The position numbers and the translations under genes are program-made. Positions 1 to 64,000 of a stretch of 64,000 nt of DNA are shown piece after piece. Every line of letters starts with the position of its first letter. Within the stretch, counting starts at the first letter, position 1. Origin of the DNA: Alphaproteobacteria bacterium. Lineage in GTDB: Bacteria; Pseudomonadota; Alphaproteobacteria; UBA2966. A model generated the notes under the pieces. It was not told the DNA's origin. It saw only the letters and a list, made by a program, of their open reading frames with translations, and ran no database searches. The DNA is taken from positions 15,477-79,476 of the forward strand of contig JABIFY010000092.1 of assembly GCA_018650465.1 (NCBI GenBank). Reading direction: 5' to 3'.

Positions 1-294
1 GACCTGACATCCGCTGTAGTATATCATTTTGATCGTGAAGAAATCGTTATGGACGTTCTCAATTTTGCGCAACGTGATGCGCATGTGACGGCACACAAAA
101 TGTTGTTGTCCGAGATGATGAAGTATGTCTCAAAGTATGAGGCTTCGAATGATGTTCAGGATGCGCAGAAAATTGTTGAAATTCTGAACAACTGGTTGCT
201 CGACCATATTGGAGAAACAAGAAAAATCTATCCCGCACTGGCGAAGGGGCGAAATCAAGATATTCGAAGATCTCTTGAAGGTCTGGTGGGCTGA
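1..294 (+). CDS. Hemerythrin-like metal-binding protein (5'-truncated by window edge)
   Basis: Frame is open from nt 1. Translation HFDREEIV...H..L...W...HI..ET matches the hemerythrin His/Glu diiron ligand spacing. Stop at 292-294. Confidence 0.6.
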   Translation, partial: DLTSAVVYHFDREEIVMDVLNFAQRDAHVTAHKMLLSEMMKYVSKYEASNDVQDAQKIVEILNNWLLDHIGETRKIYPALAKGRNQDIRRSLEGLVG

Positions 295-372
295 CGATGA
301 AGTGTTGTTTGTGATTGTTTTGAAAGAAACTGAGTTAATGTACTTATCCAGAAACCATAAACGGGCTGCGCA

Positions 373-1578
373 ATGACCCGGTCCATTCTCGTTGTGGATG
401 ACGAACTGGGTATTTGTGAGTTTGTCCAGGATGTTGCACAAGACATGTCGTTCGATGTTGCCATAACGACAAGCGCATCAGAAATAGTCTCTGTGCAGTT
501 CGATGCACTGGACGCCATTGTAATGGATTTGTCGATGCCAAATATGGATGGTATCGAATTGATCCGATATCTGGCAGAAAACGGATGTTCAGCAGCACTT
601 ATTTTGATGAGTGGCCTGGATAGTGGTGTTTTGGCAACAGCCGAACGTCTGGCCAGAGATCGGGGATTGACTGTTCTGGGGGCGATCACAAAGCCTATTG
701 ATATTCTGACCCTGGAAAAACTGCTGGAACTGGTGCCTTTGATCGACCGTCACCAGGAAGTATCAAATTCAGGTTCAATGGTCGACAAGAGCGATTTTTC
801 TGTCCAAGAGCTTACTCAAGCAGTTTCGCAAGGGCAAATCAAACCCTGGTTTCAGCCACGAATAAACCTTGCAGATATGGCCTTTGTCGGGGTTGAAGCT
901 CTTGCCAGATGGCAGCATCCGGTCAAGGGCATGATTCCGCCTGACAGATTTATTCCTCTGGCCGAGGAAAGCGGTTTAATTGATGAGTTGACTGTCAGCA
1001 TGGTTGAACAATCCCTTGCCGAAGTTGCCCGTTGGCAAACCGAAAATTTGACTCTGGATGTGTCAATAAACTATTCCGCCCTCTCCCTGGCGGATCTGGG
1101 TTTGCCAGATTATTTGGCGGGCCTTGTGGCGGCCCGGGATTTGAAAGCTGATCGGGTAACGGTTGAAGTGACGGAAAGCTCGGTGCTGACTGAAATCCAG
1201 AACTCCCTTGATGTTCTCACTCGTTTGCGCATGAAAGGGTTTCAATTGTCCATTGACGATTTCGGAACCGGGTTTTCTTCCATGCAGCAATTGCAGAATA
1301 TTCCCTTCACAGAACTGAAAATAGACCAGTCCTTTGTCAAAAGGGCCTTGAGCGACAAGGATGCCAAAGCGATTGTTGAAACGACGGTAGACTTGGGGCG
1401 TCGTCTGGTTATGTCGGTCATTGCTGAAGGGGTCGAAGACCTCGAGACACTTGAGCTATTGAAAAACTACCAGTGCAACCAGGTTCAAGGCTATTTCATT
1501 GCGAAGCCCATGCCTGGTAATCAAATTCTGGAATGGGCCACGATGTGGCCATCTGTAGCATCTGGTTACACGGGCTGA
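373..1578 (+). CDS. Response-regulator receiver + EAL domain c-di-GMP phosphodiesterase
   Basis: ATG start. N-terminal REC (VVDDELG, phospho-acceptor in IVMDLSMPNMDG). C-terminal EAL with EALARW, DDFGTGFSS, KIDQSF and EGVE motifs intact. Confidence 0.85.
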   Translation: MTRSILVVDDELGICEFVQDVAQDMSFDVAITTSASEIVSVQFDALDAIVMDLSMPNMDGIELIRYLAENGCSAALILMSGLDSGVLATAERLARDRGLTVLGAITKPIDILTLEKLLELVPLIDRHQEVSNSGSMVDKSDFSVQELTQAVSQGQIKPWFQPRINLADMAFVGVEALARWQHPVKGMIPPDRFIPLAEESGLIDELTVSMVEQSLAEVARWQTENLTLDVSINYSALSLADLGLPDYLAGLVAARDLKADRVTVEVTESSVLTEIQNSLDVLTRLRMKGFQLSIDDFGTGFSSMQQLQNIPFTELKIDQSFVKRALSDKDAKAIVETTVDLGRRLVMSVIAEGVEDLETLELLKNYQCNQVQGYFIAKPMPGNQILEWATMWPSVASGYTG

Positions 1579-1724
1579 CTTTAAGTCCCTTGCGGGCCTG
1601 AAATGTACCGGCTAATCTTTCGTCGAAAACCACTGGTCTCAATCGCATTTTAGCGGCAATATTCGCGTTCATGAGCCATGCTGGCAATGAACCGTTGAAG
1701 AAACTGACCCCCAAAGGAAGAGCA

Positions 1725-3353
1725 ATGCTTGGAATAATGCAAGATCGGCCGATGCTGATCTCAACTCTGATTGATTACGCTGCCCAATATCACGGAGAGG
1801 GTGAAATAGTTTCGAGGACGGTTGAGGGACCGATCCACAGATATACATATACCGACGCGCAGAAACGTTCCAAACAACTGGCGAAGGCCTTACTGAAGCT
1901 TGACGTAAAACTGGGGGATCGGGTCGCAACCCTGGCGTGGAACGGATTTCGCCATTTCGAACTCTATTATGGTGTCTCTGGCCTGGGTGCAGTCTTGCAC
2001 ACGATTAATCCCCGCCTGTTCGCTGAGCAAATCATCTATATCGTCAATCATGCCGAAGACGATTACATCTTTACGGATCTTACTTTTGTACCGCTGCTGG
2101 AACAGGTTCAGGATCAGTTTGAGGGCGTGAAAGGCTTTGTCATCATGACAGACGAAGCCAATATGCCTGAAACGACTTTGAACAATGTATTGTGCTACGA
2201 AACCTTGATTGACGCTGAAGACGATGAATTTGAGTGGCCGACATTCGATGAGAATACGGCGTCTTCGCTATGTTACACATCCGGCACAACGGGCAACCCC
2301 AAAGGCGTGCTCTATTCACATCGCTCAACTGTCATCCACAGTTTCATTGTTTGTATGAAAGACACGCTCGGCCTGTCGAGTATGGAAACTGTGTTGCCGG
2401 TCGTGCCCATGTTTCACGCCAATTGCTGGGGTATCGCCTATGCGGCACCTATGTGTGGCGCCAAGCTGGTCTTTCCTGGCGCCGGGATGGATGGTGCCAG
2501 TGTTTATGAATTGTTGAACGACGAAAAAGTTACGATGACTGCCGGTGTGCCGACGGTCTGGCTAATGTTGCTCAATCACATGCGGGAAAACAAACTGACA
2601 CTGGACACCGTTTCGCGTGTTGTGTGCGGTGGCTCCGCTGCCCCACGGGCAATGATTGAAGAATTTGAAGAAGCTCACGGTGCCGTTTTGATCCATGCCT
2701 GGGGCATGACAGAAATGAGCCCGATCGGCACTTGCGGTACGCTCAAGACCGGCATGGAAAATTATTCACCGAAAGAACGTTACGACGTTCAGGAAAAGCA
2801 GGGCCGGGGCATTTACGGCGTCGAAATGAAAATCATCGACGACGACAACGAGGAACAACCGAGAGACGGTGTCGCCTTTGGCAGGCTAATGGTTCGAGGC
2901 CCTGCCATTTGCTCTGGCTATTTCAAGGGTGACGGCGGTGACGTACTGGATGACGATGGCTGGTTTGACACTGGTGATGTGGCCAATATTAGTCCTCAAG
3001 GCTACATGCAAATTGTTGACCGTTCCAAGGACGTCATTAAAACCGGTGGCGAATGGATCAGTTCCATTGATCTTGAAAATACTGCTGTTGGCCATCCGGA
3101 TGTGGTGGAAGCCTGTGTTATCGGTGTGTACCACCCCAAGTGGGACGAGCGGCCCTTGATGTTGATCATCAAATCAGCAGGCAGCGACCTTGATCGTGAA
3201 GGTGTGCTGGCTTATCTGGAAGACAAGATTGTTAAATGGTGGGCGCCCGATGACGTCGTCTTTGTTGACGAATTGCCTCATACAGCGACAGGCAAGTTGT
3301 TGAAATCAAAATTGCGGGAAGAATACAAGGACTACAAGCTCCCAACGGCTTGA
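1725..3353 (+). CDS. Long-chain fatty-acid-CoA ligase (AMP-binding family)
   Basis: [20 protein letters not shown]-terminus typical of FadD-like ligases. AMP-binding motif [12 protein letters not shown]. Start taken at the internal ATG 1725 rather than the ORF-track start 1671. Confidence 0.85.
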
Positions 3354-3380
3354 TCGTCTTAAACGGCACCTGAAAAAGCA

Positions 3381-3417
3381 CGCCCTCTGCGAAAGTATTC
3401 GCAGAGGGCGTTTCTTT
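3381..3417. terminator. Bidirectional rho-independent terminator
   Basis: Perfect 13-bp stem CGCCCTCTGCGAA / TTCGCAGAGGGCG with loop AGTA. It is flanked by an A-tract (ctgaaaaa) and a T-tract (tttcttt). Sits between convergent genes ending at 3353 (+) and 3416 (-). Confidence 0.75.
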
Positions 3418-4324
3418 ATCCGGGGCTATATTCTGATGATAATGAGGGAATGCCCTCGCTGCGGGCCTCTCCGGTTTCGGTCAAATGGATCAGATGAGAA
3501 AGAACTGACCTTTGTGCTGCCGGGTGCAAAAAGGCAGGCACATCTGCATACATGGTTTCCACCATTTCCGGGATACCGCGAATGCCATCTTTCAGACATT
3601 TCAGGATTTGGCTGTTTCGGGCATTTCGGTGCTCGATATAACTTCTGACAAAATCTTGTGGGTTTTCAATGGCCGGGCCGTGACAGGGGCGGTAAAGCAC
3701 GTCGTCCCGGGGTAGCAATAGATCCAGGCTGCGCATATAGGCCTGCATGTCACCGTCCGGGGGTGCCACGATTGTCGTCGACCAGCCCATGACATGGTCA
3801 CCGGTAAACACGGTCTTTTCTTCCCTCAAGGCAAAACAGATGTGGTTCGATGTGTGGCCAGGTGTATGCAAAGCTTCGAATGTCCAGCCATCGCCTTCGA
3901 TAATATCCCCGTGGCGCAGTTTGTGATCCGGCTTGAAGTCGTGATCGGCGCCTTCCTCGACAATACCGCCGGCTTCTGGTCTGCCAGACCCATGCGGTCC
4001 AAACCCCCATGTTTGTGCACCTGTTCGTTCCTTTAAAGCGGCGGCAGCCGGGGAATGGTCCTTATGGGTATGGGTGACCAGAATATGACTAACGTTGCGC
4101 CCCTGCACGGCTTTCAGCGTAGCCTCAATATGATTTTCGAGATCGGGGCCGGGATCAATGATGGCAACATTCTTTTCGCCGACGATAAAAGTTCCCGTGC
4201 CCTTGAAGGTGAAGGGGCCTGAATTATCGGCAACAACCCGGCGCACCAGGGGGGACATTATCTGGGCGGCGCCATATTCAACATCGTCATCCCTGTTAAA
4301 TGGTATCCCGTTACTCATGTGCAT
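3416..4324 (-). CDS. MBL-fold metallo-hydrolase
   Basis: HTHKDH (HxHxDH) zinc-binding motif and beta-lactamase-like fold pattern. Confidence 0.75.
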   Translation of the reverse strand: MHMSNGIPFNRDDDVEYGAAQIMSPLVRRVVADNSGPFTFKGTGTFIVGEKNVAIIDPGPDLENHIEATLKAVQGRNVSHILVTHTHKDHSPAAAALKERTGAQTWGFGPHGSGRPEAGGIVEEGADHDFKPDHKLRHGDIIEGDGWTFEALHTPGHTSNHICFALREEKTVFTGDHVMGWSTTIVAPPDGDMQAYMRSLDLLLPRDDVLYRPCHGPAIENPQDFVRSYIEHRNARNSQILKCLKDGIRGIPEMVETMYADVPAFLHPAAQRSVLSHLIHLTETGEARSEGIPSLSSEYSPG

Positions 4325-4455
4325 TTTCCTGGTTGGAGAAGTTTGAACTTAGGTATTATCTGGAGCATTTCCGGGTTTAACGGAAACGCAGCGTTGCCTC
4401 AAGTTAAAGGTTTGCGTCAAACATAACCGCAGAAATGATTCCGTTTAAGCCAGAA

Positions 4456-5157
4456 TCACTCTAACTGTTGGGCACGAAGAAAAGCCCTTGTGTGAAATTC
4501 AGATTGAGCAGAAACATAAACATATTCAGTGCCAACCGGACAAGCATGACGGGCAAGGCAGCCAGTGGTCTTGCAAGTTTCACCCGCCGGATCATGGAGC
4601 ATATGAGCTGTGCATGCCGGAACGTCATATTGGCTTCCATCAAAGGCGCTAACCGGACAGGCATTTAGACAAGGCCGGTCTTCACAACGATCACAGGGCG
4701 ACGGCGCAGGTTCATTTGCTGGTAATTCCAGTTGTTGCTCAAATACCAAGGCTCCCCTGTAAGCATGCCAGAGGCCATAAGTCGGGTGGATGAGGGGACC
4801 GGTAGGAGACGGGTAAACGGGTTCTGCCCGTTGGGCCCACTTCTGAAAGGGTAACCAGGGCGGGCCACCAAACGGATAAAGCGCTTCGACCAGCCCGAAA
4901 CCATCTGTTTGCAAAACAATCTGTCCCAGTATGCGTTTGGTCCAGCGGTCCAAAGGATTGATCGCATTGTCGAGATTTTCCGGACTGTCATGAAACTTAT
5001 GCCACATGGCCGGGCCGGTGTTGCCAATAAGCACAACAGTTTTTGCGACCGATCCATTTGTAAGGGGGGGGACGGCGTCTTTGCTGCCTGGATAAAATCC
5101 ACCGCGGCAAGAAAGAGAAAACGTCTCCAGCAATGAAGCCAATTGCGGAATAATCAT
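4456..5157 (-). CDS. 4Fe-4S ferredoxin-type domain protein (function unknown)
   Basis: C-terminal Cys clusters CDRCEDRPCLNACP and CKTTGCLARHACP. The N-terminal approximately 150 aa are not assignable by eye. Confidence 0.5.
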   Translation of the reverse strand: MIIPQLASLLETFSLSCRGGFYPGSKDAVPPLTNGSVAKTVVLIGNTGPAMWHKFHDSPENLDNAINPLDRWTKRILGQIVLQTDGFGLVEALYPFGGPPWLPFQKWAQRAEPVYPSPTGPLIHPTYGLWHAYRGALVFEQQLELPANEPAPSPCDRCEDRPCLNACPVSAFDGSQYDVPACTAHMLHDPAGETCKTTGCLARHACPVGTEYVYVSAQSEFHTRAFLRAQQLE

Positions 5158-5429
5158 GGAAACATCAATTTGCAGTCAGAGGAAGTACAATTATCAGGCC
5201 GGTAAACCTGAAATTCGAAGAAATCAACGTTGCGGCTGTATCTCAATTAAATCAAGCCTATATAGATCACAATGTACACACCTGTAGCGTCCGGCCTGCC
5301 GGGTTTATACTGTTGAGTTCGACTTGATGAATTCAACCAGGTGAATCAGAGCGGGCAATCGACATAAAATAATACCCGCTTGGGCAACATCCGGTATTTG
5401 TGCGGGGCAATTAGTGATAATGGTAAGAA

Positions 5430-6902
5430 ATGAATTTATTGAATGATGCTGATATACGGGATTTGCAATCCTTCGATTCGCCCGAAGCCGCCATTTCGCG
5501 CATGGAAGAAATTTATGACGAAGGTTGCGAGCTTCTGAGGGCGCATTTCGACCGCTTTGCCGCGGGTGAACGCGGTTTTGAAAAGGTCGATGCCTGTTAT
5601 CCCTATCTACGTATTGAAGTGCCTTCCGTATCGCAACAACAACGGGGTTCCTTGTCCTATGGCGCAGTGGCTGAGGCTGGTGTCTATGGCACCACGGTTA
5701 CCAAGCCTTCCTTGTTTCGCAGCTATTATCTGGAGCAAATCGGCTTGCTACTGAAAAACCATGACGTGCCGATCCAGGTCGGTATTTCAAACCGGCAAAT
5801 TCCCTTGACCTTTGCTATGGAATCCCTGACTTCGGATCTGAAAGCCGATGAAGTTTCTTTGTTGGCTGACATGTTTCATCTGCCGGACCTGGCTCGAATT
5901 GACGACCGGGTTGCTAATGGGACATATCGTGGGCAAGCAGGTGAGCCCCACCCCCTGTCGCTGTTTAGCGCGGAAAGAGTTGATCTCTCCCTGTCCAGGC
6001 TAAACCATTATACGGGAACGTCTCCTGAGCATTTTCAGGGATTTGTTTTATTTACGAACTATCAAAGATATGTGGACGAATTTGTTGAATATGGTCGTCA
6101 GGAAATTGAGACGGGCGATACCTTCAGAGCATTTGTCGAGCCGGGTAACGCAATTTCCTGTAACCCGCGTCTGACTGATTCTGCTTCTTCTGGTGAGCTC
6201 GCGACCAAGTTGCCGCAAATGCCCGCCTATCACCTTGTCAAAGACGGGCATATGGGTGTCACCCTGATCAATATTGGTGTTGGGCCATCGAACGCGAAAA
6301 CGATTACGGATCATGTGGCTGTTTTGCGACCCCATTGCTGGCTGATGATCGGTCACTGTGGGGGCTTGCGCAGAAGTCAGCGTCTTGGTGATTATGTTTT
6401 GGCCCATGCCTATGGTCGGCTGGATAATGTCTTGAACAATGACCTGCCGCCAGAAATTCCGATACCTGCCATTGCCGAGATTCAAGTGGCCTTAAGTGCG
6501 GCCGTGGCCAAGGTCAGCGGTGATACAGCTGCCGATATGAAACAACATTTGCGGACCGGCACGGTCGTGACAACGGATGACCGGGATTGGGAATTACGCC
6601 ACGATGCCTTGTCGACTTATTTCAACCAGACCAGAGCAATTGCCGTTGATATGGAGTCTGCCACAATAGCCGCCAACGGTTATCGCTTGCGGGTACCATA
6701 CGGCACCTTGTTATGTGTTTCGGATAAACCCATGCATGGGGAAATCAAATTGCCTGGTATGGCCAATGCTTTTTACCAGGAACGGGTCAGTCAGCACTTC
6801 AAGATCGGGCTTGAGACGATCAGCATGTTGCGTGAAGAAGTTGATCAACGTGTCTTGCATTCACGCAAACTACGCAGCTTTGATGAACCGGCTTTTCGTT
6901 AG
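5430..6902 (+). CDS. amn: AMP nucleosidase
   Basis: Near-colinear match to E. coli Amn. Landmarks include LFRSYYLEQ, RLNHYTGTSPEHFQGFVLFTNYQRYVDEFV, LINIGVGPSNAKTITDHVAVLRP, LRTGTVVTTDDRDWELR, AVDMESATIAANGYR and the C-terminal HSRKLRSFDEPAFR. Confidence 0.9.
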   Translation: MNLLNDADIRDLQSFDSPEAAISRMEEIYDEGCELLRAHFDRFAAGERGFEKVDACYPYLRIEVPSVSQQQRGSLSYGAVAEAGVYGTTVTKPSLFRSYYLEQIGLLLKNHDVPIQVGISNRQIPLTFAMESLTSDLKADEVSLLADMFHLPDLARIDDRVANGTYRGQAGEPHPLSLFSAERVDLSLSRLNHYTGTSPEHFQGFVLFTNYQRYVDEFVEYGRQEIETGDTFRAFVEPGNAISCNPRLTDSASSGELATKLPQMPAYHLVKDGHMGVTLINIGVGPSNAKTITDHVAVLRPHCWLMIGHCGGLRRSQRLGDYVLAHAYGRLDNVLNNDLPPEIPIPAIAEIQVALSAAVAKVSGDTAADMKQHLRTGTVVTTDDRDWELRHDALSTYFNQTRAIAVDMESATIAANGYRLRVPYGTLLCVSDKPMHGEIKLPGMANAFYQERVSQHFKIGLETISMLREEVDQRVLHSRKLRSFDEPAFR

Positions 6903-6980
6903 GGCAAACCCAGTTTAAACGGAACTGCTCTAATCGCTGAATATCTGGTAATTGGGCCCCGGACGTCCTATCTATGGTAG

Positions 6981-7382
6981 ATGGGAAAGCGACACTTATA
7001 TCTGGTTCTGGGCTTTGCCTTTTTTGGCATTGGCGTTGCCGGTGTCGTGCTGCCTGTTTTGCCGACCACGCCCTTTATGTTGCTGGCCCTGTGGGCCTTT
7101 TCCAATAGTTCTGAACGTTTTCATAACTGGCTGTATAACCATCCGAAATTTGGACCATCCTTGCAAAAATGGCGATCACATGGTGTTGTTCCCAGGCGCG
7201 CCAAGGTATCTGCATTAACCGTCATGGCGTGCAGCCTTACATTTTTGACGATGTTTACCGAAGTGCATTGGGCAGTCATGTTTTCAGCCGCAGCGCTCAT
7301 GTTGATCGGTGCAACTTTCTTGATGACGCGACCCAGTCAGATTCCCGTCGAATATGATGATCCGACGGATCGTGTCCTTTAA
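6981..7382 (+). CDS. ybaN: DUF454 inner-membrane protein (YbaN family)
   Basis: GVVLPVLPTTPFMLLALWAFSNSSERFHNWL matches the YbaN signature. Two-TM topology. Confidence 0.8.
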   Translation: MGKRHLYLVLGFAFFGIGVAGVVLPVLPTTPFMLLALWAFSNSSERFHNWLYNHPKFGPSLQKWRSHGVVPRRAKVSALTVMACSLTFLTMFTEVHWAVMFSAAALMLIGATFLMTRPSQIPVEYDDPTDRVL

Positions 7383-7414
7383 ATTTGGTGCAGACAGGTC
7401 TGGCTGGAAGCTGA

Positions 7415-8623
7415 TTACCAGGTCGTTTTTTGCTTGATAACATCAACGGCTTTTTCAAAATTGAGCGGCTTTGACATATAATACCCTTGGCCATATTGGC
7501 AGCCCAGGGCCCTCAGCGTATCCATTTGGGCTTTTTCCTCGATGCCCTCGGCGACAATGTTTGTGCGCAGAGCAAGGGCCAGCTGGGCAATGCCATTTAC
7601 CACACGAAGACTGTTTGTCGATTTGTCCATATTAACGACAAATGTGCGGTCAATCTTGATGGTGTCCAGCGGGAACTGGTGCAGATAACTCAGGCTTGAA
7701 TATCCTGTACCAAAATCATCAAGCGCAATCGACGTGCCGAGGCTTTTCAACTTTTTCAAGGCCTCGGTCGCGTGGGCGAAGTTTTCCACCATCATTGTTT
7801 CGGTGATTTCCAGCTTGATGTTGGCTGGATTCACCCCGCTCGTGGAAATGATCTCCGCGAGGGTGTCAATTTCCTTCAGCTCCGACAGCTGTAGGCCCGA
7901 AACATTGACGCTCATGAACGGCGAGGGTTTATCAGGAAAGGCGGTGGCGAATTCTGCCATCAGGGTCTTGTGTTGTTCAAGCGATGTTTCCAATGCCCAG
8001 CGACCCAATTCAACGATGTAACCGGTCTCTTCTGCCAGAGGAATGAATTCAACAGGTGAGATGAAGGTGCCGTCTGCCTTTTGCCAGCGCATCAAGGCTT
8101 CAAAGCCGGCAAGGTGGCCGTCATCCAACGAGACGATCGGCTGGAAATGCATTTCGAATTCGTTGTTCGCAAGGGCCTGCCGCATATCTTTTTCAATATT
8201 GATACGACTGAAAGCCAGATCCCTGATTTCGTCGAGCGATGCATCCGTGCCATTGTTGGGAAGTTCTTTGCCAACCAGCAAATGCTGTGTTTCTCGAAAT
8301 CGATTGAGGATGACCCGAATGATCAGGTTCATCATCGGATTATCTGAGCGCAGGTTTCCCATGTAACGGGCTCGCTGAATGACAATAACATCCGTTTTTT
8401 GGGAGGCCCGAACGGAGGCAGAACGTGGAGCGTCATCAATCATCGACATTTCGCCGAAGATTTCACCAGCGCCAAGTGTTGCGATAACAACTTCCTTGCC
8501 GTCCTGAATATTGGAGATTTCAACTTCTCCATTCTCAATCATATAAGCGTTTCGCCCCTGATCACCGATTCGGAATATTTCGTCACCAGCAGCAAAAGAT
8601 TTTGAATAGATCATGTCGGACAT
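7415..8623 (-). CDS. Cyclic-nucleotide-binding (CAP-like) domain + EAL domain c-di-GMP phosphodiesterase
   Basis: N-terminal cNMP-binding signature (GEVEI...FGEMSMIDDAPRSASVRA). EAL domain with EALMRW, DDFGTGYSSLSYL, KIDRTF and EGIE motifs. Confidence 0.85.
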   Translation of the reverse strand: MSDMIYSKSFAAGDEIFRIGDQGRNAYMIENGEVEISNIQDGKEVVIATLGAGEIFGEMSMIDDAPRSASVRASQKTDVIVIQRARYMGNLRSDNPMMNLIIRVILNRFRETQHLLVGKELPNNGTDASLDEIRDLAFSRINIEKDMRQALANNEFEMHFQPIVSLDDGHLAGFEALMRWQKADGTFISPVEFIPLAEETGYIVELGRWALETSLEQHKTLMAEFATAFPDKPSPFMSVNVSGLQLSELKEIDTLAEIISTSGVNPANIKLEITETMMVENFAHATEALKKLKSLGTSIALDDFGTGYSSLSYLHQFPLDTIKIDRTFVVNMDKSTNSLRVVNGIAQLALALRTNIVAEGIEEKAQMDTLRALGCQYGQGYYMSKPLNFEKAVDVIKQKTTW

Positions 8624-8760
8624 TCAGGCGTACCCCGGTAATGAACAATGTTGAACTCGAACTTGCAAATCTTAACAGTTAATAGTTAAGAGATGATATG
8701 AGTAATTAACATTGTGAATTTCAACCCGGCCCCACGTCCCGAATGCAATGTTCTGCGTGG

Positions 8761-8790
8761 CTGACAATGACTGACAATGACTGCCAATGA
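8761..8790. repeat. 10-bp tandem direct repeat x3 (CTGACAATGA CTGACAATGA CTGCCAATGA)
   Basis: Seen directly. Lies in the 190-bp gap between the ispB stop (8815) and the cNMP-EAL start (8623). Confidence 0.9.
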
Positions 8791-8814
8791 CTAGCCCGTG
8801 GGCGTCAGTTGGTG

Positions 8815-9837
8815 TCAGTGGGCTCTTTCAATACAAAAATCAACAACATCAACCAGCGCTTGCTGTTCTTCACCTGCCGGGAAAAATCCGAGGGCATCGC
8901 GGGCTTTTGCGCCATAATGACGTGCGCGTTCAACCGTGTCTGCAAGGGCGCCATGTTTTTCCAGAAGCGCCATGGCCGTTTCCAGGTCACCTTCCTGTTG
9001 ATCCAGCTCTTCCAGTGTTTTGATCCAGAAAGCTCGCTCTTGGTCGTCGCCTCTGCGAAAGGCGAGGATGATCGGCAATGTAATTTTGCCTTCGCGAAAA
9101 TCATCGCCGACTGTTTTGCCCAAGGTCGCCTGTTTTGCAGAAAAATCAAGCACATCGTCAATCAACTGAAAAGTAATGCCGATGTTCCTGCCATATGATT
9201 CCAGCGCTTCTTCTTCTGCCTTTGGCCGGTCGGCGACAACAGCGCCGATACGGCACGCAGCCGAGAACAATGCTGCCGTTTTATTGCTGATAACTTCAAG
9301 ATAGGCATCTTCTGAAGTTGAGGTGTCGTTGGATGTTACCAACTGCTGAACTTCACCTTCTGCAATAACAGCTGAAGCCGTTGATAAAATATCCAGGACC
9401 TTCAATGAGCCATCCTTGACCATCAACTGAAAGGCGCGGCTGAACAGAAAATCCCCGACCAGGACGCTGGCCTGATTGCCCCACAAGGCATTGGCTGTGG
9501 CATTGCCGCGACGTAAATCACTTTCATCGACAACATCATCATGCAGCAGCGTGGCGGTATGAATGAATTCTACGCAGGCCGCTAGCTGGATGTGACGCTC
9601 ACCGGAATACCCACACATATGGGCACTGGCCAGTGTCATTAACGGGCGCAGGCGCTTGCCGCCGGAAGCAACAAGATGTCCGGCAAGTTCAGGGATCAGG
9701 GGAACGCGGCTCGACATGCGGTCGACGATGACCCTGTTGACCTTGGACAGGTCGTCAGCCACCAATGACTGGAGTTTCTTCAGGGATGCCTTTTTTGCGC
9801 TATCGCTTTTGGTTCCCAGTGGTACAACAACACCCAC
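8815..9837 (-). CDS. ispB: Octaprenyl-diphosphate synthase (polyprenyl synthetase)
   Basis: Both aspartate-rich motifs are present (LLHDDVVDESDLRRG; FQLIDDVLDF). Length 340 aa. Confidence 0.85.
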   Translation of the reverse strand: MGVVVPLGTKSDSAKKASLKKLQSLVADDLSKVNRVIVDRMSSRVPLIPELAGHLVASGGKRLRPLMTLASAHMCGYSGERHIQLAACVEFIHTATLLHDDVVDESDLRRGNATANALWGNQASVLVGDFLFSRAFQLMVKDGSLKVLDILSTASAVIAEGEVQQLVTSNDTSTSEDAYLEVISNKTAALFSAACRIGAVVADRPKAEEEALESYGRNIGITFQLIDDVLDFSAKQATLGKTVGDDFREGKITLPIILAFRRGDDQERAFWIKTLEELDQQEGDLETAMALLEKHGALADTVERARHYGAKARDALGFFPAGEEQQALVDVVDFCIERAH

Positions 9838-10102
9838 AAAACCACCTTTCGTGACAATGGACTATTTCATTTAAAGAATAAGGTGGGGGTTGAACGGCGG
9901 TCAAGCACCTGCCCGAAAAATTCACCTATATCGTTGATTTTGCGACGATTTGGCGCAATCGTAGAGCATTATGATTGAAGTCCTGCGCACTAGAGTGTTT
10001 TAATTCTGATTGAAACACTTGATGCTGCAACCCGTTGCAAAGTATGGAATATATGAAACGAGGCGATTCCGATAAGATCGGAATCGCTTTAATGACGTTG
10101 TC

Positions 10103-10291
10103 TTGCTTTCGTTCGTTTCGGCATTGCTGGAGGACGCGGATATTGACGCCCTGGTCTTCGATACACATGCGTCAGTTATGGAGGGTAGCCTTGGTGTCTT
10201 GCCGCGGCGTATTATGGTTGCCGATAGCGACCAGTATTACGCGCGGAAGGTGATTGAGCAGGCAATGGACGATCGTGGTGTCAAAAACTGA
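10103..10291 (+). CDS. DUF2007-like small protein (TTG start; true N-terminus uncertain)
   Basis: LSFVSALLEDADI...SVMEGSLGVLPRRIMVADSD resembles DUF2007 proteins commonly found next to ispB in alphaproteobacteria. Only a TTG start is available in frame. Confidence 0.5.
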   Translation: MLSFVSALLEDADIDALVFDTHASVMEGSLGVLPRRIMVADSDQYYARKVIEQAMDDRGVKN

Positions 10292-11015
10292 ACATACTGT
10301 TCTGGACGGAAGTCTGGTCCTGAACCAGCCAGCTACGGGCTACAGGGCTGCAATTGATCCGGTCTTGTTGGCCGCATCAGTGGTTGCCCGTGCCGGTGAC
10401 AGGATACTTGACCTCGGGACCGGCATTGGAACGGCGGCCTTGTGCCTGGCCCAACGGTGTCCTGACGTTCAAATCGTCGGACTGGAATTGCAAAGTGAGC
10501 TGGCCGGGCTTGCCCGCGAAAATGCAGAGCAGAATAAACTGTGTGCGTTAGTGAATATCCTGGAAGGGGACATCAATTGCCCACCTGCGTCCCTTGGCGA
10601 CGCAACATTTGACCAGGTTATCGCCAATCCGCCCTTTTATCGGGCTGATCAGGCGCAGGTGTCGCCAAATCAGATCAAGGCTGTGGCAAATGTGGAAGGG
10701 GCTGGAGGGCTTGAAGCCTGGGTTGTTTCCGCCCGCCAGTTTTTGAAGGAAGGCGGCATTTTGACAATTATTCATACCGCTGACCGCCTGGCGGACCTTG
10801 TAGATGTGGTAGGAAATTATCAATTTGGCAGTGTCGAAATAATGCCTTTCTGGCCGAAGCAAGGACGTCCGGCCAAACGCGTAATTGTACGTTGTCGCAA
10901 AGGTGGCAAGGGCGCAACTGTCCTGCATGGCGGGCTGGTCTTGCACAATGCTGACGGTGGTTTCACGCGCGAAGCTGACAAAATCCTTAAAGAGTCCGTC
11001 AGTCTGGATTTTTGA
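10254..11015 (+). CDS. tRNA (adenine-N6)-methyltransferase family (YfiC/TrmN6-like)
   Basis: ILDLGTGIGTAAL SAM-binding loop and NPPF catalytic motif (VIANPPFY). Overlaps the preceding ORF, so the start is probably at the GTGs at 10275/10278 rather than the TTG at 10254. Confidence 0.75.
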   Translation: MSRQWTIVVSKTEHTVLDGSLVLNQPATGYRAAIDPVLLAASVVARAGDRILDLGTGIGTAALCLAQRCPDVQIVGLELQSELAGLARENAEQNKLCALVNILEGDINCPPASLGDATFDQVIANPPFYRADQAQVSPNQIKAVANVEGAGGLEAWVVSARQFLKEGGILTIIHTADRLADLVDVVGNYQFGSVEIMPFWPKQGRPAKRVIVRCRKGGKGATVLHGGLVLHNADGGFTREADKILKESVSLDF

Positions 11016-11095
11016 TAAAAATCCCTTTTTTTGAAAAACCGCGATGAGGCAACGCTGCGCTTCCGTGAGACCCGGAAACGCTCTAGAATTCACCC

Positions 11096-11980
11096 ATGGA
11101 AATAAACTTAACAAATTGGCTAACCTGGCTACCGTTTGATCGGTTTCGCAGTCCCCGCCCGGTTGTGGCCGTTATTCGTTTGTCTGGCGTTATTGGTCAG
11201 GGCGGGCGATTTCAGCAGGGATTGAATATTCATGCCCTGGGCAGCAGCCTGGAAACCGCTTTCAAGACCAGCGGACTAACAGCGGTGGCACTTGCCATCA
11301 ATTCTCCTGGTGGTGCCCCGGCTCAATCCAATTTGATCTATGCGCGTATTCGTGCGCTGGCCGCTGAAAAGGAAATGCCCGTTCTTGCATTCGCTGAAGA
11401 TGTTGCGGCTTCGGGCGGTTATTGGCTGGCTTGTGCGGCAGATGAAATCTATGCGGATGTTAATTCAATTGTAGGCTCAATCGGTGTCGTCTCGGCCGGG
11501 TTTGGCTTTCAGGACATGCTGGAGAAAGTTGGTGTTGAGCGCCGCATTCATGCTCAAGGTGATCGCAAGGCCATGCTGGACCCCTTCGAGCCGGAGCGAG
11601 AATCTGATGTTAAGCGCTTGCTGGCGATCCAGAAAAATATCCACGACAATTTCAAGAACCTGGTCAGGGAACGGCGGGGCGAGCGAGTGAAAATCAGCGA
11701 CCGCAAACTCTTTTCCGGTGATATTTGGACGGGGCGTGAAGCTCTGGATGCCGGTCTGATTGATGGCCTTGGCGAAATGCGCGAAATTTTGCACCAGAAA
11801 TACGGTGATGACGTAAAAATCCGCGAGGTCGGCAGAAAGTCATCTTTCCTGAAAAGACTGATCGGACGCGGCAGTGCCTCAGCGCCAGACCTGAATTTTG
11901 AGAACCCCTTGGGAAACCTGCCCGGCCAATTGCTGACAGCAATTGAAGACCGGGCATTCTGGTCTCGTTTTGGTCTCTAG
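11096..11980 (+). CDS. S49 family peptidase (SppA-like, short form)
   Basis: INSPGGAPAQSN and DVAASGGYWLACAADEIYA catalytic-serine region typical of the S49/ClpP fold. Confidence 0.75.
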   Translation: MEINLTNWLTWLPFDRFRSPRPVVAVIRLSGVIGQGGRFQQGLNIHALGSSLETAFKTSGLTAVALAINSPGGAPAQSNLIYARIRALAAEKEMPVLAFAEDVAASGGYWLACAADEIYADVNSIVGSIGVVSAGFGFQDMLEKVGVERRIHAQGDRKAMLDPFEPERESDVKRLLAIQKNIHDNFKNLVRERRGERVKISDRKLFSGDIWTGREALDAGLIDGLGEMREILHQKYGDDVKIREVGRKSSFLKRLIGRGSASAPDLNFENPLGNLPGQLLTAIEDRAFWSRFGL

Positions 11981-11983
11981 ATT

Positions 11984-13123
11984 TTAATAACCGGACAAGG
12001 TCGCAAAACGATCCCGGTGCCAGGCGGATGAACCAAAGGTATGTTCTGCCACCCGGGCCCGCTTGAGATAAAGACCGGAATCATGTTCATCCGTCATGCC
12101 AATGCCACCATGCATTTGCACACCTTCACTGGAGATCAGGTGCATGGCATCGCCAACCTTTGCCTTGGCAAAACTGGCCATGGCAGGCATATCATCGCGG
12201 CCTTCATCAACAGCTGTCAGTGCTTCCATAACGACTGAATTGCAGATTTCCAGTTCGCCAAACATCTTTACGGCACGATGCTGCAAAGCCTGAAATGTGC
12301 CAATGGGTTGGCCAAACTGATGGCGCTCCTTCAGATATTCCAGTGTAAATTCAAAGACTTGTTGGGCAGCGCCCAGCATCTCGGCGGCCAGGGCGATCCG
12401 GCCACGGTCAAGCACAGCATCCAGTATATCGGCACCTTTATCCTGCGTCCCCAGCAAGTCACCCGCATCCAGACGAACATTGCCAAATTTGACATTGGAA
12501 GCATTTCGATTGTCGACCATGGAAAGGGCCTCAATCTCGACACCGTCTGAATCAGCCGCCACGACAAATAATGAAATGCCATCGCGGTCTGTGCCTTTGC
12601 CAGATGTCCGGGCGGAGACGATCAGTTGATTGGCAACGTGGCCATCCAGAACCTGGCATTTGTTACCGTTCAGCACCCAACCGTCACCATCGGCCGTAGC
12701 CGTTGTTTCGACGCCATATGGAGCGTGATGGGCACCTTCCTCTGCCGCCAGGGCCAACAGGCATTTGCCCTCGGCAATCGCGGGCAAGAAAGTTGATTTC
12801 TGTTCATCCGATCCACCCAACATCAAGGCTGAGCTACCCAGCACGATGGTGGACACCAGGGGTGATGGCAACAAAGTGCGCCCGGTTTCCTCCAGCACAA
12901 CGCCCAAGCCCTGAAAGCCAAAGTCGGCACCGCCAAATTCTTCCGGAATAATCACGCCAGCCCAGCCAAGTTCGGCCATTTCTGTCCACAGGGCCTTGTC
13001 AAATCCATCGGCGTTTTCTTCGTCCCGGATTTTGCGGAAGGCACTGACAGGTCCCTTGTCACTGACAAAGTCACGCGCGGAATCGCGCAACATGTTTTGT
13101 TCTTCGTTTAAGATCATCGCCAT
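11984..13123 (-). CDS. Acyl-CoA dehydrogenase family protein
   Basis: ACAD-fold pattern throughout. Last gene of the minus-strand beta-oxidation operon. Confidence 0.8.
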   Translation of the reverse strand: MAMILNEEQNMLRDSARDFVSDKGPVSAFRKIRDEENADGFDKALWTEMAELGWAGVIIPEEFGGADFGFQGLGVVLEETGRTLLPSPLVSTIVLGSSALMLGGSDEQKSTFLPAIAEGKCLLALAAEEGAHHAPYGVETTATADGDGWVLNGNKCQVLDGHVANQLIVSARTSGKGTDRDGISLFVVAADSDGVEIEALSMVDNRNASNVKFGNVRLDAGDLLGTQDKGADILDAVLDRGRIALAAEMLGAAQQVFEFTLEYLKERHQFGQPIGTFQALQHRAVKMFGELEICNSVVMEALTAVDEGRDDMPAMASFAKAKVGDAMHLISSEGVQMHGGIGMTDEHDSGLYLKRARVAEHTFGSSAWHRDRFATLSGY

Positions 13124-13138
13124 GAAACTGTTCCTGAA

Positions 13139-14335
13139 CTACTGATGGTCGCGCAGGCCAAGAACCTGCTTGGCGACAACATTGGTGTTAATCTCCGAAG
13201 TGCCACCTTCGATGGAGTTGCCTTTTGAGCGCAGCCACTGGCGGGTCGCCGCAATTTCATCTTCGCTGAAGCTATCGCCTGACCAGCCCAAACCCTGGGC
13301 CCCCATGGCTTCAACGGTCAGCTCGCAACGATCCTGATTGATTTTGGCACCATAGGATTTAAACAAAGATGACGCGGCACTGGGACCGGACCCCTGCGTC
13401 GCTTCCAAGGCAACCCGCTTCAGAGTCAGCTGGAAGCCAAGGTCTTCCATACGATGGGTCACAATGCGTTCCCGCAGGCTGGCGTCGGCCAGTTTGCCGT
13501 CGTCGTTTGTGCCGACATAATTACGGGCAACAAATTCAAGTGGCACGGGTTCTGAACCTGTGACGGCACCAAAATTGGAAATCGACGTACGCTCGTGCTG
13601 CAACAATCGTTTGGCAATGGTCCAGCCCGCGTTCAGCTTGCCAACCAAATGAGATTGCGGCACCCGTACATCTCTAAAGAATGTTTCACAGAACGGGGAT
13701 GATCCAGAGATCAGTTTGATCGGCCGGGTCTCTACTCCCTCTGTTTCCATATCAAACAGAATGAAACTGATACCTTCATGTTTGACCGATGTGTCTGTGC
13801 GGACCAGGCAGAATATCCAGTCAGCCTGATCAGCATAGGATGTCCAAACCTTCTGCCCATTGATCACATAGTCATCACCATCTGGCACAGCGCGGGTTTG
13901 CAAGCCGGCAAGGTCGGAACCTGCACCCGGTTCGGAATAACCCTGACACCAACGGATTTCACCGCGAACGATTTGCGGCAGGAATTTCAGTTTCTGTTCT
14001 TCACTGGCAAACTCCAGCAAGGCTGGGCCCAACATCCAGAGACCAAAGCTGAACAAAGCCGGTCGCGCGTTGATGCGTTTCAACTCGCTTTGCAGGATCA
14101 TGTTTTGATCCTTGCTTAAGCCCCCGCCACCGTATTCGGTGGGCCAAACAGGGGCCGTCCAACCGCGCGCCGACATGCGTTCCAACCAGATTTTGGAATC
14201 AGGATTGGGGAATTGTGCGTTGCGGCCACCCCAGACAATTTCATTTTCGCTCATGGGCTCACGCATGGAGGCCGGGCAATTTTTCTCAAGCCAATCGCGC
14301 GTTTCCTGGCGGAACTGTTCCTGATCAGTCATCAT
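13139..14335 (-). CDS. Acyl-CoA dehydrogenase family protein
   Basis: ACAD N-terminal, middle and C-terminal domain pattern (WTAPVWPTEYGGGG, QGYSEPGAGSD). Sits 16 bp upstream of the second ACAD. Confidence 0.8.
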   Translation of the reverse strand: MMTDQEQFRQETRDWLEKNCPASMREPMSENEIVWGGRNAQFPNPDSKIWLERMSARGWTAPVWPTEYGGGGLSKDQNMILQSELKRINARPALFSFGLWMLGPALLEFASEEQKLKFLPQIVRGEIRWCQGYSEPGAGSDLAGLQTRAVPDGDDYVINGQKVWTSYADQADWIFCLVRTDTSVKHEGISFILFDMETEGVETRPIKLISGSSPFCETFFRDVRVPQSHLVGKLNAGWTIAKRLLQHERTSISNFGAVTGSEPVPLEFVARNYVGTNDDGKLADASLRERIVTHRMEDLGFQLTLKRVALEATQGSGPSAASSLFKSYGAKINQDRCELTVEAMGAQGLGWSGDSFSEDEIAATRQWLRSKGNSIEGGTSEINTNVVAKQVLGLRDHQ

Positions 14336-14344
14336 TCAAACTTT

Positions 14345-15250
14345 CTATTTTGTGGCTTCAGCAGCTTGTTGCAAAAACTTTTGTGTCTGGTCCGAAGCAC
14401 CGTTCATTTCACGCAAGGAAGACAGATCAGAAATCTGATCCCAGTTCTGCGCAACATCGTCGGCGCTCGCACCAGCAGAAATATGCATGCCTTCCGATTC
14501 CTGGATGGCTGCGATGGCGAAGCTGCCAGCACCCGCACATAGAATGTTCCGGGTTGGTGCCTGGTCTGATGCCAGATAGACAACGCCAGCGGTGACGCTT
14601 TCGGGCTGCAAAAGACCGTGGAATTCAGCGGGAATGATGTCCTTTGTCATTCGGGTCAAGGCCACAGGTGCGATGGTGTTGACGAAGATGTTGTTCTTGC
14701 GACCTTCCAGCACCAGCGTATTCATGAAGCCAACGACGCCCATTTTGGCAGCGCCATAGTTCGCCTGGCCAAAGTTGCCATATAGTCCGCTGGCAGATGT
14801 TGTCATGACAATGCGGCCATAATTCTGCTCACGCATGACCGCCCAAACAGCCTTGGTGCAATTGACGGAGCCGATCAGGTGGACATCAACAACAACCTGG
14901 AAATCAGCAACTTCCATTTTGTTGAACGACTTGTCGCGCAAGATTCCGGCGTTATTGATCAGAACATCAATCCGGCCCCAGGCATCCATCACTAATGCAA
15001 CCATGGCGTTGACACTGTCCAGTTTCGTGACGTCTGTCCCGTCTGCCATGGCTGTACCGCCAGAGGCTTCGATTTCAGCAACAACTGCATTTGCAGCCGC
15101 ACTGGAACCACCACTGCCATCCACTGCACCGCCAAAGTCGTTTACAACGACCTTGGCGCCACGTGCAGCAAGTTCCAGGGCGTGACTGCGGCCAAGACCG
15201 CCGCCAGCACCCGTGACAATCGCAACTTGACCGTCAAAACTTATTGTCAT
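14345..15250 (-). CDS. SDR-family (R)-3-hydroxyacyl-CoA dehydrogenase, MFE-2/HSD17B4-like
   Basis: VAIVTGAGGGLGRSHALELAARGAKVVVNDFGG...DGSGGSSAAANAVVAEI is the hallmark of the MFE-2 N-terminal dehydrogenase. Catalytic YxxxK present. Confidence 0.75.
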   Translation of the reverse strand: MTISFDGQVAIVTGAGGGLGRSHALELAARGAKVVVNDFGGAVDGSGGSSAAANAVVAEIEASGGTAMADGTDVTKLDSVNAMVALVMDAWGRIDVLINNAGILRDKSFNKMEVADFQVVVDVHLIGSVNCTKAVWAVMREQNYGRIVMTTSASGLYGNFGQANYGAAKMGVVGFMNTLVLEGRKNNIFVNTIAPVALTRMTKDIIPAEFHGLLQPESVTAGVVYLASDQAPTRNILCAGAGSFAIAAIQESEGMHISAGASADDVAQNWDQISDLSSLREMNGASDQTQKFLQQAAEATK

Positions 15251-15365
15251 TCTATATAGCCCCTACTAAAGCGAGTCCGGTTTTACCCGAATTGCCTCGT
15301 TTCATTTTATCGTTGCTTTTCAATGCCTCGTCGTAATCCCGTGTTTCAGAACAAGGCTGAAACAC

Positions 15366-16550
15366 TTAGAGGATTTCGAACAGGCCAGCGGCACCCATGC
15401 CACCACCAACACACATTGTGATGACGGCGTATTTGACGCCTCGACGCTTGCCTTCGATCAAGGCGTGCCCGGTCATGCGGGCACCGCTCATGCCATAGGG
15501 ATGACCGATGGAGATCGAGCCACCATTGACGTTCAGGTTTTCATCCGGAATGCCCAACTTGTCACGGCAATACAGAACCTGCACAGCAAATGCTTCGTTC
15601 AGTTCCCACAGGCCAATGTCATCCATTTTCAGGCCATTGCGTTCCAGAAGCTTTGGAATGGCGTACACAGGACCGATGCCCATTTCATCAGGCTCGCAAC
15701 CAGCGACGGCCATGCCACGATAGATGCCCAAAGGCTCAAGGCCTTTTTGTTCGGCCAATTTGGCGTTCATGACAACTGATGCCGAGGCACCATCCGACAA
15801 CTGACTGGCGTTGCCCGCGGTAATGACCTTGTCTTCGCCCAGGACAGGCTTCAGGGATTGCAGGCCTTCAAGGGTTGTGCTGGCCCGATTACATTCGTCG
15901 CCTGTGACGGTGACTTCGTGAATGGAAACCTCTTTGGTCTCCTTGTTCATTTTGCCCCATTGGGCTGTGACTGGAACGATCTCATCGTCAAACTTGCCTG
16001 CTTCCTGGGCGGCAGCGGTACGTTGCTGGCTTTGCAGGCTGTAGGCATCCTGATCTTCGCGGCTGATACCATAGCGCGATGCGACAGTTTCAGCTGTGTT
16101 CAGCATATTCATGTAAATATTCGGAGCGATTTCCAGCAAAGCCGGATCAGCAGCGCGGTACGTGTTCATATGTTCGTTCTGCACCAGGCTGATGGAATCA
16201 AGTCCACCGCCAACGGCAATCGGCATGCCGTCATCACTGACTTGTTTGGACGCCGTTGCAATGGCCATCAAACCAGATGAACATTGACGATCCATGGTCA
16301 TGCCAGAGACGGTTACCGGACAGCCAGCACGCAGGGCGATCTGACGGGCGACGTTGCCGCCTGTGCTACCTTGCTGCAAGGCTGCACCCATGATGACGTC
16401 ATCAACTTCACCGGCTTCAATGCCAGCGCGCTGAATAGCGGCAGAAACAGCATGACTGCCCAGGGTCGGGCCTTCGGTATTATTGAACGAACCTCTGAAC
16501 GCTTTTCCGATGGGGGTGCGGGCGGTTGATACGATTACGGCTTCAGCCAT
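15366..16550 (-). CDS. Acetyl-CoA C-acyltransferase (3-ketoacyl-CoA thiolase)
   Basis: [13 protein letters not shown]-terminus. Thiolase active-site Cys context present. C-terminal GGGMG.AGLFE. Confidence 0.85.
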
Positions 16551-16615
16551 GGGGTCTCTCCTGAAATTGATAAAGGGGGATTGTTTGATTATTGATGTGT
16601 GACTAACGGTGTTGT

Positions 16616-17416
16616 TCAGCGACCCTTAAAGACGGGCGGGCGTTTTTCTACAAAAGCTTTGGCTGCTTCCTGATGATCTTCCGTCATGCCGCTGCGGGAA
16701 TGATGTAAGGCTTCCATATCCAGCATATCTCTTAAAGGCGCGCCACCTTCTGCGGCATTCAGATTACGTTTCATATAACGATAGGCGATCCGGGGACCCG
16801 CAGCCAGCCCTTCGGCAAGTCCCAGCGCTTCGGCCTCATATTCTGCGTCAGGAAATACATGATTGACCATGCCCAAGGTCAAGGCTTCGTCCGCCATCAC
16901 AAGTGCCGCTGTATAATAAAGTTCGCGCGCCTTGGCGGTACCAACCAGGTGGGTCAGGTAATAACTGCCACCGAAGTCACCAGAATAGCCAACTTTGGCA
17001 AAAGCCGTTGTGAATTTAGCCGATGCGGCAGCAATGCGCATGTCGCAGGAAAGTGCCAAGGAAAGCCCGGCACCGGCTGCGGCGCCACCGACCATGGCAA
17101 TAGTTGGCTTCGGCATTTCATGCAGCAGGCGGGATGTTTCCATTACGGCCCGCAATTGCTGGGTTTTTGCTTCAAGAGATTCAGCCTCAAATTCCTCGCC
17201 TGCGGCCATGGCCTTGACGTCACCGCCAGCACAAAAGGCACCACCGGCACCGGTGAGCACGACACAACCGATGGACTCATCAGCCGACAGACGGCCCAGT
17301 TTTTCCAGCATGGACAACAGCATTTCTGTGCTCATGGCGTTGCGCCGATCCGGGCGGTTCATGGTCAGGATGGCAACACCACCGCGAATTTCTTCCAATA
17401 GATGGTCGGTCATTTT
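16616..17416 (-). CDS. Enoyl-CoA hydratase/isomerase (crotonase family)
   Basis: Oxyanion-hole signature [12 protein letters not shown]. Start placed at the internal Met (MTDHLLEEI), which leaves an 8-nt gap to tesB instead of an overlap. Confidence 0.8.
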
Positions 17417-17423
17417 TTGTTCC

Positions 17424-18284
17424 TTATTTGTCGTGAAGCCGGGCGAGGCCTTCCTGGGTGACGGATGCAATCAGGATGCCCTCCCTGGAATAGATTTCGC
17501 CGCGATTAAAACCTCTGGCCCCGGAAGCACTGGGGCTGTCCTGGGCGTAGAGCATCCACTCGTCTGCCTTGAAGGCGCGATGAAACCACATGGCATGATC
17601 CAGGCTGGCCATTTGAATATTCTGGGTGAGGAACCCCAAACCGTGGGGTCCAAGACTGGTTTCCAACAACGACATGTCCGAGGCATAAGCCAAAACACAT
17701 TTGTGGATGCTCGGATCATCCGGCAGTTCATGGCGCGCCTTGAACCAGACGTTTTTGGCGGCGTCCCGGATGGGTGGGTCGGTTGGATCGTGTGGATTAA
17801 CCGGGCGTATTTCCACAGGACGTTCCCGTGAATACCAGGCCCTGTATTTCTCAGGGATTTTATCCATTATATCGGCACGAAGATCTTGTTCCGACTTCAG
17901 ATCTTCCGGCATGGGCACGTCCGGCATTGTACTTTGATGATCAAGGCCTTCTTCTGAAATCTGATAAGACACAGACATGCTGAAGATGGCTTTGCCGTGT
18001 TGGATGCCGTTTACCCGACGGGTGGTGAAGCTTTTGCCATCCCTGATCCGGTCGACGTCATATATAATGGGTATTTCCGGATCGCCTGGCCGCAAGAAAT
18101 AGCCATGCAGGGAATGGGCCTCCCGATCTTCAACAGTTCTTGAAGCCGCGACCAGTGCCTGGCCCAGAACCTGGCCACCAAAAACACGAACCATTCGTTC
18201 CTTGGGGCTAAAGCCACGAAACAGGTTTACTTCGATCTGTTCAAGGTCAAGCAGTCCAACCAGCTGGTCGAGTGGATCAGTCAT
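17424..18284 (-). CDS. tesB: Acyl-CoA thioesterase II
   Basis: LLDLEQIEVNLFRG...RVFGGQVLGQAL...DGKSF matches the TesB double hot-dog fold. Confidence 0.85.
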   Translation of the reverse strand: MTDPLDQLVGLLDLEQIEVNLFRGFSPKERMVRVFGGQVLGQALVAASRTVEDREAHSLHGYFLRPGDPEIPIIYDVDRIRDGKSFTTRRVNGIQHGKAIFSMSVSYQISEEGLDHQSTMPDVPMPEDLKSEQDLRADIMDKIPEKYRAWYSRERPVEIRPVNPHDPTDPPIRDAAKNVWFKARHELPDDPSIHKCVLAYASDMSLLETSLGPHGLGFLTQNIQMASLDHAMWFHRAFKADEWMLYAQDSPSASGARGFNRGEIYSREGILIASVTQEGLARLHDK

Positions 18285-18301
18285 TCAAAGGGCGTCCTTT
18301 A

Positions 18302-19882
18302 TCAACTGTTTTTCCAGTAAGGTTCCCGCAGTTCACGTTTGAGAATCTTGCCGATCGTGCTGCGCGGCAGTGTTTCTACAAACTCGATGCCCGACAACCG
18401 TTGTGCCTTGCCCAGTTTACTATTTGCCCAGGCCGTCAAATCCTCTGCCGATGCCTTGGCACCGGGTTCCGCAACAACCAGACCAAGCGGTGTTTCGCCC
18501 CACTGATCGGACGGAATACCAATGACCGCAATATCAGCAACATCCGGATGATCGGTCAGAACGGCTTCCAGATCGGCGGCATAGATATTAAAGCCGCCAG
18601 AAATGATCATATCCTTGATTCGATCCAGCAGGAACAAAAAGCCGTCTTCGTCAAACCGGCCCATGTCGCCTGTGCGGAAAAACGTAATACCCTCAGGGGA
18701 TTGCCACAGCATATCATCTGTCAGGTCCTGGCGTTTGTAATATCCGGCCATCATACCCTGCGACCGTCCGACAACTTCACCGATTTCACCTTGCGCCAAT
18801 TCATTGCCTTCAGCGTCGATAAGTCTGATGTCAGCGGTTTCAGCCGGCACGCCAACAGATTCCAGCTTGGTTGGAAAATCCGTGCAACTCAGGATCGTTG
18901 ATCCGCCGCCTTCTGTCAGGCCATAGATTTCCAGCATCTTGCCGGGCCAGCGGGCGACGATCTGTTGTTTGATGCCAATACGTAGCGGTGCACTTGTGGA
19001 AAACTTCAGCTCGTACGAAGACAGGTCGGTTTTGTCGAAATCTTCGTGGTCAAGCACACGCTGGTACTGAACCGGGACCAGCATGGCAGTGTTCACTTTT
19101 TCGGCTTCCGACAAACGAAGGAACTCATCGGCTTTGAACTTTTCCATCAAAACAACGGTTCCACCCCAGGCCAGCGTCGGTAGAGCCACGACCAGGGTGG
19201 TGTTTGAATAAAAAGGTGTCGACACCAGGGAAATGGTATTTTCATCGATGCCCGATACGCCAAAGCGTTCCACGTGGAATGCCCGCATGTCATGATTTTG
19301 CTGGATGCCTTTGGGTACGCCGGTAGTGCCCGACGAATAGATGATGTTGAAGCCGTAGTCGGGTTTTATTTCAATTTCAGGGTCGGCGTCATCAGCAGCA
19401 TCCCGCCAGGCAGTGAAATTCTGCCAGCCATCGGCTTCAAAATCCGCAGCAATGAGACCGTTTTGTATCATGTTTGGGAAATTTTGTCCGTCAGAAGCTA
19501 GCAAATTACGCATGTTTTCTGAGATCATCAGCACCCTGGAATCGGAGTCATTGATCATCACTTCAAGCTGTTCAGCCGACGCCATACCCGACAAAGGAAC
19601 AACACAAGCACCTGCTCTCAACGCGCCAACAAACATCTCCGCATAAGCCAGTGACGTCGACGCCAGCACGGCAACCTTGTCTTCAGGCTTGATCCCCATC
19701 CCGATCAAGGCGTTGGCGACCTGGTCAACATGACGGGCGAAATCCCTCCAGGAAGTCCGCTCACCTTTATAAATGATCGCCGGGTGATCACCACGCTCCC
19801 GGCCCATTCGGGCGATCTGGCCTGGAACGTCAGTGAATGCGGCGGCGCTGGAGCCATCCGTGGAAGCGTTGGATAAAGTCAT
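18302..19882 (-). CDS. Acyl-CoA synthetase (AMP-binding)
   Basis: YSSGTTGVPKG AMP-binding motif. C-terminal GKI...E ligase signature. Confidence 0.85.
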   Translation of the reverse strand: MTLSNASTDGSSAAAFTDVPGQIARMGRERGDHPAIIYKGERTSWRDFARHVDQVANALIGMGIKPEDKVAVLASTSLAYAEMFVGALRAGACVVPLSGMASAEQLEVMINDSDSRVLMISENMRNLLASDGQNFPNMIQNGLIAADFEADGWQNFTAWRDAADDADPEIEIKPDYGFNIIYSSGTTGVPKGIQQNHDMRAFHVERFGVSGIDENTISLVSTPFYSNTTLVVALPTLAWGGTVVLMEKFKADEFLRLSEAEKVNTAMLVPVQYQRVLDHEDFDKTDLSSYELKFSTSAPLRIGIKQQIVARWPGKMLEIYGLTEGGGSTILSCTDFPTKLESVGVPAETADIRLIDAEGNELAQGEIGEVVGRSQGMMAGYYKRQDLTDDMLWQSPEGITFFRTGDMGRFDEDGFLFLLDRIKDMIISGGFNIYAADLEAVLTDHPDVADIAVIGIPSDQWGETPLGLVVAEPGAKASAEDLTAWANSKLGKAQRLSGIEFVETLPRSTIGKILKRELREPYWKNS

Positions 19883-19907
19883 CTATCGAGAATTCCTATA
19901 GGGCACG

Positions 19908-21560
19908 TCAGGAGGATCGCAAACGATCAATCGTAGTATATGCAGAAATATGTTCAAGGCTGCTTTGGATGTTGATCAAGGCTGGCCCGGGATGCTCAAG
20001 GGCTTGTTGCAAGACCGGACCAATTTCATCGCTGTCAGTAACGGTCAAACCCAGGGCGCCATAAGCTGTTGCCATCATTGCAAAATCTGGATTATTCAAC
20101 ACCGTTGCTGAGACCCGTCCCGGGAAATGTTTTTCCTGATGGGCTCTGATCGTGCCGTAAGCACCATTGTTCGACAGCAATATTTTTATCGGTAATTCAT
20201 ATTGTACTGCCGTGGCCATTTCATTTCCCGTCATCATGAAACCACCATCCCCCACCAGGCAAATGACTTGCCGGTGTGGTTGGCGCAAGGCAGCTGCAAC
20301 GGCGGCAGGCACACCCATGCCCATGGCGCCAGCAACAGCGCCCAGCAGTGTGTGATCCTTGCCAAACATAAAGTGGCGATGAAGCCAACTGCCAAAGTTG
20401 CCGGCATCAGTAGCAATGACCGCGTCGTCGGCAATCTGTTTTTGTAGTTCCGCTATGACAAACCCAAAATCCAGCCCATCAGGGGCGGAAGACGCCGACC
20501 ACTCTGAAAGCTTTTTGGCGTGACTATTCAGGCGTTTGATCCATTCCTTGCGGCCCGCTGGAGGCGCCGGAACTGTATGTACACCAAGGGCTTGAACGAA
20601 CTCATTGCTTCGACAAATCAGGCCAAGCTCTGTCTCGTAAACCTTGCCCGGCACATAAGCGTCCGGGTAAATATGGACCAGAGGCTGGGCGGGTTCAGGG
20701 GCTTGAGGCAATACATAACCTTGTGTTGTTGCGTCGCCCAGGCGCGTGCCTAACGCAATGATCAGGTCCGCTTCTAACATGATATCGACTTGCGGTCGCG
20801 GAATGTTGTAACCCAGATAGCCACCGAAATTCGCATGATCATTCGGGAAAAGGTCCTGGTGTTTGAAGGAGGGAACAACAGATACGCCCCAGCTCTCCGC
20901 CATGGCCACAAGTTCTGGTTTCAGGCCAACGGTATCACCGCCAACAATAACAAGTGGACGAATGGAATTTGCAATTAGTTCAGCCACTTGCGCGACGTCA
21001 TCCTGAACCGGTGCCGGTACAATAACTTGCTGCTGCGGTTCCAGTTTGGCTTCAACCTCATCATCAAGCATGTCTTCCGGCAAGACAATGACAACCGGCC
21101 CCTGAGTAGGGGTTTTGGAAATCCGCACGGCGGCGGCAATGACTTCAGGCAGAGTTTCCGGATCAGTGACGGTATGAACCCATTTTGCCATGTCTTCAAA
21201 AGTTGTTTCGTAATCAACTTCCTGGAAAGCGCCACGCCCCAAATCATCACGTGCGACCTGACCAACAAAGAGGATCAAAGGTGCCGCATCCTGTTCAGCC
21301 GTGTGGACGGCAATAGAAGCGTTTGTCGCCCCTGGACCCCGGCTGACAAAGGCGACGCCTGGCTCGCCGGTTAGTTTGGCATCAGCAACAGCCATAAAAC
21401 CTGCACCACCTTCGTGACGGCAGGTAATAACATCAAAATTATTGGCAGATGCAATGGCGTCCAGGACAGGCAAATAGCTTTCGCCTGGCACGCAAAAACC
21501 CCTGTTCAGGTCATGATGTTGGAGGCAATCAATAAGAAGGTCGGCCGCGCGACGGGTCAT
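19908..21560 (-). CDS. Thiamine-diphosphate-dependent enzyme (acetolactate-synthase/oxalyl-CoA-decarboxylase-like fold)
   Basis: TPP N-terminal PYR domain (GFCVPGESYLPVLDAI...GPGATNASIAVHTA) and C-terminal PP domain (GDGGFMMTGNEMATA). Start taken at the internal Met (MTRRAADLL). Confidence 0.7.
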   Translation of the reverse strand: MTRRAADLLIDCLQHHDLNRGFCVPGESYLPVLDAIASANNFDVITCRHEGGAGFMAVADAKLTGEPGVAFVSRGPGATNASIAVHTAEQDAAPLILFVGQVARDDLGRGAFQEVDYETTFEDMAKWVHTVTDPETLPEVIAAAVRISKTPTQGPVVIVLPEDMLDDEVEAKLEPQQQVIVPAPVQDDVAQVAELIANSIRPLVIVGGDTVGLKPELVAMAESWGVSVVPSFKHQDLFPNDHANFGGYLGYNIPRPQVDIMLEADLIIALGTRLGDATTQGYVLPQAPEPAQPLVHIYPDAYVPGKVYETELGLICRSNEFVQALGVHTVPAPPAGRKEWIKRLNSHAKKLSEWSASSAPDGLDFGFVIAELQKQIADDAVIATDAGNFGSWLHRHFMFGKDHTLLGAVAGAMGMGVPAAVAAALRQPHRQVICLVGDGGFMMTGNEMATAVQYELPIKILLSNNGAYGTIRAHQEKHFPGRVSATVLNNPDFAMMATAYGALGLTVTDSDEIGPVLQQALEHPGPALINIQSSLEHISAYTTIDRLRSS

Positions 21561-21690
21561 GGCGTTCTTTGGGTAATCAAGGTGACAGGAAACATCAATT
21601 TTGATGTGGGGGGACCAGGATTGTACCCATGACAAGTCTGTTCAGCAATCACCTCTCACGCTGTTTCTCGCGCCGGACAAATAAAGCTGG

Positions 21691-22542
21691 CTAGACTGCG
21701 TAGGCCGGAGCTTGGGCAAGCAATGACATCGCCTGATCTCCCGACAGGGGGCGGCTGAACAAAAACCCTTGGAATTCATTACATTTCAGCGGCCGCAAGG
21801 CATCCAGTTGGGCAGGTTCTTCAATGCCTTCGGCCACAACTTTCAACCCGAGGTCCTTGGCCATGTTGACCATACCCTTTACCAGCAAAGCATCTTTGTG
21901 ATTGTCGGGAATATTGCGGATAAAAGATTGATCTATCTTGACCGCGCCTATCGGTAGTTTGCGTACATAGTCAAGCGACGCATATCCGGCCCCAAAATCA
22001 TCCAGGGCAAACTTCACGCCGATATCACGAAGACGCAGCATGGTGTTGACGACCTGATCTATATTATCAAGCCGTGTAGATTCAGTTACTTCTAGCTCCA
22101 GGTCGCCAGGTTCAACGCATGTGGCTTCCAGCAAACGTTCCACCATATCAGCAAAGGCTGGTTCAAGCAGTTGGCGGGGGGAAACGTTTACAGCGAGACC
22201 TCCTGGTTTGAGTCCGGTCTCTTTCCATTGGCGATGCGTTGCCAGCGCGTTGAACAGTACCCATTCCCCCAGTTCAGTGATCATCCCGGTTTCTTCGGCG
22301 ACAGGGATAAATCGTTCGGGTTCAATCATCCCGAGATGGGGGTGGTGCCACCGAACCAGAGCTTCGCAGCCCTTGATCCGACCACTGACGGTATCGATAC
22401 GAGGTTGATAATGCACAGAAAGTTCGTCCCGGCGCAGGCCGTTGCGCAGAACTGTATACAAACCGGTCGCCAGAGATTGGCGGCTCACGCCTCGTCGCCG
22501 TTCAGCGGAAGCTGGTCTTTGAAAGGTGGTATCGTCACGCAT
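21691..22542 (-). CDS. Stand-alone EAL domain c-di-GMP phosphodiesterase
   Basis: EALVRWHHP, DDFGAGYASLDYV, KIDQSF and EGIEE motifs. No sensory domain. Confidence 0.8.
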   Translation of the reverse strand: MRDDTTFQRPASAERRRGVSRQSLATGLYTVLRNGLRRDELSVHYQPRIDTVSGRIKGCEALVRWHHPHLGMIEPERFIPVAEETGMITELGEWVLFNALATHRQWKETGLKPGGLAVNVSPRQLLEPAFADMVERLLEATCVEPGDLELEVTESTRLDNIDQVVNTMLRLRDIGVKFALDDFGAGYASLDYVRKLPIGAVKIDQSFIRNIPDNHKDALLVKGMVNMAKDLGLKVVAEGIEEPAQLDALRPLKCNEFQGFLFSRPLSGDQAMSLLAQAPAYAV

Positions 22543-22618
22543 ATTTTCTGGTTCCTGTGCAGCCCTTGCGGACTTTGTTCTGCAGCACTATGGGCCAAGA
22601 GAGTTAACGGACAGTTGC

Positions 22619-23593
22619 TTAATGTGACATTATTTTGTGGCCCAGACCGGATGGTAAGGGGGCGTGTCTGTCGCGAATCCAGGACAAGATGTCCCGCCAG
22701 ACGATTTTCGACTGCAAATCACGTAATAACATGTGAAATCCGTCCGGATATATGGCTTCAGTCCTGTTGTTTTTCAACATTTTCAGCAATTCCTGATGCG
22801 CGTGGCCAGGAATAAGCTGATCGTCACCGGCACCCAGAACAAGAGCATACTGGTCGATCTGGTTAGCGCCTTCCAGGGCTGCCCCCATCAGGTGCACCAG
22901 CCCGTATAACGTGTCGACACGAGTTGATTTGATTATCAGCGGATCACGGCCCAAGGCACGTAACATTGGAATATTGTCAGAAGGCTTGATCCGCAAGCCT
23001 TCGCCGGTCAGGAGATTGGCTGGCACCGTATGCGCGCCAAGCCACAGAATAAGCCGGTAAAACGGGTTCATGGTCCCGGGGCCCCAGACAGCAGGACCAA
23101 CAAGGATAACGCCATCAACCGCTTTCAGCACAGCCTTCCGGTTTGGATCCCCAAGCGCCGTCAGAATAACTGCGGCCCCCATGCTGCTGCCCAGCAGATA
23201 AATTGGTAATTCCGGATGCCGATGATTTACGGCCCGGACTGCGTCGCCAAGGTCTGCAGCCATGGTCGGGGTGCTGGACCAGTATCCGGTATGCGGCGCT
23301 TGGCCAAAACCACGCTGATCATAAGCATATATCGTCAGCCCCTTGGCAGCCCACCAATCAGCGGGTTGTTCAAAGGCGCGGGAATAATCGTTAAATCCAT
23401 GCAAGGCAATAACGACCGCTTTTGGGGTGCCGTTTTTTGCCGGCCACTGGCGGAGCGGCAGGCGAACCTGATCTGCTGTGACAAGCACTTGGGTATCAAG
23501 GCTTGGCAAGGCGATCCGGTCGCCGCCTGGATGATATTGCGGGGCGCATGCAGCCAGGTTTGTCAGGATGATCAAACTGGAGAAGAGCCGCAT
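22619..23593 (-). CDS. Alpha/beta hydrolase (lysophospholipase-like), lipoprotein
   Basis: Lipobox signal peptide MRLFSSLIILTNLAAC. Nucleophile elbow GSSMGAAV. HGFNDYS oxyanion-region motif. Confidence 0.7.
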   Translation of the reverse strand: MRLFSSLIILTNLAACAPQYHPGGDRIALPSLDTQVLVTADQVRLPLRQWPAKNGTPKAVVIALHGFNDYSRAFEQPADWWAAKGLTIYAYDQRGFGQAPHTGYWSSTPTMAADLGDAVRAVNHRHPELPIYLLGSSMGAAVILTALGDPNRKAVLKAVDGVILVGPAVWGPGTMNPFYRLILWLGAHTVPANLLTGEGLRIKPSDNIPMLRALGRDPLIIKSTRVDTLYGLVHLMGAALEGANQIDQYALVLGAGDDQLIPGHAHQELLKMLKNNRTEAIYPDGFHMLLRDLQSKIVWRDILSWIRDRHAPLPSGLGHKIMSH

Positions 23594-23830
23594 CTATATT
23601 CCCTGTTTCGTTTCTGCGCCATCGGCGATCAGAGTGAAAATCCTGGTTGCGAAACTGTGACCTGCCCGTCCAGATTTTTGCAGACAGTCAACATGCCATT
23701 TTGCGGCGCACCTTCAACATCCAGATTGGCAAAAACCAGATCACCAACGCGAAGCATATCGGAGGCCCGATCAAAGTGTCCACAGGCCAAAACCTGTTGA
23801 ACGGAATCCTTCGAACGATAGTGCCAAAGT

Positions 23831-24232
23831 GTGAATCCATTCGCATATGATGTGAAACTTGAAGCGGCTCCTGGCCGGGTCCGGGTCATGTTTGGCGGCG
23901 AAGCCATCGTTGATACCACCCAGGCATTTGTCTTGCTGGAAACACGCCATGCGCCTGTTTATTATTTTGCCACGTCGGATGTGAAGGCCTCGGCCTTGTC
24001 CCCGACGGACCACAGCTCACATTGTCCCTTCAAGGGGGACGCCAGTTATTGGTCCCTCAAGGTTGGGGGCCAGGTCTCGGAAAATGCGGTCTGGAACTAT
24101 CCAACCCCGCTGCCGGAAGTTCCACAACTCGCAAGTTTGATGGCATTTTACCCCGATCGGGTCGACAGCTGGTGGCTGGACGATGTAGAGATTGAGGTAC
24201 CTGTGATCGCGGCTGACTATAAAGCCGCTTGA
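23831..24232 (+). CDS. DUF427 domain protein
   Basis: Two DUF427 half-repeats (RVRVMFGGEAIVDTTQAFVLLETRHAPVYYF; AVWNYPTPLPE...FYPDRVDSWW). Confidence 0.65.
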   Translation: MNPFAYDVKLEAAPGRVRVMFGGEAIVDTTQAFVLLETRHAPVYYFATSDVKASALSPTDHSSHCPFKGDASYWSLKVGGQVSENAVWNYPTPLPEVPQLASLMAFYPDRVDSWWLDDVEIEVPVIAADYKAA

Positions 24233-24284
24233 TCAGCAGGCCCCATCAGCCAATTCCGGCCCCCCCCATCGTTAAAACTTTCCC

Positions 24285-25592
24285 ATGATAATTCTTTCCC
24301 GCATTCGATCCGAACTGGCTTTTGTGTGCATCGATCCGCGCCTGCTGGCCTTTGGTTTTCTGGTGACCATGTGTTCGACGTTCGGGCAAACCTTTTTTAT
24401 CTCGCTGTATGCCGATTACATCAAAGCGGATTTTTCACTTACGAATGGCGAGTTTGGCGCGGCTTATTCCATGGGCACCATCGCCAGTGCCGCAATTCTG
24501 ACCTGGTCGGGGCATTGGATTGATCGTCTTGATTTACGGCTGTGGACAAAGATTGTCATCGGCGTGTTTATCCTGGCCTGCCTGACCATGGCCATGGCGC
24601 AGAATTTTGTCACCCTGGTCATCGCCATATTCCTGTTACGCCAGGCGGGACAGGGGCTGATGACACACACGGCCATGACCAGCCAGGCGCGATATCATGA
24701 CAAGGCACGAGGGCGGGCTGTGGCCACCGCAGGCCTGGGCTTTCCGGCGGCGGAATCCTTTGTGCCGATGCTGGGCGTCTTGTTGGCCATTGCCATTGGC
24801 TGGCGTGAAACGTGGTTTCTGTATGCCGGCTTTATGATTGTCGGGCTATTACCTCTTGTCATGTGGTTGCTCAAAGGGCACGACCAGCGCCATGCGCAAT
24901 ATTTGCTGCGGGACGCAAAATCTGTGGCAGTCGACGAAGAAAAGGGCGGCCAAAAGTCTGATACCGGCGCAAGTTATATGCACAAGGTGCTTTCCCATTC
25001 CCGGCGGCATTGGCAGCGGCGCGAGGTGCTTCGCGATTATCGCTTTTATGTTCTTCTGCCGGTTATCCTGGCACCTTCCTTCATTTCAACAGGTTTGTTT
25101 TTTCATCAAAATCAGCTTGCCTCGGACAAGGGCTGGCTCTTGTTACAATGGGCTGGCACATTTCCGGCACTGGCAGTTGCATCTGTCGTGGGCGCAATTG
25201 TAGCGGGATTTGTGACGGACCGGATCGGCGCTGTCCGGTTGTTGCCTTATGTGTTACCGCCGCTTGGCCTGGCTTGTTTTGTTTTGTCTCAGTCCGATTC
25301 CATCTGGATCGCCTGGAGTTTCATGGCCTTATTGGGCGTGACAACGGGCACATTACAAACATTTTTCGGGGCCTTCTGGGCCGAGGCTTACGGCACCCGT
25401 CACCTGGGCGGGATACGCGCCCTGGCAACCGCTTTGATGGTGCTGTCCAGTGCCTTGTCGCCAGTGATCATGGGCCTGCTGATTGATGCCCATGTTTCCA
25501 TGAATGTGATTGCCCTGGCTTGTGCGGCCTATTGCATCTTTGGCACGGCGGTTGCTGTTCTCTCCAGCCGGATATACCAAAAAACCTTGTAA
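24285..25592 (+). CDS. MFS transporter
   Basis: About 12 predicted TM helices in a 6+6 arrangement with a central cytoplasmic loop. Confidence 0.7.
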   Translation: MIILSRIRSELAFVCIDPRLLAFGFLVTMCSTFGQTFFISLYADYIKADFSLTNGEFGAAYSMGTIASAAILTWSGHWIDRLDLRLWTKIVIGVFILACLTMAMAQNFVTLVIAIFLLRQAGQGLMTHTAMTSQARYHDKARGRAVATAGLGFPAAESFVPMLGVLLAIAIGWRETWFLYAGFMIVGLLPLVMWLLKGHDQRHAQYLLRDAKSVAVDEEKGGQKSDTGASYMHKVLSHSRRHWQRREVLRDYRFYVLLPVILAPSFISTGLFFHQNQLASDKGWLLLQWAGTFPALAVASVVGAIVAGFVTDRIGAVRLLPYVLPPLGLACFVLSQSDSIWIAWSFMALLGVTTGTLQTFFGAFWAEAYGTRHLGGIRALATALMVLSSALSPVIMGLLIDAHVSMNVIALACAAYCIFGTAVAVLSSRIYQKTL

Positions 25593-25660
25593 ACCTTGCT
25601 TGTCGGCACAAATGCCTTACATCAGCTTGTCGTTGACAATTATCAAGCTGGATAGGGTAA

Positions 25661-26017
25661 ATGAAAGACGATACGGGCGGATATCCGCATGAAATTACCG
25701 TTGCGACTTTGGCCGCTGCACTGGAAGATATTGGTGGCCTCGATGCCACAAAAGTTACGCTGCTGGATGTACGTGAACAGGTCGAAGTACAAACCTGTGC
25801 CATGGCAGACTTCGTGCACATCCCCTTGATGGACGTACCGCGTGAGTTCGCGTCCTTGCCACGGGATCATGCACTTGTTGTTGTCTGCCACCACGGCATG
25901 CGCAGTGCCCAGGCCGTAGGCTTTTTACGCCAACAAGGTTTTGAAAATGCGATCAATCTGCAAGGCGGCATCGACGCCTGGGCCAGGCAGATCGACACCT
26001 CCATGCCGACCTACTAA
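25661..26017 (+). CDS. Rhodanese-like sulfurtransferase domain protein
   Basis: Active-site Cys loop VVVCHHGMRSAQA followed by GGIDAW. Confidence 0.8.
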   Translation: MKDDTGGYPHEITVATLAAALEDIGGLDATKVTLLDVREQVEVQTCAMADFVHIPLMDVPREFASLPRDHALVVVCHHGMRSAQAVGFLRQQGFENAINLQGGIDAWARQIDTSMPTY

Positions 26018-26032
26018 GCCATCCCAAACAGA

Positions 26033-26548
26033 TTAAACGTTGCCGCCAGCCTCGCTGTAGGCCATGGATAGTTCTGCGTCGTCTTCCGGCTCCAGAATTT
26101 GCTCCAGGGCGGGCAGAAATCCCATTTCTTCCTTTTGAATGTGGAAGACTTCACGCTCAACCAGTTCCAGTCCCTGGGCATGAAATGCTGACCAACTGGC
26201 ATCATCAAATCCATTTTCCAAGGCGTCTTTGGCCTTCGCAAGTAAGGCTTCAGCCAGTGGTCTGATGATCTCGTGTTCTTCCTTCAGCATGGTTGGAATG
26301 CCAGGGTCAACATATTCTGAGAATGTGGGAAATAACCTGCTTTCTTCAAAGGCAAAATGCCCTTTGACATCTGCTTCCAGAACGGCAATCAGTCCCGTTA
26401 ACAGGCTGCGCCAGGTTGGGTCATCTGCTGTGGGGACAGCGCTGGCACCCTGGCGGTTCAGATCAGTTTCCAGTTTTTCCAACATGGCGAGCGTCGCCAC
26501 GTGATCGCGGTGCAGGGCCTTGGTAATACTCAACTCGAATTCAAACAT
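26033..26548 (-). CDS. Hemerythrin HHE cation-binding domain protein
   Basis: H..H...E...HFAFEE..LFP...EH His/Glu spacing. Confidence 0.65.
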   Translation of the reverse strand: MFEFELSITKALHRDHVATLAMLEKLETDLNRQGASAVPTADDPTWRSLLTGLIAVLEADVKGHFAFEESRLFPTFSEYVDPGIPTMLKEEHEIIRPLAEALLAKAKDALENGFDDASWSAFHAQGLELVEREVFHIQKEEMGFLPALEQILEPEDDAELSMAYSEAGGNV

Positions 26549-26571
26549 TCTTCAATCCACTTTTGGGGACG

Positions 26572-27870
26572 TTAGTTTTCTGCTGCGGTCCGGTGATAGG
26601 TAAAAAAGCTTCGCAGCACTGAGAAACAGAACCAGGCAAAGCCAGCCGCACCGATAAATCCAACCAACCCGGCAACCCTCAATCCATCCGGTTGATCCAG
26701 CGCAATACTGGTTGCCCCCACAACAATGGCGAGGCCATGACAGATGGCATGCAGTTTCAGGGGGGAGCCTTGGGCCAATTCGGATAACCTTGGTGGTTTG
26801 TGATTTCGTTTCGACATATTCATTGCTGCCAAAAATGGCACAATCCGCTGCAACATGCCCTTGATGTAGGTCAAGAGCCAGCCAAACAGCAACACAAAGC
26901 CAAACAGGGCAGGTCCCTGATCACCGAGCAGGTCGAGCGCCAGGGCGAAGCCACAAATAATACTGAGCAACATCATGCCCCAGGCACCTTTAATCATGAA
27001 AAAGGAAAGTCCCAGCTTTTTACGCATGCCATTTTCCAGGCACCAGACCATGCCTTTAATATGAAGAGCTGCACCCGCCAGCCCGGCAACAGCGGCTAGG
27101 GCGATCAACTCAGGCAGGGCAAAATTCAATCCGGCAATCGTGCCCGCCAAGCCTGTCACCAACAGGGTGTAAGAAACCCAACCTTGCTTGCCTGGGGCAT
27201 TTTGTGACAACGCAAACATTGGCACCAGAATGTTGCCAAACCCCACTGCCAGAAACCCCATAAACCCGCAGGCCGCCAGCACCATGTGCTGGGCCGCGAC
27301 GCTCTCGTGATCCATCAGCCAGGCAAATTCAAAATCAAGTACCAGGGCAACCCCCAGTCCCAACAATCCAAATAATGCGGCCATGGAAATCCATGCATGG
27401 GCAACGGCCAGTTTCAAAGTTGTCGAACGCCACAGCAGGCTGGTGATGACATGCAGGAAGACCATCAAGGTCAAGGTTATTAATAACGCGCCACAAGACA
27501 TCAAAAACTGATTGCTTAGAAAAAAACCTGACAACAAACACGCAAGTCCCGGCAGAAACAGCCAGATCAACAGTTTGGCGGGCAACAGGCTTTTGTGGCC
27601 AAGGCCGGTGGCGACAGGCAGCAGCTGGATTGCAGCACCTATGGCCGTTGCCACCATAACGCCCAATGTCAACAAATGCAGGACAGCCAACACAGGTCCC
27701 GGCCCGCCGGCGTAGGATGGAATGTCATCGGCAGTATAGATCACGCCCAGCCAGACACCTGCGTGACAAACCACCGCGACCAGAAAAAACACGAAGGGCA
27801 GCATGGGCGGCAACAGCCTTTGTTGCGCCCCCATCAAAATCATGCCCGGTAGCTGTGGCGCCTTTTTCAT
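26572..27870 (-). CDS. Polytopic membrane protein of unknown function (His-rich TM helices; possibly NnrS-like)
   Basis: About 12 hydrophobic segments with conserved-looking intramembrane His (HLLTLGV, AHAWISMAAL, HMVLAACGF, HIKGMVW). The family was not identified. Confidence 0.45.
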   Translation of the reverse strand: MKKAPQLPGMILMGAQQRLLPPMLPFVFFLVAVVCHAGVWLGVIYTADDIPSYAGGPGPVLAVLHLLTLGVMVATAIGAAIQLLPVATGLGHKSLLPAKLLIWLFLPGLACLLSGFFLSNQFLMSCGALLITLTLMVFLHVITSLLWRSTTLKLAVAHAWISMAALFGLLGLGVALVLDFEFAWLMDHESVAAQHMVLAACGFMGFLAVGFGNILVPMFALSQNAPGKQGWVSYTLLVTGLAGTIAGLNFALPELIALAAVAGLAGAALHIKGMVWCLENGMRKKLGLSFFMIKGAWGMMLLSIICGFALALDLLGDQGPALFGFVLLFGWLLTYIKGMLQRIVPFLAAMNMSKRNHKPPRLSELAQGSPLKLHAICHGLAIVVGATSIALDQPDGLRVAGLVGFIGAAGFAWFCFSVLRSFFTYHRTAAEN

Positions 27871-28124
27871 GCTGATAATCTTTTCAGGTGCAGTTCAATA
27901 TTCCCGGGGGCTTCATTCAGATAATCCCAATCCCAGTCGATTTCATTAAGCTCCGGAAACAAATAAACCGGGTCTCTCTCCAGACTGACGATTACCTCCG
28001 TTGCATCCGGATTTGCTTCGATCCAGCCCATGATGGCGACAAAGGGACCGGGCGGCTCCATACCGATCGTATTGATACGAGGCCGTCCATCCTCACCGGT
28101 GCTGATTTGAGCTTCGATTGTCAT
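27867..28124 (-). CDS. Small conserved hypothetical protein (about 85 aa; possibly DUF2249-like)
   Basis: Start taken at the internal Met (MTIEAQ...). Its stop overlaps the start of the membrane-protein gene by 4 nt (ATGA). The upstream approximately 90 codons of the ORF-track version look non-coding. Confidence 0.4.
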   Translation of the reverse strand: MTIEAQISTGEDGRPRINTIGMEPPGPFVAIMGWIEANPDATEVIVSLERDPVYLFPELNEIDWDWDYLNEAPGNIELHLKRLSA

Positions 28125-28496
28125 TTTTTTGCCATTATTCTGATTTAGTACTGCAGCATTACGAGAGCATTTCTGACTTCGACGGAAACGCTGCGATGCG
28201 TATTGCTCATGCAGGACGCCTGATAGATATGTGGTGGCGATTCCGTCAAGACCGAAATCGCCATAGTTGGTGAAGCTGGAGAGATTGCCTTGCCTTTGGT
28301 CATGAAAGCACCATTTTCCAATGTACGATAGGCTGGATTTGACCGCCGGAATGAATCTTATTATACCTTCGCCCCGGATTGATCCGGTTTTGCACAAAAT
28401 TTAAGATTTGTCGTGTAGATAGAGTGTCCAAATTCACAGGAATGTCGGGAGCCGCTCTTGCTTCCCATACAGATATTGATGTTACGGAGTTTTGAA

Positions 28497-29084
28497 ATGC
28501 GTGCTTTTTTTACGGCCTTATTGCTATTGATCATTGCTGTCCCGCAAGCAATTGCCGGTGATTTTGAAGATGGCATGGAAGCCTACCGCGCCAAGGATTA
28601 TGGGAAAGCCAGGATTTTGTGGCTGCCTTTGGCACAAGGTGGTCATACTTTTGCGATGAATAATGTCGGCATGATGTACAAAAAGGGCAACGGCGTTCCC
28701 CAGGACCACAAAAAGGCCGTAAAATATTTCAAACAATCATCTGATCAAGGGTTTAGCTTGGCCAGCTATAATCTGGCAGCCATGTATCAATCTGGAAAAG
28801 GCGTAAAGAAAAATCGGAAAGCTGCCTTTAAATGGATGCTCAAAGCTGCCGAGAAACGATTTGGCAAAGCGCAAATCAAGCTTGGACGATGGTACAAAAT
28901 TGGCTTTGGTGTGAAAAAGAGCAAGGTCAAGGCGCTGGAATGGTTTTTGATCGCCGAAAATAACTCCAAGGGAAGACTTGCCGAGTTGGCCGCAAAGGAA
29001 ATAAAAAAAGTGAAAACAATCCTTAGCGAAGCAGAAATTGCCAAGGCGACAGATGCTGCTGAGTCGTTTGTTCCAGCTTCCTGA
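28497..29084 (+). CDS. Secreted Sel1-repeat (TPR-like) protein
   Basis: Signal peptide MRAFFTALLLLIIAVPQAIAG. At least four Sel1 repeats (AMNNVGMMYKKGNGVPQDHKKAVKYFKQSSDQG; AMYQSGKGVKKNRKAAFKWMLKAAE). Confidence 0.8.
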   Translation: MRAFFTALLLLIIAVPQAIAGDFEDGMEAYRAKDYGKARILWLPLAQGGHTFAMNNVGMMYKKGNGVPQDHKKAVKYFKQSSDQGFSLASYNLAAMYQSGKGVKKNRKAAFKWMLKAAEKRFGKAQIKLGRWYKIGFGVKKSKVKALEWFLIAENNSKGRLAELAAKEIKKVKTILSEAEIAKATDAAESFVPAS

Positions 29085-29096
29085 TCTTTGTTGCGC

Positions 29097-29915
29097 CTAA
29101 GCCGTCAAGCCGCCATCCACGACTATTTCGGTGCCGGTTACATATCTGGCTTCGTCTGAGGCCAAAAAAACGGCTGCCCAACCAACATCCCAGGCTGTTC
29201 CCATCTTGCCCGTCGGGCACATGGCATCTCTCATAGCGATCGTCTCGTCAATGTCGCCGGCACCATATTGGTCAGCAATCCGGTCCATGACCAGGGGTGT
29301 ATTCATCAGACCCGGGACAATCGTGTTCGCACGGATACCTGCTGCGGCATATTGCCGGGCGACGGATTTGGAGAACTGGATCAAACCGGCTTTGGCAGTG
29401 GCGTAAGATACCATGTCGCGACCCAGATAGCTGGTGCCCGCAACTGATGAAACATTCAGAATGCTACCTTTACCCTGATTAACCATATGCGGCAGCGCAT
29501 ATTTACAGCCGAGAAAAGCTGTTTTCAGGTTCAAGTCCAGATTGCCTTGCCACTCAGAGACCGACATTTCGACTGGGCCACCGGGGATAGAGCCGCCAAC
29601 ATTGTTCATTAAAATGTCGATCTGGCCAAATTGATCGATGCAGGCCGCAACTACTTTTTCGATATCGCTTTCGTTGGTCGCATCAGCGGTCATTGTCTCG
29701 CAGGATCCGCCCTCCCGTTCGATGATTTTCCTGGTGTCAGCGACAGCATCGGCGCGCAAATCGACGGCAAAAACGCGGGCGCCTTCTCTGGCAAAAAGTG
29801 TGGCAGCGGTCTTGCCATTTCCCCAACCACCCAAATCACCGTCTGTGGCAGCCGTTGTGCCAACTGATCCAGCTCCAATGATCAATGCTGTTTTTCCGGC
29901 AAGACGTTCAGCCAT
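29097..29915 (-). CDS. SDR family oxidoreductase
   Basis: TALIIGAGSVG Rossmann motif with an unusual insertion. NNVGG and YxxxK are present. Confidence 0.75.
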   Translation of the reverse strand: MAERLAGKTALIIGAGSVGTTAATDGDLGGWGNGKTAATLFAREGARVFAVDLRADAVADTRKIIEREGGSCETMTADATNESDIEKVVAACIDQFGQIDILMNNVGGSIPGGPVEMSVSEWQGNLDLNLKTAFLGCKYALPHMVNQGKGSILNVSSVAGTSYLGRDMVSYATAKAGLIQFSKSVARQYAAAGIRANTIVPGLMNTPLVMDRIADQYGAGDIDETIAMRDAMCPTGKMGTAWDVGWAAVFLASDEARYVTGTEIVVDGGLTA

Positions 29916-30017
29916 TTACTTGTTTCCCCATTTTTGGTCACATTCTGTTAACTACGTTCTGATATGCACAAGTAGTGATATTTTAGAATAGCCACGAATC
30001 CAATATAGAATTCGACA

Positions 30018-31286
30018 TTGGATTCCACAATGAGCGTGCGACCAGAAGCCAGGGGTGCGGACAGGATGTCTGACGAAGACGAAGTCATTGACGACGAAGC
30101 TGTTGCGGCGGAGTGGGAAGCCTCGATGTTGGCGGAAGCCGGCGGGGACGAAGAGGAAGGCGTGGACGACGACGCTGTTGCCGCCGAATGGGAAGCCCAG
30201 ATGGCGGCCGAAGGCGGTGGCGATGAAGGTGGCGGTGATGACGATGCCATGGCCGAGGAGTGGGCCGCTATGGCCGACGGCGATGGTGATGGCGAAGATG
30301 AAGACGATGACATGGGGTCGACCCAGTCGACGCGTGTTCTTGACCAGGACGAAATCGACAGCCTGCTCGGCTTTGACAATGATGGTGACGGCGAGGAAGA
30401 AACTTCCGGCATCAAGGCGATCATCAACAGTGCGCTGGTTTCATACGAACGACTTCCCATGCTGGAGATCGTTTTTGACCGCCTGGTCCGGTTGATGTCG
30501 ACGTCCTTGCGTAACTTTACCTCAGATAATGTTGAAGTTTCGCTGGATAACATCACGTCAATTCGATTTGGCGATTACCTCAATTCCATTCCCTTGCCAG
30601 CTATTCTCAGTGTATTCCGAGCGGTTGAATGGGATAACTTCGGTTTGATCGTTGTTGATTCAGCCATGATCTATTCGATTGTGGATGTGCTGCTTGGCGG
30701 ACGTCGAGGCACTGCGGCTATGCGTGTTGAAGGTCGTCCATACACGACCATTGAACGAAACCTGGTTGAGCGCCTGGTGACCGTTGTGCTGGCCGATATG
30801 GGTGCGGCATTTGAGCCCCTTAGCCCTGTTAGCTTTAATTATGACCGCCTGGAAACCAATCCACGCTTTGCAACGGTTGCGCGACCTGCAAACGCGGCTA
30901 TTTTGATCAAGCTTCGGGTTGATATGGAAGACCGCGGCGGTCGTTTGGAAATAATGTTGCCATACGCCACGCTTGAGCCCATTCGTGAATTGCTGTTGCA
31001 GCAGTTCATGGGCGAGAAATTTGGCCGGGATACAATCTGGGAAAGCCACCTGGCAACAGAGCTCTGGTCGACCGAAATCTCTATTGAAGCTGTGCTTGAC
31101 GAACAAACAATGTCTTTGACAGATGTTATGAATTTTTCGGTTGGTGAAACCTTGATGTTGAACAGTGCGCCAGACGACCAGATTGAGTTGCGCTGCGGCG
31201 GCATTCCCCTGATGACCGGTAAGATGGGCCGGGTTGGGAATTCAATTTCAATTCGTGTGGACAATGGTATCGAATCGCGAAACTGA
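30018..31286 (+). CDS. fliM: Flagellar motor switch protein FliM with acidic tandem-repeat N-terminal extension
   Basis: Colinear with E. coli FliM (CheY-binding LDQDEIDSLL, RLPMLEIVFDRL, VDVLLGGRRG, IMLPYATLEPIRELL, C-terminal SpoA/FliN-like LRCGGIPLMTGKMG). It is preceded by about 100 aa of Asp/Glu-rich repeats (DDEAVAAEWEA x3). Confidence 0.85.
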   Translation: MDSTMSVRPEARGADRMSDEDEVIDDEAVAAEWEASMLAEAGGDEEEGVDDDAVAAEWEAQMAAEGGGDEGGGDDDAMAEEWAAMADGDGDGEDEDDDMGSTQSTRVLDQDEIDSLLGFDNDGDGEEETSGIKAIINSALVSYERLPMLEIVFDRLVRLMSTSLRNFTSDNVEVSLDNITSIRFGDYLNSIPLPAILSVFRAVEWDNFGLIVVDSAMIYSIVDVLLGGRRGTAAMRVEGRPYTTIERNLVERLVTVVLADMGAAFEPLSPVSFNYDRLETNPRFATVARPANAAILIKLRVDMEDRGGRLEIMLPYATLEPIRELLLQQFMGEKFGRDTIWESHLATELWSTEISIEAVLDEQTMSLTDVMNFSVGETLMLNSAPDDQIELRCGGIPLMTGKMGRVGNSISIRVDNGIESRN

Positions 31287-31297
31287 GTTTTTCACAT

Positions 31298-31651
31298 GTG
31301 ATCAAGCCACAAACCGCTCCTTCGCAGGGGCGGTTTTCTTTTGGAATCTGTCCAACTCCCCATTCTATCGAAAATGATATTAGGCTAATATTTGGTTCGG
31401 CTGGAGAAGCGGTCCTGTTGGCCAACGATACGCCTTATGGTCTGGCAGTCGCTGTATGGACGAAAAATTCTGCCCGGATGCATCGCCTGGGCCGCAAGAT
31501 TGAAGCCTGTATTCAATGGATGAATTGTTGGTTCTTGCGGGATCTCAGGACGCCGTTCGGCGGTTCAAAACCATCCGGTATTGGTCGCGAGGGCGGCGTG
31601 CATTCACTGGAATTCTATACCGATTTGCGTAATATCTGCGTCAAGCTTTAG
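31298..31651 (+). pseudogene. Remnant of an NAD-dependent aldehyde dehydrogenase (2-hydroxymuconic-semialdehyde-dehydrogenase-like), C-terminal about 95 aa only
   Basis: LLANDTPYGLAVAVWTKNSARMHRLGRKIEACIQWMNCWF...PFGGSKPSGIGREGG matches the ALDH C-terminus. The catalytic Cys and Rossmann domains are absent, and there is no upstream ALDH-coding frame. Confidence 0.7.
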
Positions 31652-31665
31652 GAGCAACTGACGAC

Positions 31666-32460
31666 ATGACAACAACGAACGAAAGCATCGAAAAAGCGGC
31701 AGCCGCCATTCGCAAAGCCTACGATACTGGCGAGGCTTGTGCTCCCGTGCGAGAGTTTATTGGTGAGACGGATCTGGATGCAGCTTATGCAGTTCAGGAA
31801 ATTAACACCAAACACTGGCTCGACACCGGCCGTCGACCTGTCGGGCGGAAAATTGGTCTGACGTCAAAAGTTGTGCAGACCCAATTGGGTGTGGATCAGC
31901 CTGACTACGGCATGCTCTATGCGGACATGGATGTCGGCGATAGTGAAGAAGTGGCTCTTGGTCGGGTCATTCAGCCACGGGTAGAAGCTGAAATATTTTT
32001 TGTTCTGGGCGATGACCTCGATGAAGAACAACTCACGACTGCCGATGTGATGAACGCCATTGACTACGCCGTTGCCGGAATTGAAATCGTTGGATCTCGC
32101 GTCGCTGAATGGAATATCCGCATTACCGATACGATTGCTGATAATGCGTCCTCCGGCCTGTTTGTGCTGGGCCAGCAACCTAAACTGATTTCCGAATTTG
32201 ATTTGCGCTTGTGTGGCATGGTCATGGAACGCAAGGGTGAGCCGGTTTCCGTGGGGGCAGGTGCCGCATGTCTCGGCAGCCCGATCAACGCAACTTTGTG
32301 GCTGGCCAGAATGATGGCGAAGGTCGGTCGTCCCTTGATGCGTGGCGATATTGTTCTGTCTGGTGCCCTGGGCCCTATGGTGCCTGTCTCACCTGGAGAT
32401 GTCGTTGAAGCACGGATAAGCGGGCTGGGTTCAGTTCGTGCCGTCTTTGCGCCTGAATAA
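31666..32460 (+). CDS. 2-oxopent-4-enoate (2-keto-4-pentenoate) hydratase family (XylJ/DmpE/MhpD-like)
   Basis: Member of the MhpD/4-OD fold family. Assigned as the hydratase from its position immediately upstream of the acetaldehyde dehydrogenase and aldolase genes. Confidence 0.6.
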   Translation: MTTTNESIEKAAAAIRKAYDTGEACAPVREFIGETDLDAAYAVQEINTKHWLDTGRRPVGRKIGLTSKVVQTQLGVDQPDYGMLYADMDVGDSEEVALGRVIQPRVEAEIFFVLGDDLDEEQLTTADVMNAIDYAVAGIEIVGSRVAEWNIRITDTIADNASSGLFVLGQQPKLISEFDLRLCGMVMERKGEPVSVGAGAACLGSPINATLWLARMMAKVGRPLMRGDIVLSGALGPMVPVSPGDVVEARISGLGSVRAVFAPE

Positions 32461-32478
32461 ACTTTAGGGAAACAAATT

Positions 32479-33417
32479 ATGAAAGCCAAAGTGGCGATTA
32501 TTGGTTCCGGAAATATTGGAACCGATTTGATGATCAAGATACAACGCATGTCGCAGGTGCTGGAAATGGCCGCAATGGTTGGTATTGATGCAGATTCGGA
32601 TGGATTGAAACGAGCCACTGAAACGGGCGTCGCTACAACCTATAAAGGCCTTGAGGGACTGACGAAACTGGATTGTTATGCCGATATCAAAGTCGTGTTC
32701 GATGCAACATCTGCTGGTGCTCACAAGGCACATTCCGAGCGACTGATCGCGGATGGCAAGCAAGTCATTGACTTGACCCCGGCAGCAGTCGGTCCGTTTG
32801 TGGTACCGGTGGTCAATATGGACGAGCATCAAAATGAGCCAAATATGAACATGGTGACCTGCGGCGGCCAGGCGACAATCCCGATTGTTGCTGCTGTGCG
32901 ACGGGTTGTGGATCGTGTGGTTTATGGTGAAATTGTCGCTTCTATTTCTTCAAAATCGGCAGGACCAGGTACCCGAGCAAATATTGATGAGTTTACAGTG
33001 ACCACAGCCAAAGGCATTGAAACCGTGGGCGGTGCCGAAAGGGGCAAGGCGATTATTGTCATGAACCCGGCCGAGCCCCCGATGATCATGCGAGACACAG
33101 TGTACACCTTCAGCCAGGGTGGCAACGAAGACGCGATCCGGGATTCCATCCAGACTATGGTTGCTGAAGTTCAAAAATATGTTCCAGGGTATCGTTTGAA
33201 ACAGGAAGTTCAGTTTGAACATTTTGGCGATAATCAAAAACTCAACATTCCTGATGTCGGTCAGACGGCTGGACTGAAAACAACGGTCTTTCTGGAGGTT
33301 GAAGGCGCTGCACACTATTTACCCGCCTATGCCGGAAATCTTGACATCATGACGTCATCTGCTTTGGCAACCGCTGAACGCTGGGTTGAAACCAAGCTTG
33401 ATGAAAAGGCTGCCTGA
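32479..33417 (+). CDS. Acetaldehyde dehydrogenase (acetylating)
   Basis: [22 protein letters not shown]-terminus and overall DmpF/MhpF pattern. Confidence 0.85.
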
Positions 33418-33419
33418 TC

Positions 33420-34484
33420 ATGAATGCAACTCAAACGCCTGATAAAATATATATCCAGGATGTAACCCTGCGGGATGGGATGCATGCTGTGCGTCACCAG
33501 TTTGATCTGGACACAGTGCAGTCAATTTCGCGGGCGCTGGATGAAGCGCATGTGGATGCCATCGAGATTTGCCATGGCGACGGTTTAACGGGCACCTCCT
33601 TCAACTATGGTTTCGGCTCGCATTCTGACAATGACTGGATTGCCGCCGTTGCCGATGTCGTTGAACAGGCGAAGGTTACTGTTTTGCTGATCCCCGGGAT
33701 CGGCACGATTGAAAACCTGAAATCGGCCTATGACGCCGGTGCCCGCAGTGTCCGTATTGCCACGCACTGCACCGAAGCTGATGTTTCGAAACAACATATT
33801 GAAGCGGCCCGCGAAATGGGTATGGATACGGTCGGATTTTTGATGATGGCCCATATGATTCCTGCACAGGAACTTTTAGCCCAGGCATTGTTGATGGAAT
33901 CTTATGGTGCTGAATGTGTTTATGTAACCGACAGCGCCGGAGCCTTGTTGCAGGATGAAGTGGCGGAGCGAGTGCGAATTTTTCGGGATGCATTGAAGCC
34001 TGAAACGGGTATTGGTATCCATTGCCACCACAATCTTTCGCTTGGTGTCGCCAGCTCTGTGTCAGCTGTCCAGAATGGCGCGACAAGAGTTGATGCTTCG
34101 CTGGCCGGGAACGGGGCTGGTGCCGGCAATACACCGCTTGAAGTTCTGATTGCGGTATTCAATCGCATGGGTATCGAAAGTGGGTGTGATCTCTACAAAT
34201 TGATGGATGCGGCGGATGATCTTGTTCGTCCATTACAAGATCGTCCTGTGCGGGTTGACCGTGAAAGTTTGTCGCTGGGGTATGCTGGAGTCTATTCCAG
34301 CTTCTTGCGTCATGCCGAAAATGCTTCTGAAACCTATGGCATTGATACCCGTGAAATGCTTGTAGAGCTGGGGCGTCGTCGCATGGTCGGTGGCCAGGAA
34401 GACATGATTGTCGATGTGGCACTGGACCTGGTGAAGAGCAGGCAAGAAGCGGGCGCTGAAAATTCTGAAGAGGCAACAACATGA
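33420..34484 (+). CDS. 4-hydroxy-2-oxovalerate aldolase
   Basis: [12 protein letters not shown]...EICHGDGL DmpG/MhpE signature. Start is 3 nt after the previous stop. Confidence 0.85.
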
Positions 34485-35251
34485 GTAATCTTGGAAACCT
34501 GGCGGAAATTGTTGATGAAGCTGCGCGAACGGCAACTGCGGTACCGCAATTGACTATTGATACACCGGATTTGACGCCAGAAGACGGTTATGCCGTGCAG
34601 GCCCTCGCCATGGCGAGGCGCCTTTCACGTGGTGAAAAACGTGTTGGCGTGAAGATGGGCCTGACCAGTCGGGCCAAAATGATTCAGGTGAATGTGGAAG
34701 AGGTCATCTGGGGTCGCTTAACAGATGGCATGCGGGTCGAAGAAGGCGGTTTCACATCCATGTCGAAATATGTGCACCCCCGGGTGGAGCCTGAAATTGC
34801 TTTTTTGATGGGTGCGCCTCTGTCAGGGGATGTCAGTGCCGTTGAAGCTATGAACGCTGTGGAAGCTGTTGCGCCTGCCATGGAAATCATCGATAGCCGC
34901 TACAAGGATTTCAAATTTACCTGGGCAGATGTTGTTGCAGACAATTGTTCATCTTCCGGGTTTGTGATTGGGAATTGGTGTGCACCGGACAGCGATATCG
35001 CAAATGCGGGCATGGTCATGGAAATTGATGGGCAAGCCCGGCAAATCGGGTCCAGTGCTGCGATCCTGGGCAATCCGGTGCGGTCGCTGGTCGCGGCGGC
35101 CCGCATGGTGTCCCAATGGGGCGAACGTCTGGAAGCCGGGTACATTGTGATGGCAGGTGGGGCGACGGCCGCCGAACCTCTGGCTGCGGGCATGAGCATC
35201 CGGAATACAGTTCAGGGACTTGGCAGTGTGTCGTTTCAGGTAGAGGCCTGA
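34481..35251 (+). CDS. 4-oxalocrotonate decarboxylase family (XylI/DmpH-like)
   Basis: Second MhpD-fold paralogue, placed after the aldolase as in dmp/xyl operons. 4-nt overlap with the upstream gene. Confidence 0.55.
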
Positions 35252-35352
35252 GCAACAAGTATCACGCAGGCGCGATATCTGCGACAATATACCACGTCGT
35301 TGCCGGGGTCGTTTTCATTTTCAATAGATCGGTCTGATCAAAAGAGGCCGAC

Positions 35353-36360
35353 ATGACCCATACTGAACCGATGCGTGACATAGCCCATCTGGGCCATATC
35401 GAATTGCTCTCACCCAAGCCTGACGAAAGTTTCCGCTATTTCACAGAGCTGCTGGGCATGGAATGTGTGCACCGCGAGGGACAGTCAGTCTATTTGCGGG
35501 GGTACGGAGACAATGCTTCAACAACCTTGAAGTTATCCGAATCTGACAAGCCAGGTGTCGGCCATGTGGGTTGGCGTGCCATCAGCCCCCAGGCATTGGA
35601 ACGCAGGGCGGCGGAGATTGAGAAAACCGGTCTTGGCCTTGGTTGGAGCAATGGGGACTTTGGCCATGGTCGCGCTTATCAGTTTTTTGATCCGGATGGA
35701 CACAAGCAGGAAATTTACTACGAGGAAGACCGCTACATTGCACCGGATGACAAGCGATCAACCCTGAAAAATCTACCCATGAAATACCCCGGTCGCGGCG
35801 TCGGTGTGCGGCGGACAGACCATCTGGCCTTGCTTTGTAAAGACGTCGGACCCAATCGTGAATTCGCCCAGGAAAATCTGGGTTTGCAACTGCGTGAACA
35901 AGTGCTTTTCGACGAGGGTAAATTTGAAGTCGGCTCGTGGATGAGTTCAACTGCCGTTCATCATGAAATGGCTTATGTTGCCGATGTCAAAGGCTTGAGC
36001 GGTCGATTGCATCATGTTTCGTTCTGGGTCGATAATCGAGAAGATGTGTTGCGGGCGGCCGATATCCTTATGGAAAATGGAATCGAAATCGAGGCAGGGC
36101 CATCGCGTCATAATAATTCCCAGGCCTTCTATCTCTATTCCTTTGAACCCGGTGGCAACCGCATCGAAATCTACTCAAGCGGGTTTTTGGTTTTTGCACC
36201 AGACTGGCAACCTGTCATCTGGAACGAACAAGAACGCGGTACAGGCGTTTATTGGGGCGCAGCCTTGCCGGACAGTTTTTTGAATTATGGAACACCAGAC
36301 CCGGAAACACATGGATTGCCGACCCCAGCCAGCGATATACCCGGCGTTGATCCGCTGTAA
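35353..36360 (+). CDS. Catechol 2,3-dioxygenase (type I extradiol dioxygenase, VOC superfamily)
   Basis: Colinear with XylE, including GRLHHVSFWVDNREDVLRAADIL...GPSRHNNSQAFYLYSFEPGGNRIEIY. Confidence 0.8.
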   Translation: MTHTEPMRDIAHLGHIELLSPKPDESFRYFTELLGMECVHREGQSVYLRGYGDNASTTLKLSESDKPGVGHVGWRAISPQALERRAAEIEKTGLGLGWSNGDFGHGRAYQFFDPDGHKQEIYYEEDRYIAPDDKRSTLKNLPMKYPGRGVGVRRTDHLALLCKDVGPNREFAQENLGLQLREQVLFDEGKFEVGSWMSSTAVHHEMAYVADVKGLSGRLHHVSFWVDNREDVLRAADILMENGIEIEAGPSRHNNSQAFYLYSFEPGGNRIEIYSSGFLVFAPDWQPVIWNEQERGTGVYWGAALPDSFLNYGTPDPETHGLPTPASDIPGVDPL

Positions 36361-36641
36361 ATACTGTCTGGACTATTCTGGAAGGTCAGCCAGGGCATCT
36401 CTGATTTCTTGTAGATTGCAGGGCTTGCGAATAATCGGAATGATGCCCCCAAATCTTCCTGGGTTTGTTCCATATTTTCATTACTATTCAAGGCCTTGAT
36501 GCCGCGCTGCGTTTTCAAAAGAGCCGCACAGACCAAACCAAATGATAATCTATTTTATCGACAAAGCATTGTTGCTCGCAGGATGAGTGCCGGATACTCT
36601 TGAATAGCTAATTCCCCAATAATTTCCTTCCGAAATACAAA

Positions 36642-37055
36642 ATGAAAATCCATATACATCAAATCTCCGTTGAGTGGGGCGATTGTGACCCTGCCGGCAT
36701 TGTATTTTATCCGAACTATTACCGCTGGATGGACGAAGCAACCTTTCATTTGTTTGACAGTGCAGGTTACGGTTGGACGGAAATTCGAGAAAAATTTGGC
36801 CCCCCCGGATTACCTTTGGTAGCCACACATGCGGAATATCGCATTCCAGGCTTTTTTGGTGACAAAATGAGTATCGAAGTCGGCGTTTCCGAATGGGGAA
36901 CCAAATCACTAACTGTGTCCCACCGCTTTATGAAAGACGGCAAGCTGGCAGTTGAAGGTTGGGAAAAGCGCATCTGGAGCGAGGGTGATCCGGGGGCCGG
37001 CAAAAAAATTGTAACGGCTCCCATCCCCGAAGAAGTGAAGGTCGCGCTGAGTTAA
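36642..37055 (+). CDS. 4HBT-fold acyl-CoA thioesterase (YbgC-like)
   Basis: Catalytic-region motif WGDCDPAGIVFYPNY (DxxGxV). Confidence 0.7.
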   Translation: MKIHIHQISVEWGDCDPAGIVFYPNYYRWMDEATFHLFDSAGYGWTEIREKFGPPGLPLVATHAEYRIPGFFGDKMSIEVGVSEWGTKSLTVSHRFMKDGKLAVEGWEKRIWSEGDPGAGKKIVTAPIPEEVKVALS

Positions 37056-37084
37056 ACCGGATCATTGAATCAAGGACAGGAATT

Positions 37085-37918
37085 ATGACCAGTGGAGTAG
37101 TCGCAAGCGCAATCGTGCCCCATACACCTCGCATGGGCGTTGAGGAATCCGCACCGGATTTTGTCCGTCCACTTATCCAGGGACAACGCGATCTTGGTGA
37201 AGAACTACGCGCGCTCAAACCAGATGTAATTGTCTTGCAGTCCAGCCACTGGGTCAGCACATTTAATTGGTACGTGACTGTTAACAAAATCCATGAAGGT
37301 GTTTGCATCGCCGACGAAGCACCAGACCTTATTCCCGGCTCCCCTTACAAATACGATGGTGATCCAGAATTCGGACAGGCCGTTGTCGATGCGCTCAAAG
37401 GGGCAGGCCTGGCTGTTGGTTTGATGGATTCACCCCATTTCAAATGGGATTATGCCTCATATGTGCCGCTGCATTATCTCGACCCGGAAGCAACGATCCC
37501 GGTCGTCTTGCTGCCATCCGTCATATGTTCTGATCTGAATGAAAACATCAGGGTTGGTGGACTTGTACATGAGGCCGCAGTCAAGGAGGGCAAAAAAGTT
37601 GTTTACCTGGGCAGTTGCGCCCTCGCTCACAAAGTTGTCCGTGGGCCCCATTTGTGGCCATCACAGGAGCATATGGATACAGATAAAAAGCTGATTTCCA
37701 TGTTCTGTGACGGCGAAATAGATGCGTTGATTGATTGGCTGCCTGCTTATGCTCACGATGTTGTCACCGAAATGGGGGGGCGACCCCTTGCCGGGATGTT
37801 GGGGGCAACTGCTGCCATGGCCGGGGATACTGGTCGTGTCCGTGGCAAACAATGGGGTCCCTACGGACAAAGTTCCGGATCTGGCAATGCCAGCATTTGT
37901 GTTTTGCCAGCAGACTAA
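37085..37918 (+). CDS. Class III extradiol ring-cleavage dioxygenase, LigB family (AmnB/HpaD-like)
   Basis: AIVPHTPR N-terminus, PDVIVLQSSHW, WDYASYVPLHYL and LGSCALAHK match LigB-family landmarks. Confidence 0.65.
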   Translation: MTSGVVASAIVPHTPRMGVEESAPDFVRPLIQGQRDLGEELRALKPDVIVLQSSHWVSTFNWYVTVNKIHEGVCIADEAPDLIPGSPYKYDGDPEFGQAVVDALKGAGLAVGLMDSPHFKWDYASYVPLHYLDPEATIPVVLLPSVICSDLNENIRVGGLVHEAAVKEGKKVVYLGSCALAHKVVRGPHLWPSQEHMDTDKKLISMFCDGEIDALIDWLPAYAHDVVTEMGGRPLAGMLGATAAMAGDTGRVRGKQWGPYGQSSGSGNASICVLPAD

Positions 37919-37948
37919 TTCGTAAATAATACAGAACGGAATTTAACC

Positions 37949-40084
37949 ATGGGTGCTGAACGGTCTTTTGCCAAGGAAGTACAACAACTTCGCGCGGGCG
38001 AGGGGGAGGTATTTTTTGGCGAAGGCATCCTCGCTGTTACCAAAGGTTTGCTGCAGTCAGGTGTGGCCTATGTTGGCGGCTATCAAGGAGCACCTGTTTC
38101 ACATTTGATTGATGTGCTGGTAGATGCCGAAGACTTGATGACTGAACTGGGTATGCATGTAGAAACCTGCGCCAGTGAAGCGGCGGCAGCCGCCTTGCTG
38201 GGCGCATCAATTAATTATCCTTTACGCGGTGCCGTGACCTGGAAGTCCATCGTAGGTACCAACGTTGCGGCTGATGGCTTGTCCAATCTGTGCTCACCGG
38301 GGGTCATGGGCGGGGCATTGATTGTTGTTGGCGAGGATTACGGTGAAGGCGCCAGCATCATCCAGGAGCGTACCCTCGCCATGGCCATGAAGTCGACGAT
38401 CTGGCTTTTTGATCCCAGACCGGATTTGCAGAATATCGTCGACATGGTGGAGCAATCATTCGAGCTATCCGAAGCCTCCAATACGCCTGTGATGATGCAG
38501 CTACGTATCAGGTCCTGCCATGTCCAGGGAGAATTCATAGCCAAAAATAATCGCGCACCGAAAGTTGGCACCAAAAACCGTTTCACCGATCCGGCGGTGT
38601 TTGACTATGACCGTCTGGCGCATCCACCCGTGACCTTCAGTCATGAAAAGCTGAAAGTCTCTGCCCGCTTGCCGGCCGCACAGCGCTACATCGTTGAACA
38701 TGGCCTGAATGAACTGATCGAAGGTGAGCAAAAATCGGTCGGCATCATCGTCCAGGGAGGGATTTACAATATCCTCATGCGACGCTTGCAGGTCATGGGG
38801 TTAGCCGATGCTTTCGGAAACAGCAAGATACCCGTGTTGGTGTTGAATGTGACCCATCCGCTGGTGCCGGATCAGATAACGGATTTCTGTGCCGGTAAAA
38901 ATGCTGTTCTGATGGTCGAGGAAGGCAATCCCGAATTTATGGAACATCAGGTTAGCTCCCTGCTGCGCAAGGCTGACCTTTCAACCAAACTACACGGTAA
39001 GGACATCCTGCCGGCGGCTGGCGAATATACAGCTGATGTTTTGCAGCAGGGGCTGGTTTCATTTTTCGAGCTGGCCATGCCGACGGGCATTCACAAGTCC
39101 CATATACAGGACCTGGTCGCTCGTAGCGATGATGCGCGCATGGGCGGTAAGGTAGCCCTTGGTCAGCCATCACCGCCCAGACCTCCCCAGTTCTGCACGG
39201 GTTGCCCGGAACGCCCGGTTTTTTCGGCGATCAAGATCATCGAGCAGGAAACAGGGAAGGTGCATATCGCGGCTGATATCGGCTGTCACGCCTTTGCGAC
39301 CTTTGAACCATTTTCCATGGGGAATTCCATTCTTGGTTACGGCATGTCGCTGGCCAGTGCCGCCGCAGTTGCCCCTTTTCAGGAACGGCGCTCTATATCC
39401 ATTATGGGGGATGGTGGCTTTTGGCATAACGGCCTGACCAGCGGTGTCGTCAGCACCATGTTGAACGCTGGTGATTCTATTCTGATCATCATGCAGAACG
39501 GCTATACGTCTGCGACCGGCCAGCAATTTATCCCCAACAGTGCCGCCGGCCGTCACAAGGAGCCGCCGGGTATGGACATCGCCAAGACATTGAAAGGGTT
39601 GGGTGTTCCGTGGATGAAGACGATCCGGACATATTCTGTATCTGTAATGGTCGATACTTTGCGGGAAGCTTTGACGACGGACGTACCGGGCCTGAAGGTC
39701 ATTATCGCCGATGGTGAATGTCAGCTTGCGCGGCAACGACGACTGCGGGGTGAAAATGCCGGAAAACTGGAACGGGGCGAACGCGTTGTCACGCCGCGAT
39801 TTGGCATCGATGATGAAATTTGCTCAGGCGATCATTCCTGCATTCGACTTTCAGGTTGCCCCAGTCTTGGTATCAAGGACAATCCAAATCCGCTCAAATC
39901 TGATCCGGTCGCGACGATTGAGCCCACATGCGTTGGCTGTGGAATGTGCGGTGAAGTCTCCCACGCAGCAACGCTTTGCCCTTCCTTTTACCAAATCGAA
40001 AAAGTGACCAATCCAGGAGTTTTCGAGAATATGCTTGCAACCGTTCGACGCGGCGCAATCGGATTTTTGGGAGGCGGAGCGTGA
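37949..40084 (+). CDS. iorA: Indolepyruvate/2-oxoacid:ferredoxin oxidoreductase alpha subunit (ThDP-binding)
   Basis: ThDP motif GDGGFWHNG. Ferredoxin-type Cys clusters CTGCPERP and CVGCGMCGEV. IorA-type domain order. Confidence 0.75.
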   Translation: MGAERSFAKEVQQLRAGEGEVFFGEGILAVTKGLLQSGVAYVGGYQGAPVSHLIDVLVDAEDLMTELGMHVETCASEAAAAALLGASINYPLRGAVTWKSIVGTNVAADGLSNLCSPGVMGGALIVVGEDYGEGASIIQERTLAMAMKSTIWLFDPRPDLQNIVDMVEQSFELSEASNTPVMMQLRIRSCHVQGEFIAKNNRAPKVGTKNRFTDPAVFDYDRLAHPPVTFSHEKLKVSARLPAAQRYIVEHGLNELIEGEQKSVGIIVQGGIYNILMRRLQVMGLADAFGNSKIPVLVLNVTHPLVPDQITDFCAGKNAVLMVEEGNPEFMEHQVSSLLRKADLSTKLHGKDILPAAGEYTADVLQQGLVSFFELAMPTGIHKSHIQDLVARSDDARMGGKVALGQPSPPRPPQFCTGCPERPVFSAIKIIEQETGKVHIAADIGCHAFATFEPFSMGNSILGYGMSLASAAAVAPFQERRSISIMGDGGFWHNGLTSGVVSTMLNAGDSILIIMQNGYTSATGQQFIPNSAAGRHKEPPGMDIAKTLKGLGVPWMKTIRTYSVSVMVDTLREALTTDVPGLKVIIADGECQLARQRRLRGENAGKLERGERVVTPRFGIDDEICSGDHSCIRLSGCPSLGIKDNPNPLKSDPVATIEPTCVGCGMCGEVSHAATLCPSFYQIEKVTNPGVFENMLATVRRGAIGFLGGGA

Positions 40085-41565
40085 TGGAACTAAGTACTGT
40101 TCGCCCGATTACCCTTTTGATTGCAGCCATGGGCGGCGAAGGTGGTGGTGTGTTAACCAGCTGGATCGTCAACGCCGCGAGAAGCTGCGGTTTGCCGGTT
40201 CAAGCAACCTCCATCCCCGGAGTGGCCCAGCGCACAGGTGCAACCACATATTATATAGAAATTTGGCCAGAGGTCTTGTCTGTGGGGGCCACAAAACCGG
40301 TGCTGGCATTGGCCCCGGCCATTGGTGAAATAGATATTCTGGCGGCAACAGAATATGTTGAAACGGGTCGCATGATCGAAGCAGGCTATGTCACGCCTGA
40401 TCGCACGACCTTGATTGCGTCAAATCATCGTGTTTTCACTACGCATGAAAAACTGGCGATGGGGGATGGTCGTGCAGATGTCGCGCCGATAAAAAAAGCC
40501 ATTAAAGAGCGCGCGAAAAGAGCCGTTGTCGTCGATATGCGCGAAGCCTCAAGCAAAAGTGGCGCGGTGATCAATGCCGTTATGCTGGGGGCCATATGCG
40601 GTGCCGGTGTCTTGCCAATTACTAGAAATGTTTTTGAAGATGGCATTCAGGCTGAAGGCAAGGCTGTTGAAGCAAACCTGCGGGGCTTTAAAGCCGGACT
40701 TGACGCAGCCACAACCCGCGCAAATTCCGATGAAGTTACTGAGGCTTCGGTCGCCGTCCATTCTGCGCTGTCGCATGCGATCAGCAATGATTTTCCTCTG
40801 GCGGCGCATCAAACCCTGATACATGCGACTACTCGACTGATTGATTATCAGGATATCGCTTATGCGACAGCCTATCTCGAAAAACTGAAGCCTTTCGCGC
40901 AAGGTGATCAGGAACTTTTAGTCAGTGTCGGCCGAAATCTCGCCGTCCGGATGGCCTATGAGGATGTTTACCGTGTTGCCCAGGTGAAAGCCCACCCAGA
41001 CCGCCTGATGCGAATCAGGAAGGAAGCTCGCGCTCAAACCGGTGAGCCAATCAAGGTCAGGGAATTCTTCAAACCGCGACTATCTGAAATCAGTGATGCC
41101 TTGCCCGCAGGGCTGGGGCGTTGGCTTCAATCCCTGGCAGAGCGCAATCCTGGACTTGCGCAAAAATCGTGGCCCATGTTGATCGAAACAACCTCTGTTT
41201 CGGGATATCTGCGAATTCGGGTTTTGTCAGGATTGAGACGCATCCGTCGGTCGACCCTTCGTTTCAAAACAGAAGAACAAGCGATCACGAACTGGTTGGC
41301 GTACGTTGGCAAAGCCATGGAGACAAGTCACAAGGCTGCCATGCAAGTCTCGGAATGTTCCAGTTTGATCAAAGGGTATGGCGATACCCACAAGCGCGGC
41401 GTTAGAAGCTATAGTGCCATCATGAATCAACTCGTTGTGCCTGCCGTTACGGGCGACAAGTTTACTGACCAATTGGCCGCAGATATTTATGCCGCCAGAA
41501 CGGCAGCTTTGGCTGATCCGGAAGGCAAAAACCTGATGGCAGTTCTGGAAGGTATGGCGGCATGA
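40084..41565 (+). CDS. iorB: Indolepyruvate/2-oxoacid:ferredoxin oxidoreductase beta subunit
   Basis: ITLLIAAMGGEGGGVL...ATSIPGVAQRTGATTYYIE matches the IorB / PFOR-gamma fold. Its ATG overlaps the iorA stop (TGATG). Confidence 0.75.
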   Translation: MELSTVRPITLLIAAMGGEGGGVLTSWIVNAARSCGLPVQATSIPGVAQRTGATTYYIEIWPEVLSVGATKPVLALAPAIGEIDILAATEYVETGRMIEAGYVTPDRTTLIASNHRVFTTHEKLAMGDGRADVAPIKKAIKERAKRAVVVDMREASSKSGAVINAVMLGAICGAGVLPITRNVFEDGIQAEGKAVEANLRGFKAGLDAATTRANSDEVTEASVAVHSALSHAISNDFPLAAHQTLIHATTRLIDYQDIAYATAYLEKLKPFAQGDQELLVSVGRNLAVRMAYEDVYRVAQVKAHPDRLMRIRKEARAQTGEPIKVREFFKPRLSEISDALPAGLGRWLQSLAERNPGLAQKSWPMLIETTSVSGYLRIRVLSGLRRIRRSTLRFKTEEQAITNWLAYVGKAMETSHKAAMQVSECSSLIKGYGDTHKRGVRSYSAIMNQLVVPAVTGDKFTDQLAADIYAARTAALADPEGKNLMAVLEGMAA

Positions 41566-42968
41566 CGGGCACGACAACGAACCTCGACACCGGTGAAATG
41601 ATGGCTCTTTATGCCAGCGGCGACTTGTCTCCAGTGACAGTTGCTGAGGATCTGTTTGTGAGTATCGAAAAACAGGAACCGGTTCTGAATGCTTTCCAGG
41701 TGCTGGACCAGGAAGCCGCCCTGTCACAGGCACGTGCCAGTGAAGCACGATGGCACCGCGGTAAACCGATGGGCGATCTTGATGGTGTGCCGGTCAGTAT
41801 CAAGGAACTGATCCTGACAAAAGGCTGGCCAACCCGGCAAGGGTCGCTGACGACGGACGCTGATCAGGCCTGGGATGTTGATGCGCCTGCCGTTGCCCGG
41901 TTACGTGAAGCAGGGGCTGTATTGTTTGGAAAAACTACTTCTCCTGAATTTGGCTGGAAGGGAATAACAGACAGTCCTTTAAGTGGCGTCACCCGAAACC
42001 CGTGGAACCCGGATTATTCCCCTGGAGGTTCCAGTGGCGGGGCAGGAGCTGCCGTCGCTGCCGGTCTCGGGCCCCTGGCCCTGGGGACAGATGGCGGCGG
42101 TTCGATACGAATACCTGCCAGTTATTGCGGTTTGTTCGGCATTAAACCGACATTCGGCCGGGTGCCTTCCTGGCCTCAGGACAGTGCTTATTCGACATTG
42201 GTCAGCAGTGGCCCTCTGTCGCGTAACGTTGCTGACGCGGCCCGCATGTTGAATGTCATTACACGACCGGATTATCGCGACTGGTATGCCTTGCCGCCGG
42301 AAAAAGTGGACTACCTCGATCAACTGTCACGTCGCGTAAAGGGTTTACGTATTGGATACAGTCCATCTCTGGGCGGGGCCAAAGTGACGCCAGAAGTTGC
42401 CGGGATTGTTGCAAAAGCCATTGATACCTTCGCTGATCTGGGTGCTCACGTTGAGATCGTCGACGACATCATTGAGCCCTTGCGCCCCAGGTTTGAAGAC
42501 TATTGGGTTGCCGGATTTGCAGCTATTTATCGCAATGTACCGGTTGGCATGCGGGATCACCTGGACCCTGGTTTCAGGAAACTTGCCGAACGAGGTTTAT
42601 CAGTTGATCTGGAAGGGTATTACAAGGGACTTGCGGCGAGGGTAACGCTGGCAGAAGAATTCAGCCGTTTTTACGAAAATCATGATTTGTTAATGACCCC
42701 GACCATGCCATCCACTGCGCCCAAAGCCGATGTTATCTACCATTCCGAAACATTCGATCGCTGGAATGATGCGGTTCCATATACCGTCCCGTTCAACCTG
42801 ACAGGGTTGCCCGCAGCTTCCGTTCCGGCTGGACTTGATTCAAGGCAACTCCCTGTCGGCCTGCAAATTGTTGGCCCCAGGTTTGCCGAGTTTCGCATTT
42901 TGGCGGCAGCCGCCGCTTTTGAGCAGGTCAGACCATTTCCGACACTGCTGAAACCAGGCAACGACTGA
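41562..42968 (+). CDS. Amidase-signature family amidase
   Basis: GGSSGGAGAAVAAG signature and Ser-cisSer-Lys triad context. 4-nt overlap with iorB. Confidence 0.8.
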   Translation: MTGTTTNLDTGEMMALYASGDLSPVTVAEDLFVSIEKQEPVLNAFQVLDQEAALSQARASEARWHRGKPMGDLDGVPVSIKELILTKGWPTRQGSLTTDADQAWDVDAPAVARLREAGAVLFGKTTSPEFGWKGITDSPLSGVTRNPWNPDYSPGGSSGGAGAAVAAGLGPLALGTDGGGSIRIPASYCGLFGIKPTFGRVPSWPQDSAYSTLVSSGPLSRNVADAARMLNVITRPDYRDWYALPPEKVDYLDQLSRRVKGLRIGYSPSLGGAKVTPEVAGIVAKAIDTFADLGAHVEIVDDIIEPLRPRFEDYWVAGFAAIYRNVPVGMRDHLDPGFRKLAERGLSVDLEGYYKGLAARVTLAEEFSRFYENHDLLMTPTMPSTAPKADVIYHSETFDRWNDAVPYTVPFNLTGLPAASVPAGLDSRQLPVGLQIVGPRFAEFRILAAAAAFEQVRPFPTLLKPGND

Positions 42969-43181
42969 TAGCAGTCAGACATGCCTGCTACGGCAGAGCA
43001 TAATATTGAATTGCAAAGCCAACAGGTCATTCTGCTATTGTTTGTAACGCCAAATAGATAGAATTGTTACAAATTGACTTAAAAATGACATTCTTCTGAA
43101 ACAATTGCTGCTGATACTCGTATCAGGATTTGTGACTGTCAGTGTAGTCAACGTGATGGTGGTGCAATTCATGTTGATCAA

Positions 43182-45971
43182 TTGGAATTTGGTGCAAGAA
43201 GGGAACCGTTCGTGCTGCAAGCCAAATCAAGAGTTCTTTATGTGGAGGACTACCAATACCTTGGGATTTTGTTCCAGAAGGTCATGGCCCGTCTTGGCCT
43301 CGATATAGATTTGGCAGCAACGGGACGTGAAGGCCTTGAGAAATTTAACGACAATCCCTACGACGTTGTTGTCCTGGACTACCACTTGCCGGATATGACC
43401 GGAATTGATATTGCCCGCGAGCTATTGGAGAACAATCCTGATCAGGCCGTTGTTTTGGTAACGGGTCGCGGTGACGAGCAAACCGCTGTAAATGCTCTCA
43501 GTTTGGGTATCGCTGAATATCTGGTCAAAGACAACCAAAATATCTTTCTTGAAAAGCTGCCTGAAGTTGTCAAGAAATTATTGCTGGAAGGCGAAAAACG
43601 GCGGGAAAAAGAAGAACAAAGTGCTGCCTTGCGAGAAAGTGAAGCACGTTACCGTGCATTGTTCGAAAGTTCACTTCAAGGCATCGTCGTTCACGCGAAT
43701 TACCAACCCCTGTTTGCCAATCAAGCATTCGCAAGCATGCACGGATATGCTGATGCAGTAGAGATATGTACTCTCGAAAGCATCCTGTCCCTGTTGCCGG
43801 ACGATGAACGAGAAGCATATAAAAAGGCAACCACCTCTGTGGCCTTGGGGAGCGAGCAAACCTGGGATCATGATCATCGGGGTGTGCGCAAGGACGGCGG
43901 AACTGTTTGGTTGGATATTCGCGGGCAACAGATCCAGTGGGAAGGCAATTCTGCCATGCAGATTGTCGCAGTTGATACGACGGCGCGAAGGGAAGCGCAG
44001 TTCGAACTGGAGCAACGTGAAGCCCGCTTGCGAGAAAGCGAAGCCATGTTGCAAGCCATTCAGGAAAACTTGCCTGCGGCTCTCAATATCAAGGAAGAAG
44101 ACGGGCGCTTCACCTATGTAAACAAACAATTCAGATTGCGTTACAAGGAAAAAACAGAAAATGCGATTGGCCTCACTGCTTTCGATCTGTTTGATTCTGA
44201 AACTGCAAAGATAATTCAGGCGCATGATGCAAAGCTTCTGCGGGATGGCAACGTATCAAGTGAAGAAGTAGAAATGACCTGGCCAGACGGCAGGCCGCTT
44301 TTCGTCGAGAATATCAAGTTCCCTGTAATCTTCGGTGGCAAAAGATTTATTGGAACGATCAGTCTGGATATCACCAGGCAAAAAGAAGCATTTTTGGACC
44401 TGCAGCGAAGTGAAAAACTACTTCAAGAGTCGGAAAACTATCTTCACGAACTTATCCAGACTGCCAATGCACCGATCATTTCACTGGACAGTGAATTCCA
44501 TATTACGGACTGGAACAAGGCAGCTGAAAACATCACTGGTTATGAAAAAAGTGAGGTCCTGCAGAGCAATTTTGTTGAGCGTCTTGTCACCGAAGATATG
44601 CAACAACAAGTCAAGGAAATGCTGGTTGACAACCTTGGGGACTCCCACACCAATAATGCAAAGATTACACTGCGCACAAAATTTGGTGAGTATGCAACTG
44701 TCTTGTTCAGTACCTCTGCGCGTCGCGGTGAAGATAACAAAATTGCAGGCTTGGTCTGTATTGGACAAGATGTCACCTTGCTGATGCAAGCTCAGGACCA
44801 ACTATCGCAATCCCAAAAAATGGAAGCAGTGGGCCAGCTGACTGGCGGCATTGCACATGATTTTAATAATCTGCTGCAGATTATTTCCGGTGCCACAACC
44901 ATGCTGGAAGAACTGCATGGTAAAGAAAGCACACTAAGTAAATGGATTCGCCAAATTGAAGAAGCTGTGGACCGCGGTGGAAGTTTGACTTCTCAGCTTC
45001 TGGCTTTCTCGCGACAGCAAAACCTTAGCCCGACTGTTGTGCGGCCCGGCAAAGTGATTTCTGAAATAGAGGCATTGCTACAACGAACACTTGGTGAAGA
45101 TATTCATTGGAATATTCTTGTGTCAGGCGTTACACCTCTGGTCAATGTTGACGCGCATGCCTTGCAAAATGCCATCATCAATCTCTGCGTAAACTCCAGG
45201 GCCGCGATGCCCGCTGGTGGGGAGTTGTCAATCAAGGTTGCCGAGACGGAAATTGCGGAAGATGAAGTGGTCGATGATGATATTGTTGCCGCTGGATCGT
45301 TTGTTGAGATTTCAGTTTCTGACAATGGTGAGGGTATGACGCCGGAGATTCTTGAAAATGCGATCAATCCATTTTTCTCAACCAAGCCTGTCGGTGAAGG
45401 AACCGGACTTGGTTTGAGCATGGTCTACGGCTTTAGCCGCCAATCAGGTGGCTTGACCAGGATTGACAGTAAAGTTGGCGTCGGCACGCGTGTCAGCATA
45501 TTGTTGCCGGTTACGAAATCGGCGGTCGATGACGACGCGACACCTGATTTGATCGCCGGGAACGATCCGGAACAATCGTCACAGCAACCTGAGGTCGTCG
45601 TAATTTCCGGACCAATTCTTGTTGTTGAAGACAATAAAGAGGTCAGGGATACAACCTGCGCCATGCTTGAGGTGTTTGGCTACGAATTTGTTGAAGCTGA
45701 AAATGCCAGCAATGCCTTGGAGATTCTTTCTCAGCGGCCAGACATAAATACGGTTTTCAGCGATGTTGTGATGCCAGGCGGCATGAGTGGATTTGACCTT
45801 GCCAAAAAGCTGGGAGAATCGGGTCGAAAGTACAATGTGTTGCTGACGTCAGGCTATCCCGACAAATTGAGCCACGGAAATTCGATTGTCGACCATTCCA
45901 TTCAAATGATTGCCAAGCCCTTCTCGATAGCAGACCTTGAAACGGCGCTGGGCAATTTAGTCAGGAGCTAA
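43182..45971 (+). CDS. Hybrid sensor histidine kinase: REC-PAS(x2-3)-HisKA-HATPase-REC
   Basis: N-terminal receiver (VVVLDYHLPDMTG). H-box [21 protein letters not shown]. HATPase G-boxes. C-terminal receiver (ILVVEDN...DVVMPGGMSG). TTG start at 43182, so the true start may be the GTG at 43212. Confidence 0.8.
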   Translation: MEFGARREPFVLQAKSRVLYVEDYQYLGILFQKVMARLGLDIDLAATGREGLEKFNDNPYDVVVLDYHLPDMTGIDIARELLENNPDQAVVLVTGRGDEQTAVNALSLGIAEYLVKDNQNIFLEKLPEVVKKLLLEGEKRREKEEQSAALRESEARYRALFESSLQGIVVHANYQPLFANQAFASMHGYADAVEICTLESILSLLPDDEREAYKKATTSVALGSEQTWDHDHRGVRKDGGTVWLDIRGQQIQWEGNSAMQIVAVDTTARREAQFELEQREARLRESEAMLQAIQENLPAALNIKEEDGRFTYVNKQFRLRYKEKTENAIGLTAFDLFDSETAKIIQAHDAKLLRDGNVSSEEVEMTWPDGRPLFVENIKFPVIFGGKRFIGTISLDITRQKEAFLDLQRSEKLLQESENYLHELIQTANAPIISLDSEFHITDWNKAAENITGYEKSEVLQSNFVERLVTEDMQQQVKEMLVDNLGDSHTNNAKITLRTKFGEYATVLFSTSARRGEDNKIAGLVCIGQDVTLLMQAQDQLSQSQKMEAVGQLTGGIAHDFNNLLQIISGATTMLEELHGKESTLSKWIRQIEEAVDRGGSLTSQLLAFSRQQNLSPTVVRPGKVISEIEALLQRTLGEDIHWNILVSGVTPLVNVDAHALQNAIINLCVNSRAAMPAGGELSIKVAETEIAEDEVVDDDIVAAGSFVEISVSDNGEGMTPEILENAINPFFSTKPVGEGTGLGLSMVYGFSRQSGGLTRIDSKVGVGTRVSILLPVTKSAVDDDATPDLIAGNDPEQSSQQPEVVVISGPILVVEDNKEVRDTTCAMLEVFGYEFVEAENASNALEILSQRPDINTVFSDVVMPGGMSGFDLAKKLGESGRKYNVLLTSGYPDKLSHGNSIVDHSIQMIAKPFSIADLETALGNLVRS

Positions 45972-45991
45972 AGCGTTTTCTAAGATCTATC

Positions 45992-46006
45992 TGGAACGCC
46001 TGTTGC
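45992..46006 (+). promoter_or_regulatory. Sigma-54 (-24/-12)-like element TGGAACgcctgTTGCT
   Basis: GG and GC dinucleotides at the consensus 10-nt spacing (TGGCAC-N5-TTGC, one mismatch). Lies about 130 bp upstream of the aldehyde dehydrogenase start. Confidence 0.3.
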
Positions 46007-46139
46007 TCTTGATCTGTTGAAAAACCCAGATATTCCATACATTTATTGTTGATGTCGGTTTATTTGCTGGTCCCGTTGTCAGCAGGTGGTTTTTCGTGGG
46101 AAAACACAGGTTCTGAATATAGAAGAGGATGCAGGTAGT

Positions 46140-47567
46140 ATGCTGATCAACGGAAATTGGACCGAAGCCCCTGAAGGCGCTTTGTTTGACGTTATTAACC
46201 CGGCAAATGGAGACGTGGTGGGGCAAGTGCCGGATGGTAATGCAGCATCTGCCCGATCCGCCATTGAAGCGGCTGCGGCTGCCTTTGGTTCCTGGTCAAA
46301 AACTACTGCACATGCCAGATCTGCAATCCTTTACAAGGCCTGGCAACTGATGCTGGAGCGCAAGGAGGACCTGGCCCGGACGATGACGCTGGAGCAGGGA
46401 AAACCGCTGCGTGCGGCGACGACCGAAGTTCAGTATGCAGCTGATTTTCTGCTTTGGTTCGCCGAAGAAGCAAAGCGAAGCTATGGGGAAACCATCCCCT
46501 CGGCCCGGGCCGATCAACGCTTTATTGTATCTCATTATCCGGTTGGTGTGGTTGCCGCGATTACGCCGTGGAATTACCCCGTTTCCATGATTACCCGAAA
46601 AGTGGGCCCGGCGTTGGCTGCGGGCTGTACCGTTGTATTAAAACCGGCTGAGGCCACACCGCTGTGTGCAATCAAGGTTTTCGAAATATTGACAGAAGCT
46701 GGCCTGCCTGACGGTGTCATCAACCTTGTAACAACAAGCAATCCAGCACCGGTGGGCGAAGAATTTGTTTCCAACCCCCTGGTGCGGAAACTCACCTTCA
46801 CCGGCTCGACCGCTGTCGGCAAGATGCTGGCTGGCAAAGCTGCCGGCAACATGAAGCGTGTGTCCTGTGAATTGGGCGGCCATGCGCCGTTTCTGGTATT
46901 TGATGACGCTGACCCGGTACACGCGGCCAAGGGCGTGCAGTTGGTGAAATTTCTGAACACCGGCCAGGCTTGCATCAGTCCTAACCGTATATTTGTGCAC
47001 CAGTCCAAAGTCGATGCCTTTGTCGATACCCTGCAATCGCGGGTCGCGAACATGAAGGCGGGCTCAGGCATGGAAGATGGTGTGACCATCGGACCACTTG
47101 TTGATGAGCGCGCCGTTGCCAAGGTTTCTGCCCAGGTCGATGATGCCGTCGCCAAGGGAGCTGAAGTCGTTTGCGGCGGTAATCGGTTGCTTTCCAACGG
47201 ACTGGAAAAAGGATTCTTTTATGCACCAACGGTGCTTAGGGGTGTGACGCCGGACATGTTGATCTACCGCGAGGAAACTTTTGGACCGGTCGCCCCGATC
47301 ATCACCTTTGACGATGATCAGGAAGCGCTGAAAATGGCAAATGATACAAATTATGGCCTCGCGGCTTATGTTTACACACGCGATATCTCACGCGCCATGC
47401 GCATGTTTGAAGCGCTGGAATTTGGCATTATCGGGGTGAACGATATTAACCCCAGCGCCGCATCGGCACCGTTTGGCGGCATGAAGGACAGTGGTCTTGG
47501 CCGCGAGGGCAGTCGTGAAGGTATGGCTGAATATCTTGAAACCAAACTGGGTGGCTTCGCGATTTAG
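46140..47567 (+). CDS. NAD(P)-dependent aldehyde dehydrogenase (succinate-semialdehyde-dehydrogenase-like)
   Basis: MLINGNWTEAP...VINPANGDV N-terminus. ELGGHAP and catalytic Cys (QACISPNR) are present. Confidence 0.8.
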   Translation: MLINGNWTEAPEGALFDVINPANGDVVGQVPDGNAASARSAIEAAAAAFGSWSKTTAHARSAILYKAWQLMLERKEDLARTMTLEQGKPLRAATTEVQYAADFLLWFAEEAKRSYGETIPSARADQRFIVSHYPVGVVAAITPWNYPVSMITRKVGPALAAGCTVVLKPAEATPLCAIKVFEILTEAGLPDGVINLVTTSNPAPVGEEFVSNPLVRKLTFTGSTAVGKMLAGKAAGNMKRVSCELGGHAPFLVFDDADPVHAAKGVQLVKFLNTGQACISPNRIFVHQSKVDAFVDTLQSRVANMKAGSGMEDGVTIGPLVDERAVAKVSAQVDDAVAKGAEVVCGGNRLLSNGLEKGFFYAPTVLRGVTPDMLIYREETFGPVAPIITFDDDQEALKMANDTNYGLAAYVYTRDISRAMRMFEALEFGIIGVNDINPSAASAPFGGMKDSGLGREGSREGMAEYLETKLGGFAI

Positions 47568-47599
47568 GAATTGGTTAAAAACGGACTTGTAATTTGCGA

Positions 47600-47618
47600 T
47601 AATAAATACTATTTATTA
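47600..47618. promoter_or_regulatory. Perfect AT-rich palindrome TAATAAATA-c-TATTTATTA (operator-like), with an imperfect second copy at 47630-47646
   Basis: Seen directly. Lies in the 160-bp gap upstream of the MDR oxidoreductase gene. Confidence 0.4.
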
Positions 47619-47728
47619 ATTGAAGTTTCTAATAAATAGTATTTTTGGAAATATGTAACCACAGTATTCCGGCCTTTTCTGACACAGGCAAACGCCTTGA
47701 AAACCGGTGCAAAACAAGGACCGTTGAT

Positions 47729-48742
47729 ATGAAATCCATTGGTTTCACCCACTCTCTTGCCGTTGACGAAGCGCAAAGCCTGTTTGAATTTGATACGCCA
47801 GATCCCGTAGCGGTTGGCCGCGACTTACTGGTTGATGTCAAAGCTGTTTCCGTTAATCCGGCTGATGCCAAACGACGCCTTCGCACAGCCGTTGATGCCC
47901 CGCACGAAACCCCGCTGGTGTTGGGTTACGACGCTGTTGGTGTTGTGGCGGCGATTGGATCGGACGTATCAAACTTTGCTGTTGGCGATGAGGTCTGGTA
48001 CGCCGGAGATGCAAACCGCCCCGGCAGCAACGCCCAGCGCCAACTGGTCGACGAGCGTGTCGTGGGCCGCAAGCCGTCGAACCTTTCCTGGGCCGAAGCC
48101 GCGGCCATGCCGCTGACCGGACTGACATCGTTCGAGATGTTATTTGACCGCTTCGGTATTGCCGAAAGCAGCGGCAAGGGCAAATCCTTGTTGGTCATCG
48201 GCGGTGCCGGTGGTGTGGGATCGCTGACAATCCAGTTGGCCCGCAAACTGACAGACCTGACGGTAATCGCCACCGCGTCAAGGCCGGAAACCGCAGAATG
48301 GTGCCGGGAAATGGGCGCCCATGAAATTGTTGATCACCGTGATCTGGTCGCTGAGGTTCAGGGCAAAGGCTTTGAAACCGTTGAATATATTGCCAATTAC
48401 GCCGACACCTCGCAGCACTGGGACGCCATGTCGACGCTGGTAGCACCGCAAGGCAAGCTGGGCTGCATCGTTGAAACCGACGATCTGATCGATGTCACCA
48501 GTCTGCAAGGAAAATCGGCTTCCCTGCATTGGGAATTGATGTTTACCCGTTCCATGTTTGGCACCGATGATGTGGCCCGCCAGCACGATATTCTGAACCG
48601 TATCGCGGATCTGGTGGAGAGTGGCGATATCCGTTCGACCCTGCGCCAAACTTTGAACGGTTTTTCGGCCGATGTGCTGAAAGACGGGCACCGGATCATC
48701 GAAACCGGCCAGGTATTCGGCAAGCTGGTCATCGAATACTGA
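47729..48742 (+). CDS. Zinc-independent MDR-family quinone oxidoreductase/alcohol dehydrogenase (YhdH/Qor-like)
   Basis: MDR fold with nucleotide-binding loop VIGGAGGVGS. Confidence 0.75.
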   Translation: MKSIGFTHSLAVDEAQSLFEFDTPDPVAVGRDLLVDVKAVSVNPADAKRRLRTAVDAPHETPLVLGYDAVGVVAAIGSDVSNFAVGDEVWYAGDANRPGSNAQRQLVDERVVGRKPSNLSWAEAAAMPLTGLTSFEMLFDRFGIAESSGKGKSLLVIGGAGGVGSLTIQLARKLTDLTVIATASRPETAEWCREMGAHEIVDHRDLVAEVQGKGFETVEYIANYADTSQHWDAMSTLVAPQGKLGCIVETDDLIDVTSLQGKSASLHWELMFTRSMFGTDDVARQHDILNRIADLVESGDIRSTLRQTLNGFSADVLKDGHRIIETGQVFGKLVIEY

Positions 48743-48774
48743 AGCGAATATCAAGCCTGATTCCATAAGGAAAA

Positions 48775-48841
48775 GCGGCGGCATTTTGTAGCAATTGAGA
48801 CCCTTTTTGGGATCATTTTGTCGCAAATGCTGCCGTTTTTT
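48775..48841. terminator. Candidate bidirectional terminator (long compound hairpin + T6)
   Basis: GCGGCGGCATTTTG ... CAAATGCTGCCG stem with an inner ACCC-TTTTT-GGG hairpin. Flanked by aaaa and tttttt. Lies between the convergent MDR and galE genes. Confidence 0.35.
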
Positions 48842-48847
48842 ATGGAT

Positions 48848-49867
48848 TCAGGACGTTATTTCAGGTGTGAAACGCTTTCGGTGCCAGGCCCAGGCATCAG
48901 TGACAATCGTCTCGATATCGCTGCGCACAGCTTGCCAGGAAAGTAATTTATACGCTAATGACGGATCGGCCACCAGGCGGGGTGGATCACCGGCACGTCT
49001 GGCTGCATCGGTCGTTGGAATTGTTGACCCCGTCACCCGACTGGCGGCATCGATCACTTCGCGCACTGAGGCACCCGTGCCGGTCCCGAGATTAAGCGCC
49101 AGGGATTTTCCGTCTTTCAGTAAATGATCGAGCGCCGCTACATGGGCCCGGGCCAAATCCGAGACGTGAATATAATCACGCACGGCGGTGCCGTCGGCGG
49201 TTGCATAATCATTGCCAAAAATCCGGATCCCGTCTCGTCTACCCAGGGCCGCATCCAGGATGATTGGAATGAGATGGGTTTCAGGATTGTGATGTTCACC
49301 GATTTCTTCATCCGGGTCTGCTCCCGCCGCGTTGAAATACCGCAAACAGGCCGAGCGCAAGCCGTGGTCCACGCCGGACGCCTGGATCATTTCTTCACAG
49401 GCAAGCTTGGTTTCGCCATAGGGGTTGCCAGGCTTTTTGCCGGCGGCTTCGTCAATCAGATCGACGTCCGGTTCGCCAAAGATTGCGGCGGTTGATGAAA
49501 ACACCAGGGGCGGAACGTTGCCAGAGAATTCAGATGTCGTCATGGCGTCCAGCAAATTCCGGGTGCCACCACAATTAACTTGTTTGTACAAATCCGGTTG
49601 TTCTACCGATTGGCCCACCAGCGAGAGGGCGGCAAAGTGCATCACGGCGATGGGCCGGGTTTGTGCGACAGCATCTTTTAAGGCGACCGCATCCCGCACG
49701 TCGCCCTCGATGACCGGTCCCCAGCGAACAAAGTCCCGATGGCCGGTGCTGAAATTATCAAACACGACGGGCGCATAACCTGCCTTGGCCAATGCCTTGG
49801 CGCAATGGCTGCCGACATACCCGGCCCCGCCGGTGACAAGAATATTTTTTTGTTCCTGTTTCGTCAT
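48848..49867 (-). CDS. galE: UDP-glucose 4-epimerase
   Basis: ILVTGGAGYVGSH Rossmann motif, YxxxK and overall GalE colinearity. Confidence 0.85.
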   Translation of the reverse strand: MTKQEQKNILVTGGAGYVGSHCAKALAKAGYAPVVFDNFSTGHRDFVRWGPVIEGDVRDAVALKDAVAQTRPIAVMHFAALSLVGQSVEQPDLYKQVNCGGTRNLLDAMTTSEFSGNVPPLVFSSTAAIFGEPDVDLIDEAAGKKPGNPYGETKLACEEMIQASGVDHGLRSACLRYFNAAGADPDEEIGEHHNPETHLIPIILDAALGRRDGIRIFGNDYATADGTAVRDYIHVSDLARAHVAALDHLLKDGKSLALNLGTGTGASVREVIDAASRVTGSTIPTTDAARRAGDPPRLVADPSLAYKLLSWQAVRSDIETIVTDAWAWHRKRFTPEITS

Positions 49868-49952
49868 TTGCCGTGATCATAGGGCGGTAATTGAGACCTG
49901 ACGAGGCGGCAAAAGACAAATATCTTGACTCCCAAATACCGTTTGCATACTA

Positions 49953-50825
49953 ATGATTAATACATTGACTGGGAGGGAAGTTCTGTTGCGTTATTTCCTG
50001 CCGGATACGGTTGCTGAGGCGACCGCCGGACTAGCTGAAAAAAATTATCGGATCGTTGCGGGCGGCACGGATTTTTACCCCGCCCTGGCTGATCAGCCTG
50101 TGCGCGACGACGTCATGGATATTTCCGGCCTGCAAGCTTTGCGCGGCATCGCCCGGGAAACCAAACACACCCGCATTGGTGCCCTTGCCACCTGGACAGA
50201 TATTGCCCGGGCGGAGCTGCCAAATAAATTCCGCGGCCTGCAACTGGCGGCGCGTGAAGTGGGGGCTTTGCAAATACAGAATGTGGCGACCGTTGCAGGC
50301 AATCTTTGCAATGCCTCGCCCGCGGCGGACGGCGTGCCGCCCCTGTTGACCCTGAATGCGCAAGTCGAAATCTCCGCTGCGAACGGCCAGCGTGTTTTAC
50401 CGCTGGATCAGTTCATCCTTGGCAACAGGCGCACGGCGCTGGAGCCAAATGAAATGCTGACCGCCATTTTGATCCCGAATGATGCAGAAGCGGCAAACAG
50501 TCATTTTATGAAACTGGGCTCCCGGCAATATCTGGTTATCTCCTACGTCATGGTGGCGACTTTGCTGGAAGCAGACGATTCCGGCATTATCACCCAGGCC
50601 CGGGTTTCGGTTGGCGCCTGTTCCGAGGTGGCGTGCCGTCTTGCCGATCTTGAAGCGGCACTCGTTGGGCAACCCTTGACAACGACCAGTGCTGTCGTGC
50701 GGCCCGACCATCTGTCCATCCTTGCGCCCATCGATGATATTCGGGCGTCGGCTGATTATCGCCTGGCGGCAGCGTTGGAATATACCAGGCGCAGCCTTTC
50801 GGCCTGTACGGAGGGTCTGTTATGA
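49953..50825 (+). CDS. Xanthine-dehydrogenase-family FAD-binding subunit (CoxM/XdhB-like)
   Basis: RIVAGGTDFYP FAD-binding motif and C-terminal CO-dehydrogenase flavoprotein domain. Confidence 0.8.
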   Translation: MINTLTGREVLLRYFLPDTVAEATAGLAEKNYRIVAGGTDFYPALADQPVRDDVMDISGLQALRGIARETKHTRIGALATWTDIARAELPNKFRGLQLAAREVGALQIQNVATVAGNLCNASPAADGVPPLLTLNAQVEISAANGQRVLPLDQFILGNRRTALEPNEMLTAILIPNDAEAANSHFMKLGSRQYLVISYVMVATLLEADDSGIITQARVSVGACSEVACRLADLEAALVGQPLTTTSAVVRPDHLSILAPIDDIRASADYRLAAALEYTRRSLSACTEGLL

Positions 50826-53581
50826 CATCACCTGGTACGAGTGGGTCTGTCGACTTTTCCCTGAACGGAAAACCGGTTTCAGTTTCCGTTGATCCCACGC
50901 GTCGGCTGTCACAAGTGCTGCGCGAAGACCTTGGTCAGACCGGCACCAAAATAGGTTGTAATGCGGGCGACTGCGGGGCCTGTACGGTGTTGGCCGATGG
51001 CCTTTCGGTTTGTGCCTGCATGGTACCTGTCGGGCGGTTGCAGGGTGCGCAAATCCAGACCGTGGAGGGATTGGCTGAAGCGGGCATTCCCAATCGACTG
51101 CAAAAAGCATTTTTGCATTTTGGCGCCGCCCAGTGTGGCATTTGTACGCCGGGTATGTTGATGGCGGCCACCGCATTGCTGGCGGAAAACGCCCGTCCCG
51201 ATGAAGCCCAGGTAAAAGACGCGCTGGGCGGTGTGCTTTGCCGCTGTACAGGATATCGCAAGATCATCCAGGCGGTGATGGCTGCCCATGATTTTGATGC
51301 CGAACCTTTGCGGGCTGAAACCGGCACGGCAGTGGGCACTCGCCTTAACCGGCTTGATGGTGAAGAAAAGGTTCTCGGCACAGATTTGTTTGGTGATGAC
51401 GTTGCTGGACAAGGTGCACTCGTCCTCAAGGTTATTCGCTCACCTTATCATCGGGCGTCATTTTCCTTCGGGGATACAGGCGGGTTACTGGTGACAACAC
51501 CTGGCCTGATCAAAATCCTGACCGCCAGCGATATTCCGGGCAGAAATTTACATGGCGTTATTCCGGATACTGTCGATCAACCAGTCTTTGCCGTGGCTGA
51601 AACCCGTTTCAAGGGCGAGGCGATTGCTGCCGTGGTTGGGGATGCCGACGCCGTGGACAAGTTTGATGTGTCGGACTTTCCCGTGACCTGGACGGAACGA
51701 CCCGCGTACCTGACGCCGGAAAAGGCTTTGGCTGACAATGCACCCCTGATACATGCCAACCGGCCCGGAAATATCCTGATGAACGGCATCGTGCAGCGCG
51801 GTGATCTGGCGGCCGGCTTCGCGCACAAAGACGCCACGATTGCCGAAGGCGATTTCATCACCGGCTTTGTTGAGCACGGTTATATTGAACCGGAAGCGGG
51901 CCTGGCCCAACGTGTGGGCGACCGACTTGAAATGCATGTTTGCACCCAGTCGCCCTATATGGATCGCGATGACACGGCAGCTATTCTTGGTATCGCCAAA
52001 GAAGATGTGCGCATCATACCGACGGCGGTTGGCGGTGGCTTTGGCAGCAAGCTTGATCTCTCGGTCCAGCCCTATATCGCACTGGCCGCCTGGTTGCTGG
52101 ATCGCCCTGTGCGCATGACCTACAGCCGCCAGGAAACCATGATGTCGACAACCAAACGACATCCTTCAGCCATCAAGGCCAGAATCTCTGCAGACAAACA
52201 GGGCAAGCTGTTATCCATGGATTTCAACGGCGTGTTCAACACCGGGGCCTATGCTTCGTGGGGACCGACGGTTGGCAATCGGGTGCCGGTACATGCCTCG
52301 GGTCCTTATATATATGATGCCTATCGCGCCCGCAGTCAGGCGGTGCATACCCATTGCGTGCCGTCCGGTGCCTTCCGGGGATTTGGTGTGCCGCAATCTT
52401 CCATTGTGCAGGAAACCCTGTTTGATGAACTGGCGGACAAGCTGGCCATTGATCGGCTGGACTTTCGTTTGCGCAACGCCCTGGTGAACGGTGCAACGAC
52501 GGTTTGTGGCCAGGTCTTCAGCGAAGGTGTGGGCATCAAGGATTGCCTGCAAAGTCTGAAACCCCATTGGGACCGGGCCTTGTCTGAAGCTGATGGTTTC
52601 AATGCCGCATCAGATGGCAGCTTGCGACGCGGTGTGGGTGTGGCGGGCATGTGGTACGGCTGTGGCAACACGTCGCTGCCCAATCCGTCGACCATCAAGG
52701 TTGCCATTCGCAATGATGGCCAGGTGGTTCTGTTCCAGGGTGCTGTGGATGTGGGGCAGGGGGCCAACACCGTTATCACACAAATCTGTGCTGATGCCGC
52801 AGGCCTGGACATCCTCAATTTTTCTCTTGTCTATGGTGATACCGATCTAACGGCGGACGCGGGTAAAACCTCAGCCTCACGCCAAACCTTTATCAGTGGC
52901 AAGGCGTCATACCTCGCGGGCCAGGATTTGCGCAAAAAAATCCTGCGTATGGTCAATGCCAGTGAAGATGCGCGCCTCGCCATTAATGGCAGCAAAATTA
53001 CCGCCATCGATACAGCCGGGCGAAATGATATCGATCTGGCTGCCTTGCCGGCGGATGAAGATGGATTTGTCTTTACTGGTGAAGGAACCTTTGATCCACC
53101 TACCGTGGCCCTCGATGAAAATGGCCAGGGTGAACCCTATGCGGTTTTTGGATATGGCGCACATATGATGGAACTGGAAGTCGATACCCGCCTGGGCACG
53201 GTACGCTTGATCAAGCTGACGGCCGCCCATGATGTGGGCAAAGCCATTAACCCAACCCTGATTGAAGGCCAGATCGAAGGCGGTGCAGCCCAGGGACTGG
53301 GCCTCGCTCTGATGGAAGAATTTGTGCCGGGCCGCACCGAAAATCTGCACGATTATTTGATTCCGACCATTGGCGATGTGCCCGAGGTGGAATCGATCCT
53401 TGTTGAAGTGCCCAACGCACATGGTCCTTACGGGGCCAAAGGCATAGGTGAACAAGTTCTGATCCCGACTGCGCCAGCCATCCTCAATGCCATCCGACAT
53501 GCCACGGGTGCGGTTTTACGGGATATGCCCGCAACGCCAGAAAAAGTGCGCAATGCAGTTTTGCGGGCGAAAGGGAATTAG
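50822..53581 (+). CDS. Xanthine-dehydrogenase-family fused [2Fe-2S] + molybdopterin-binding subunit
   Basis: N-terminal plant-type and second 2Fe-2S Cys motifs (CNAGDCGACTV; CGICTPG). Large aldehyde-oxidase/XDH Mo-binding body. 4-nt overlap with the FAD subunit. Confidence 0.8.
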   Translation: MTSPGTSGSVDFSLNGKPVSVSVDPTRRLSQVLREDLGQTGTKIGCNAGDCGACTVLADGLSVCACMVPVGRLQGAQIQTVEGLAEAGIPNRLQKAFLHFGAAQCGICTPGMLMAATALLAENARPDEAQVKDALGGVLCRCTGYRKIIQAVMAAHDFDAEPLRAETGTAVGTRLNRLDGEEKVLGTDLFGDDVAGQGALVLKVIRSPYHRASFSFGDTGGLLVTTPGLIKILTASDIPGRNLHGVIPDTVDQPVFAVAETRFKGEAIAAVVGDADAVDKFDVSDFPVTWTERPAYLTPEKALADNAPLIHANRPGNILMNGIVQRGDLAAGFAHKDATIAEGDFITGFVEHGYIEPEAGLAQRVGDRLEMHVCTQSPYMDRDDTAAILGIAKEDVRIIPTAVGGGFGSKLDLSVQPYIALAAWLLDRPVRMTYSRQETMMSTTKRHPSAIKARISADKQGKLLSMDFNGVFNTGAYASWGPTVGNRVPVHASGPYIYDAYRARSQAVHTHCVPSGAFRGFGVPQSSIVQETLFDELADKLAIDRLDFRLRNALVNGATTVCGQVFSEGVGIKDCLQSLKPHWDRALSEADGFNAASDGSLRRGVGVAGMWYGCGNTSLPNPSTIKVAIRNDGQVVLFQGAVDVGQGANTVITQICADAAGLDILNFSLVYGDTDLTADAGKTSASRQTFISGKASYLAGQDLRKKILRMVNASEDARLAINGSKITAIDTAGRNDIDLAALPADEDGFVFTGEGTFDPPTVALDENGQGEPYAVFGYGAHMMELEVDTRLGTVRLIKLTAAHDVGKAINPTLIEGQIEGGAAQGLGLALMEEFVPGRTENLHDYLIPTIGDVPEVESILVEVPNAHGPYGAKGIGEQVLIPTAPAILNAIRHATGAVLRDMPATPEKVRNAVLRAKGN

Positions 53582-53583
53582 TG

Positions 53584-55080
53584 ATGCCAGATGACAAAGA
53601 AGACCTCGTCGTTTGTGATGCCTGCCCGGTACGTTGTCGCATCAAACAAGGCCGCCCCGGTGCGTGCGATCGATATGCAAATGTTGATGGCCTGCTGACC
53701 CGCGTTGACCCGCTAACCGTGGTTGAACGGGCCGAAACCCACGGCACACCCCTGGTGCCTTTCCTGAAAAATGATCAGGAATGGAGCGGTGATCTGGTGC
53801 AGTCTGAAAACACCTTTGTCACTGCTGTGGGTGCTGGCACCACCTATCCCGACTATAAACCGGCCCCTTTCATAGTCTCCAGCGAGGTGGACGGTGTGGA
53901 TATGGTGACCGTGGTCACAGAAGGCATCTACAGCTACTGCGGCGTCAAGATCAAGGTCGATACAGATCGCCACCTGGGCCATGAAGCCGCCTCAGTACGG
54001 GTCGACGGCGAAGTCGTTGGCCATGTCACGACAGGTGAATACGGATCACAAATGATGTCCCTCGGCGGTGTTGCCCATCTGACCGGCGGCAGTAAAAAAG
54101 AAGGCCGCGTGACCTGTCAGACCCTGATGGATTTGTGCAATTGCAAGCCGGTCAAGCTGACGATTGATGACGGCGTGTCGATCATTGTTGAGGCCGGCAA
54201 GGCCCCGATCATTGATGACGTGACGGAGGAACGCATGCGCGTTGGTTGTGGCTCCGCCGCAATCGGTATGTTCGCCATGCAGTGGCAGCCCCTGGTCGAC
54301 GAAGTCGTTGTGGTAGATGATCACATCACCGGCGTGATGTCAGAACACGAAGCCGGAAAAGTTCTGGATGTACCGCCCACGGGTATTTCCATCAACGGCC
54401 GTCGCTCGACCCCCGGTCGCTATTTCAAGGTCGCCGAACCAGGTACGGGTTGGGGTGGTACAGATATCAGCGATCCCCTGTCGATCCTCAACGACTTTAA
54501 GCCAGCAGATGCCAAACCAGGCACAACCCTGTTGATGGTCTCGACCACCGGCGAACATTATGCTTATTTTGTGCTGGACGATAATCTGAAACCTGTCGAA
54601 GAACCCTTGCCGGATGTCTTGATGGCCTCGGTCGAACGGGTGCGGGAAAATTGTGAACCGGCATTATGTTCTGTGTTGTTCATTGGCGGTGCCGGTGGCT
54701 CGCTTCGGGCAGGCGTTACCGAAAATCCCGTCAAGCTGACCATGTCCGTGAAGGACGCCTTGACCAATGTTACCAGCGGCGGAGCGGAAACCTTTGTCTG
54801 GCCTGGCGGGGGCATTACCTACATGGTCGACGTGACGCGCATGCCTGAAAATTCCTTTGGTTATGTCCCCACACCGGCCATCGTCGCCCCCATCGAATTT
54901 TCCATGCGTCTTGAAGATTACGCGGCCCTGGGTGGCCATATGGAGTCGATTGTGCCTTTGGCCGAGGTGCTAAAGGATCCGAACCTTCGTCCTGTGGAAC
55001 AGGGCGAAAGTTCCTGGCCCATGGAAAAGAGCCAGTATAAATGGCCAGATGAGCAAAAAGACGAGCGCAAAGATGAATAG
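53584..55080 (+). CDS. Cys-rich conserved protein, possible 6-hydroxynicotinate-reductase (Hnr)-like
   Basis: N-terminal CDACPVRCRIKQGRPGACDRY Cys cluster. No other fold recognisable by eye. Starts 3 nt after the Mo-subunit stop. Confidence 0.45.
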   Translation: MPDDKEDLVVCDACPVRCRIKQGRPGACDRYANVDGLLTRVDPLTVVERAETHGTPLVPFLKNDQEWSGDLVQSENTFVTAVGAGTTYPDYKPAPFIVSSEVDGVDMVTVVTEGIYSYCGVKIKVDTDRHLGHEAASVRVDGEVVGHVTTGEYGSQMMSLGGVAHLTGGSKKEGRVTCQTLMDLCNCKPVKLTIDDGVSIIVEAGKAPIIDDVTEERMRVGCGSAAIGMFAMQWQPLVDEVVVVDDHITGVMSEHEAGKVLDVPPTGISINGRRSTPGRYFKVAEPGTGWGGTDISDPLSILNDFKPADAKPGTTLLMVSTTGEHYAYFVLDDNLKPVEEPLPDVLMASVERVRENCEPALCSVLFIGGAGGSLRAGVTENPVKLTMSVKDALTNVTSGGAETFVWPGGGITYMVDVTRMPENSFGYVPTPAIVAPIEFSMRLEDYAALGGHMESIVPLAEVLKDPNLRPVEQGESSWPMEKSQYKWPDEQKDERKDE

Positions 55081-56173
55081 CGCTTTTGCCCGCATTTTGC
55101 CCGACGGCAAACGCCTGCATTTGCAGCAAGGCCCCATTGATCTGGTGATCGATGCAGATGGCGATGAGGCTGAAGTTGCCTTGGCTTTTGAGCAGGCGAT
55201 GCGGGCCTTCGAGCCTGTGTTGACGGATTTGGTAGCGGAATTGGAAGTGTTGCGGAAGGTCCTGGCGCCACACTCCTCTACCGTCATGCGCGGGCTTGAC
55301 CCGCGTACCCACGCCTTCGGGGAACAGGTCTGCCAGAAGGCGAATTTCCTGAGTTCTGCATCATCCTCAAATGACCAGAGTTCTGCGCCTGAAGATAAAT
55401 GCCGTCAAGACGTGGGTACCCGTGTCAAGCACGGGCATGACGGACGTGGGGTGCAGTTTTACGATCCGAATAAATCCAATCCTGTCGCGAACATCATGAC
55501 ATCCGCCGCAGCCAACTTCGCAGCCCACAACGTCAGCCCCATGATCGCCGTCGCCGGGTCCGTCGCCGACTACATCCTGGATAAAATGCTGGCAGGGCGA
55601 ACGCTGAATCGAGTCTACGTCAATAACGGTGGCGATATATCACTGTATCTGAACGACGGCCACAGCTTTGATATCGGTATCGTCGACCGGGTTGATGCAC
55701 CCGAAATTTCCGCCACGGCTCATATCACATCCAATGACACCGTTCGTGGCGTCGCGACCAGCGGCTGGAGAGGACGCAGTTTCTCGCTTGGTGTGGCTGA
55801 CGCGGTAACCGTCCTTGCCCCGACGGCGGCTCTGGCAGACGCTGCCGCAACTCTGATCGCCAATGAAGTTGATCCCGGCCCTTGTTTTGAAATTTCCCGC
55901 ACGCCGGCCCATGACCTGGACCCCGACAGTGACCTCGGCGCACGACTGGTGACAACCGATGTCCAGCCTTTGTCGGCCCGGCAAAAAGACCTGGCCCTGC
56001 AACGCGGTCAGGACCTGGCCCGGACTTTTGTTCGGGACGGTTTGATCACGGCTGCTGCCTTGTCCCTGCAGGGCAGTACGCGCATGGCCGGGGACCTCAA
56101 TCCCAAAATTAGTCTCAATAACAACGTTGCCCCAAACAATCCTGATCCGGAGAAAAAATATGCCCGCGGTTGA
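55073..56173 (+). CDS. Conserved hypothetical protein (C-terminal region possibly UPF0280/ApbE-like)
   Basis: ATG overlaps the upstream stop by 8 nt. Segment PMIAVAGSVADYILDKM...VYVNNGGDISL is weakly reminiscent of UPF0280. Confidence 0.35.
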   Translation: MNSAFARILPDGKRLHLQQGPIDLVIDADGDEAEVALAFEQAMRAFEPVLTDLVAELEVLRKVLAPHSSTVMRGLDPRTHAFGEQVCQKANFLSSASSSNDQSSAPEDKCRQDVGTRVKHGHDGRGVQFYDPNKSNPVANIMTSAAANFAAHNVSPMIAVAGSVADYILDKMLAGRTLNRVYVNNGGDISLYLNDGHSFDIGIVDRVDAPEISATAHITSNDTVRGVATSGWRGRSFSLGVADAVTVLAPTAALADAAATLIANEVDPGPCFEISRTPAHDLDPDSDLGARLVTTDVQPLSARQKDLALQRGQDLARTFVRDGLITAAALSLQGSTRMAGDLNPKISLNNNVAPNNPDPEKKYARG

Positions 56174-56744
56174 ACTCAGAAAACAAATCATATCCGTCGA
56201 GGAAACCTGGCACGAAGGTGGCCCGGTTGCACAAACACCCAACCGCCGGGCCAGTGGCATGATCATCATCAAAAATCCCTTCGCCGGAAAATATGTGGAA
56301 GATATCCAGCCTTTCATTGAAGATCTGAAACCCTTTGGTCTGGCCCTGGCGACTGCTGTGCTGGATGCTCTGGGTGGCGATGGTTCTGCCATTGAAGGTT
56401 ATGGCAAGGGTGCCATCATCGGCGAGGCCGGAGAGCTGGAGCATGGTGCCCTGTGGCATCCCGCCGGTGGTTATGCCATGCGGGCCCTGTTGGATGGCAC
56501 CAAGGCCATTGTTGCCTCAACCAAAAAAGTTGGTGGGGTCGGGGCCCGGCTGGATGTACCGATCACCCATACCAATGCATCTTATGTGCGCAGTCATTTT
56601 GATGCCATGGAAGTGGGCTGCAATGATGCGCCGCGCGCCAACGAGCTGGCCTACATACTGGTCATGAGCACCGGACCCCGCGTCCACAGCCGGTCTGGCG
56701 GTCTGGAAGTAGCCGACGTTAAAGGAGAGGATGGATTAAAATGA
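56160..56744 (+). CDS. Amino-acid-synthesis family (PF06684/DUF1185-like) protein, paralogue 1
   Basis: Shared motifs with the downstream paralogue: NPFAG, GELEH, YVRSHFDAMEV, NDAPRANE. Confidence 0.45.
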   Translation: MPAVELRKQIISVEETWHEGGPVAQTPNRRASGMIIIKNPFAGKYVEDIQPFIEDLKPFGLALATAVLDALGGDGSAIEGYGKGAIIGEAGELEHGALWHPAGGYAMRALLDGTKAIVASTKKVGGVGARLDVPITHTNASYVRSHFDAMEVGCNDAPRANELAYILVMSTGPRVHSRSGGLEVADVKGEDGLK

Positions 56745-57328
56745 CTACTGCAATAATTCGCAAGATCATCACTGTTGTCGACGAAACTCACATTGAAATG
56801 GGCAAGGCCATCTCGCCCGCAACCCGGCGGGCTGCGGCCATCGCCGTCATCGCCAACCCCTTTGCGGGCAGCTATACGGAAGACCTCGATCCTCTGATGG
56901 AAATCGGTGCGGAGCTGGGCGGTATATTGGGCGCGCGCGCCGTTGAGGCTTTGGGGATCACGCCGGAGCAGGCCGAGAGCTATGGCAAAGCGGCCATCGT
57001 TGGTGAAAATGGTGAGTTGGAACATGCAGCTGCAATTTTACATCCCAAACTGGGTGCCCCCTTGCGCAAGGCCGTCGAAAAGGGTGCTGCTCTGGTGCCT
57101 TCTGCCAAGAAGATGGGCGGTCCTGGTACGCCCATGGATGTGCCCCTCGGTCACAAGGAAGCCGCCTATGTGCGCAGCCATTTCGATGCCATGGAAGTGC
57201 GCGTCAATGATGCCCCGCGGGCCAATGAAATTCTGGTCGCCGTTTGTGTCACGGACAGCGGGCGGCCTTTGCCAAGGGTCGGTGGTCTGACCCATGAAGA
57301 TGCCGAAGGCAAAGACGGCTTGCGCTAG
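56741..57328 (+). CDS. Amino-acid-synthesis family (PF06684/DUF1185-like) protein, paralogue 2
   Basis: About 45-50% identical to paralogue 1 over the full length. 4-nt overlap. Confidence 0.45.
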   Translation: MTTAIIRKIITVVDETHIEMGKAISPATRRAAAIAVIANPFAGSYTEDLDPLMEIGAELGGILGARAVEALGITPEQAESYGKAAIVGENGELEHAAAILHPKLGAPLRKAVEKGAALVPSAKKMGGPGTPMDVPLGHKEAAYVRSHFDAMEVRVNDAPRANEILVAVCVTDSGRPLPRVGGLTHEDAEGKDGLR

Positions 57329-57342
57329 GCTGGACCCCGAAT

Positions 57343-58401
57343 ATGCAATTCATCCATAACAGCTGGTACGTGGCAGGTTGGTCGAAAGAGTTCACGCGTG
57401 AGCTAAGCAAAGCCACGATCCTTGGCGAAAACATCGTCTTCTACCGCACTGAAGCCGGCACCGTTACGGCCCTGGAAGATCGTTGTCCGCATAAACTGTT
57501 GCCTTTGTCCGAAGGTCGGTTGATCGGTGATGATTTGCAGTGCGGTTATCACGGCGTGACCTTTGGCTGCGACGGTAAATGTGTGCGGGTGCCGGGCCAA
57601 TCAGTGCTGCCTAAAAGCGCCTGGGTGCGCCACTTCCCCACGTTCGAGCGTCACAATATTGTCTGGATCTGGATGGGTGATGAGGGCAAAGCGGATGAAA
57701 GTCTGGTCTTTGATTTGCCGGAACTTTCCAGTCCTGACTATGCGCCGCACCAGGGCAATCCGCTGCCTTATGCCTCAAACTATCTGAATGTGGCCGACAA
57801 TCTGTGCGACCCGGCCCATGTCAGTTTCGTGCACCCGACAACGCTGGGCAATCCTGAGATGGAGGATTTGCCTATTGATTCCGAAATGACGGGGGATGGC
57901 ACAGTGATTACCTCGCGCTGGACCCGCGATACCCCGCCTGTGGGTGTGTTTCAGGGACTGTCGGGCTTTGGCGTGAATTTCCGGGGCAACGTAGATCGCT
58001 GGCAATATTACATCATGAATGTGCCGTGTGTGGCCGTGATCGATTTTGGCAGTGCTGAGGTCTCGCAAGAAATAACTTATGACCGACGGGCGGAAGGTGT
58101 GCATATATATGCCATTCATTTTCTGACGCCCGTGGACGAGTTCCGCACGATTGATCGTTGGATGCATGTGCGAAATTTTGCTCTGCAGGACAAAGCCGTC
58201 GGTGGTGCCATGAATGATCTTTTTAATGTGGCCTTCGCCGAAGATAAAGTTATCCTCGAGGCGATCCAGATTGAGGAACGCCGCCCCAGATCAGCTGAGC
58301 AAGAACAACGACGGCCCTTGCGCATTGCTATCGACAAGGGATCAAACCTCTATCGTCGTCGTATTGATGAGTTGATCAAACAGGAACAGGTGAATGACTG
58401 A
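57343..58401 (+). CDS. Rieske non-haem iron oxygenase alpha subunit, VanA/GbcA/NdmA family
   Basis: Rieske CPHK...CGYHG, mononuclear-Fe motif DNLCDPAHVSFVH. Colinear with the vanillate O-demethylase oxygenase N-terminus (WYVAG...IVFYR...ALEDRCPH). Confidence 0.75.
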   Translation: MQFIHNSWYVAGWSKEFTRELSKATILGENIVFYRTEAGTVTALEDRCPHKLLPLSEGRLIGDDLQCGYHGVTFGCDGKCVRVPGQSVLPKSAWVRHFPTFERHNIVWIWMGDEGKADESLVFDLPELSSPDYAPHQGNPLPYASNYLNVADNLCDPAHVSFVHPTTLGNPEMEDLPIDSEMTGDGTVITSRWTRDTPPVGVFQGLSGFGVNFRGNVDRWQYYIMNVPCVAVIDFGSAEVSQEITYDRRAEGVHIYAIHFLTPVDEFRTIDRWMHVRNFALQDKAVGGAMNDLFNVAFAEDKVILEAIQIEERRPRSAEQEQRRPLRIAIDKGSNLYRRRIDELIKQEQVND

Positions 58402-58819
58402 AGATCGGAAAGGCTACGCCCTGGACGATCAGGTCGGGTTTATCCTGCGCGAAGTTGGCCAGCGCCACAGCACGATTTTTGCGGGCAAGATGATTGAGCG
58501 CCTCACGCCCACCCAGTTTGCCGCCATGGCCAAGCTGATCGAGGTCGGTGATTGTTCGCAAAATCAACTGGGCCGCCACACAGCGATGGATGTGGCCACG
58601 ATCAAGGGCGTTGTGGATCGTTTGGCCAAGCGCGGATTTGTGGACAGTCATGCCGACGACAAAGACGCCCGCCGCCGTATCGTTTGCCTGACCGATACGG
58701 GTCGCGATGTGGCCTTGCGGGCCATCCAGGTTGCGGGAGACATCACCCGGGAAACATTGAAACCCTTGTCAGAAGCCGGGCAAAAACAGCTGCTGAAGCT
58801 GTTGAGGGAATTACGTTAA
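58394..58819 (+). CDS. MarR family transcriptional regulator
   Basis: Winged-helix segment LTPTQFAAMAKL...QNQLGRHTAMDVATIKGVVDRLAKRGFV...DARRR. Confidence 0.75.
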   Translation: MTEDRKGYALDDQVGFILREVGQRHSTIFAGKMIERLTPTQFAAMAKLIEVGDCSQNQLGRHTAMDVATIKGVVDRLAKRGFVDSHADDKDARRRIVCLTDTGRDVALRAIQVAGDITRETLKPLSEAGQKQLLKLLRELR

Positions 58820-58867
58820 TCGGGCATTCTGGCCCAAATCAAAATAGCATGACAGGGAAGTAATATA

Positions 58868-59974
58868 ATGAAAACACGTGCAGCCATCGCCACCCAGGCC
58901 GGAAAACCGCTTGTTATTGAAGAAGTCGATCTGGACGGACCACAGCCCGGCGAGGTTCTGGTTGAAATCAAGGCGACAGGCGTTTGTCACACGGATGCTT
59001 TCACCCTGTCTGGCGATGATCCGGAAGGGGCCTTTCCGGCGATCCTGGGTCACGAAGGGGCCGGTATTGTGCGGGAAATTGGCAAAGGCGTAACTTCCGT
59101 GGAAGTGGGCGATCATGTGATCCCGCTTTACACGCCCGAGTGCCGGGAATGCGAATACTGCCTCAATCACAAGACCAATCTTTGTCAGTGCATTCGGGAA
59201 ACCCAGGGTGCGGGGGTCATGCCCGATGGCTCCAGCCGCTTTTCCCTGAACGGCAAAAAAATCCTGCATTATATGGGCTGTTCTACCTTTTCGAATTTTA
59301 CCGTGTTGCCGGAAATTGCCGTCGCCAAGGTGCGTAAAGACGCGCCGTTTGAACAAATTTGTTATATCGGTTGCGGTGTCACAACCGGCGTCGGGGCCGT
59401 CGCCCTGGATGCCAAGGTCGAGCCCGGCTCCAACGTCGTGGTCTTTGGCCTCGGCGGCATTGGCCTGAATGTGGTGCAGGGTGCGCGCATGGTGGGGGCC
59501 AACAAGATTATCGGCGTCGATCTGAATGATGGCCGGGTGGAGTTGGCGAAAAAATTCGGCATGACCGACTTCATCAACCCCAGTGAATGCGACAATGTTG
59601 TCGAAGCCATCATGGATATGACCAATGGGGGTGCTGATTATTCCTTCGAATGTATCGGCAATACCATGACCATGCGTCAGGCCCTGGAATGCTGTCACAA
59701 GGGTTGGGGCGAAAGCATCATCATTGGCGTCGCTGGTGCCGGTCAGGAAATTTCCACGCGCCCGTTCCAGCTGGTTACCGGCCGGGTCTGGCGTGGTACA
59801 GCCTTTGGCGGCGCCCGTGGCCGGACTGATGTGCCAAAGATTGTCGACTGGTACATGGACGGCAAAATCAACATCGACGACTTGATCACCCACACCATGC
59901 CGTTGGATGAAATCAACAATGCTTTCGATCTGATGCACAAGGGCGAGTCAATTCGCTCTGTTGTTTTGTATTAG
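58868..59974 (+). CDS. frmA: S-(hydroxymethyl)glutathione dehydrogenase / class III alcohol dehydrogenase
   Basis: Colinear with ADH3 ([50 protein letters not shown]). Confidence 0.85.
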
Positions 59975-60014
59975 GAACGATTATTTTTGGCGACTACTCT
60001 GGGGGGAAAGAACA

Positions 60015-61172
60015 ATGTCTAAACTTGTCATCAAAAATATCGGCCTGGTGCTCAGTGGCGATCTGGATAATCCGGTGTTGGATGCGGACACTATCGCCAC
60101 AGAAGATGGCAAGATCACCGGCATTGGGGCTGAGAAAGACTTTGATCAGGAAGGGGCCACGGTCGTTGATGCCAAAGGCACGACTGTCACCCCCGGTCTG
60201 ATCGACAGCCATGTGCACCCGGTCGCGGGCGACTGGACCCCACGTCAAAGCCAGCTCAACTGGATCGATTCAAGCTTGCATGGTGGCGTCACCACCATGA
60301 TCTCGGCCGGCGAGGTGCACTATCCAGGACGGGCCAAGGATATCGTTGGCCTGAAAGCGCTGGCGATCACGGCGCAGCGAGCCTTTGATAATCTGCGCCC
60401 CTCGGGGGTCAAGGTGCATGCCGGTGCGCCGGTCATTGAACAGGGCATGGTCGAACAGGATTTCAAAGAGTTGGCCGAGGCTGGCGTAAAACTGCTGGGT
60501 GAAATTGGCCTGGGCAGCGTCAAGGCCGGGGCGGAGGCCAAACAGATGGTCACCTGGGCCCGAAAATATGGCATTCAAAGTACCATCCACACCGGTGGCC
60601 CTTCCATTCCAGGCTCTGGCCTGATCGACAAGGACGTGGTGCTGGAAGCTGATGCCGATATCATCGGCCACATCAATGGCGGGCACACGGCTTTGCCTGA
60701 CGACCAGATCACCTGTCTTTGTGAAAGCTGCGGTCGTGGCATCGAAATCGTGCATAACGGCAACGAGCGCTCCGCTCTGCTGGCCCTGAATTGCGCTCGT
60801 GAACTGAAGCAGATGGAACGCGTTATCCTTGGCACGGACGGCCCGGCTGGTTCCGGTGTACAGCCCTTGGGAATTTTGCGTATGGTGTCCATGTTGTCAG
60901 CCCTGGGCCAGGTGCCCGCAGAAATCGCCCTGTGTTTTGCCACCGGCAATACGGCCCGCATGCGTGATCTGAATTGCGGCATTATCGAAGTCGGACGTGA
61001 GGCCGATTTTGTGATTATGGACCGGGCCCAGCATTCTCCGGCGGAAACCATTCTGGAGAGTATCCAGCTTGGTGATCTGCCGGGCGTCGGCATGACCATT
61101 ATTGATGGTGTCATCCGCAGCGAACGCAGCCGCAATACCCCACCCGCCAACACCCTGCCCGAAGTAATCTAG
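60015..61172 (+). CDS. Amidohydrolase-superfamily protein, enamidase-like
   Basis: MSKLVIKNIGLVLSGD N-terminus. Metal-binding HVHPV. Size and layout are consistent with the single-domain amidohydrolase group that includes enamidase. Strong SD (GGGGGGAAAG) upstream. Confidence 0.55.
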   Translation: MSKLVIKNIGLVLSGDLDNPVLDADTIATEDGKITGIGAEKDFDQEGATVVDAKGTTVTPGLIDSHVHPVAGDWTPRQSQLNWIDSSLHGGVTTMISAGEVHYPGRAKDIVGLKALAITAQRAFDNLRPSGVKVHAGAPVIEQGMVEQDFKELAEAGVKLLGEIGLGSVKAGAEAKQMVTWARKYGIQSTIHTGGPSIPGSGLIDKDVVLEADADIIGHINGGHTALPDDQITCLCESCGRGIEIVHNGNERSALLALNCARELKQMERVILGTDGPAGSGVQPLGILRMVSMLSALGQVPAEIALCFATGNTARMRDLNCGIIEVGREADFVIMDRAQHSPAETILESIQLGDLPGVGMTIIDGVIRSERSRNTPPANTLPEVI

Positions 61173-61285
61173 CTATCTGTTATTAAACAATAAATCAAAT
61201 ATCTGGCGACAAGGCTTGAACCGGACCCGTAATCAGGTTTGAATCGTTCAAAATCCCTTTCCTTCGAAACCCACAGGACCCCGTC

Positions 61286-62995
61286 ATGCGTAAACATTTG
61301 ACCCTCAATCTTGCCACCCGCGACGCCAGCAGCAAAACTGTTGAAGGCGAAGACCTGGCCCGTGCCGGGCGCTGGTTGATCGCCCGCACGTTGCTGGACG
61401 AAGGTGCGGCGACCGTTGATCCCCTGTCGCCAGGTAACCCGCTGATTTTTTCTGCCGGTCCGTTTGCAGGCACCAACTTCTCCAATGCCAACCGTTTGTC
61501 TGTAGGCTGCAAAAGCCCGCTGACCGGTGGCATCAAGGAAGCGAACTCTGGTGGTACATTCGCTTACGCCATGGGCCAGAACGAAATGTCCGGCATTACC
61601 TTCTGCGAGGCTTCGGACGATTGGGTTGTCATCCACATCAACAAAGAAGGCGATGTAACTTACGATGATGCCACGCCTTACATGGGCAAAAGCAACTTCG
61701 AAGCCGCCGATATGCTGATCGAAAAATACGGCAAGAAAATCTCCTATGCCCTGTGCGGTCCCGTCGGCGAATACCAGGGCCTGATGTCGGCCATCGCTTT
61801 CCCCGATCCTGAAGGTGGCCCAACCCGCTTTGCCGCCCGTGGTGGCGTGGGCGCCGTGATGGGCAGCAAAAAGGTCAAGGCTGTGATCATCGAACAGATC
61901 AAGATGCCAACCTTTGTGGACCGTAAAAAGGTCATGAGCCACGTCAAGGACTATGGTGCCAAACTGGGCGAGGAAGCCGCTATTCAAACTTTTGCTGATT
62001 ACGGCACCGCCATTGTGGCCGACCTCACCAACAAGATCGGCGGGCTGCCGGTGAACAATTTCAGCAAGGGCCAGCAGGTCAACTCCAAGGAACAAACCTT
62101 CGAGATGGGCGGCACCTTTATTCACGACCTGAACAAATCCCGTGGCGGCGAAACGACCCACGCCTGCATGCCGGGCTGCTTGATCCGTTGCAGCAATAAC
62201 TTTCATGGTGAAGACGGCGAATCCATTACCGCCCCGCTGGAATATGAAACCATCGGCTTGATGGGTACCAACTGTGGTCTGACCCACCCCGACCAGGTGG
62301 CGCGGGTCAACCAGGTGGCCAATGATTTGGGCATCGATACCATCGAAATCGGTTGCACCATCGGCGTACTGATGGAAGCAGGCGAGGGCGAATTTGGTGA
62401 CGAAGCCTTTATGATGCAGGTGCTGGAAGATATCCGCGCTGGCAATGAAAAGGGCAAACTATATGCGCAAGGCACCCAGCGGGTCGGCGAACATTTTAAC
62501 GTCAAACGCATTCCCGCCATCAAGAAACAAGGCATCAGTGCCTATGACCCGCGTGTGATCGAGGTCACAGGTATGAGCATGATGTTAACCGCCCAGGGCG
62601 CGGATCATACGGCCGGAAACATGCCGGGCTATCCTTGCAAAGACAAGACCACCGAAGACCTGATGGCCGTCAGCATGGACAGCCAAATGAACTGCGCCGC
62701 CGCCGACAGCCTCGGCCTGTGCATCTTTGGTCGCTCGGTGACCGAAACCAATTCCCAGCTGATCGTCGATGCCATCAACGCCGCCTTTGGCACCAGCCTG
62801 GAGCCATCCTTCGTGCCGAAACTGGGCACTGCCGCCCTGAAACTGGAAGACGAGTTCAACCGCGCCGCTGGCTTCACCGCAGCCGACGACGAACTGCCTG
62901 ACTTCTTCAACACCGAAGCGCTTGCCCCCACCGGCAAAACCAACCGCCACCAGGTGGGCGACCTGCATACCTTCCGCGAAAACTGGTGGAATTAA
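61286..62995 (+). CDS. Aldehyde:ferredoxin oxidoreductase (AOR) family tungsto/molybdo-pterin enzyme
   Basis: AOR N-terminal domain (LIFSAGPFAGT, SVGCKSPLTGG, RGGVGAVMGSKKVKAVII). 4Fe-4S and pterin region (HACMPGCLIRCSN, LEYETIGLMGTNCGL). Confidence 0.75.
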   Translation: MRKHLTLNLATRDASSKTVEGEDLARAGRWLIARTLLDEGAATVDPLSPGNPLIFSAGPFAGTNFSNANRLSVGCKSPLTGGIKEANSGGTFAYAMGQNEMSGITFCEASDDWVVIHINKEGDVTYDDATPYMGKSNFEAADMLIEKYGKKISYALCGPVGEYQGLMSAIAFPDPEGGPTRFAARGGVGAVMGSKKVKAVIIEQIKMPTFVDRKKVMSHVKDYGAKLGEEAAIQTFADYGTAIVADLTNKIGGLPVNNFSKGQQVNSKEQTFEMGGTFIHDLNKSRGGETTHACMPGCLIRCSNNFHGEDGESITAPLEYETIGLMGTNCGLTHPDQVARVNQVANDLGIDTIEIGCTIGVLMEAGEGEFGDEAFMMQVLEDIRAGNEKGKLYAQGTQRVGEHFNVKRIPAIKKQGISAYDPRVIEVTGMSMMLTAQGADHTAGNMPGYPCKDKTTEDLMAVSMDSQMNCAAADSLGLCIFGRSVTETNSQLIVDAINAAFGTSLEPSFVPKLGTAALKLEDEFNRAAGFTAADDELPDFFNTEALAPTGKTNRHQVGDLHTFRENWWN

Positions 62996-63030
62996 GGCTG
63001 CGAACACGGCACGCGAACAAGGCACGCAAT

Positions 63031-63069
63031 TTAGATATCCGAATTAGATATCCGAATTAGATATCCAAA
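63031..63069. repeat. 13-bp tandem repeat x3 (TTAGATATCCGAA; third copy TTAGATATCCAAA)
   Basis: Seen directly. Each unit carries a GATATC palindrome. Lies between the convergent AOR and histidine-kinase genes. Confidence 0.9.
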
Positions 63070-63073
63070 CTAC

Positions 63074-63113
63074 GGGGGCATGACCTGATTTTCTTCAAAT
63101 CAGGATCGTGCCC
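63074..63113. terminator. Candidate terminator hairpin
   Basis: GGGGCA-tga-CCTGATTT (loop tcttc) AAATCAGG-atcg-TGCCCC, an imperfect stem followed by ttaatt. Confidence 0.4.
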
Positions 63114-63197
63114 CTTAATTCGCCACACCGTACGATCAGACCTGGCCGATCAGACCGGGCCACAATTGTTATTTTGGGTTAATCTTGTCTTTGCGTC

Positions 63198-64000
63198 TTA
63201 TCCCCGCGTTTGGGGTAAATAAAGGCTGATGGTGGTTCCTTTTCCGACTTCGCTGTCGACCGTAATGTGGCCCATGGATTGTTTTATGAAGCCGTAGACC
63301 ATACTGAGGCCAAGGCCGGTGCCGACGCCGGATATTTTGGTCGTGAAAAAGGGTTCGAACACTTTTTCAAGAACATCGGGGGGCATGCCTGTGCCTGTGT
63401 CGATCACTTTGACTTCAACATAGTCACCAGGCACCACCTCATCATTTTCTGCGGCGAAGACTTGATCAAGGATAACATTGGCCGTTTTGATGGTCAGGGT
63501 GCCGCCGTGGGGCATAGCGTCACGCGCGTTGATAGACAGGTTGAGCAAGGCGTCTTCAAATTGGTGCGGGTCGATTTCTGCCTGGGCCAATTCCTCGCCG
63601 CACATGGTTGAAAGCGAAATTGTTTCTCCCAGGGTTCGTTGCAGCATTTCTTCAAAGCCCTGAACCATTTCATTGATGTCTGTCGCCTGAGGTGACAGGG
63701 TTTTCTTCCGGGAAAATACCAGTAAACGGCTGGTCAGGGACGAGCCTCGATCAACGGCATTGATGATCGCATTTATGCTAAATAACGCATCCTTGTCCTC
63801 ACCCACCTTGTCCGACAACATTTCGGCATTGCCGACCATGACACTCAGCAGATTGTTGAAGTCGTGGGCAATTCCCCCGGTGAGTTGTCCAACAGCTTCC
63901 ATCTTCTGGGCATGGCGAAGTTGCTCTTCCAGCAAGTTGGACCTGGTCAGATCTGTGGCGATAGTGCCAATCCCCTTGATCTCTCCATCGTCGCCATAGA
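63198..64000 (-). CDS. Sensor histidine kinase (HisKA + HATPase), N-terminus beyond window
   Basis: H-box [21 protein letters not shown] is nearly identical to the kinase at 43182. HATPase N, G1 and G2 boxes present. The reading frame is open to nt 64000 (…[27 protein letters not shown]). Confidence 0.8.

Follow-up and report, generated by a model that had tools for sequence, protein, structure and literature searches.

The window, that is, the whole stretch of 64,000 nucleotides that was analysed, comes from an uncultured MAG, and its interval 49953-62995 is spanned by eleven open reading frames on the + strand, on which all the features described below lie. With starts backed by homologues and by the public gene calls on the identical contig, the junctions up to position 57328 measure -4, +2, -8, -14 and -4 nt, and those past it +14, -8, +48, +40 and +113 nt. 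The first-pass annotation had counted thirteen co-directional genes, with overlaps of 1-8 nt up to 57328 and short gaps after it. The shared orientation and tight packing hold, but there are 11 genes and its own list names 11 functions, so "thirteen" was a miscount; the spacing agrees roughly, with one +2 gap and one -14 overlap before 57328 and one -8 overlap after. Its domain calls were all recovered (FAD_binding_5, Fer2, MoCoBD, the PF06684 pair, Rieske, MarR, TIGR02818, Amidohydrolase and AFOR). The GC content of the cluster is 56.3%, compared with 51.9% in the remaining window. Because of the gene spacing and the synteny, we infer that the eleven genes are co-transcribed. Generic promoter and terminator scans of the cluster gave nothing over shuffled expectation.

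Direct reading of the sequence 5' of the first gene revealed a promoter-like element, TTGACT-N17-(GTTTGCA)TACTAAT, at 49926..49954, with one exact copy in the window. The ATG at 49953, which had been taken as the start of the first gene, falls within this element (TTGAC-N17-GTTTGCATACTAAT), and the element is kept in three further lineages. That ATG is formally possible, but the gene probably starts at TTG 49986, which follows the Shine-Dalgarno sequence GGGAGGG and agrees with the public gene call on the identical contig; the start at 60015 given for the enamidase gene, ena, was upheld. In locus L031 and in Terasakiella, TTGAC...GTTyGCATACTAAT is retained in intergenic DNA that is otherwise divergent, the element also stands 5' of ena in L067, and the variant TTGCTGACTAAT occurs in L063, L066 and L110. 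It may also be the operator of the MarR-family regulator (NicR-like, PF01047) encoded at 58394..58819. This protein had been assigned to a demethylase module; its homologues, 45-58% identical, however accompany almost all of the proteobacterial nicotinate clusters that were examined, and it would act as the regulator of the whole cluster, with the conserved element preceding the first gene.

The first two genes encode a molybdenum hydroxylase of the xanthine dehydrogenase family, as judged from the Pfam domains and the identity to the nicotinate dehydrogenase (Ndh) of Eubacterium barkeri. The FAD subunit (49986..50825; PF00941, FAD_binding_5, and PF03450, CO_deh_flav_C) is 35% identical to E. 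barkeri NdhF (E 8e-37). The second gene (50822..53581) encodes a 919-aa protein with Fer2/Fer2_2 and MoCoBD_1/2 domains, in which the counterparts of NdhS (2x[2Fe-2S]), NdhL and NdhM are joined in a single chain, with 46%, 35% and 41% identity, respectively. Chains A, B and D of PDB 3HRD match this fused chain with 222, 221 and 136 bits, and their sum of 579 exceeds the score of every other solved molybdenum hydroxylase, while the NCBIfam search placed no equivalog at or over its cut-off for this enzyme. In clusters from Neorhizobium, Comamonadaceae and Paracoccaceae the hydroxylase is replaced by NicAB of the Pseudomonas type, and this exchange in three lineages ties the cluster to nicotinate. 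Homology and synteny thus suggest that the two-gene enzyme would convert nicotinate to 6-hydroxynicotinate.

[quoted passage not shown] It has no match in Pfam, NCBIfam or the PDB, although its homologues number thousands and many are named 6-hydroxynicotinate reductase by NCBI. In the alignment the proteobacterial proteins are a short form in which the N-terminal 2x[4Fe-4S] domain is missing and a C-x2-C-x3-C-x9-C motif is conserved, a form of Hnr that appears not to have been described so far. Its predicted product is 1,4,5,6-tetrahydro-6-oxonicotinate (THON). The amidohydrolase-domain protein encoded at 60015..61172 aligns over residues 19-400 with residues 1-383 of PDB 2VUN (E 2.7e-114), keeps the HxH motif and is 47% identical to E. 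barkeri enamidase, Ena (E 8e-128); it would open the ring of THON to give (S)-2-formylglutarate and NH3. The earlier proposal that the hydroxylase, the Cys-rich protein and the amidohydrolase mirror E. barkeri Ndh, Hnr and Ena is therefore borne out by direct comparison as real homology, with significant similarity for the products of 53584-55080 and 60015-61172 (42% and 47%).

Three further genes had been read as additions, one of them encoding an "unknown" protein and two encoding small paralogues, yet all have counterparts in E. barkeri and belong to the ancestral cluster. The UPF0280/AbpE_bact (ApbE-like) protein (55073..56173; NF003322, 325 bits over a cut-off of 290; annotated with PF27030 on the identical public contig) is 40% identical to the product of the ORF just 3' of hnr in E. 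barkeri (E 4e-26). Its gene lies directly 3' of hnr in almost every cluster for which the hnr context is available (in L067 and L121 tblastn found no match), and the protein may be a maturation factor for Hnr, acting in flavin transfer. The PF06684 ("AA_synth", DUF1185) proteins are encoded at 56160..56744 (E 7e-66) and 56741..57328 (E 2e-74). The first is 45% identical to the product of an E. barkeri ORF 3' of ena (45-52% for the pair), and the second, which has a chorismate-mutase-like fold, matches PDB 2QTP (Ruegeria pomeroyi SPO0826; E 2e-95). PMC2954203 describes this fold and explains how the family got its name. Our survey of clusters suggests that the name "amino acid synthesis" is wrong and that the family belongs to pyridine-ring catabolism. 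All three proteins would be ancestral accessory factors for the hydroxylase, Hnr and enamidase steps.

[quoted passage not shown] The E. barkeri cluster (ndhFSLM, hnr and ena; Alhapel et al. 2006, PNAS 103:12341) has counterparts for six of the 11 gene families, namely NdhF, NdhS/L/M, Hnr, the UPF0280-like ORF, Ena and the PF06684 ORF, and the first three reactions would be alike. It differs in that NdhS, NdhL and NdhM are here fused into the 919-aa chain, PF06684 is duplicated, Hnr has no 2x[4Fe-4S] domain at its N-terminus, and MarR, a Rieske oxygenase, a formaldehyde dehydrogenase and an aldehyde oxidoreductase of the AOR family are extra. The remaining ORFs of the E. barkeri locus, which should include Hgd, Hmd, the B12 mutase, the isomerase and the dimethylmalate enzymes, have no match among the cluster proteins. 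The Pfam survey of the window likewise recovered none of the enzymes for these steps (2-hydroxymethylglutarate dehydrogenase and dehydratase, B12-dependent 2-methyleneglutarate mutase, methylitaconate isomerase, dimethylmalate dehydratase and lyase), and so the complete E. barkeri fermentation was ruled out for the window. The aerobic nic cluster of Pseudomonas (nicAB, nicC, nicX, nicD, nicF and nicE) was rejected as well, since domain searches found no NicAB, 6-hydroxynicotinate monooxygenase or 2,5-dihydroxypyridine dioxygenase domains in the eleven genes.

The closer parallel among aerobes is with Azorhizobium and the Bradyrhizobiaceae (Kitts et al. 1989, 1992; Shettigar et al. 2012, PMC3511419; also PMC9304392), in which Ndh, Hnr and Ena occur with conserved proteins of no assigned function, as here, and from which the expected route runs by decarboxylation and oxidation to glutarate; carbon presumably goes on via glutarate in the present case too. 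By the published description, those clusters have an ABC transporter, which is absent from the window, and no Rieske oxygenase, formaldehyde dehydrogenase or AOR is reported for them, whereas all three are found here. The neighbourhood is strongly conserved, as the first-pass annotation had asked to be checked; the core recurs in about 19-20 proteobacterial lineages, mostly together with genes for a MarR regulator and a transporter, and is often plasmid-borne. The plasmid clusters of marine Rhodobacterales and Stappiaceae (e.g. Sulfitobacter sp. SK025, NZ_CP025810, and Sagittula stellata E-37, NZ_CP155730) share the core and have an orthologous Rieske gene directly after the PF06684 genes. They differ from the present cluster in having an ABC transporter and a ferredoxin-NADP reductase and in lacking the AOR and formaldehyde dehydrogenase genes, and in some of them the hydantoinase/oxoprolinase HyuAB takes the place of the enamidase. 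The core itself is not new, its biochemistry having been known from 1989-1992 and its genetics from 2006, and the interest lies in the three extra enzymes.

The first of these, encoded at 57343..58401, is a Rieske non-haem-iron oxygenase of the VanA/DdmC type (Rieske and VanA_C domains) and a candidate N-demethylase. It shares its fold with the VanA/DdmC-type O-demethylases and with the Rieske N-demethylases (NdmA/B and those of glycine betaine and stachydrine), and the metal ligands are present, with the motifs C48xH...C67xxH and D156xxHx4H intact. Demethylation with release of formaldehyde is the typical chemistry of this group. The similarity is modest, about 3e-40 to DdmC (PDB 3GB4) and about 2e-14 to NdmA, the latter in the Rieske domain only, and the protein differs from the VanA/DdmC and Ndm systems in having no fused or adjacent reductase of the VanB/NdmD type and in its pyridine-pathway context. 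Orthologues (53-63% identity) occur in nicotinate clusters in all seven lineages examined, and in the Rhodobacterales, the Stappiaceae, Kiloniellales-like lineages and the present MAG they keep the same place after the PF06684 genes. Among plasmid homologues, identity drops from 53% to 41% without intermediates, and the orthologue boundary is therefore clear. A Rieske oxygenase inside nicotinate clusters appears not to have been described so far. In the clusters of other lineages a ferredoxin-NADP reductase or Fer2 ferredoxin accompanies the Rieske gene; the Pfam survey of the window found neither a reductase partner nor a ferredoxin or betaine transporter.

The second extra enzyme is a glutathione-dependent formaldehyde dehydrogenase (class III ADH; 58868..59974; TIGR02818, S-(hydroxymethyl)glutathione dehydrogenase, 631 bits over a cut-off of 544), which is found in the cluster only in the present lineage (L025, L031 and L032) and is missing from the other six lineages with the Rieske gene. 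Among these seven, only the present one adds this enzyme and is without a transporter. For the window, the Pfam survey yielded no S-formylglutathione hydrolase. Since the Rieske oxygenase is always in nicotinate clusters, the formaldehyde dehydrogenase accompanies it here and no transporter does, N-demethylation of trigonelline is suggested. The Rieske enzyme would convert trigonelline, or a methylated compound close to it, to nicotinate and formaldehyde, and the dehydrogenase would clear the latter, an assignment that we offer tentatively and rate at a little under an even chance. The methylated pyridine proposed earlier as substrate is thus still a live idea, and one of the three extra enzymes could be the long-sought trigonelline demethylase.

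The third, encoded at 61286..62995, is a pterin (W or Mo) aldehyde oxidoreductase of the AOR family (AFOR_N and AFOR_C; E 5e-52 to 1AOR). With the aldehyde:ferredoxin oxidoreductases of P. furiosus (1AOR) and Aromatoleum (AorABC, 8C0Z) it shares the two-domain architecture, the [4Fe-4S] cysteines and the DxxGLC pterin motif (CxxxCxxxC...DxxGLC); it differs in being shorter (569 aa), in spacing its cysteines C-x3-C-x3-C rather than C-x2-C-x3-C, in being a single gene with no partners of the AorA/AorC type, and in belonging to a large proteobacterial and Thermus subfamily to which no substrate is assigned. Its gene adjoins ena in three cluster arrangements and stands inside the cluster in two; nicotinate-linked AORs are spread over two or more clades of the AOR tree. 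An AOR embedded beside the enamidase in nicotinate clusters appears to be undescribed so far. Two AOR-type clusters have a 7Fe ferredoxin gene beside them, and the Pfam survey of the window found no W or Mo transporter or ferredoxin. A ferredoxin-NADP reductase occurs in none of the AOR-type clusters and in 9 of 16 other lineages, an exclusivity that falls short of significance (about p = 0.12; 3 vs 9 of 19 lineages).

It can be envisioned that the AOR oxidises the enamidase-derived aldehyde, either 2-formylglutarate or, after decarboxylation, glutarate semialdehyde, and that its two low-potential electrons pass to the Hnr step, directly or via ferredoxin, Hnr here being without its own 2x[4Fe-4S] entry domain. 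We consider this coupling about equally likely to be right or wrong. The aldehyde could instead be oxidised by a candidate associated enzyme 2.4 kb upstream, resembling succinate/glutarate-semialdehyde dehydrogenase (46086..47567; TIGR01780, SSADH subfamily, 603 bits, below the cut-off of 646), whose gene lies outside the interval first annotated and is 88% conserved in L031, where it occupies the corresponding upstream position.

Of the competing explanations, the one that survives best accepts the nicotinate pathway and regards the Rieske oxygenase, the formaldehyde dehydrogenase and the AOR as passengers, namely an aryl O-demethylase, a housekeeping adhC and an aldehyde detoxifier. The closest solved match of the Rieske protein is indeed an O-demethylase; the dehydrogenase, confined to one lineage, is the most conserved gene between relatives at 95%, which fits the expectation for a housekeeping gene; and most members of the AOR subfamily stand away from nicotinate genes, with only 5-6 of 80 loci linked to them, no conserved partner otherwise, and a Thermus homologue of 51% identity that stands alone. 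Against this, the Rieske orthologues hold the same position in 7/7 lineages, the AOR is internal in two independent arrangements and always adjoins ena, and all eleven genes follow closely on each other, on one strand, after a single conserved promoter-like element. We therefore judge passengers unlikely, though a serious contender.

Somewhat less likely again is that the Rieske enzyme demethylates nothing and instead hydroxylates the ring of a pyridone intermediate such as 6-hydroxynicotinate, in an O2-dependent branch. N-heterocycles are known to be attacked by a molybdenum hydroxylase paired with a Rieske monooxygenase, e.g. quinoline 2-oxidoreductase followed by 2-oxoquinoline 8-monooxygenase (OxoO). 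OxoO is among the distant PDB matches, and of the seven lineages with the Rieske gene, six are without a formaldehyde dehydrogenase in the vicinity. The similarity to OxoO is however limited to the Rieske domain, while that to the VanA/DdmC demethylases is full-length, none of the Rieske-containing clusters examined encodes a ring-cleavage dioxygenase, and in the present lineage the formaldehyde dehydrogenase has been inserted beside the Rieske gene.

That the hydroxylase, Hnr and Ena homologues act on another pyridine carboxylate, e.g. a substituted or isomeric nicotinate, seems improbable. The identities to the E. barkeri enzymes are only 35-47% and the molybdenum enzyme is below every NCBIfam equivalog cut-off, but Azorhizobium and strain SG-6C carry the same cluster type and degrade nicotinate via 6-hydroxynicotinate (PMC3511419), and a nicotinate dehydrogenase of the NicAB type substitutes for the hydroxylase in three clusters. 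Least probable of all, if by little, is the original proposal of a hybrid, undescribed route for a methylated pyridine or purine-like substrate built from anaerobic-type and aerobic-type modules: its gene content is as stated and the Rieske, formaldehyde dehydrogenase and AOR combination without a transporter is met only in the present lineage, but the six families common to E. barkeri, the widespread core already published for Azorhizobium and the Bradyrhizobiaceae (PMC3511419), the MarR regulator common to such clusters and the lack of any pointer to purines in our analysis all speak against it, and a route with a biochemical description from aerobic Azorhizobium and genetic ones from 2006 and 2012 does not qualify as an undescribed hybrid.

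Returning to the reductive nicotinate pathway with functional additions, its boldest form holds both that the Rieske oxygenase would be the first N-demethylase of trigonelline (N-methylnicotinate) to be identifiable at the molecular level and that, in the present lineage, electron return from AOR to Hnr makes the pathway electronically self-contained, a conjunction that we regard as doubtful. Trigonelline is an abundant betaine of algae and plants. The Rieske oxygenase offers a concrete candidate for its demethylase, with Sulfitobacter, Sagittula, Stappia and Paroceanicella as cultured carriers, and the AOR, ferredoxin-NADP reductase and ferredoxin modules provide testable hypotheses for how low-potential electrons are supplied to Hnr in aerobes. 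If the proposal is true, marine alphaproteobacteria would funnel trigonelline into nicotinate catabolism.

The likeness to the nicotinate fermentation genes of Eubacterium barkeri, which the first-pass annotation had noticed in the Mo hydroxylase, reductase-like and amidohydrolase genes, proved to be real homology extending over six gene families; the condition set for refuting it, that the latter two genes resemble neither Hnr nor Ena, did not hold. The amidohydrolase (60015-61172) matched the E. barkeri enamidase (Ena; PDB 2VUN) end to end (E 2.7e-114). When the cluster of E. barkeri VPI 5359 was retrieved via the enamidase sequence and every protein of the window was compared with its ORFs, the amidohydrolase aligned with Ena at 47% identity (E 8e-128) and the Cys-rich protein (53584-55080) with 6-hydroxynicotinate reductase (Hnr) at 42% over 456 residues (E 1e-100). 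Similarly, the FAD subunit corresponded to NdhF (35%), the fused FeS/MoCo chain to NdhS, NdhL and NdhM (46%, 35% and 41%), the UPF0280 protein, previously listed as unknown, to the ORF immediately 3' of hnr (40%, E 4e-26), and the two small PF06684 paralogues to the ORF immediately 3' of ena (45% and 52%). Among solved Mo hydroxylases, nicotinate dehydrogenase (3HRD) scored highest when its three chains were summed. The remaining ORFs of the E. barkeri cluster, presumably including the B12-dependent downstream enzymes, had no match among all the window proteins compared; this absence is consistent with the glutarate route.

Profile searches of the cluster proteins upheld all the earlier domain assignments: FAD_binding_5 and CO_deh_flav_C in the FAD subunit encoded by the first gene, two [2Fe-2S] domains and MoCoBD_1/2 in the fused chain (919 aa), PF06684 in the two small paralogues, Rieske and VanA_C in the oxygenase, MarR in the regulator, an S-(hydroxymethyl)glutathione dehydrogenase scoring above the equivalog cut-off, an amidohydrolase domain in the ring-opening enzyme, and AFOR_N and AFOR_C in the 569-aa protein of the aldehyde oxidoreductase (AOR) family (61286-62995). 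The count of thirteen genes has to be lowered, as there are eleven ORFs on the + strand in 49953-62995, and the functions originally listed were also eleven. With starts that homologues and the gene calls of the identical public contig support, we measured junctions of -4, +2, -8, -14 and -4 nt, followed by +14, -8, +48, +40 and +113 nt, so the description of small overlaps up to 57328 and short gaps thereafter is right in outline, with a 2-nt gap in the first stretch and an 8-nt overlap in the second.

The route had been taken for an undescribed hybrid, but it is the known reductive nicotinate pathway, with relatives already named and the cluster already published. Thousands of relatives of the Hnr homologue exist, many named '6-hydroxynicotinate reductase' at NCBI. 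Azorhizobium caulinodans, Bradyrhizobium, Rhodopseudomonas and strain SG-6C share a conserved cluster (Shettigar et al. 2012, PMC3511419), which that paper credits to Alhapel et al. 2006, while attributing the route from 1,4,5,6-tetrahydro-6-oxonicotinate (THON) to glutarate in aerobic Azorhizobium to Kitts et al. 1989/1992; the same pathway is summarised in PMC9304392. The gene neighbourhood, whose conservation had been proposed as a check, recurs in our survey of 24 proteobacterial loci from about 19 lineages, where an invariant core is formed by Hnr, the UPF0280 protein and either one or two PF06684 proteins, usually accompanied by a Mo hydroxylase, a MarR gene, an ABC or TRAP transporter and an enzyme that opens the ring. 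Since the MarR protein is 45-58% identical between clusters, it is the regulator of the cluster and not part of the demethylase module in which it had been placed. In three lineages, Pseudomonas-type NicAB takes the place of the XDH-type hydroxylase, and therefore the cluster is independently tied to nicotinate. The window is a decorated variant of the known route, with a Rieske oxygenase, a formaldehyde dehydrogenase and AOR added, and without a transporter or ferredoxin-NADP reductase.

For the first gene, the most likely start is the TTG at 49986, which is preceded by GGGAGGG; the ATG at 49953 falls within a promoter-like element (TTGACT-N17-TACTAAT). This element upstream of the first gene, TTGAC...GTTTGCATACTAAT, has a single copy in the window, and in the form TTGAC...GTTyGCATACTAAT it is kept amid divergent intergenic DNA in a member of the same lineage, the '80% relative' (L031), and in Terasakiella. 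It also lies 5' of ena, the first gene of a rearranged operon, in locus L067, and L063, L066 and L110 have a close variant of it. Most simply, judging from the sequence, it would be a promoter, and it may overlap the MarR operator. A generic promoter and terminator scan did not rise above shuffled sequences, and the intergenic gaps held no inverted repeats.

Across nicotinate clusters, within the flanks covered, the enamidase (nine lineages; L025, L028, L029, L030, L035, L066, L120, L123, L125) never occurred together with the HyuA/HyuB hydantoinase/oxoprolinase pair (eight lineages; L034, L036, L118, L119, L122, L124, L126, L127, with L034 and L122 showing HyuA only, at the locus edge; p about 6e-4, hypergeometric), which suggests that an ATP-dependent lactam hydrolase may be an alternative enzyme for opening the THON ring. 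The second PF06684 paralogue was 70-93% identical in enamidase-type versus 42-65% in HyuAB-type clusters, the exception being L122 (77%). The 'Amino acid synthesis' label of PF06684 goes back to ABC transporter genes of the 'branched-chain amino-acid' kind next to it (PMC2954203). These apparently encode the transporter of the nicotinate cluster, and PF06684 (56160-57328 in the window; PDB 2QTP, 3BYQ) is more aptly regarded as an accessory of pyridine catabolism of the Hnr/enamidase type. A Ser/Asp-rich low-complexity stretch makes the UPF0280/ApbE-like protein (55073-56173) some 70 residues longer than its homologues of 297 aa. Its identity to the counterpart from the 80% relative is only 52%, against 83-93% for neighbouring genes.

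Hnr reportedly carries a covalent flavin, one [2Fe-2S] and two [4Fe-4S] clusters and is said to be ferredoxin-dependent; work by Alhapel from 2006, Kitts from 1992 and Perchat from 2018 is said to cover these properties and the Azorhizobium glutarate route. In the alignment, Firmicute and deltaproteobacterial Hnr have an N-terminal 2x[4Fe-4S] ferredoxin-like domain, some 56 residues long and bearing two CxxCxxCxxxC(P) motifs; it is present in E. barkeri, in further Firmicutes and in one deltaproteobacterial MAG (L020). This domain is missing from all the aligned alpha- and betaproteobacterial Hnr, including that of the window, which retain a C-x2-C-x3-C-x9-C motif and two more invariant cysteines; because of its absence, the window's Hnr probably needs an external low-potential partner. 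Of the 16 AOR-free lineages, 9 have a ferredoxin-NADP reductase within or next to the cluster; a plant-type ferredoxin is present in one lineage, and a 7Fe ferredoxin adjoins two AOR-type clusters. The window has none of the three. Hnr itself gave only a sub-threshold GCV_T_C match in Pfam, no NCBIfam family and no relative among PDB sequences. Its AlphaFold2 model from a 24-sequence alignment was poor (pLDDT 64.5, pTM 0.54), and Foldseek against the PDB gave no match at E <= 0.001.

The AOR protein keeps the family cysteine motif and DxxGLC. Its subfamily is very large (7954 matches at E <= 1e-20); in 80 metagenome loci it was linked to nicotinate genes in only 5-6 and had no conserved partner, the best candidate, an SDR, being present in 9. 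Nicotinate-linked AORs fall into at least two clades of the AOR tree, and AOR adjoins ena in three distinct gene orders: a 3'-terminal Ena-AOR pair (the window and L031/L032), MarR-AOR(-)-Ena (Terasakiella), and PF06684-MarR-Ena-AOR-FAD-MoCo-Hnr (L063, L066, L067, L110). Mutual exclusion of AOR and ferredoxin-NADP reductase is suggestive, AOR-type clusters being without the reductase (3 vs 9 of 19 lineages), with a p of about 0.05 for 13 lineages that weakened to about 0.12 for 19. A competing candidate for oxidising the aldehyde made by the enamidase is the SSADH-like aldehyde dehydrogenase (46086-47567), whose gene lies 2.4 kb upstream and is conserved in the closest relative. Most simply, AOR would oxidise this aldehyde, a reaction that would give exactly two low-potential electrons, as the Hnr step uses. 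The closest plasmid-borne AOR relative (51% identity) stands alone beside a type III-B CRISPR-Cmr module on the Thermus thermophilus HB27 megaplasmid pTT27 (113286-114998); as this homologue indicates, the subfamily reaches aerobes far beyond Proteobacteria.

The GC content of the cluster (56.3% vs 51.9% for the remainder of the window) is compatible with lateral acquisition, and in Rhodobacterales the nicotinate cluster is commonly on plasmids. Two upstream genes were rejected as members, a GalE-type epimerase that matches the GalE equivalog and a Zn-ADH that is absent from the 80% relative. PAS/histidine-kinase genes (43182-45971 and 63198-63935) lie on either side of the cluster region, which spans the SSADH-like gene through AOR; downstream of it, a hemerythrin gene takes the place of the PAS/histidine-kinase gene in the 80% relative. 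Elsewhere in the window, a beta-oxidation-like operon at 11984-21635 (-), with two acyl-CoA dehydrogenases, an SDR, thiolase, enoyl-CoA hydratase, thioesterase, AMP-ligase and TPP enzyme, has no evident link to the nicotinate cluster. Three EAL-domain (c-di-GMP phosphodiesterase) proteins (373-1578, 7415-8623, 21691-22542) differ in their sensor domains, one having a receiver domain, another a cNMP-binding domain and the third none. Directly 3' of a fliM-like gene (region 30018-31651), a 117-aa ORF (31298-31651) matches just the C-terminal 80 residues of aldehyde dehydrogenases and resembles a gene truncated at a point of rearrangement; it is followed by a meta-cleavage set (31666-40084) of hydratase, acetaldehyde dehydrogenase, aldolase, extradiol and LigB-type dioxygenases, and a TPP enzyme.

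The Rieske oxygenase has intact Rieske and mononuclear-iron motifs, and its nearest solved relative is the dicamba O-demethylase DdmC. Its orthologues (53-63% identity) are sharply bounded, the next plasmid matches falling to 41%. Each of the seven lineages whose context was examined (this MAG lineage, Denitrobaculum, Stappia, Sulfitobacter, Sagittula, a 5.2-Mb assembled genome and Paroceanicella) has its copy in a nicotinate cluster, just 3' of the PF06684 genes and, in all but this lineage, immediately 5' of a transporter binding-protein gene. The fact that all seven contexts are nicotinate clusters, with a constant position, implies that the oxygenase recurs as an accessory of marine nicotinate clusters and is no chance insertion. 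This lineage is alone in lacking the transporter and in encoding a glutathione-dependent formaldehyde dehydrogenase two genes 3' of the Rieske gene; no such dehydrogenase lies near it in the other six. A link to the trigonelline (trc) genes of Sinorhizobium meliloti was dropped, as Hnr is on no S. meliloti plasmid and Rieske matches in Sinorhizobium/Ensifer are below 40% identity. The homarine pathway (homABCDER, PMC13236597) is unrelated, for there the methylated ring is opened before demethylation and no Rieske enzyme takes part. No trigonelline demethylase is known (PMC10963276), and our literature search found none. The window has no reductase, ferredoxin or betaine transporter. The typical chemistry of this oxygenase group is demethylation releasing formaldehyde, trigonelline is the obvious methylated precursor of nicotinate, and it can be hypothesized that the Rieske oxygenase is a trigonelline demethylase. 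The interest of this cluster rests on such hypotheses for its accessory genes, the candidate trigonelline demethylase foremost.

Follow-up and report, generated by a model that had tools for sequence, protein, structure and literature searches.

The window, by which we mean the whole 64-kb stretch of DNA analyzed, carries on its + strand an open reading frame, hnr, whose product (Hnr) is considered here together with its neighbors. The genes, and the features encoded within hnr, are the following:

49953..50825, + strand: FAD-binding subunit of nicotinate dehydrogenase, NdhF-like (Pfam FAD_binding_5 and CO_deh_flav_C)
50822..53581, + strand: [2Fe-2S]/molybdopterin subunit of nicotinate dehydrogenase, a single chain that fuses NdhS+L+M (Pfam Fer2, Fer2_2 and MoCoBD_1/2)
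53584..55080, + strand: hnr, orthologue of 6-hydroxynicotinate reductase, 498 aa, of the type without a ferredoxin domain (translation and homology)
53614..53667, + strand: codons of Cys11, Cys14, Cys18 and Cys28 (CxxCxxxC-x9-C), predicted Fe-S site (conservation)
53941..54156, + strand: small beta-barrel, aa 120-191, weakly similar to the C-terminal barrel of GcvT (PF08669)
54247..54249, + strand: codon of Cys222 in the motif RVGCGSA, a candidate for the catalytic acid or for flavin attachment (99% conserved)
54652..54654, + strand: codon of Cys357 in the motif ENCEP (95% conserved)
55073..56173, + strand: ApbE-like protein of the UPF0280 (DVU1097) family, 366 aa, or 374 aa if ATG 55049 is the start; candidate maturation factor of Hnr
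56160..56744, + strand: AA_synth (DUF1185) paralogue 1 (Pfam PF06684, E 7e-66)
56741..57328, + strand: AA_synth (DUF1185) paralogue 2 (Pfam PF06684, E 2e-74; PDB 2qtp, E 1.7e-95)
60015..61172, + strand: enamidase orthologue, pathway step 3, hydrolysis of 1,4,5,6-tetrahydro-6-oxonicotinate (THON) (PDB 2VUN)

The hnr frame is translated cleanly from ATG 53584 to the TAG codon at 55078-55080, which yields 498 aa; the 499 aa of the original prediction come from including an in-frame GTG at 53581, and we favor the ATG because a 498-aa protein that is 100% identical to Hnr (P0001) is recorded on at least 23 contigs. The gene for the 919-aa Mo/Fe-S subunit upstream ends with a TAG at 53579-53581, leaving a gap of 2 nt before the hnr start, and a Shine-Dalgarno-like AAAGGG precedes hnr at 53570-53575. 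On the other side, the next gene begins either at ATG 55073 (8-nt overlap with hnr, ATGAATAG) or at ATG 55049 (32-nt overlap), both of which are in use by gene callers. The tight junction with the hydroxylase gene and the overlap by the following gene that had been predicted are borne out. The gene is real and widespread rather than a chance reading frame, as judged from more than 8000 database matches, from 1241 clusters at 50% identity, and from at least 598 stretches confirmed as matches in genomes that represent species, which were scanned with an alphaproteobacterial alignment as the query; its range includes soil Bradyrhizobium, marine Rhodobacterales and Acidobacteriota. Identical or near-identical proteins already bear the name 6-hydroxynicotinate reductase in NCBI, JGI and UniRef, and the gain in annotation is small, since publications of 2006 and 2012 had already described the pathway and the proteobacterial cluster, and the protein is rightly named.

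The characterized Hnr of Eubacterium barkeri is represented in our comparisons by the protein from locus L091, an E. barkeri-type cluster. The E. barkeri Hnr was absent among the matches listed for the Clostridia-type homologue P0137; L091 was reached through the sequence of the 2VUN enamidase, which was rebuilt from an alignment and then searched, after which the contig was followed. Identity to PDB 2VUN is 97% for the L091 enamidase, and identity to 3HRD_A is about 98% for its NdhL, which mark the locus as E. barkeri-type. Hnr from the window aligns with the L091 protein at 43% identity over 451 aa (E 7e-103), is homologous to the E. barkeri enzyme along the whole catalytic core, and shares with the E. 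barkeri-type protein the CxxCxxxC-x9-C motif, Cys222 and Cys357. The two clusters also have the same pathway neighbors, an ApbE-like gene directly after hnr and an AA_synth gene, although the hosts differ, the window being from an aerobic-type marine alphaproteobacterial MAG and E. barkeri being a fermenting Firmicute. Among Proteobacteria the likeness is closer, with 71-73% identity between Hnr and Bradyrhizobium homologues. A conserved proteobacterial cluster has been described for Azorhizobium caulinodans ORS571, Bradyrhizobium japonicum USDA110 and Bradyrhizobiaceae SG-6C, and the same work noted 42% identity between the E. barkeri Hnr and a Bradyrhizobiaceae homologue (PMC3511419); in A. 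caulinodans ORS571 the cluster spans AZC_2790-2804.

The flanking genes point to the same pathway. Compared with the nicotinate dehydrogenase of E. barkeri, the Mo subunit scores 222 bits against chain 3HRD_A, 221 against B and 136 against D, 579 bits when summed, versus 380 bits for the next-best structure; the S, L and M chains that are separate in E. barkeri are fused into one in the window. Identity to NdhM is 40%, and the equivalent of Tyr13M, modeled as binding the ring nitrogen of nicotinate (PMC5746545), is kept (MWYG). The enamidase matches that of E. barkeri (PDB 2VUN) over its full length with an E value of 2.7e-114. The reductase "possibly 6-hydroxynicotinate-reductase-like" of the original prediction can therefore be named more firmly, as an Hnr orthologue with the nicotinate dehydrogenase orthologue encoded on one side and that of enamidase on the other. 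We conclude, with a probability of roughly 85%, that the gene encodes the proteobacterial 6-hydroxynicotinate reductase (EC 1.3.7.1), which acts in step 2 of the reductive pathway that degrades nicotinate, or vitamin B3. Nicotinate would first be converted to 6-hydroxynicotinate by the molybdenum enzyme encoded upstream; Hnr would then reduce the C4=C5 double bond in the pyridone tautomer of that product, yielding THON, and the enamidase, encoded 5 kb downstream of hnr, would open the THON ring to release 2-formylglutarate and ammonia.

In a set of 80 related genomes, 70 have a Mo hydroxylase gene at a distance of up to 10 kb from hnr, and 49 have an enamidase gene in that range. The layout of the window, with the FAD subunit gene directly upstream of the Mo subunit gene and hnr following at once, recurs in half of these loci (40/80), and with the 2-nt gap it could suggest that Hnr serves the molybdenum hydroxylase as an additional subunit for electron transfer through Fe-S and is no enzyme in its own right. 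We regard this as very improbable. In 30/80 loci a Mo-cytochrome c enzyme of the NicAB type, encoded divergently, takes the place of this hydroxylase, yet the block of hnr, ApbE-like and AA_synth genes is unchanged; two genes part hnr from ndhFSLM in the E. barkeri-type cluster; and anaerobe-type hnr adjoins enamidase genes with no hydroxylase beside it. Moreover, the primary work on E. barkeri reportedly purified Hnr by itself as an active enzyme. Of the predicted partnership with the hydroxylase, what stands is that Hnr is the next enzyme of the pathway and takes the hydroxylase product; it is most likely no subunit of the hydroxylase. Nor can it be general that the hydroxylase passes its electrons straight to Hnr, a model we rejected because 30/80 loci have the cytochrome c-linked NicAB on the other strand.

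Bradyrhizobium-type loci combine the divergent NicAB-type hydroxylase with an ABC transporter, whereas the window has the co-directional FAD plus Fe-S/Mo hydroxylase, two AA_synth copies and additional genes for a Rieske oxygenase, a MarR regulator, a formaldehyde dehydrogenase and a member of the AFOR (aldehyde:ferredoxin oxidoreductase) family. Three of these, the VanA-type Rieske oxygenase, MarR and the glutathione-dependent formaldehyde dehydrogenase, are encoded in the stretch from the AA_synth genes to the enamidase gene and suggest a demethylation, and because of the oxygenase and the dehydrogenase, free nicotinate may not be the starting substrate. The reductase might then act on another pyridone or N-heterocyclic carboxylate, for example the product of trigonelline or of another methylated pyridine, a reading with which it agrees that substrate specificity is unreadable from a family without a structure and that the Mo subunit falls under all NCBIfam equivalog cut-offs. 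We nonetheless consider it quite unlikely, because each of the three core enzymes is orthologous to an E. barkeri nicotinate enzyme and the Tyr13M equivalent is retained, and because a Rieske gene occurs in 7/80 loci and a formaldehyde dehydrogenase gene in 0/80, which marks both as accessory. If a demethylase produced nicotinate, it would in any case supply the same Hnr reaction, not replace it.

Turning to Hnr itself, the predicted N-terminal CxxCxxxC…C cluster is present as quoted and reads C11-x2-C14-x3-C18-x9-C28. These four residues are invariant in 27 aligned sequences and 98% conserved in 259 full-length relatives, in which Cys222 reaches 99% and Cys357 95%; to call the protein Cys-rich was an overstatement, as it has 11 Cys in 498 aa, only six of them conserved in this set. 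Relatives from anaerobes carry an added N-terminal 2x[4Fe-4S] ferredoxin domain of about 55 aa, a genuine ferredoxin domain that we found in 126/259 family members, that the E. barkeri Hnr also has, and that is missing from the window Hnr and all of its close relatives; it is thus the mark of one branch of the Hnr family and not of the family as a whole. According to what Alhapel et al. are said to have reported in 2006, the E. barkeri Hnr contains a covalent flavin and three Fe-S clusters, of which two are [4Fe-4S] and one is [2Fe-2S]. If the two [4Fe-4S] clusters are assigned to the ferredoxin domain, the site of four Cys is left for the [2Fe-2S] cluster, and we infer this cluster type for Cys11/14/18/28.

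Without the ferredoxin domain, the window Hnr must lack two of the three reported Fe-S clusters, and its electron donor, whether ferredoxin or other, may differ from that of E. barkeri. The description as a ferredoxin-dependent reductase hence holds in part: homology places the protein in the Hnr reductase family, but the ferredoxin-like domain of the characterized enzyme is absent here. A motif scan of the 64-kb window for ferredoxin-motif reading frames, or stand-alone ferredoxin genes, found none, and we know of no biochemistry for any Hnr without the domain. Its absence makes it of interest by what route low-potential electrons reach the Hnr step in aerobes.

The remainder of the protein had been described as matching no recognizable fold, a view upheld by Pfam, NCBIfam and PDB searches by sequence and by profile. 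The sole Pfam match is GCV_T_C at aa 120-191, which is sub-threshold (23.9 bits versus a cut-off of 25.9); NCBIfam gave no match, and the PDB gave nothing by sequence and a best E value of 0.49 by profile. The predicted fold of Hnr, modeled with confidence, resembles nothing in the PDB. Hnr represents a neglected family: neither Pfam nor NCBIfam has a model for it, none of its structures is solved, and the confident model has no structural neighbor. We recognized no flavin-binding motif in its sequence, and we know of no report on the nature of its covalent flavin. Conserved Ser/Thr residues in the 259 relatives occur at positions 86, 109, 112, 117, 275, 276, 293, 397, 430 and 440, of which 86, 276, 293 and 440 are candidates for a phosphoester bond to the flavin, and Cys222 is a candidate for either the catalytic acid or the flavin attachment site.

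The gene directly 3' of hnr encodes an ApbE-like protein in 72/80 loci and also in L091, L004 and L005. The protein scores 324.9 bits against NCBIfam NF003322 (cut-off 290), and precomputed Pfam data place PF27030 (AbpE_bact) on the gene, and its L091 counterpart also shows a faint match to PF02424 (ApbE); our own Pfam scan gave no match for the window protein. A profile of the family finds PDB 2o34, the structure of the uncharacterized DVU1097, with an E value of 3.4e-12, and none of the canonical ApbE structures significantly. By our reading of the alignment, the GGDI, ATSG and ADAAAT motifs are common in kind to this protein and to ApbE/Ftp. ApbE has a Ser-His-Asp arrangement in which the His serves as the general base (PMC12052999). 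S230 (in ATSG) and D256 (in ADAAAT) of the ApbE-like protein are invariant in 24 orthologues and could, from the alignment, be the counterparts of the Ser and Asp, and across these 24 sequences no His between the two is invariant. Two further differences separate the protein from ApbE/Ftp, namely that it is cytoplasmic, without a lipoprotein signal, and that the targets of ApbE/Ftp have the acceptor motif Dxx[ST]GA[ST], which a regular-expression search found to be absent from Hnr, the presumed target here. Our literature search for UPF0280, DUF375 and DVU1097 found nothing relevant, and to our knowledge no member of the family has an established function.

Based on the conserved position of its gene next to hnr, we propose that the ApbE-like protein may mature Hnr by installing its covalent flavin. 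Against this proposal speak the absent acceptor motif in Hnr, the absent invariant His, the profile match confined to DVU1097, and the hnr loci that have no ApbE-like gene nearby. The overlap of the two genes and their conserved adjacency would also fit a stable two-subunit enzyme, in which the ApbE-like part holds a flavin or nucleotide non-covalently; the missing counterpart of the catalytic His in one partner and of the canonical flavinylation motif in the other lean in that direction. Such an enzyme appears unlikely to us, as some anaerobe-type hnr loci have no ApbE-like gene nearby (for instance L007, with 21 kb covered) and as fusions of Hnr with the ApbE-like protein were absent among the 150 best representatives, in which fusions with a GltD-like reductase were seen. 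The purified E. barkeri Hnr is also said to be a homo-oligomer of one polypeptide of about 54 kDa.

Extending the proposed flavin transfer, we tentatively suggest, as a possibility against which the odds still lie, that Hnr represents a structurally new class of Fe-S flavoenzyme, that a cytoplasmic UPF0280/DVU1097 protein flavinylates it at a non-canonical site, that this partnership has been conserved between the fermentation cluster of a Firmicute and aerobic Proteobacteria and Acidobacteriota, and that the ferredoxin-less form uses a donor other than that of the E. barkeri route. If true, this would be the first function for UPF0280, and enzymatic flavinylation would reach beyond the known motif.

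For the reaction itself, dihydropyrimidine dehydrogenase offers an analogy: it reduces a C=C bond that is in conjugation with the carbonyl of a ring amide, passes electrons from Fe-S clusters to flavin and uses a Cys as the proton donor. By this analogy, single electrons from an external low-potential donor would enter Hnr at the Fe-S cluster on Cys11/14/18/28 and move on to the flavin in the novel-fold core, whose reduced form would deliver a hydride to C4 of 6-hydroxynicotinate, with C5 being protonated by a conserved acid, possibly Cys222. The comparison concerns how the two enzymes would work, the chemistry being the same as that proposed for Hnr; placement of Hnr in the dihydropyrimidine dehydrogenase family was rejected, as no similarity in sequence or structure was detected, and the "PreA subunit" names that JGI gives to some Hnr relatives reflect the ferredoxin domain only.

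The ApbE-like and AA_synth genes were identified as two genes of the conserved proteobacterial cluster (PMC3511419). The closeness of one AA_synth protein to 2qtp, the PDB entry of SPO0826, led us to consider a link to the homarine (hom) operon, which we rejected because the hom genes differ (TgnAB-like, SPO3188-3192). An AA_synth copy is present in 74/80 loci, and paralogue 2 of the window is 51% identical to the product of the AA_synth gene that follows the enamidase gene in L091.

The gene hnr runs from ATG 53584 to TAG 55078-55080 and its translation has 498 residues, the count of 499 arising from an ORF list that starts at the in-frame GTG 53581; at least 23 recorded metagenomic contigs encode exactly the 498-aa product that starts at the ATG. 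The TAG stop codon (53579-53581) of the upstream 919-aa Mo gene falls two bases before this ATG, which is preceded by AAAGGG at 53570-53575, and the downstream ApbE-like gene starts at ATG 55073 (ATGAATAG, 8-nt overlap with hnr) or ATG 55049 (32-nt overlap), both starts being in use by gene callers. The ORF and its tight flanks are thus as the original prediction had described them, and the N-terminal CxxCxxxC...C cluster was recovered as C11-x2-C14-x3-C18-x9-C28. Alignment of 259 full-length relatives revealed that, among the 11 cysteines of the protein, C11, C14, C18 and C28 (98%), C222 (99%) and C357 (95%) are conserved, the remaining five being conserved in 51% or fewer.

Public sources give the name 6-hydroxynicotinate reductase (Hnr) to the identical protein and to many relatives at 68-86% identity; because no Pfam or NCBIfam model supports this name for the window protein, we checked it independently. 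To our knowledge, the sole characterised member of the family is Hnr of Eubacterium barkeri. Using the E. barkeri enamidase sequence (PDB 2VUN), rebuilt from an alignment, as a search query, we reached a 97%-identical protein and its 20-kb contig (L091), whose NdhL shares about 98% identity with chain 3HRD_A of nicotinate dehydrogenase from E. barkeri. Based on our reading of Pfam domains set against the published cluster, this contig contains the complete cluster for nicotinate fermentation, in the order LysR regulator, hnr, ApbE-like, hgd, ndhFSLM, transporter, ena, AA_synth, mgm, mii, MutL-like gene, dml, hmd and dmdAB. Between the window Hnr and its L091 counterpart, identity is 43% across 451 aligned residues (E 7e-103; residues 6-456 against 63-492), consistent with the 42% published for E. 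barkeri Hnr and a homologue from Bradyrhizobiaceae (PMC3511419). The window operon also holds the pathway steps neighbouring Hnr:

49953-50825, forward strand: FAD subunit
50822-53581, forward strand: Mo protein, 919 aa
53584-55080, forward strand: hnr
55073-56173, forward strand: ApbE-like protein
56160-56744, forward strand: AA_synth
56741-57328, forward strand: AA_synth
60015-61172, forward strand: enamidase homologue (ORF 59961-61172, a 403-aa amidohydrolase), full-length match to E. barkeri enamidase, E 2.7e-114

The Mo protein, whose gene is preceded by that of the FAD subunit, is a fusion of E. barkeri nicotinate dehydrogenase chains S, L and M (136 + 222 + 221 bits), and these summed bits exceed the sum for any other solved relative. 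It keeps the equivalent (MWYG) of NdhM Tyr13, the residue to which modelling assigns binding of the nicotinate ring nitrogen (PMC5746545). Identity to the L091 protein and the pathway neighbours together support the "6-hydroxynicotinate-reductase-like" reading of the original prediction, and we put the probability that the gene product is 6-hydroxynicotinate reductase at roughly 85%.

We then counted neighbourhoods in 80 species-representative genomes with a close hnr relative (Alphaproteobacteria, Granulosicoccaceae, Acidobacteriota). An ApbE-like gene lies immediately downstream of hnr on the same strand in 72 loci, an AA_synth gene is found within the locus DNA examined in 74, and an enamidase lies within 10 kb in 49. 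The co-occurrence with molybdenum hydroxylases proposed earlier as a check was borne out, with one nearby in 70 of 80 loci: the FAD plus Fe-S/Mo hydroxylase of the window type directly upstream in 40, and a NicAB-type Mo-cytochrome c hydroxylase divergent from hnr in 30. About half of the 10 loci without a hydroxylase are on truncated contigs. The NicAB-type enzyme, encoded beside hnr on the opposite strand in Bradyrhizobium betae (L039, 5718-9736) and 29 further loci, consists of a small [2Fe-2S] subunit and a 1175-aa Mo-cytochrome c subunit; here the hnr-ApbE-like-AA_synth block is followed by a branched-chain-amino-acid-type ABC transporter. Two unrelated hydroxylase types are recruited to one downstream pathway.

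Distant full-length Hnr relatives (32-46% identity), mostly from anaerobes, have an extra N-terminal domain of about 55 residues with two CxxCxxCxxxCP motifs, through which alone the family profile matches solved 2x[4Fe-4S] ferredoxins. This domain is present in 126 of the 259 family members and absent from the window Hnr and all its close relatives. For E. barkeri Hnr, a covalently attached flavin has been reported together with one [2Fe-2S] and two [4Fe-4S] clusters, and the 2006 paper on this enzyme reportedly also noted proteobacterial homologues that lack the ferredoxin domain. The same form had been noticed in Proteobacteria by homology (PMC3511419), and the window protein is a family member of this type. 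The two [4Fe-4S] clusters would be accounted for by the ferredoxin domain and, by subtraction, the Cys4 motif would be the [2Fe-2S] site; the window Hnr should hold one [2Fe-2S] cluster plus flavin. In two representatives Hnr is fused to a GltD-like NADPH oxidoreductase. In P0128 (982 aa) this module interrupts the Hnr core after the barrel region and before the C-terminal half, and in P0134 (969 aa) it is N-terminal; judging from these fusions, NAD(P)H seems to drive Hnr in some lineages. Since ferredoxin-domain and GltD-like fusions occur in different lineages, different electron inputs have been wired to one Hnr core.

A motif scan found no ferredoxin-motif ORF within the 64-kb window. In half of the loci hnr is tightly coupled to the FAD-containing hydroxylase, an arrangement in which Hnr could recover the two electrons released when nicotinate is hydroxylated, but the NicAB-type loci argue against this as a general rule. 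An aldehyde:ferredoxin oxidoreductase family (AFOR) gene (61286-62995) adjoins the enamidase in the alphaproteobacterial MAG, and its product could oxidise the pathway's aldehyde, regenerating reduced ferredoxin for Hnr; of the 80 loci, just two (L061, L071) have an AFOR homologue next to hnr. Upstream of a sensor kinase, 37085-42968 encodes a LigB-type extradiol dioxygenase subunit, an indolepyruvate/2-oxoacid:ferredoxin oxidoreductase-like pair (two genes with TPP, POR and DUF6537 domains) and an amidase, which may constitute an independent module for breaking down aromatic or heterocyclic compounds and a possible source of reduced ferredoxin.

The ApbE-like protein scores 324.9 bits against NCBIfam equivalog NF003322 (cut-off 290), a model without assigned function, and is matched by the newer Pfam family PF27030 (AbpE_bact). 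Its L091 orthologue (41% identity, 157 aa) matches canonical ApbE faintly, and the one structure matched by a profile of 24 sequences is that of the uncharacterised DVU1097 (2o34, E 3.4e-12). A role in Hnr maturation is attractive, given the covalent flavin reported for Hnr and the FMN attachment performed by ApbE. The latter targets Ser/Thr of other proteins (PMC12052999), and three findings speak against this canonical mechanism: the acceptor motif Dxx[ST]GA[ST] is absent from Hnr, the ApbE-like family has no invariant His at the general-base position (PMC12052999), and the gene is missing from at least one anaerobe-type hnr locus (21 kb). We rate a role of this protein in Hnr maturation as possible, though less likely than not. 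The window's ApbE-like protein has 366 residues instead of about 300 because of a low-complexity insertion of about 62 residues (…SSASSSNDQSSAPEDKCRQDVGTRVKHGHDGRG…; aa ~68-130, about 55275-55460), which has no counterpart in any of the 23 aligned orthologues.

An AlphaFold2 model of the window Hnr (27-sequence alignment) is confident (mean pLDDT 82.7, pTM 0.79), with residues 49-77 and 470-498 disordered. The "unknown fold" of the original prediction is supported as far as solved structures go, since PDB searches by structure (Foldseek, E <= 0.001), by sequence and by profile (best E for the core 0.49) returned nothing; Pfam supplied the sole hint, a weak resemblance of a small barrel (aa 120-191) to the GcvT C-terminal barrel. 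In the mechanism we propose, the Fe-S cluster would accept electrons and hand them to a flavin; a hydride would then move from the flavin to the 6-pyridone C4 while a conserved acid protonates C5, yielding 1,4,5,6-tetrahydro-6-oxonicotinate for hydrolysis by enamidase. Dihydropyrimidine dehydrogenase, unrelated to Hnr, works similarly in outline and uses an active-site cysteine; by analogy, Cys222 (RVGCGSA) is a candidate for the C5-protonating acid.

The tandem AA_synth genes (DUF1185, chorismate-mutase-like fold) follow the ApbE-like gene; the L091 copy (10703-11284, 51% identity) lies directly after the enamidase gene, and a Clostridia-type locus (L007) instead has a RidA-family (Ribonuc_L-PSP) gene (7217-7606) directly before two enamidase genes. 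From this placement, AA_synth may act on what ring opening releases, either an enamine/imine or 2-formylglutarate; adjacent ABC transporter genes are the sole basis of the published "amino-acid synthesis" label (PMC2954203). Three further genes are inserted in the nicotinate cluster of the window:

57343-58401: VanA-type Rieske oxygenase
58394-58819: MarR regulator
58868-59974: glutathione-dependent formaldehyde dehydrogenase

Across the 80 loci, hnr is accompanied by the Rieske gene just 7 times and by the formaldehyde dehydrogenase gene never; our guess is that the oxygenase may be a demethylase giving nicotinate and formaldehyde, for example from trigonelline.

Follow-up and report, generated by a model that had tools for sequence, protein, structure and literature searches.

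Two adjacent genes in a 64,000-nucleotide stretch of alphaproteobacterial DNA, here called the window, encode paralogous proteins of a family labeled "amino acid synthesis", and they lie among genes of catabolism. What do the two proteins do, and do they act together? An earlier note on this DNA regarded them as a pair that is translationally coupled to the upstream genes and might form a heterodimer, and we examined the pair, its neighbors, and its relatives with this proposal in mind.

Results

Two overlapping DUF1185 genes

The genes, designated A and B, and the signals associated with their translation are as follows.

56160..56744, + strand: gene A, DUF1185/PF06684 protein of 194 aa, A-type (the clade that includes BB2672/3BYQ), ATG start
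56741..57328, + strand: gene B, DUF1185/PF06684 protein of 195 aa, B-type (ortholog of the crystallized SPO0826/2QTP)
56741..56744, + strand: ATGA in which the stop of A overlaps the start of B, kept in 50 of the 65 loci with both genes
56724..56734, + strand: Shine-Dalgarno-like GGAGAGGATGG, 9 nt upstream of the start of B, within the terminal codons of A that encode its conserved ...GEDGL motif
56149..56153, + strand: GGAGA ribosome-binding site for A, 6 nt ahead of its start codon and still within the UPF0280 gene (3' end)

Both proteins surpass the gathering score cut-off of 27 bits for PF06684 (AA_synth / DUF1185), with matches that cover profile positions 1-175 of 175 (221.7 bits for A and 249.1 bits for B), which secures their earlier description as DUF1185-like. 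BLASTP aligned A with B at 87/190 identities (46%) with one gap and an E value of 2e-48, and the NPFAG, GELEH, YVRSHFDAMEV, and NDAPRANE blocks have the same letters in each sequence; the previous estimate that about half of the residues are shared, including these four blocks, was accurate, and the similarity is far beyond chance and not of the low-complexity kind. Phmmer matched B to 2QTP with an E value of 1.7e-95 (∼80% identity to SPO0826); A and BB2672 (3BYQ) share 48% identity. The mechanically called open reading frame of A begins at a TTG at 56127; the orthologs begin instead at the ATG (56160), with the consensus "MPxxxxRK". Both reading frames are intact, with no frameshift in the sequence of either gene, and the overlap of 4 nt that had been reported is the ATGA at 56741-56744. 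The GAGGA in the 3' end of A, 9 nt upstream of the ATG of B, recurs as GAGGA(T/C)GG in orthologous loci. Similarly, the UPF0280 gene, which ends at 56173, overlaps the start of A by 14 nt. Given this overlapping arrangement and the conservation of the ATGA, the proposed translational coupling is probable.

A nicotinate catabolic operon

The pair belongs to a same-strand array with the order nicotinate dehydrogenase FAD subunit, nicotinate dehydrogenase Fe-S/Moco subunit, Hnr, UPF0280, A, B, Rieske oxygenase, and MarR; 3' of MarR the array continues with a glutathione-dependent formaldehyde dehydrogenase, an enamidase, and an aldehyde:ferredoxin oxidoreductase (AOR). The neighbors that bear on the argument are listed here.

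46086..47567, + strand: SSADH/GabD-DavD-like aldehyde dehydrogenase (Pfam Aldedh; TIGR01780 at 602.9 bits, just below the cut-off)
49953..50825, + strand: FAD-binding subunit of an XDH-family hydroxylase (putative nicotinate dehydrogenase, Ndh), from profile matches
50822..53581, + strand: fused 2x[2Fe-2S] and molybdopterin subunit of an XDH-family hydroxylase (putative nicotinate dehydrogenase)
53581..55080, + strand: 6-hydroxynicotinate reductase (Hnr) homolog, 499 aa
55049..56173, + strand: UPF0280/ApbE-like protein (NCBIfam NF003322, 324.9 bits)
57343..58401, + strand: Rieske/VanA-like oxygenase, starting 14 nt after B
58394..58819, + strand: MarR-family regulator
60012..61172, + strand: enamidase (THON amidohydrolase) ortholog (full-length phmmer match to 2VUN, the Eubacterium barkeri enamidase, E 2.4e-114)

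The A/B pair sits in a nicotinate catabolic operon of the THON (tetrahydro-6-oxonicotinate) route, as indicated by the putative Ndh subunits (molybdenum hydroxylase genes), the Hnr homolog, and the match of the enamidase to 2VUN. The Hnr homolog is 65-68% identical to plasmid genes annotated hnr or 6-hydroxynicotinate reductase, which are the basis of its identification rather than the Hnr of E. barkeri, and a search for a relative in the PDB found none. The UPF0280 protein of the window contains an in-frame insertion of ∼65 aa, and an ortholog carries PF27030 AbpE_bact. By the THON route (summarized in PMC9304392), nicotinate would be transformed to 6-hydroxynicotinate and then to 1,4,5,6-tetrahydro-6-oxonicotinate (THON), from which enamidase would generate 2-formylglutarate and NH3, with glutarate as the later product. 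Upstream of the operon, at a distance of 2.4 kb and beyond two other genes, is the SSADH-like gene, whose product is a candidate glutarate-semialdehyde dehydrogenase with an inferred connection to the A/B pair.

The window resembles the THON clusters of Azorhizobium caulinodans, Bradyrhizobium, and others (PMC3511419) in having Ndh, Hnr, and enamidase homologs, MarR, and conserved uncharacterized proteins. It differs from the known proteobacterial clusters by the addition of the Rieske oxygenase, the glutathione-dependent formaldehyde dehydrogenase, and the aldehyde:ferredoxin oxidoreductase, and no Liv-type ABC transporter adjoins A/B in the window. The cluster is an orthologous instance of one already described, and so useful rather than surprising. 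What the earlier note called a catabolic island is, at A-B, specifically a THON-route nicotinate operon. The same note's "amino-acid-synthesis" is correct as a family label but very probably not as a role, and its "unknown function" narrows to the context of this operon.

Conservation of the module

We compared 80 alpha-, beta-, and gammaproteobacterial loci, at which the counterparts of B are 73-85% identical to it. Neighbor gene counts were based on tblastn, used instead of grouping by greedy ORF choice because the latter was noisy, with long antisense ORFs in GC-rich loci. The core Ndh-Hnr-UPF0280-A-B is collinear in most loci; A is directly 5' of B in ∼68 of the 80, and B lacks an adjacent A in ∼12. 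A-type genes without B were found in Sinorhizobium medicae pMl5 and Rhizobium ACO-34A, so that, judged by adjacency, the paralogs do not always co-occur. The tightest synteny was that of Hnr and UPF0280, with Hnr located on the same strand as B and a fixed ∼1.48 kb upstream in 65/66 loci. Enamidase was present in 52/80 loci, on varying strands and at varying distances from the pair, a MarR gene in 40/80, and a Rieske oxygenase near B in ∼10/80; no aldehyde dehydrogenase was found in the conserved core of the 80 loci. In Ruegeria pomeroyi, the SPO0826-type gene has an A-type neighbor, and the operon runs Ndh-Hnr-UPF0280-A-B as in the window.

More distant, single-copy relatives (31-41% identity) occur in tgn-like (trigonelline) clusters, plasmid-borne ones included, in which the DUF1185 gene is accompanied by genes for an LLM oxygenase, a flavin reductase, an alpha/beta hydrolase, and an aldehyde dehydrogenase and Hnr is absent; such relatives also adjoin SSADH genes. 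A and B form clades of their own apart from the tgn-like sequences, and in place of the genes that accompany DUF1185 in the tgn-like clusters, the operon of the window has Ndh, Hnr, UPF0280, and enamidase. A literature search on DUF1185/PF06684, UPF0280, and trigonelline demethylase yielded nothing beyond the papers cited here.

Clades, invariant residues, and structures

Judged from their sequences, A and B represent old, separate clades and are anciently diverged paralogs. A recent tandem duplication was ruled out, as A groups with the singleton BB2672, B forms its own clade, and both clades span the alpha-, beta-, and gammaproteobacteria. Residues invariant in A, B, and the tgn-type relatives are (A numbering) R7, K83, E92, E94, H95, R108, R144, H146, E162, R174, and R178; the YVRSHFD of A/B is replaced by RRSHYLT in the tgn-type proteins. 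When scored over 66 A-type and 81 B-type sequences, the BB2672 interface/cavity residues Arg7, Glu19, Glu90, Glu92, His93, His98, His144, Arg172, and Arg176 were at least 97% conserved, and His174 of BB2672 was kept in 94% of A-type sequences and was Leu in 86% of B-type sequences. All family-invariant polar residues are present in A and B, which excludes one of them being a degenerate pseudo-subunit, and both look functional. The fixed A/B differences (W99/L, M107/L, I117/L, M169/V, G172/S, and H176/L, along with an extra Ala after GELEH in B) map to helix H4, the H4-beta4 loop, and the post-beta7 segment, elements that line the dimer-interface cavity of 3BYQ (PMC2954203). Neither protein has conserved cysteines or a known cofactor motif.

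The first DUF1185/PF06684 structures were those of SPO0826 (2QTP) and BB2672 (3BYQ) (Bakolitsa et al. 2010, PMC2954203), which revealed a Bacillus-chorismate-mutase/Rid-like fold and a hexamer built as a trimer of dimers. Each of these proteins is homohexameric, SPO0826 by itself in solution, and the C-terminal dimer interface is missing in the SPO0826 crystal (PMC2954203), in which only 147 residues are ordered. The A-type partner may have been missing from that crystal, a possible reason for the absent interface. The conserved Glu/His/Arg network of the window pair is like that of both structures. The structure paper tied single homohexamers to amino-acid metabolism and mentioned neither the adjacent paralog nor nicotinate genes (PMC2954203); relative to that paper, the division into A and B and the link to nicotinate are new. 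DUF1185 and Rid/YjgF proteins have no detectable sequence similarity, and the former are hexamers with an extra N-terminal strand, beta-hairpin, and C-terminal segment, whereas Rid proteins are trimers. When a ring or an amino acid is cleaved, Rid proteins such as RutC, from the Rut pathway for pyrimidines, deaminate the enamine or imine that results. The Rut set of flavin reductase, LLM oxygenase, alpha/beta hydrolase, and Rid protein parallels the tgn-like set, with DUF1185 in the place of Rid.

Discussion

A proposed role after ring opening

We tentatively favor the possibility that A and B form a hetero-oligomer, either a helper or an enzyme, whose target is the ring-opened enamine/2-formylglutarate generated by the THON route. 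The proteins would be co-translated from the last two genes of the Ndh-Hnr-UPF0280-A-B module and would co-assemble, with an A:B pair as the dimer unit of the trimer-of-dimers hexamer. After ring opening, they might act on the reactive aldehyde-acid product, by analogy with TgnF, and speed the conversion of ring-opened enamine/2-formylglutarate to glutarate semialdehyde by deamination, decarboxylation, or tautomerization; the semialdehyde would then be handed to an aldehyde dehydrogenase. A and B would take no part in amino-acid biosynthesis.

The post-ring-opening role is suggested by the tgn-like and SSADH neighbors of the relatives, by the effect of TgnF, and by loci that place B beside enamidase but have no Hnr. 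TgnF, from the tgn cluster of Acinetobacter baylyi, stimulates TgnE-dependent succinate-semialdehyde oxidation, but such an effect could not be demonstrated for the homolog HcdD (PMC7913881). TgnF alone among family members is reported to have an effect, and it is of the same Pfam family and has the same invariant residues as A/B. A 2018 study by Perchat is said to describe this support of TgnE by TgnF in the oxidation of succinate semialdehyde. The tgn and THON operons are alike in degrading a pyridine ring to a ring-opened aminomethylene or 2-formyl dicarboxylate that ends as a semialdehyde, and the chemistry common to both would be (alkyl)aminomethylene-dicarboxylate to 2-formyl-dicarboxylate to semialdehyde plus CO2. 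The TgnF-type proteins differ in being single-copy members of a separate clade, encoded with an alpha/beta hydrolase and a flavin two-component oxygenase and not with Hnr, UPF0280, and enamidase. The Azorhizobium pathway, according to what Kitts reportedly described in 1992, includes a decarboxylation step without an assigned gene, which is in keeping with the proposed role. Against this role, the pair has its tightest synteny with Hnr and UPF0280 rather than with enamidase, and the conserved core includes no aldehyde dehydrogenase. The enamidase of E. barkeri, moreover, is itself bifunctional, releasing NH3 as well as 2-formylglutarate (PMC9304392), which leaves no obvious need for a further deaminase.

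In a stronger version of this proposal, which we consider unlikely, the mixed A/B hexamer would itself supply the enzyme still missing from the aerobic THON route, a cofactor-free enamine deaminase and/or 2-formylglutarate decarboxylase of the Rid/chorismate-mutase fold that makes glutarate semialdehyde. Its active site would be at the A:B interface and would comprise the invariant Lys83, His95, His146, Arg174, and Arg178. 

A possible accessory role for Hnr

A and B could instead serve 6-hydroxynicotinate reductase without acting on the ring-opened product, as extra subunits, as an assembly or stabilizing factor together with the ApbE-like UPF0280 protein (a putative flavin transferase), or as an adaptor to an aerobic electron donor (ferredoxin-NADP reductase/ferredoxin). 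We regard such a role as somewhat doubtful. Its appeal lies in gene order: hnr, UPF0280, A, and B keep one rigid order on a single strand, the stops and starts of neighboring genes overlapping, and a ferredoxin-NADP reductase gene adjoins the module in several plasmids. A function tied to Hnr is favored by the persistence of this four-gene module when the XDH-type dehydrogenase is swapped for NicAB-type genes or when hyuAB replaces the enamidase (i.e., when the lactam hydrolase changes). The relative HcdD, moreover, is co-operonic with an ene-reductase of an unsaturated lactone, analogous to Hnr acting on a pyridone (PMC7913881). Against this role, the family-invariant residues are common to tgn-type relatives whose clusters are without Hnr, at least five loci (L024, L036, L048, L049, and L065) have B next to an enamidase gene but no Hnr gene within reach, and the lack of conserved cysteines or a known cofactor motif is also unfavorable. 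The Hnr of E. barkeri was reportedly purified in active form without such partners by Alhapel in 2006, which counts against the accessory role as well.

One hexamer or two

It is also conceivable, if improbable, that A and B do not co-assemble and that each forms its own homohexamer, with the two catalyzing consecutive steps (e.g., enamine/imine hydrolysis and decarboxylation) or acting on two substrates. The A-like BB2672 and the B-type SPO0826 are each homohexameric (PMC2954203), and genes of either type are solitary in some genomes. These SPO0826 homohexamers, the ∼12/80 loci with B but no adjacent A, and the solitary A-type genes indicate that a heteromer is not obligatory for the family. 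The fixed differences at the putative ligand cavity fit a change in specificity as well as an asymmetric interface. In contrast, the ATGA and the embedded Shine-Dalgarno sequence, conserved in 50/65 loci, favor equimolar synthesis, and SPO0826, crystallized on its own, is without the C-terminal dimer interface. The pairwise divergences of A and B over the loci are correlated (r 0.70, confounded by shared phylogeny), which also argues against separate homohexamers. An A:B heteromer is plausible because family hexamers are assembled from dimers, the fixed A/B differences are at cavity elements, and the SPO0826 crystal is without its interface.

The Pfam name

The proposal of amino-acid biosynthesis, a chorismate-mutase-like activity, or pH/salt sensing (PMC2954203) has in its favor the chorismate-mutase-like fold and the Liv-type ABC transporter genes beside BB2672 and SPO0826, but it is highly improbable: the "branched-chain amino acid" ABC genes by SPO0826 belong to a nicotinate cluster and encode a putative nicotinate transporter (PMC3511419), a ligand in common with chorismate mutase is unlikely according to the structure paper itself (PMC2954203), and no amino-acid biosynthesis genes lie beside any family member examined. 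We reject the label, since all contexts examined were catabolic (nicotinate, tgn-like, aromatic/SSADH, and nicotinamide-related), and "amino acid synthesis" very probably misnames the family; the name derives from the Liv-type genes flanking the crystallized orthologs (PMC2954203). A genuine MarR-DUF1185 fusion would have supported a ligand-sensor role; the sole apparent case, in S. medicae pMl5 (L093, ORF 9437-10585), was rejected as a frameshift/read-through artifact, as the MarR C terminus runs on in a different reading frame as far as a TGA at 9954-9956 and the A-type gene has its own Shine-Dalgarno sequence and an ATG at 10001.

Significance

DUF1185/PF06684 is widespread in proteobacteria (the A query matched >8000 database proteins, and the matches listed for the B query include more than 560 species-level genomes); two crystal structures have been available since 2007-2008, and its name is misleading. 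The crystallized SPO0826 is one half of a conserved, probably translationally coupled paralog pair. If the mixed A/B hexamer were the missing enzyme, it would provide the first enzymatic function for the whole family mislabeled "amino acid synthesis", and the same reaction with 2-formylsuccinate would account for the "assistance" that TgnF gives to succinate-semialdehyde dehydrogenase. The placement of A/B in a nicotinate (THON) operon and of their relatives in trigonelline-type operons yields a short list of testable reactions, the THON-route intermediates are known and commercially available, and the turnover of nicotinate and trigonelline is relevant to marine and rhizosphere bacteria.

A and B in a putative nicotinate operon

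Eleven genes at 49953-62995 run on one strand, overlapping or separated by gaps of no more than ~110 nt, and include A and B, two adjacent genes for members of the PF06684 family.

Genes of the operon, in order
1 and 2: FAD subunit and fused 2Fe-2S/molybdopterin subunit of an XDH-family hydroxylase
3: 499-aa protein, no significant Pfam domain
4: 55049-56173, UPF0280 (ApbE-like) protein, NF003322
5: 56127-56744, + strand, A, as in the ORF list
6: 56741-57328, + strand, B, 195 aa, as in the ORF list
7: 57343-58401, + strand, Rieske/VanA-like oxygenase
8: MarR
9: 58868-59974, S-(hydroxymethyl)glutathione dehydrogenase (glutathione-dependent formaldehyde dehydrogenase)
10: amidohydrolase
11: 61286-62995, aldehyde:ferredoxin oxidoreductase, end of the operon

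The 499-aa protein shared 65-68% identity with plasmid genes annotated as 6-hydroxynicotinate reductase (Hnr), and the amidohydrolase matched the Eubacterium barkeri enamidase (2VUN) over its full length (E 2.4e-114). Judged by sequence, the putative hydroxylase, the 499-aa protein, and the amidohydrolase correspond to the first three enzymes of the 1,4,5,6-tetrahydro-6-oxonicotinate (THON) route known from E. barkeri and Azorhizobium caulinodans (PMC9304392). A gene for an SSADH/DavD-like dehydrogenase was located 2.4 kb upstream of the operon. Also upstream was a meta-cleavage gene set (31666-37918; FAA-hydrolase-family proteins, acetaldehyde dehydrogenase, DmpG-like aldolase, catechol 2,3-dioxygenase, and LigB-type dioxygenase), directly after the FliM gene (30018-31286).

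Alignment of orthologs (consensus MPxxxxRK) placed the start of A at the ATG at 56160, giving 194 aa, with GGAGA 6 nt 5' of this codon and the stop of the upstream gene at 56173, 14 nt beyond it. The A/B junction reads ...GGA TTA AAA TGA, so that the ATG of B at 56741 creates an ATGA overlap, in agreement with the 4 nt claimed in the earlier note. That note also described about half of the residues as common to both proteins; pairwise alignment by BLASTP gave 46% identity over 190 residues with one gap (E 2e-48), and the blocks it had singled out (NPFAG, GELEH, YVRSHFDAMEV, and NDAPRANE) were indeed the same in A and B. Its DUF1185-like assignment held as well, since PF06684 (AA_synth, formerly DUF1185) matched both proteins end to end (222 bits for A and 249 bits for B; cut-off 27 bits); NCBIfam had no model for either.

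Conservation of the module

With B as query, species-representative genomes yielded >564 relatives, and we compared the best 80 loci (73-85% identity; alpha-, beta-, and gammaproteobacteria). Searches by tblastn with the window proteins revealed a collinear core of FAD subunit, Mo subunit, Hnr, UPF0280, A, and B in most of them. Hnr was situated ~1.48 kb upstream of B on the same strand in 65 of the 66 loci having it, the enamidase (52/80) occurred on either strand at variable distance, and MarR and the Rieske gene were present in 40 and 10 of the 80 loci, respectively. By HMM search of these best 80, A was directly upstream of B in ~65 loci and parted from it by UPF0280 in three more. The ATGA overlap was found at 50 of the 65 junctions, preceded by GAGGA(T/C)GG, which encodes the conserved C-terminal (G/K)EDGL motif of A. 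The order in Ruegeria pomeroyi was FAD, Mo, Hnr, AbpE_bact (PF27030), A, B, Liv-type ABC transporter, MarR, CoA-transferase, and enamidase; thus, the crystallized family member SPO0826 has an A-type neighbor, and the "amino-acid" transporter genes from which the family took its name are part of a nicotinate cluster.

The hnr-UPF0280-A-B module was kept on Neorhizobium and Comamonadaceae plasmids despite a NicAB-type dehydrogenase. On Neorhizobium pNCHU2750a (8962-16422 of locus L082), hyuA/hyuB of the hydantoinase/oxoprolinase family follow the module in place of the enamidase, and we found no enamidase in the ~9 kb flanking it on each side; in some rhizobia, the THON ring may be opened by an ATP-dependent lactamase instead of the enamidase. 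A ferredoxin-NADP reductase gene adjoins the module on Sulfitobacter, Neorhizobium, and Comamonadaceae plasmids.

Approximately 12 of the best 80 loci possessed B with no adjacent A. UPF0280 was followed directly by B in L062, L072, L074, and L076, and B stood beside the enamidase, or beside ABC transporter genes plus enamidase, in L024, L036, L048, L049, and L065, with no Hnr in the flanks of these five. Lone A-type genes occurred in Rhizobium sp. ACO-34A and on Sinorhizobium medicae pMl5 (L093), the latter next to two nucleoside hydrolase genes, an isochorismatase-family gene (possibly a nicotinamidase), a MarR gene, and hyuA. The pMl5 record also shows one ORF (9437-10585) that seems to fuse MarR to DUF1185; we rejected this fusion as an artifact, as the MarR gene is frameshifted there.

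Neighboring genes

The UPF0280 gene had an ortholog with PF27030 AbpE_bact and a weak match to PDB 2O34 (window 55049-56173; L083 6377-7246). E. barkeri Hnr, according to what Alhapel reportedly found in 2006, has a covalently bound flavin, so this ApbE-like protein could be a flavin transferase that matures Hnr. The protein contains a ~65-residue in-frame insertion, missing in four orthologs, that falls on an imperfect inverted repeat with 47-nt arms (55271-55317/55407-55453; 81% complementary, 89-nt spacer), the segment 55271-55453 being 183 nt or 61 codons. This insertion resembles a short, palindromic mobile or REP-like element placed in frame, and no second copy was found within the 64-kb window.

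The aldehyde:ferredoxin oxidoreductase, found close to the cluster in L001 and L045 as well, or an indolepyruvate-type 2-oxoacid:ferredoxin oxidoreductase pair encoded upstream (37949-41565) could be the source of reduced ferredoxin for Hnr. The Rieske gene begins 14 nt after B, and homologs near B (~10/80 loci) were mostly from marine Roseobacter-group bacteria. This distribution, along with the presence of the Rieske and formaldehyde dehydrogenase genes in one array, suggests that trigonelline, or some other N-methylpyridinium, is oxidatively N-demethylated to nicotinate and formaldehyde; we found no literature on an enzyme of this sort.

Divergence of A and B

In a neighbor-joining tree, the A-type sequences clustered with the singleton BB2672 of Bordetella bronchiseptica (PDB 3BYQ), the B-type sequences formed their own clade, and both were apart from the trigonelline (tgn) type. 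B was the more conserved (mean pairwise identity of 0.77 versus 0.65 for A), A and B of one locus averaged 0.45, and their divergences across loci were correlated (r 0.70), to which shared phylogeny contributes. A-type proteins of four betaproteobacterial loci (L059, L060, L069, and L079) carry insertions of ~15-50 residues at family positions ~112-116, whereas B is uninterrupted, further evidence that A probably evolves more freely than B.

B matched R. pomeroyi SPO0826 (PDB 2QTP) with E 1.7e-95 and ~80% identity and 3BYQ with E 2.4e-34; A was closer to 3BYQ (E 9e-56) than to 2QTP (E 7e-42). The fold resembles Rid-family proteins, RutC among them, and chorismate mutase. Family structures are hexamers (trimers of dimers) with an extensive "C-terminal dimer interface" via the Glu90-Arg176 and Glu92-Arg172 salt bridges and a cavity of ~1000 cubic angstroms lined by His93, His98, His144, and His174 (PMC2954203). 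SPO0826, crystallized alone, was without this interface and had only 147 ordered residues, which its authors put down to pH and salt (PMC2954203); the result may be of relevance to possible co-assembly of A and B.

The residues named in the structure paper were ≥97% conserved in both types, except for His174, which A retains and B replaces with Leu. Invariant across A, B, tgn-type, and other relatives (A numbering) were R7, K8, N39, P40, K83, E92, E94, H95, R108, R144, H146, D156, P158, E162, R174, and R178, and neither paralog is degenerate. Fixed A/B differences were L56/G, W99/L, M107/L, I117/L, M169/V, G172/S, and H176/L, together with an additional Ala following GELEH in B; His18 was conserved only in A. 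According to the secondary structure of a predicted model, most fixed differences fall in helix H4, the H4-beta4 loop, and the post-beta7 segment, the elements that form the dimer-interface cavity (PMC2954203). This pattern fits an asymmetric A:B dimer and two different specificities equally well.

Relatives outside nicotinate operons

A tblastn search of plasmids with A yielded 386 records, most with <60% identity. Sampled Leisingera, Rhizobium, Pantoea, and Agrobacterium loci combined DUF1185 with alpha/beta hydrolase, flavin reductase, LLM oxygenase, and aldehyde dehydrogenase, the combination known from the Acinetobacter baylyi tgn pathway, for which Perchat in 2018 reportedly used the words "assisted by a conserved hypothetical protein." The DUF1185 gene was directly upstream of the hydrolase gene in Leisingera, Rhizobium, and Pantoea, overlapping it in Leisingera and Pantoea. 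A Burkholderia locus encoded a VOC protein, DUF1185, alpha/beta hydrolase, MhpA-like hydroxylase, NIPSNAP, and SSADH. TgnF, the DUF1185 protein of the tgn cluster, was reported to stimulate TgnE-dependent succinate-semialdehyde oxidation, and no stimulating effect was demonstrable for HcdD of the 7-hydroxycoumarin cluster (PMC7913881). The pair described here belongs to PF06684 outside the tgn clade.

Possible roles of the pair

The polar residues conserved family-wide argue for one common chemistry. Hnr is absent from tgn-type clusters, and the chemistry common to the nicotinate and trigonelline routes falls after ring hydrolysis: 2-(aminomethylene)glutarate gives 2-formylglutarate in the former, 2-((methylamino)methylene)succinate gives 2-formylsuccinate in the latter, and these products then release CO2 to yield glutarate or succinate semialdehyde, after which an aldehyde dehydrogenase acts. 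The Azorhizobium pathway, as Kitts is said to have described it in 1992, involves a decarboxylation for which no gene is assigned. For these reasons, and given the Rid/chorismate-mutase-like fold and the SSADH/DavD-like gene upstream, we tentatively favor A/B, probably assembled as an A:B hetero-oligomer, as a helper or enzyme whose target is the ring-opened aldehyde-acid. The main rival, a role tied to Hnr, draws on the rigidity of the hnr-UPF0280-A-B module and its persistence where other pathway genes are swapped; we regard it as rather unlikely. Two separate homohexamers with consecutive activities are a further possibility.

Both genes have orthologs in an already described nicotinate cluster, and the structure of an ortholog of one member is solved. 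We found no published record of a conserved, translationally coupled A/B pair in a nicotinate operon with the A/B differences clustered at the dimer cavity, or of consistently pyridine-ring catabolic contexts for the DUF1185 family, contexts that make the Pfam name misleading. The pair would be of higher interest if A and B turned out to be the deaminase/decarboxylase still missing from the aerobic THON route.
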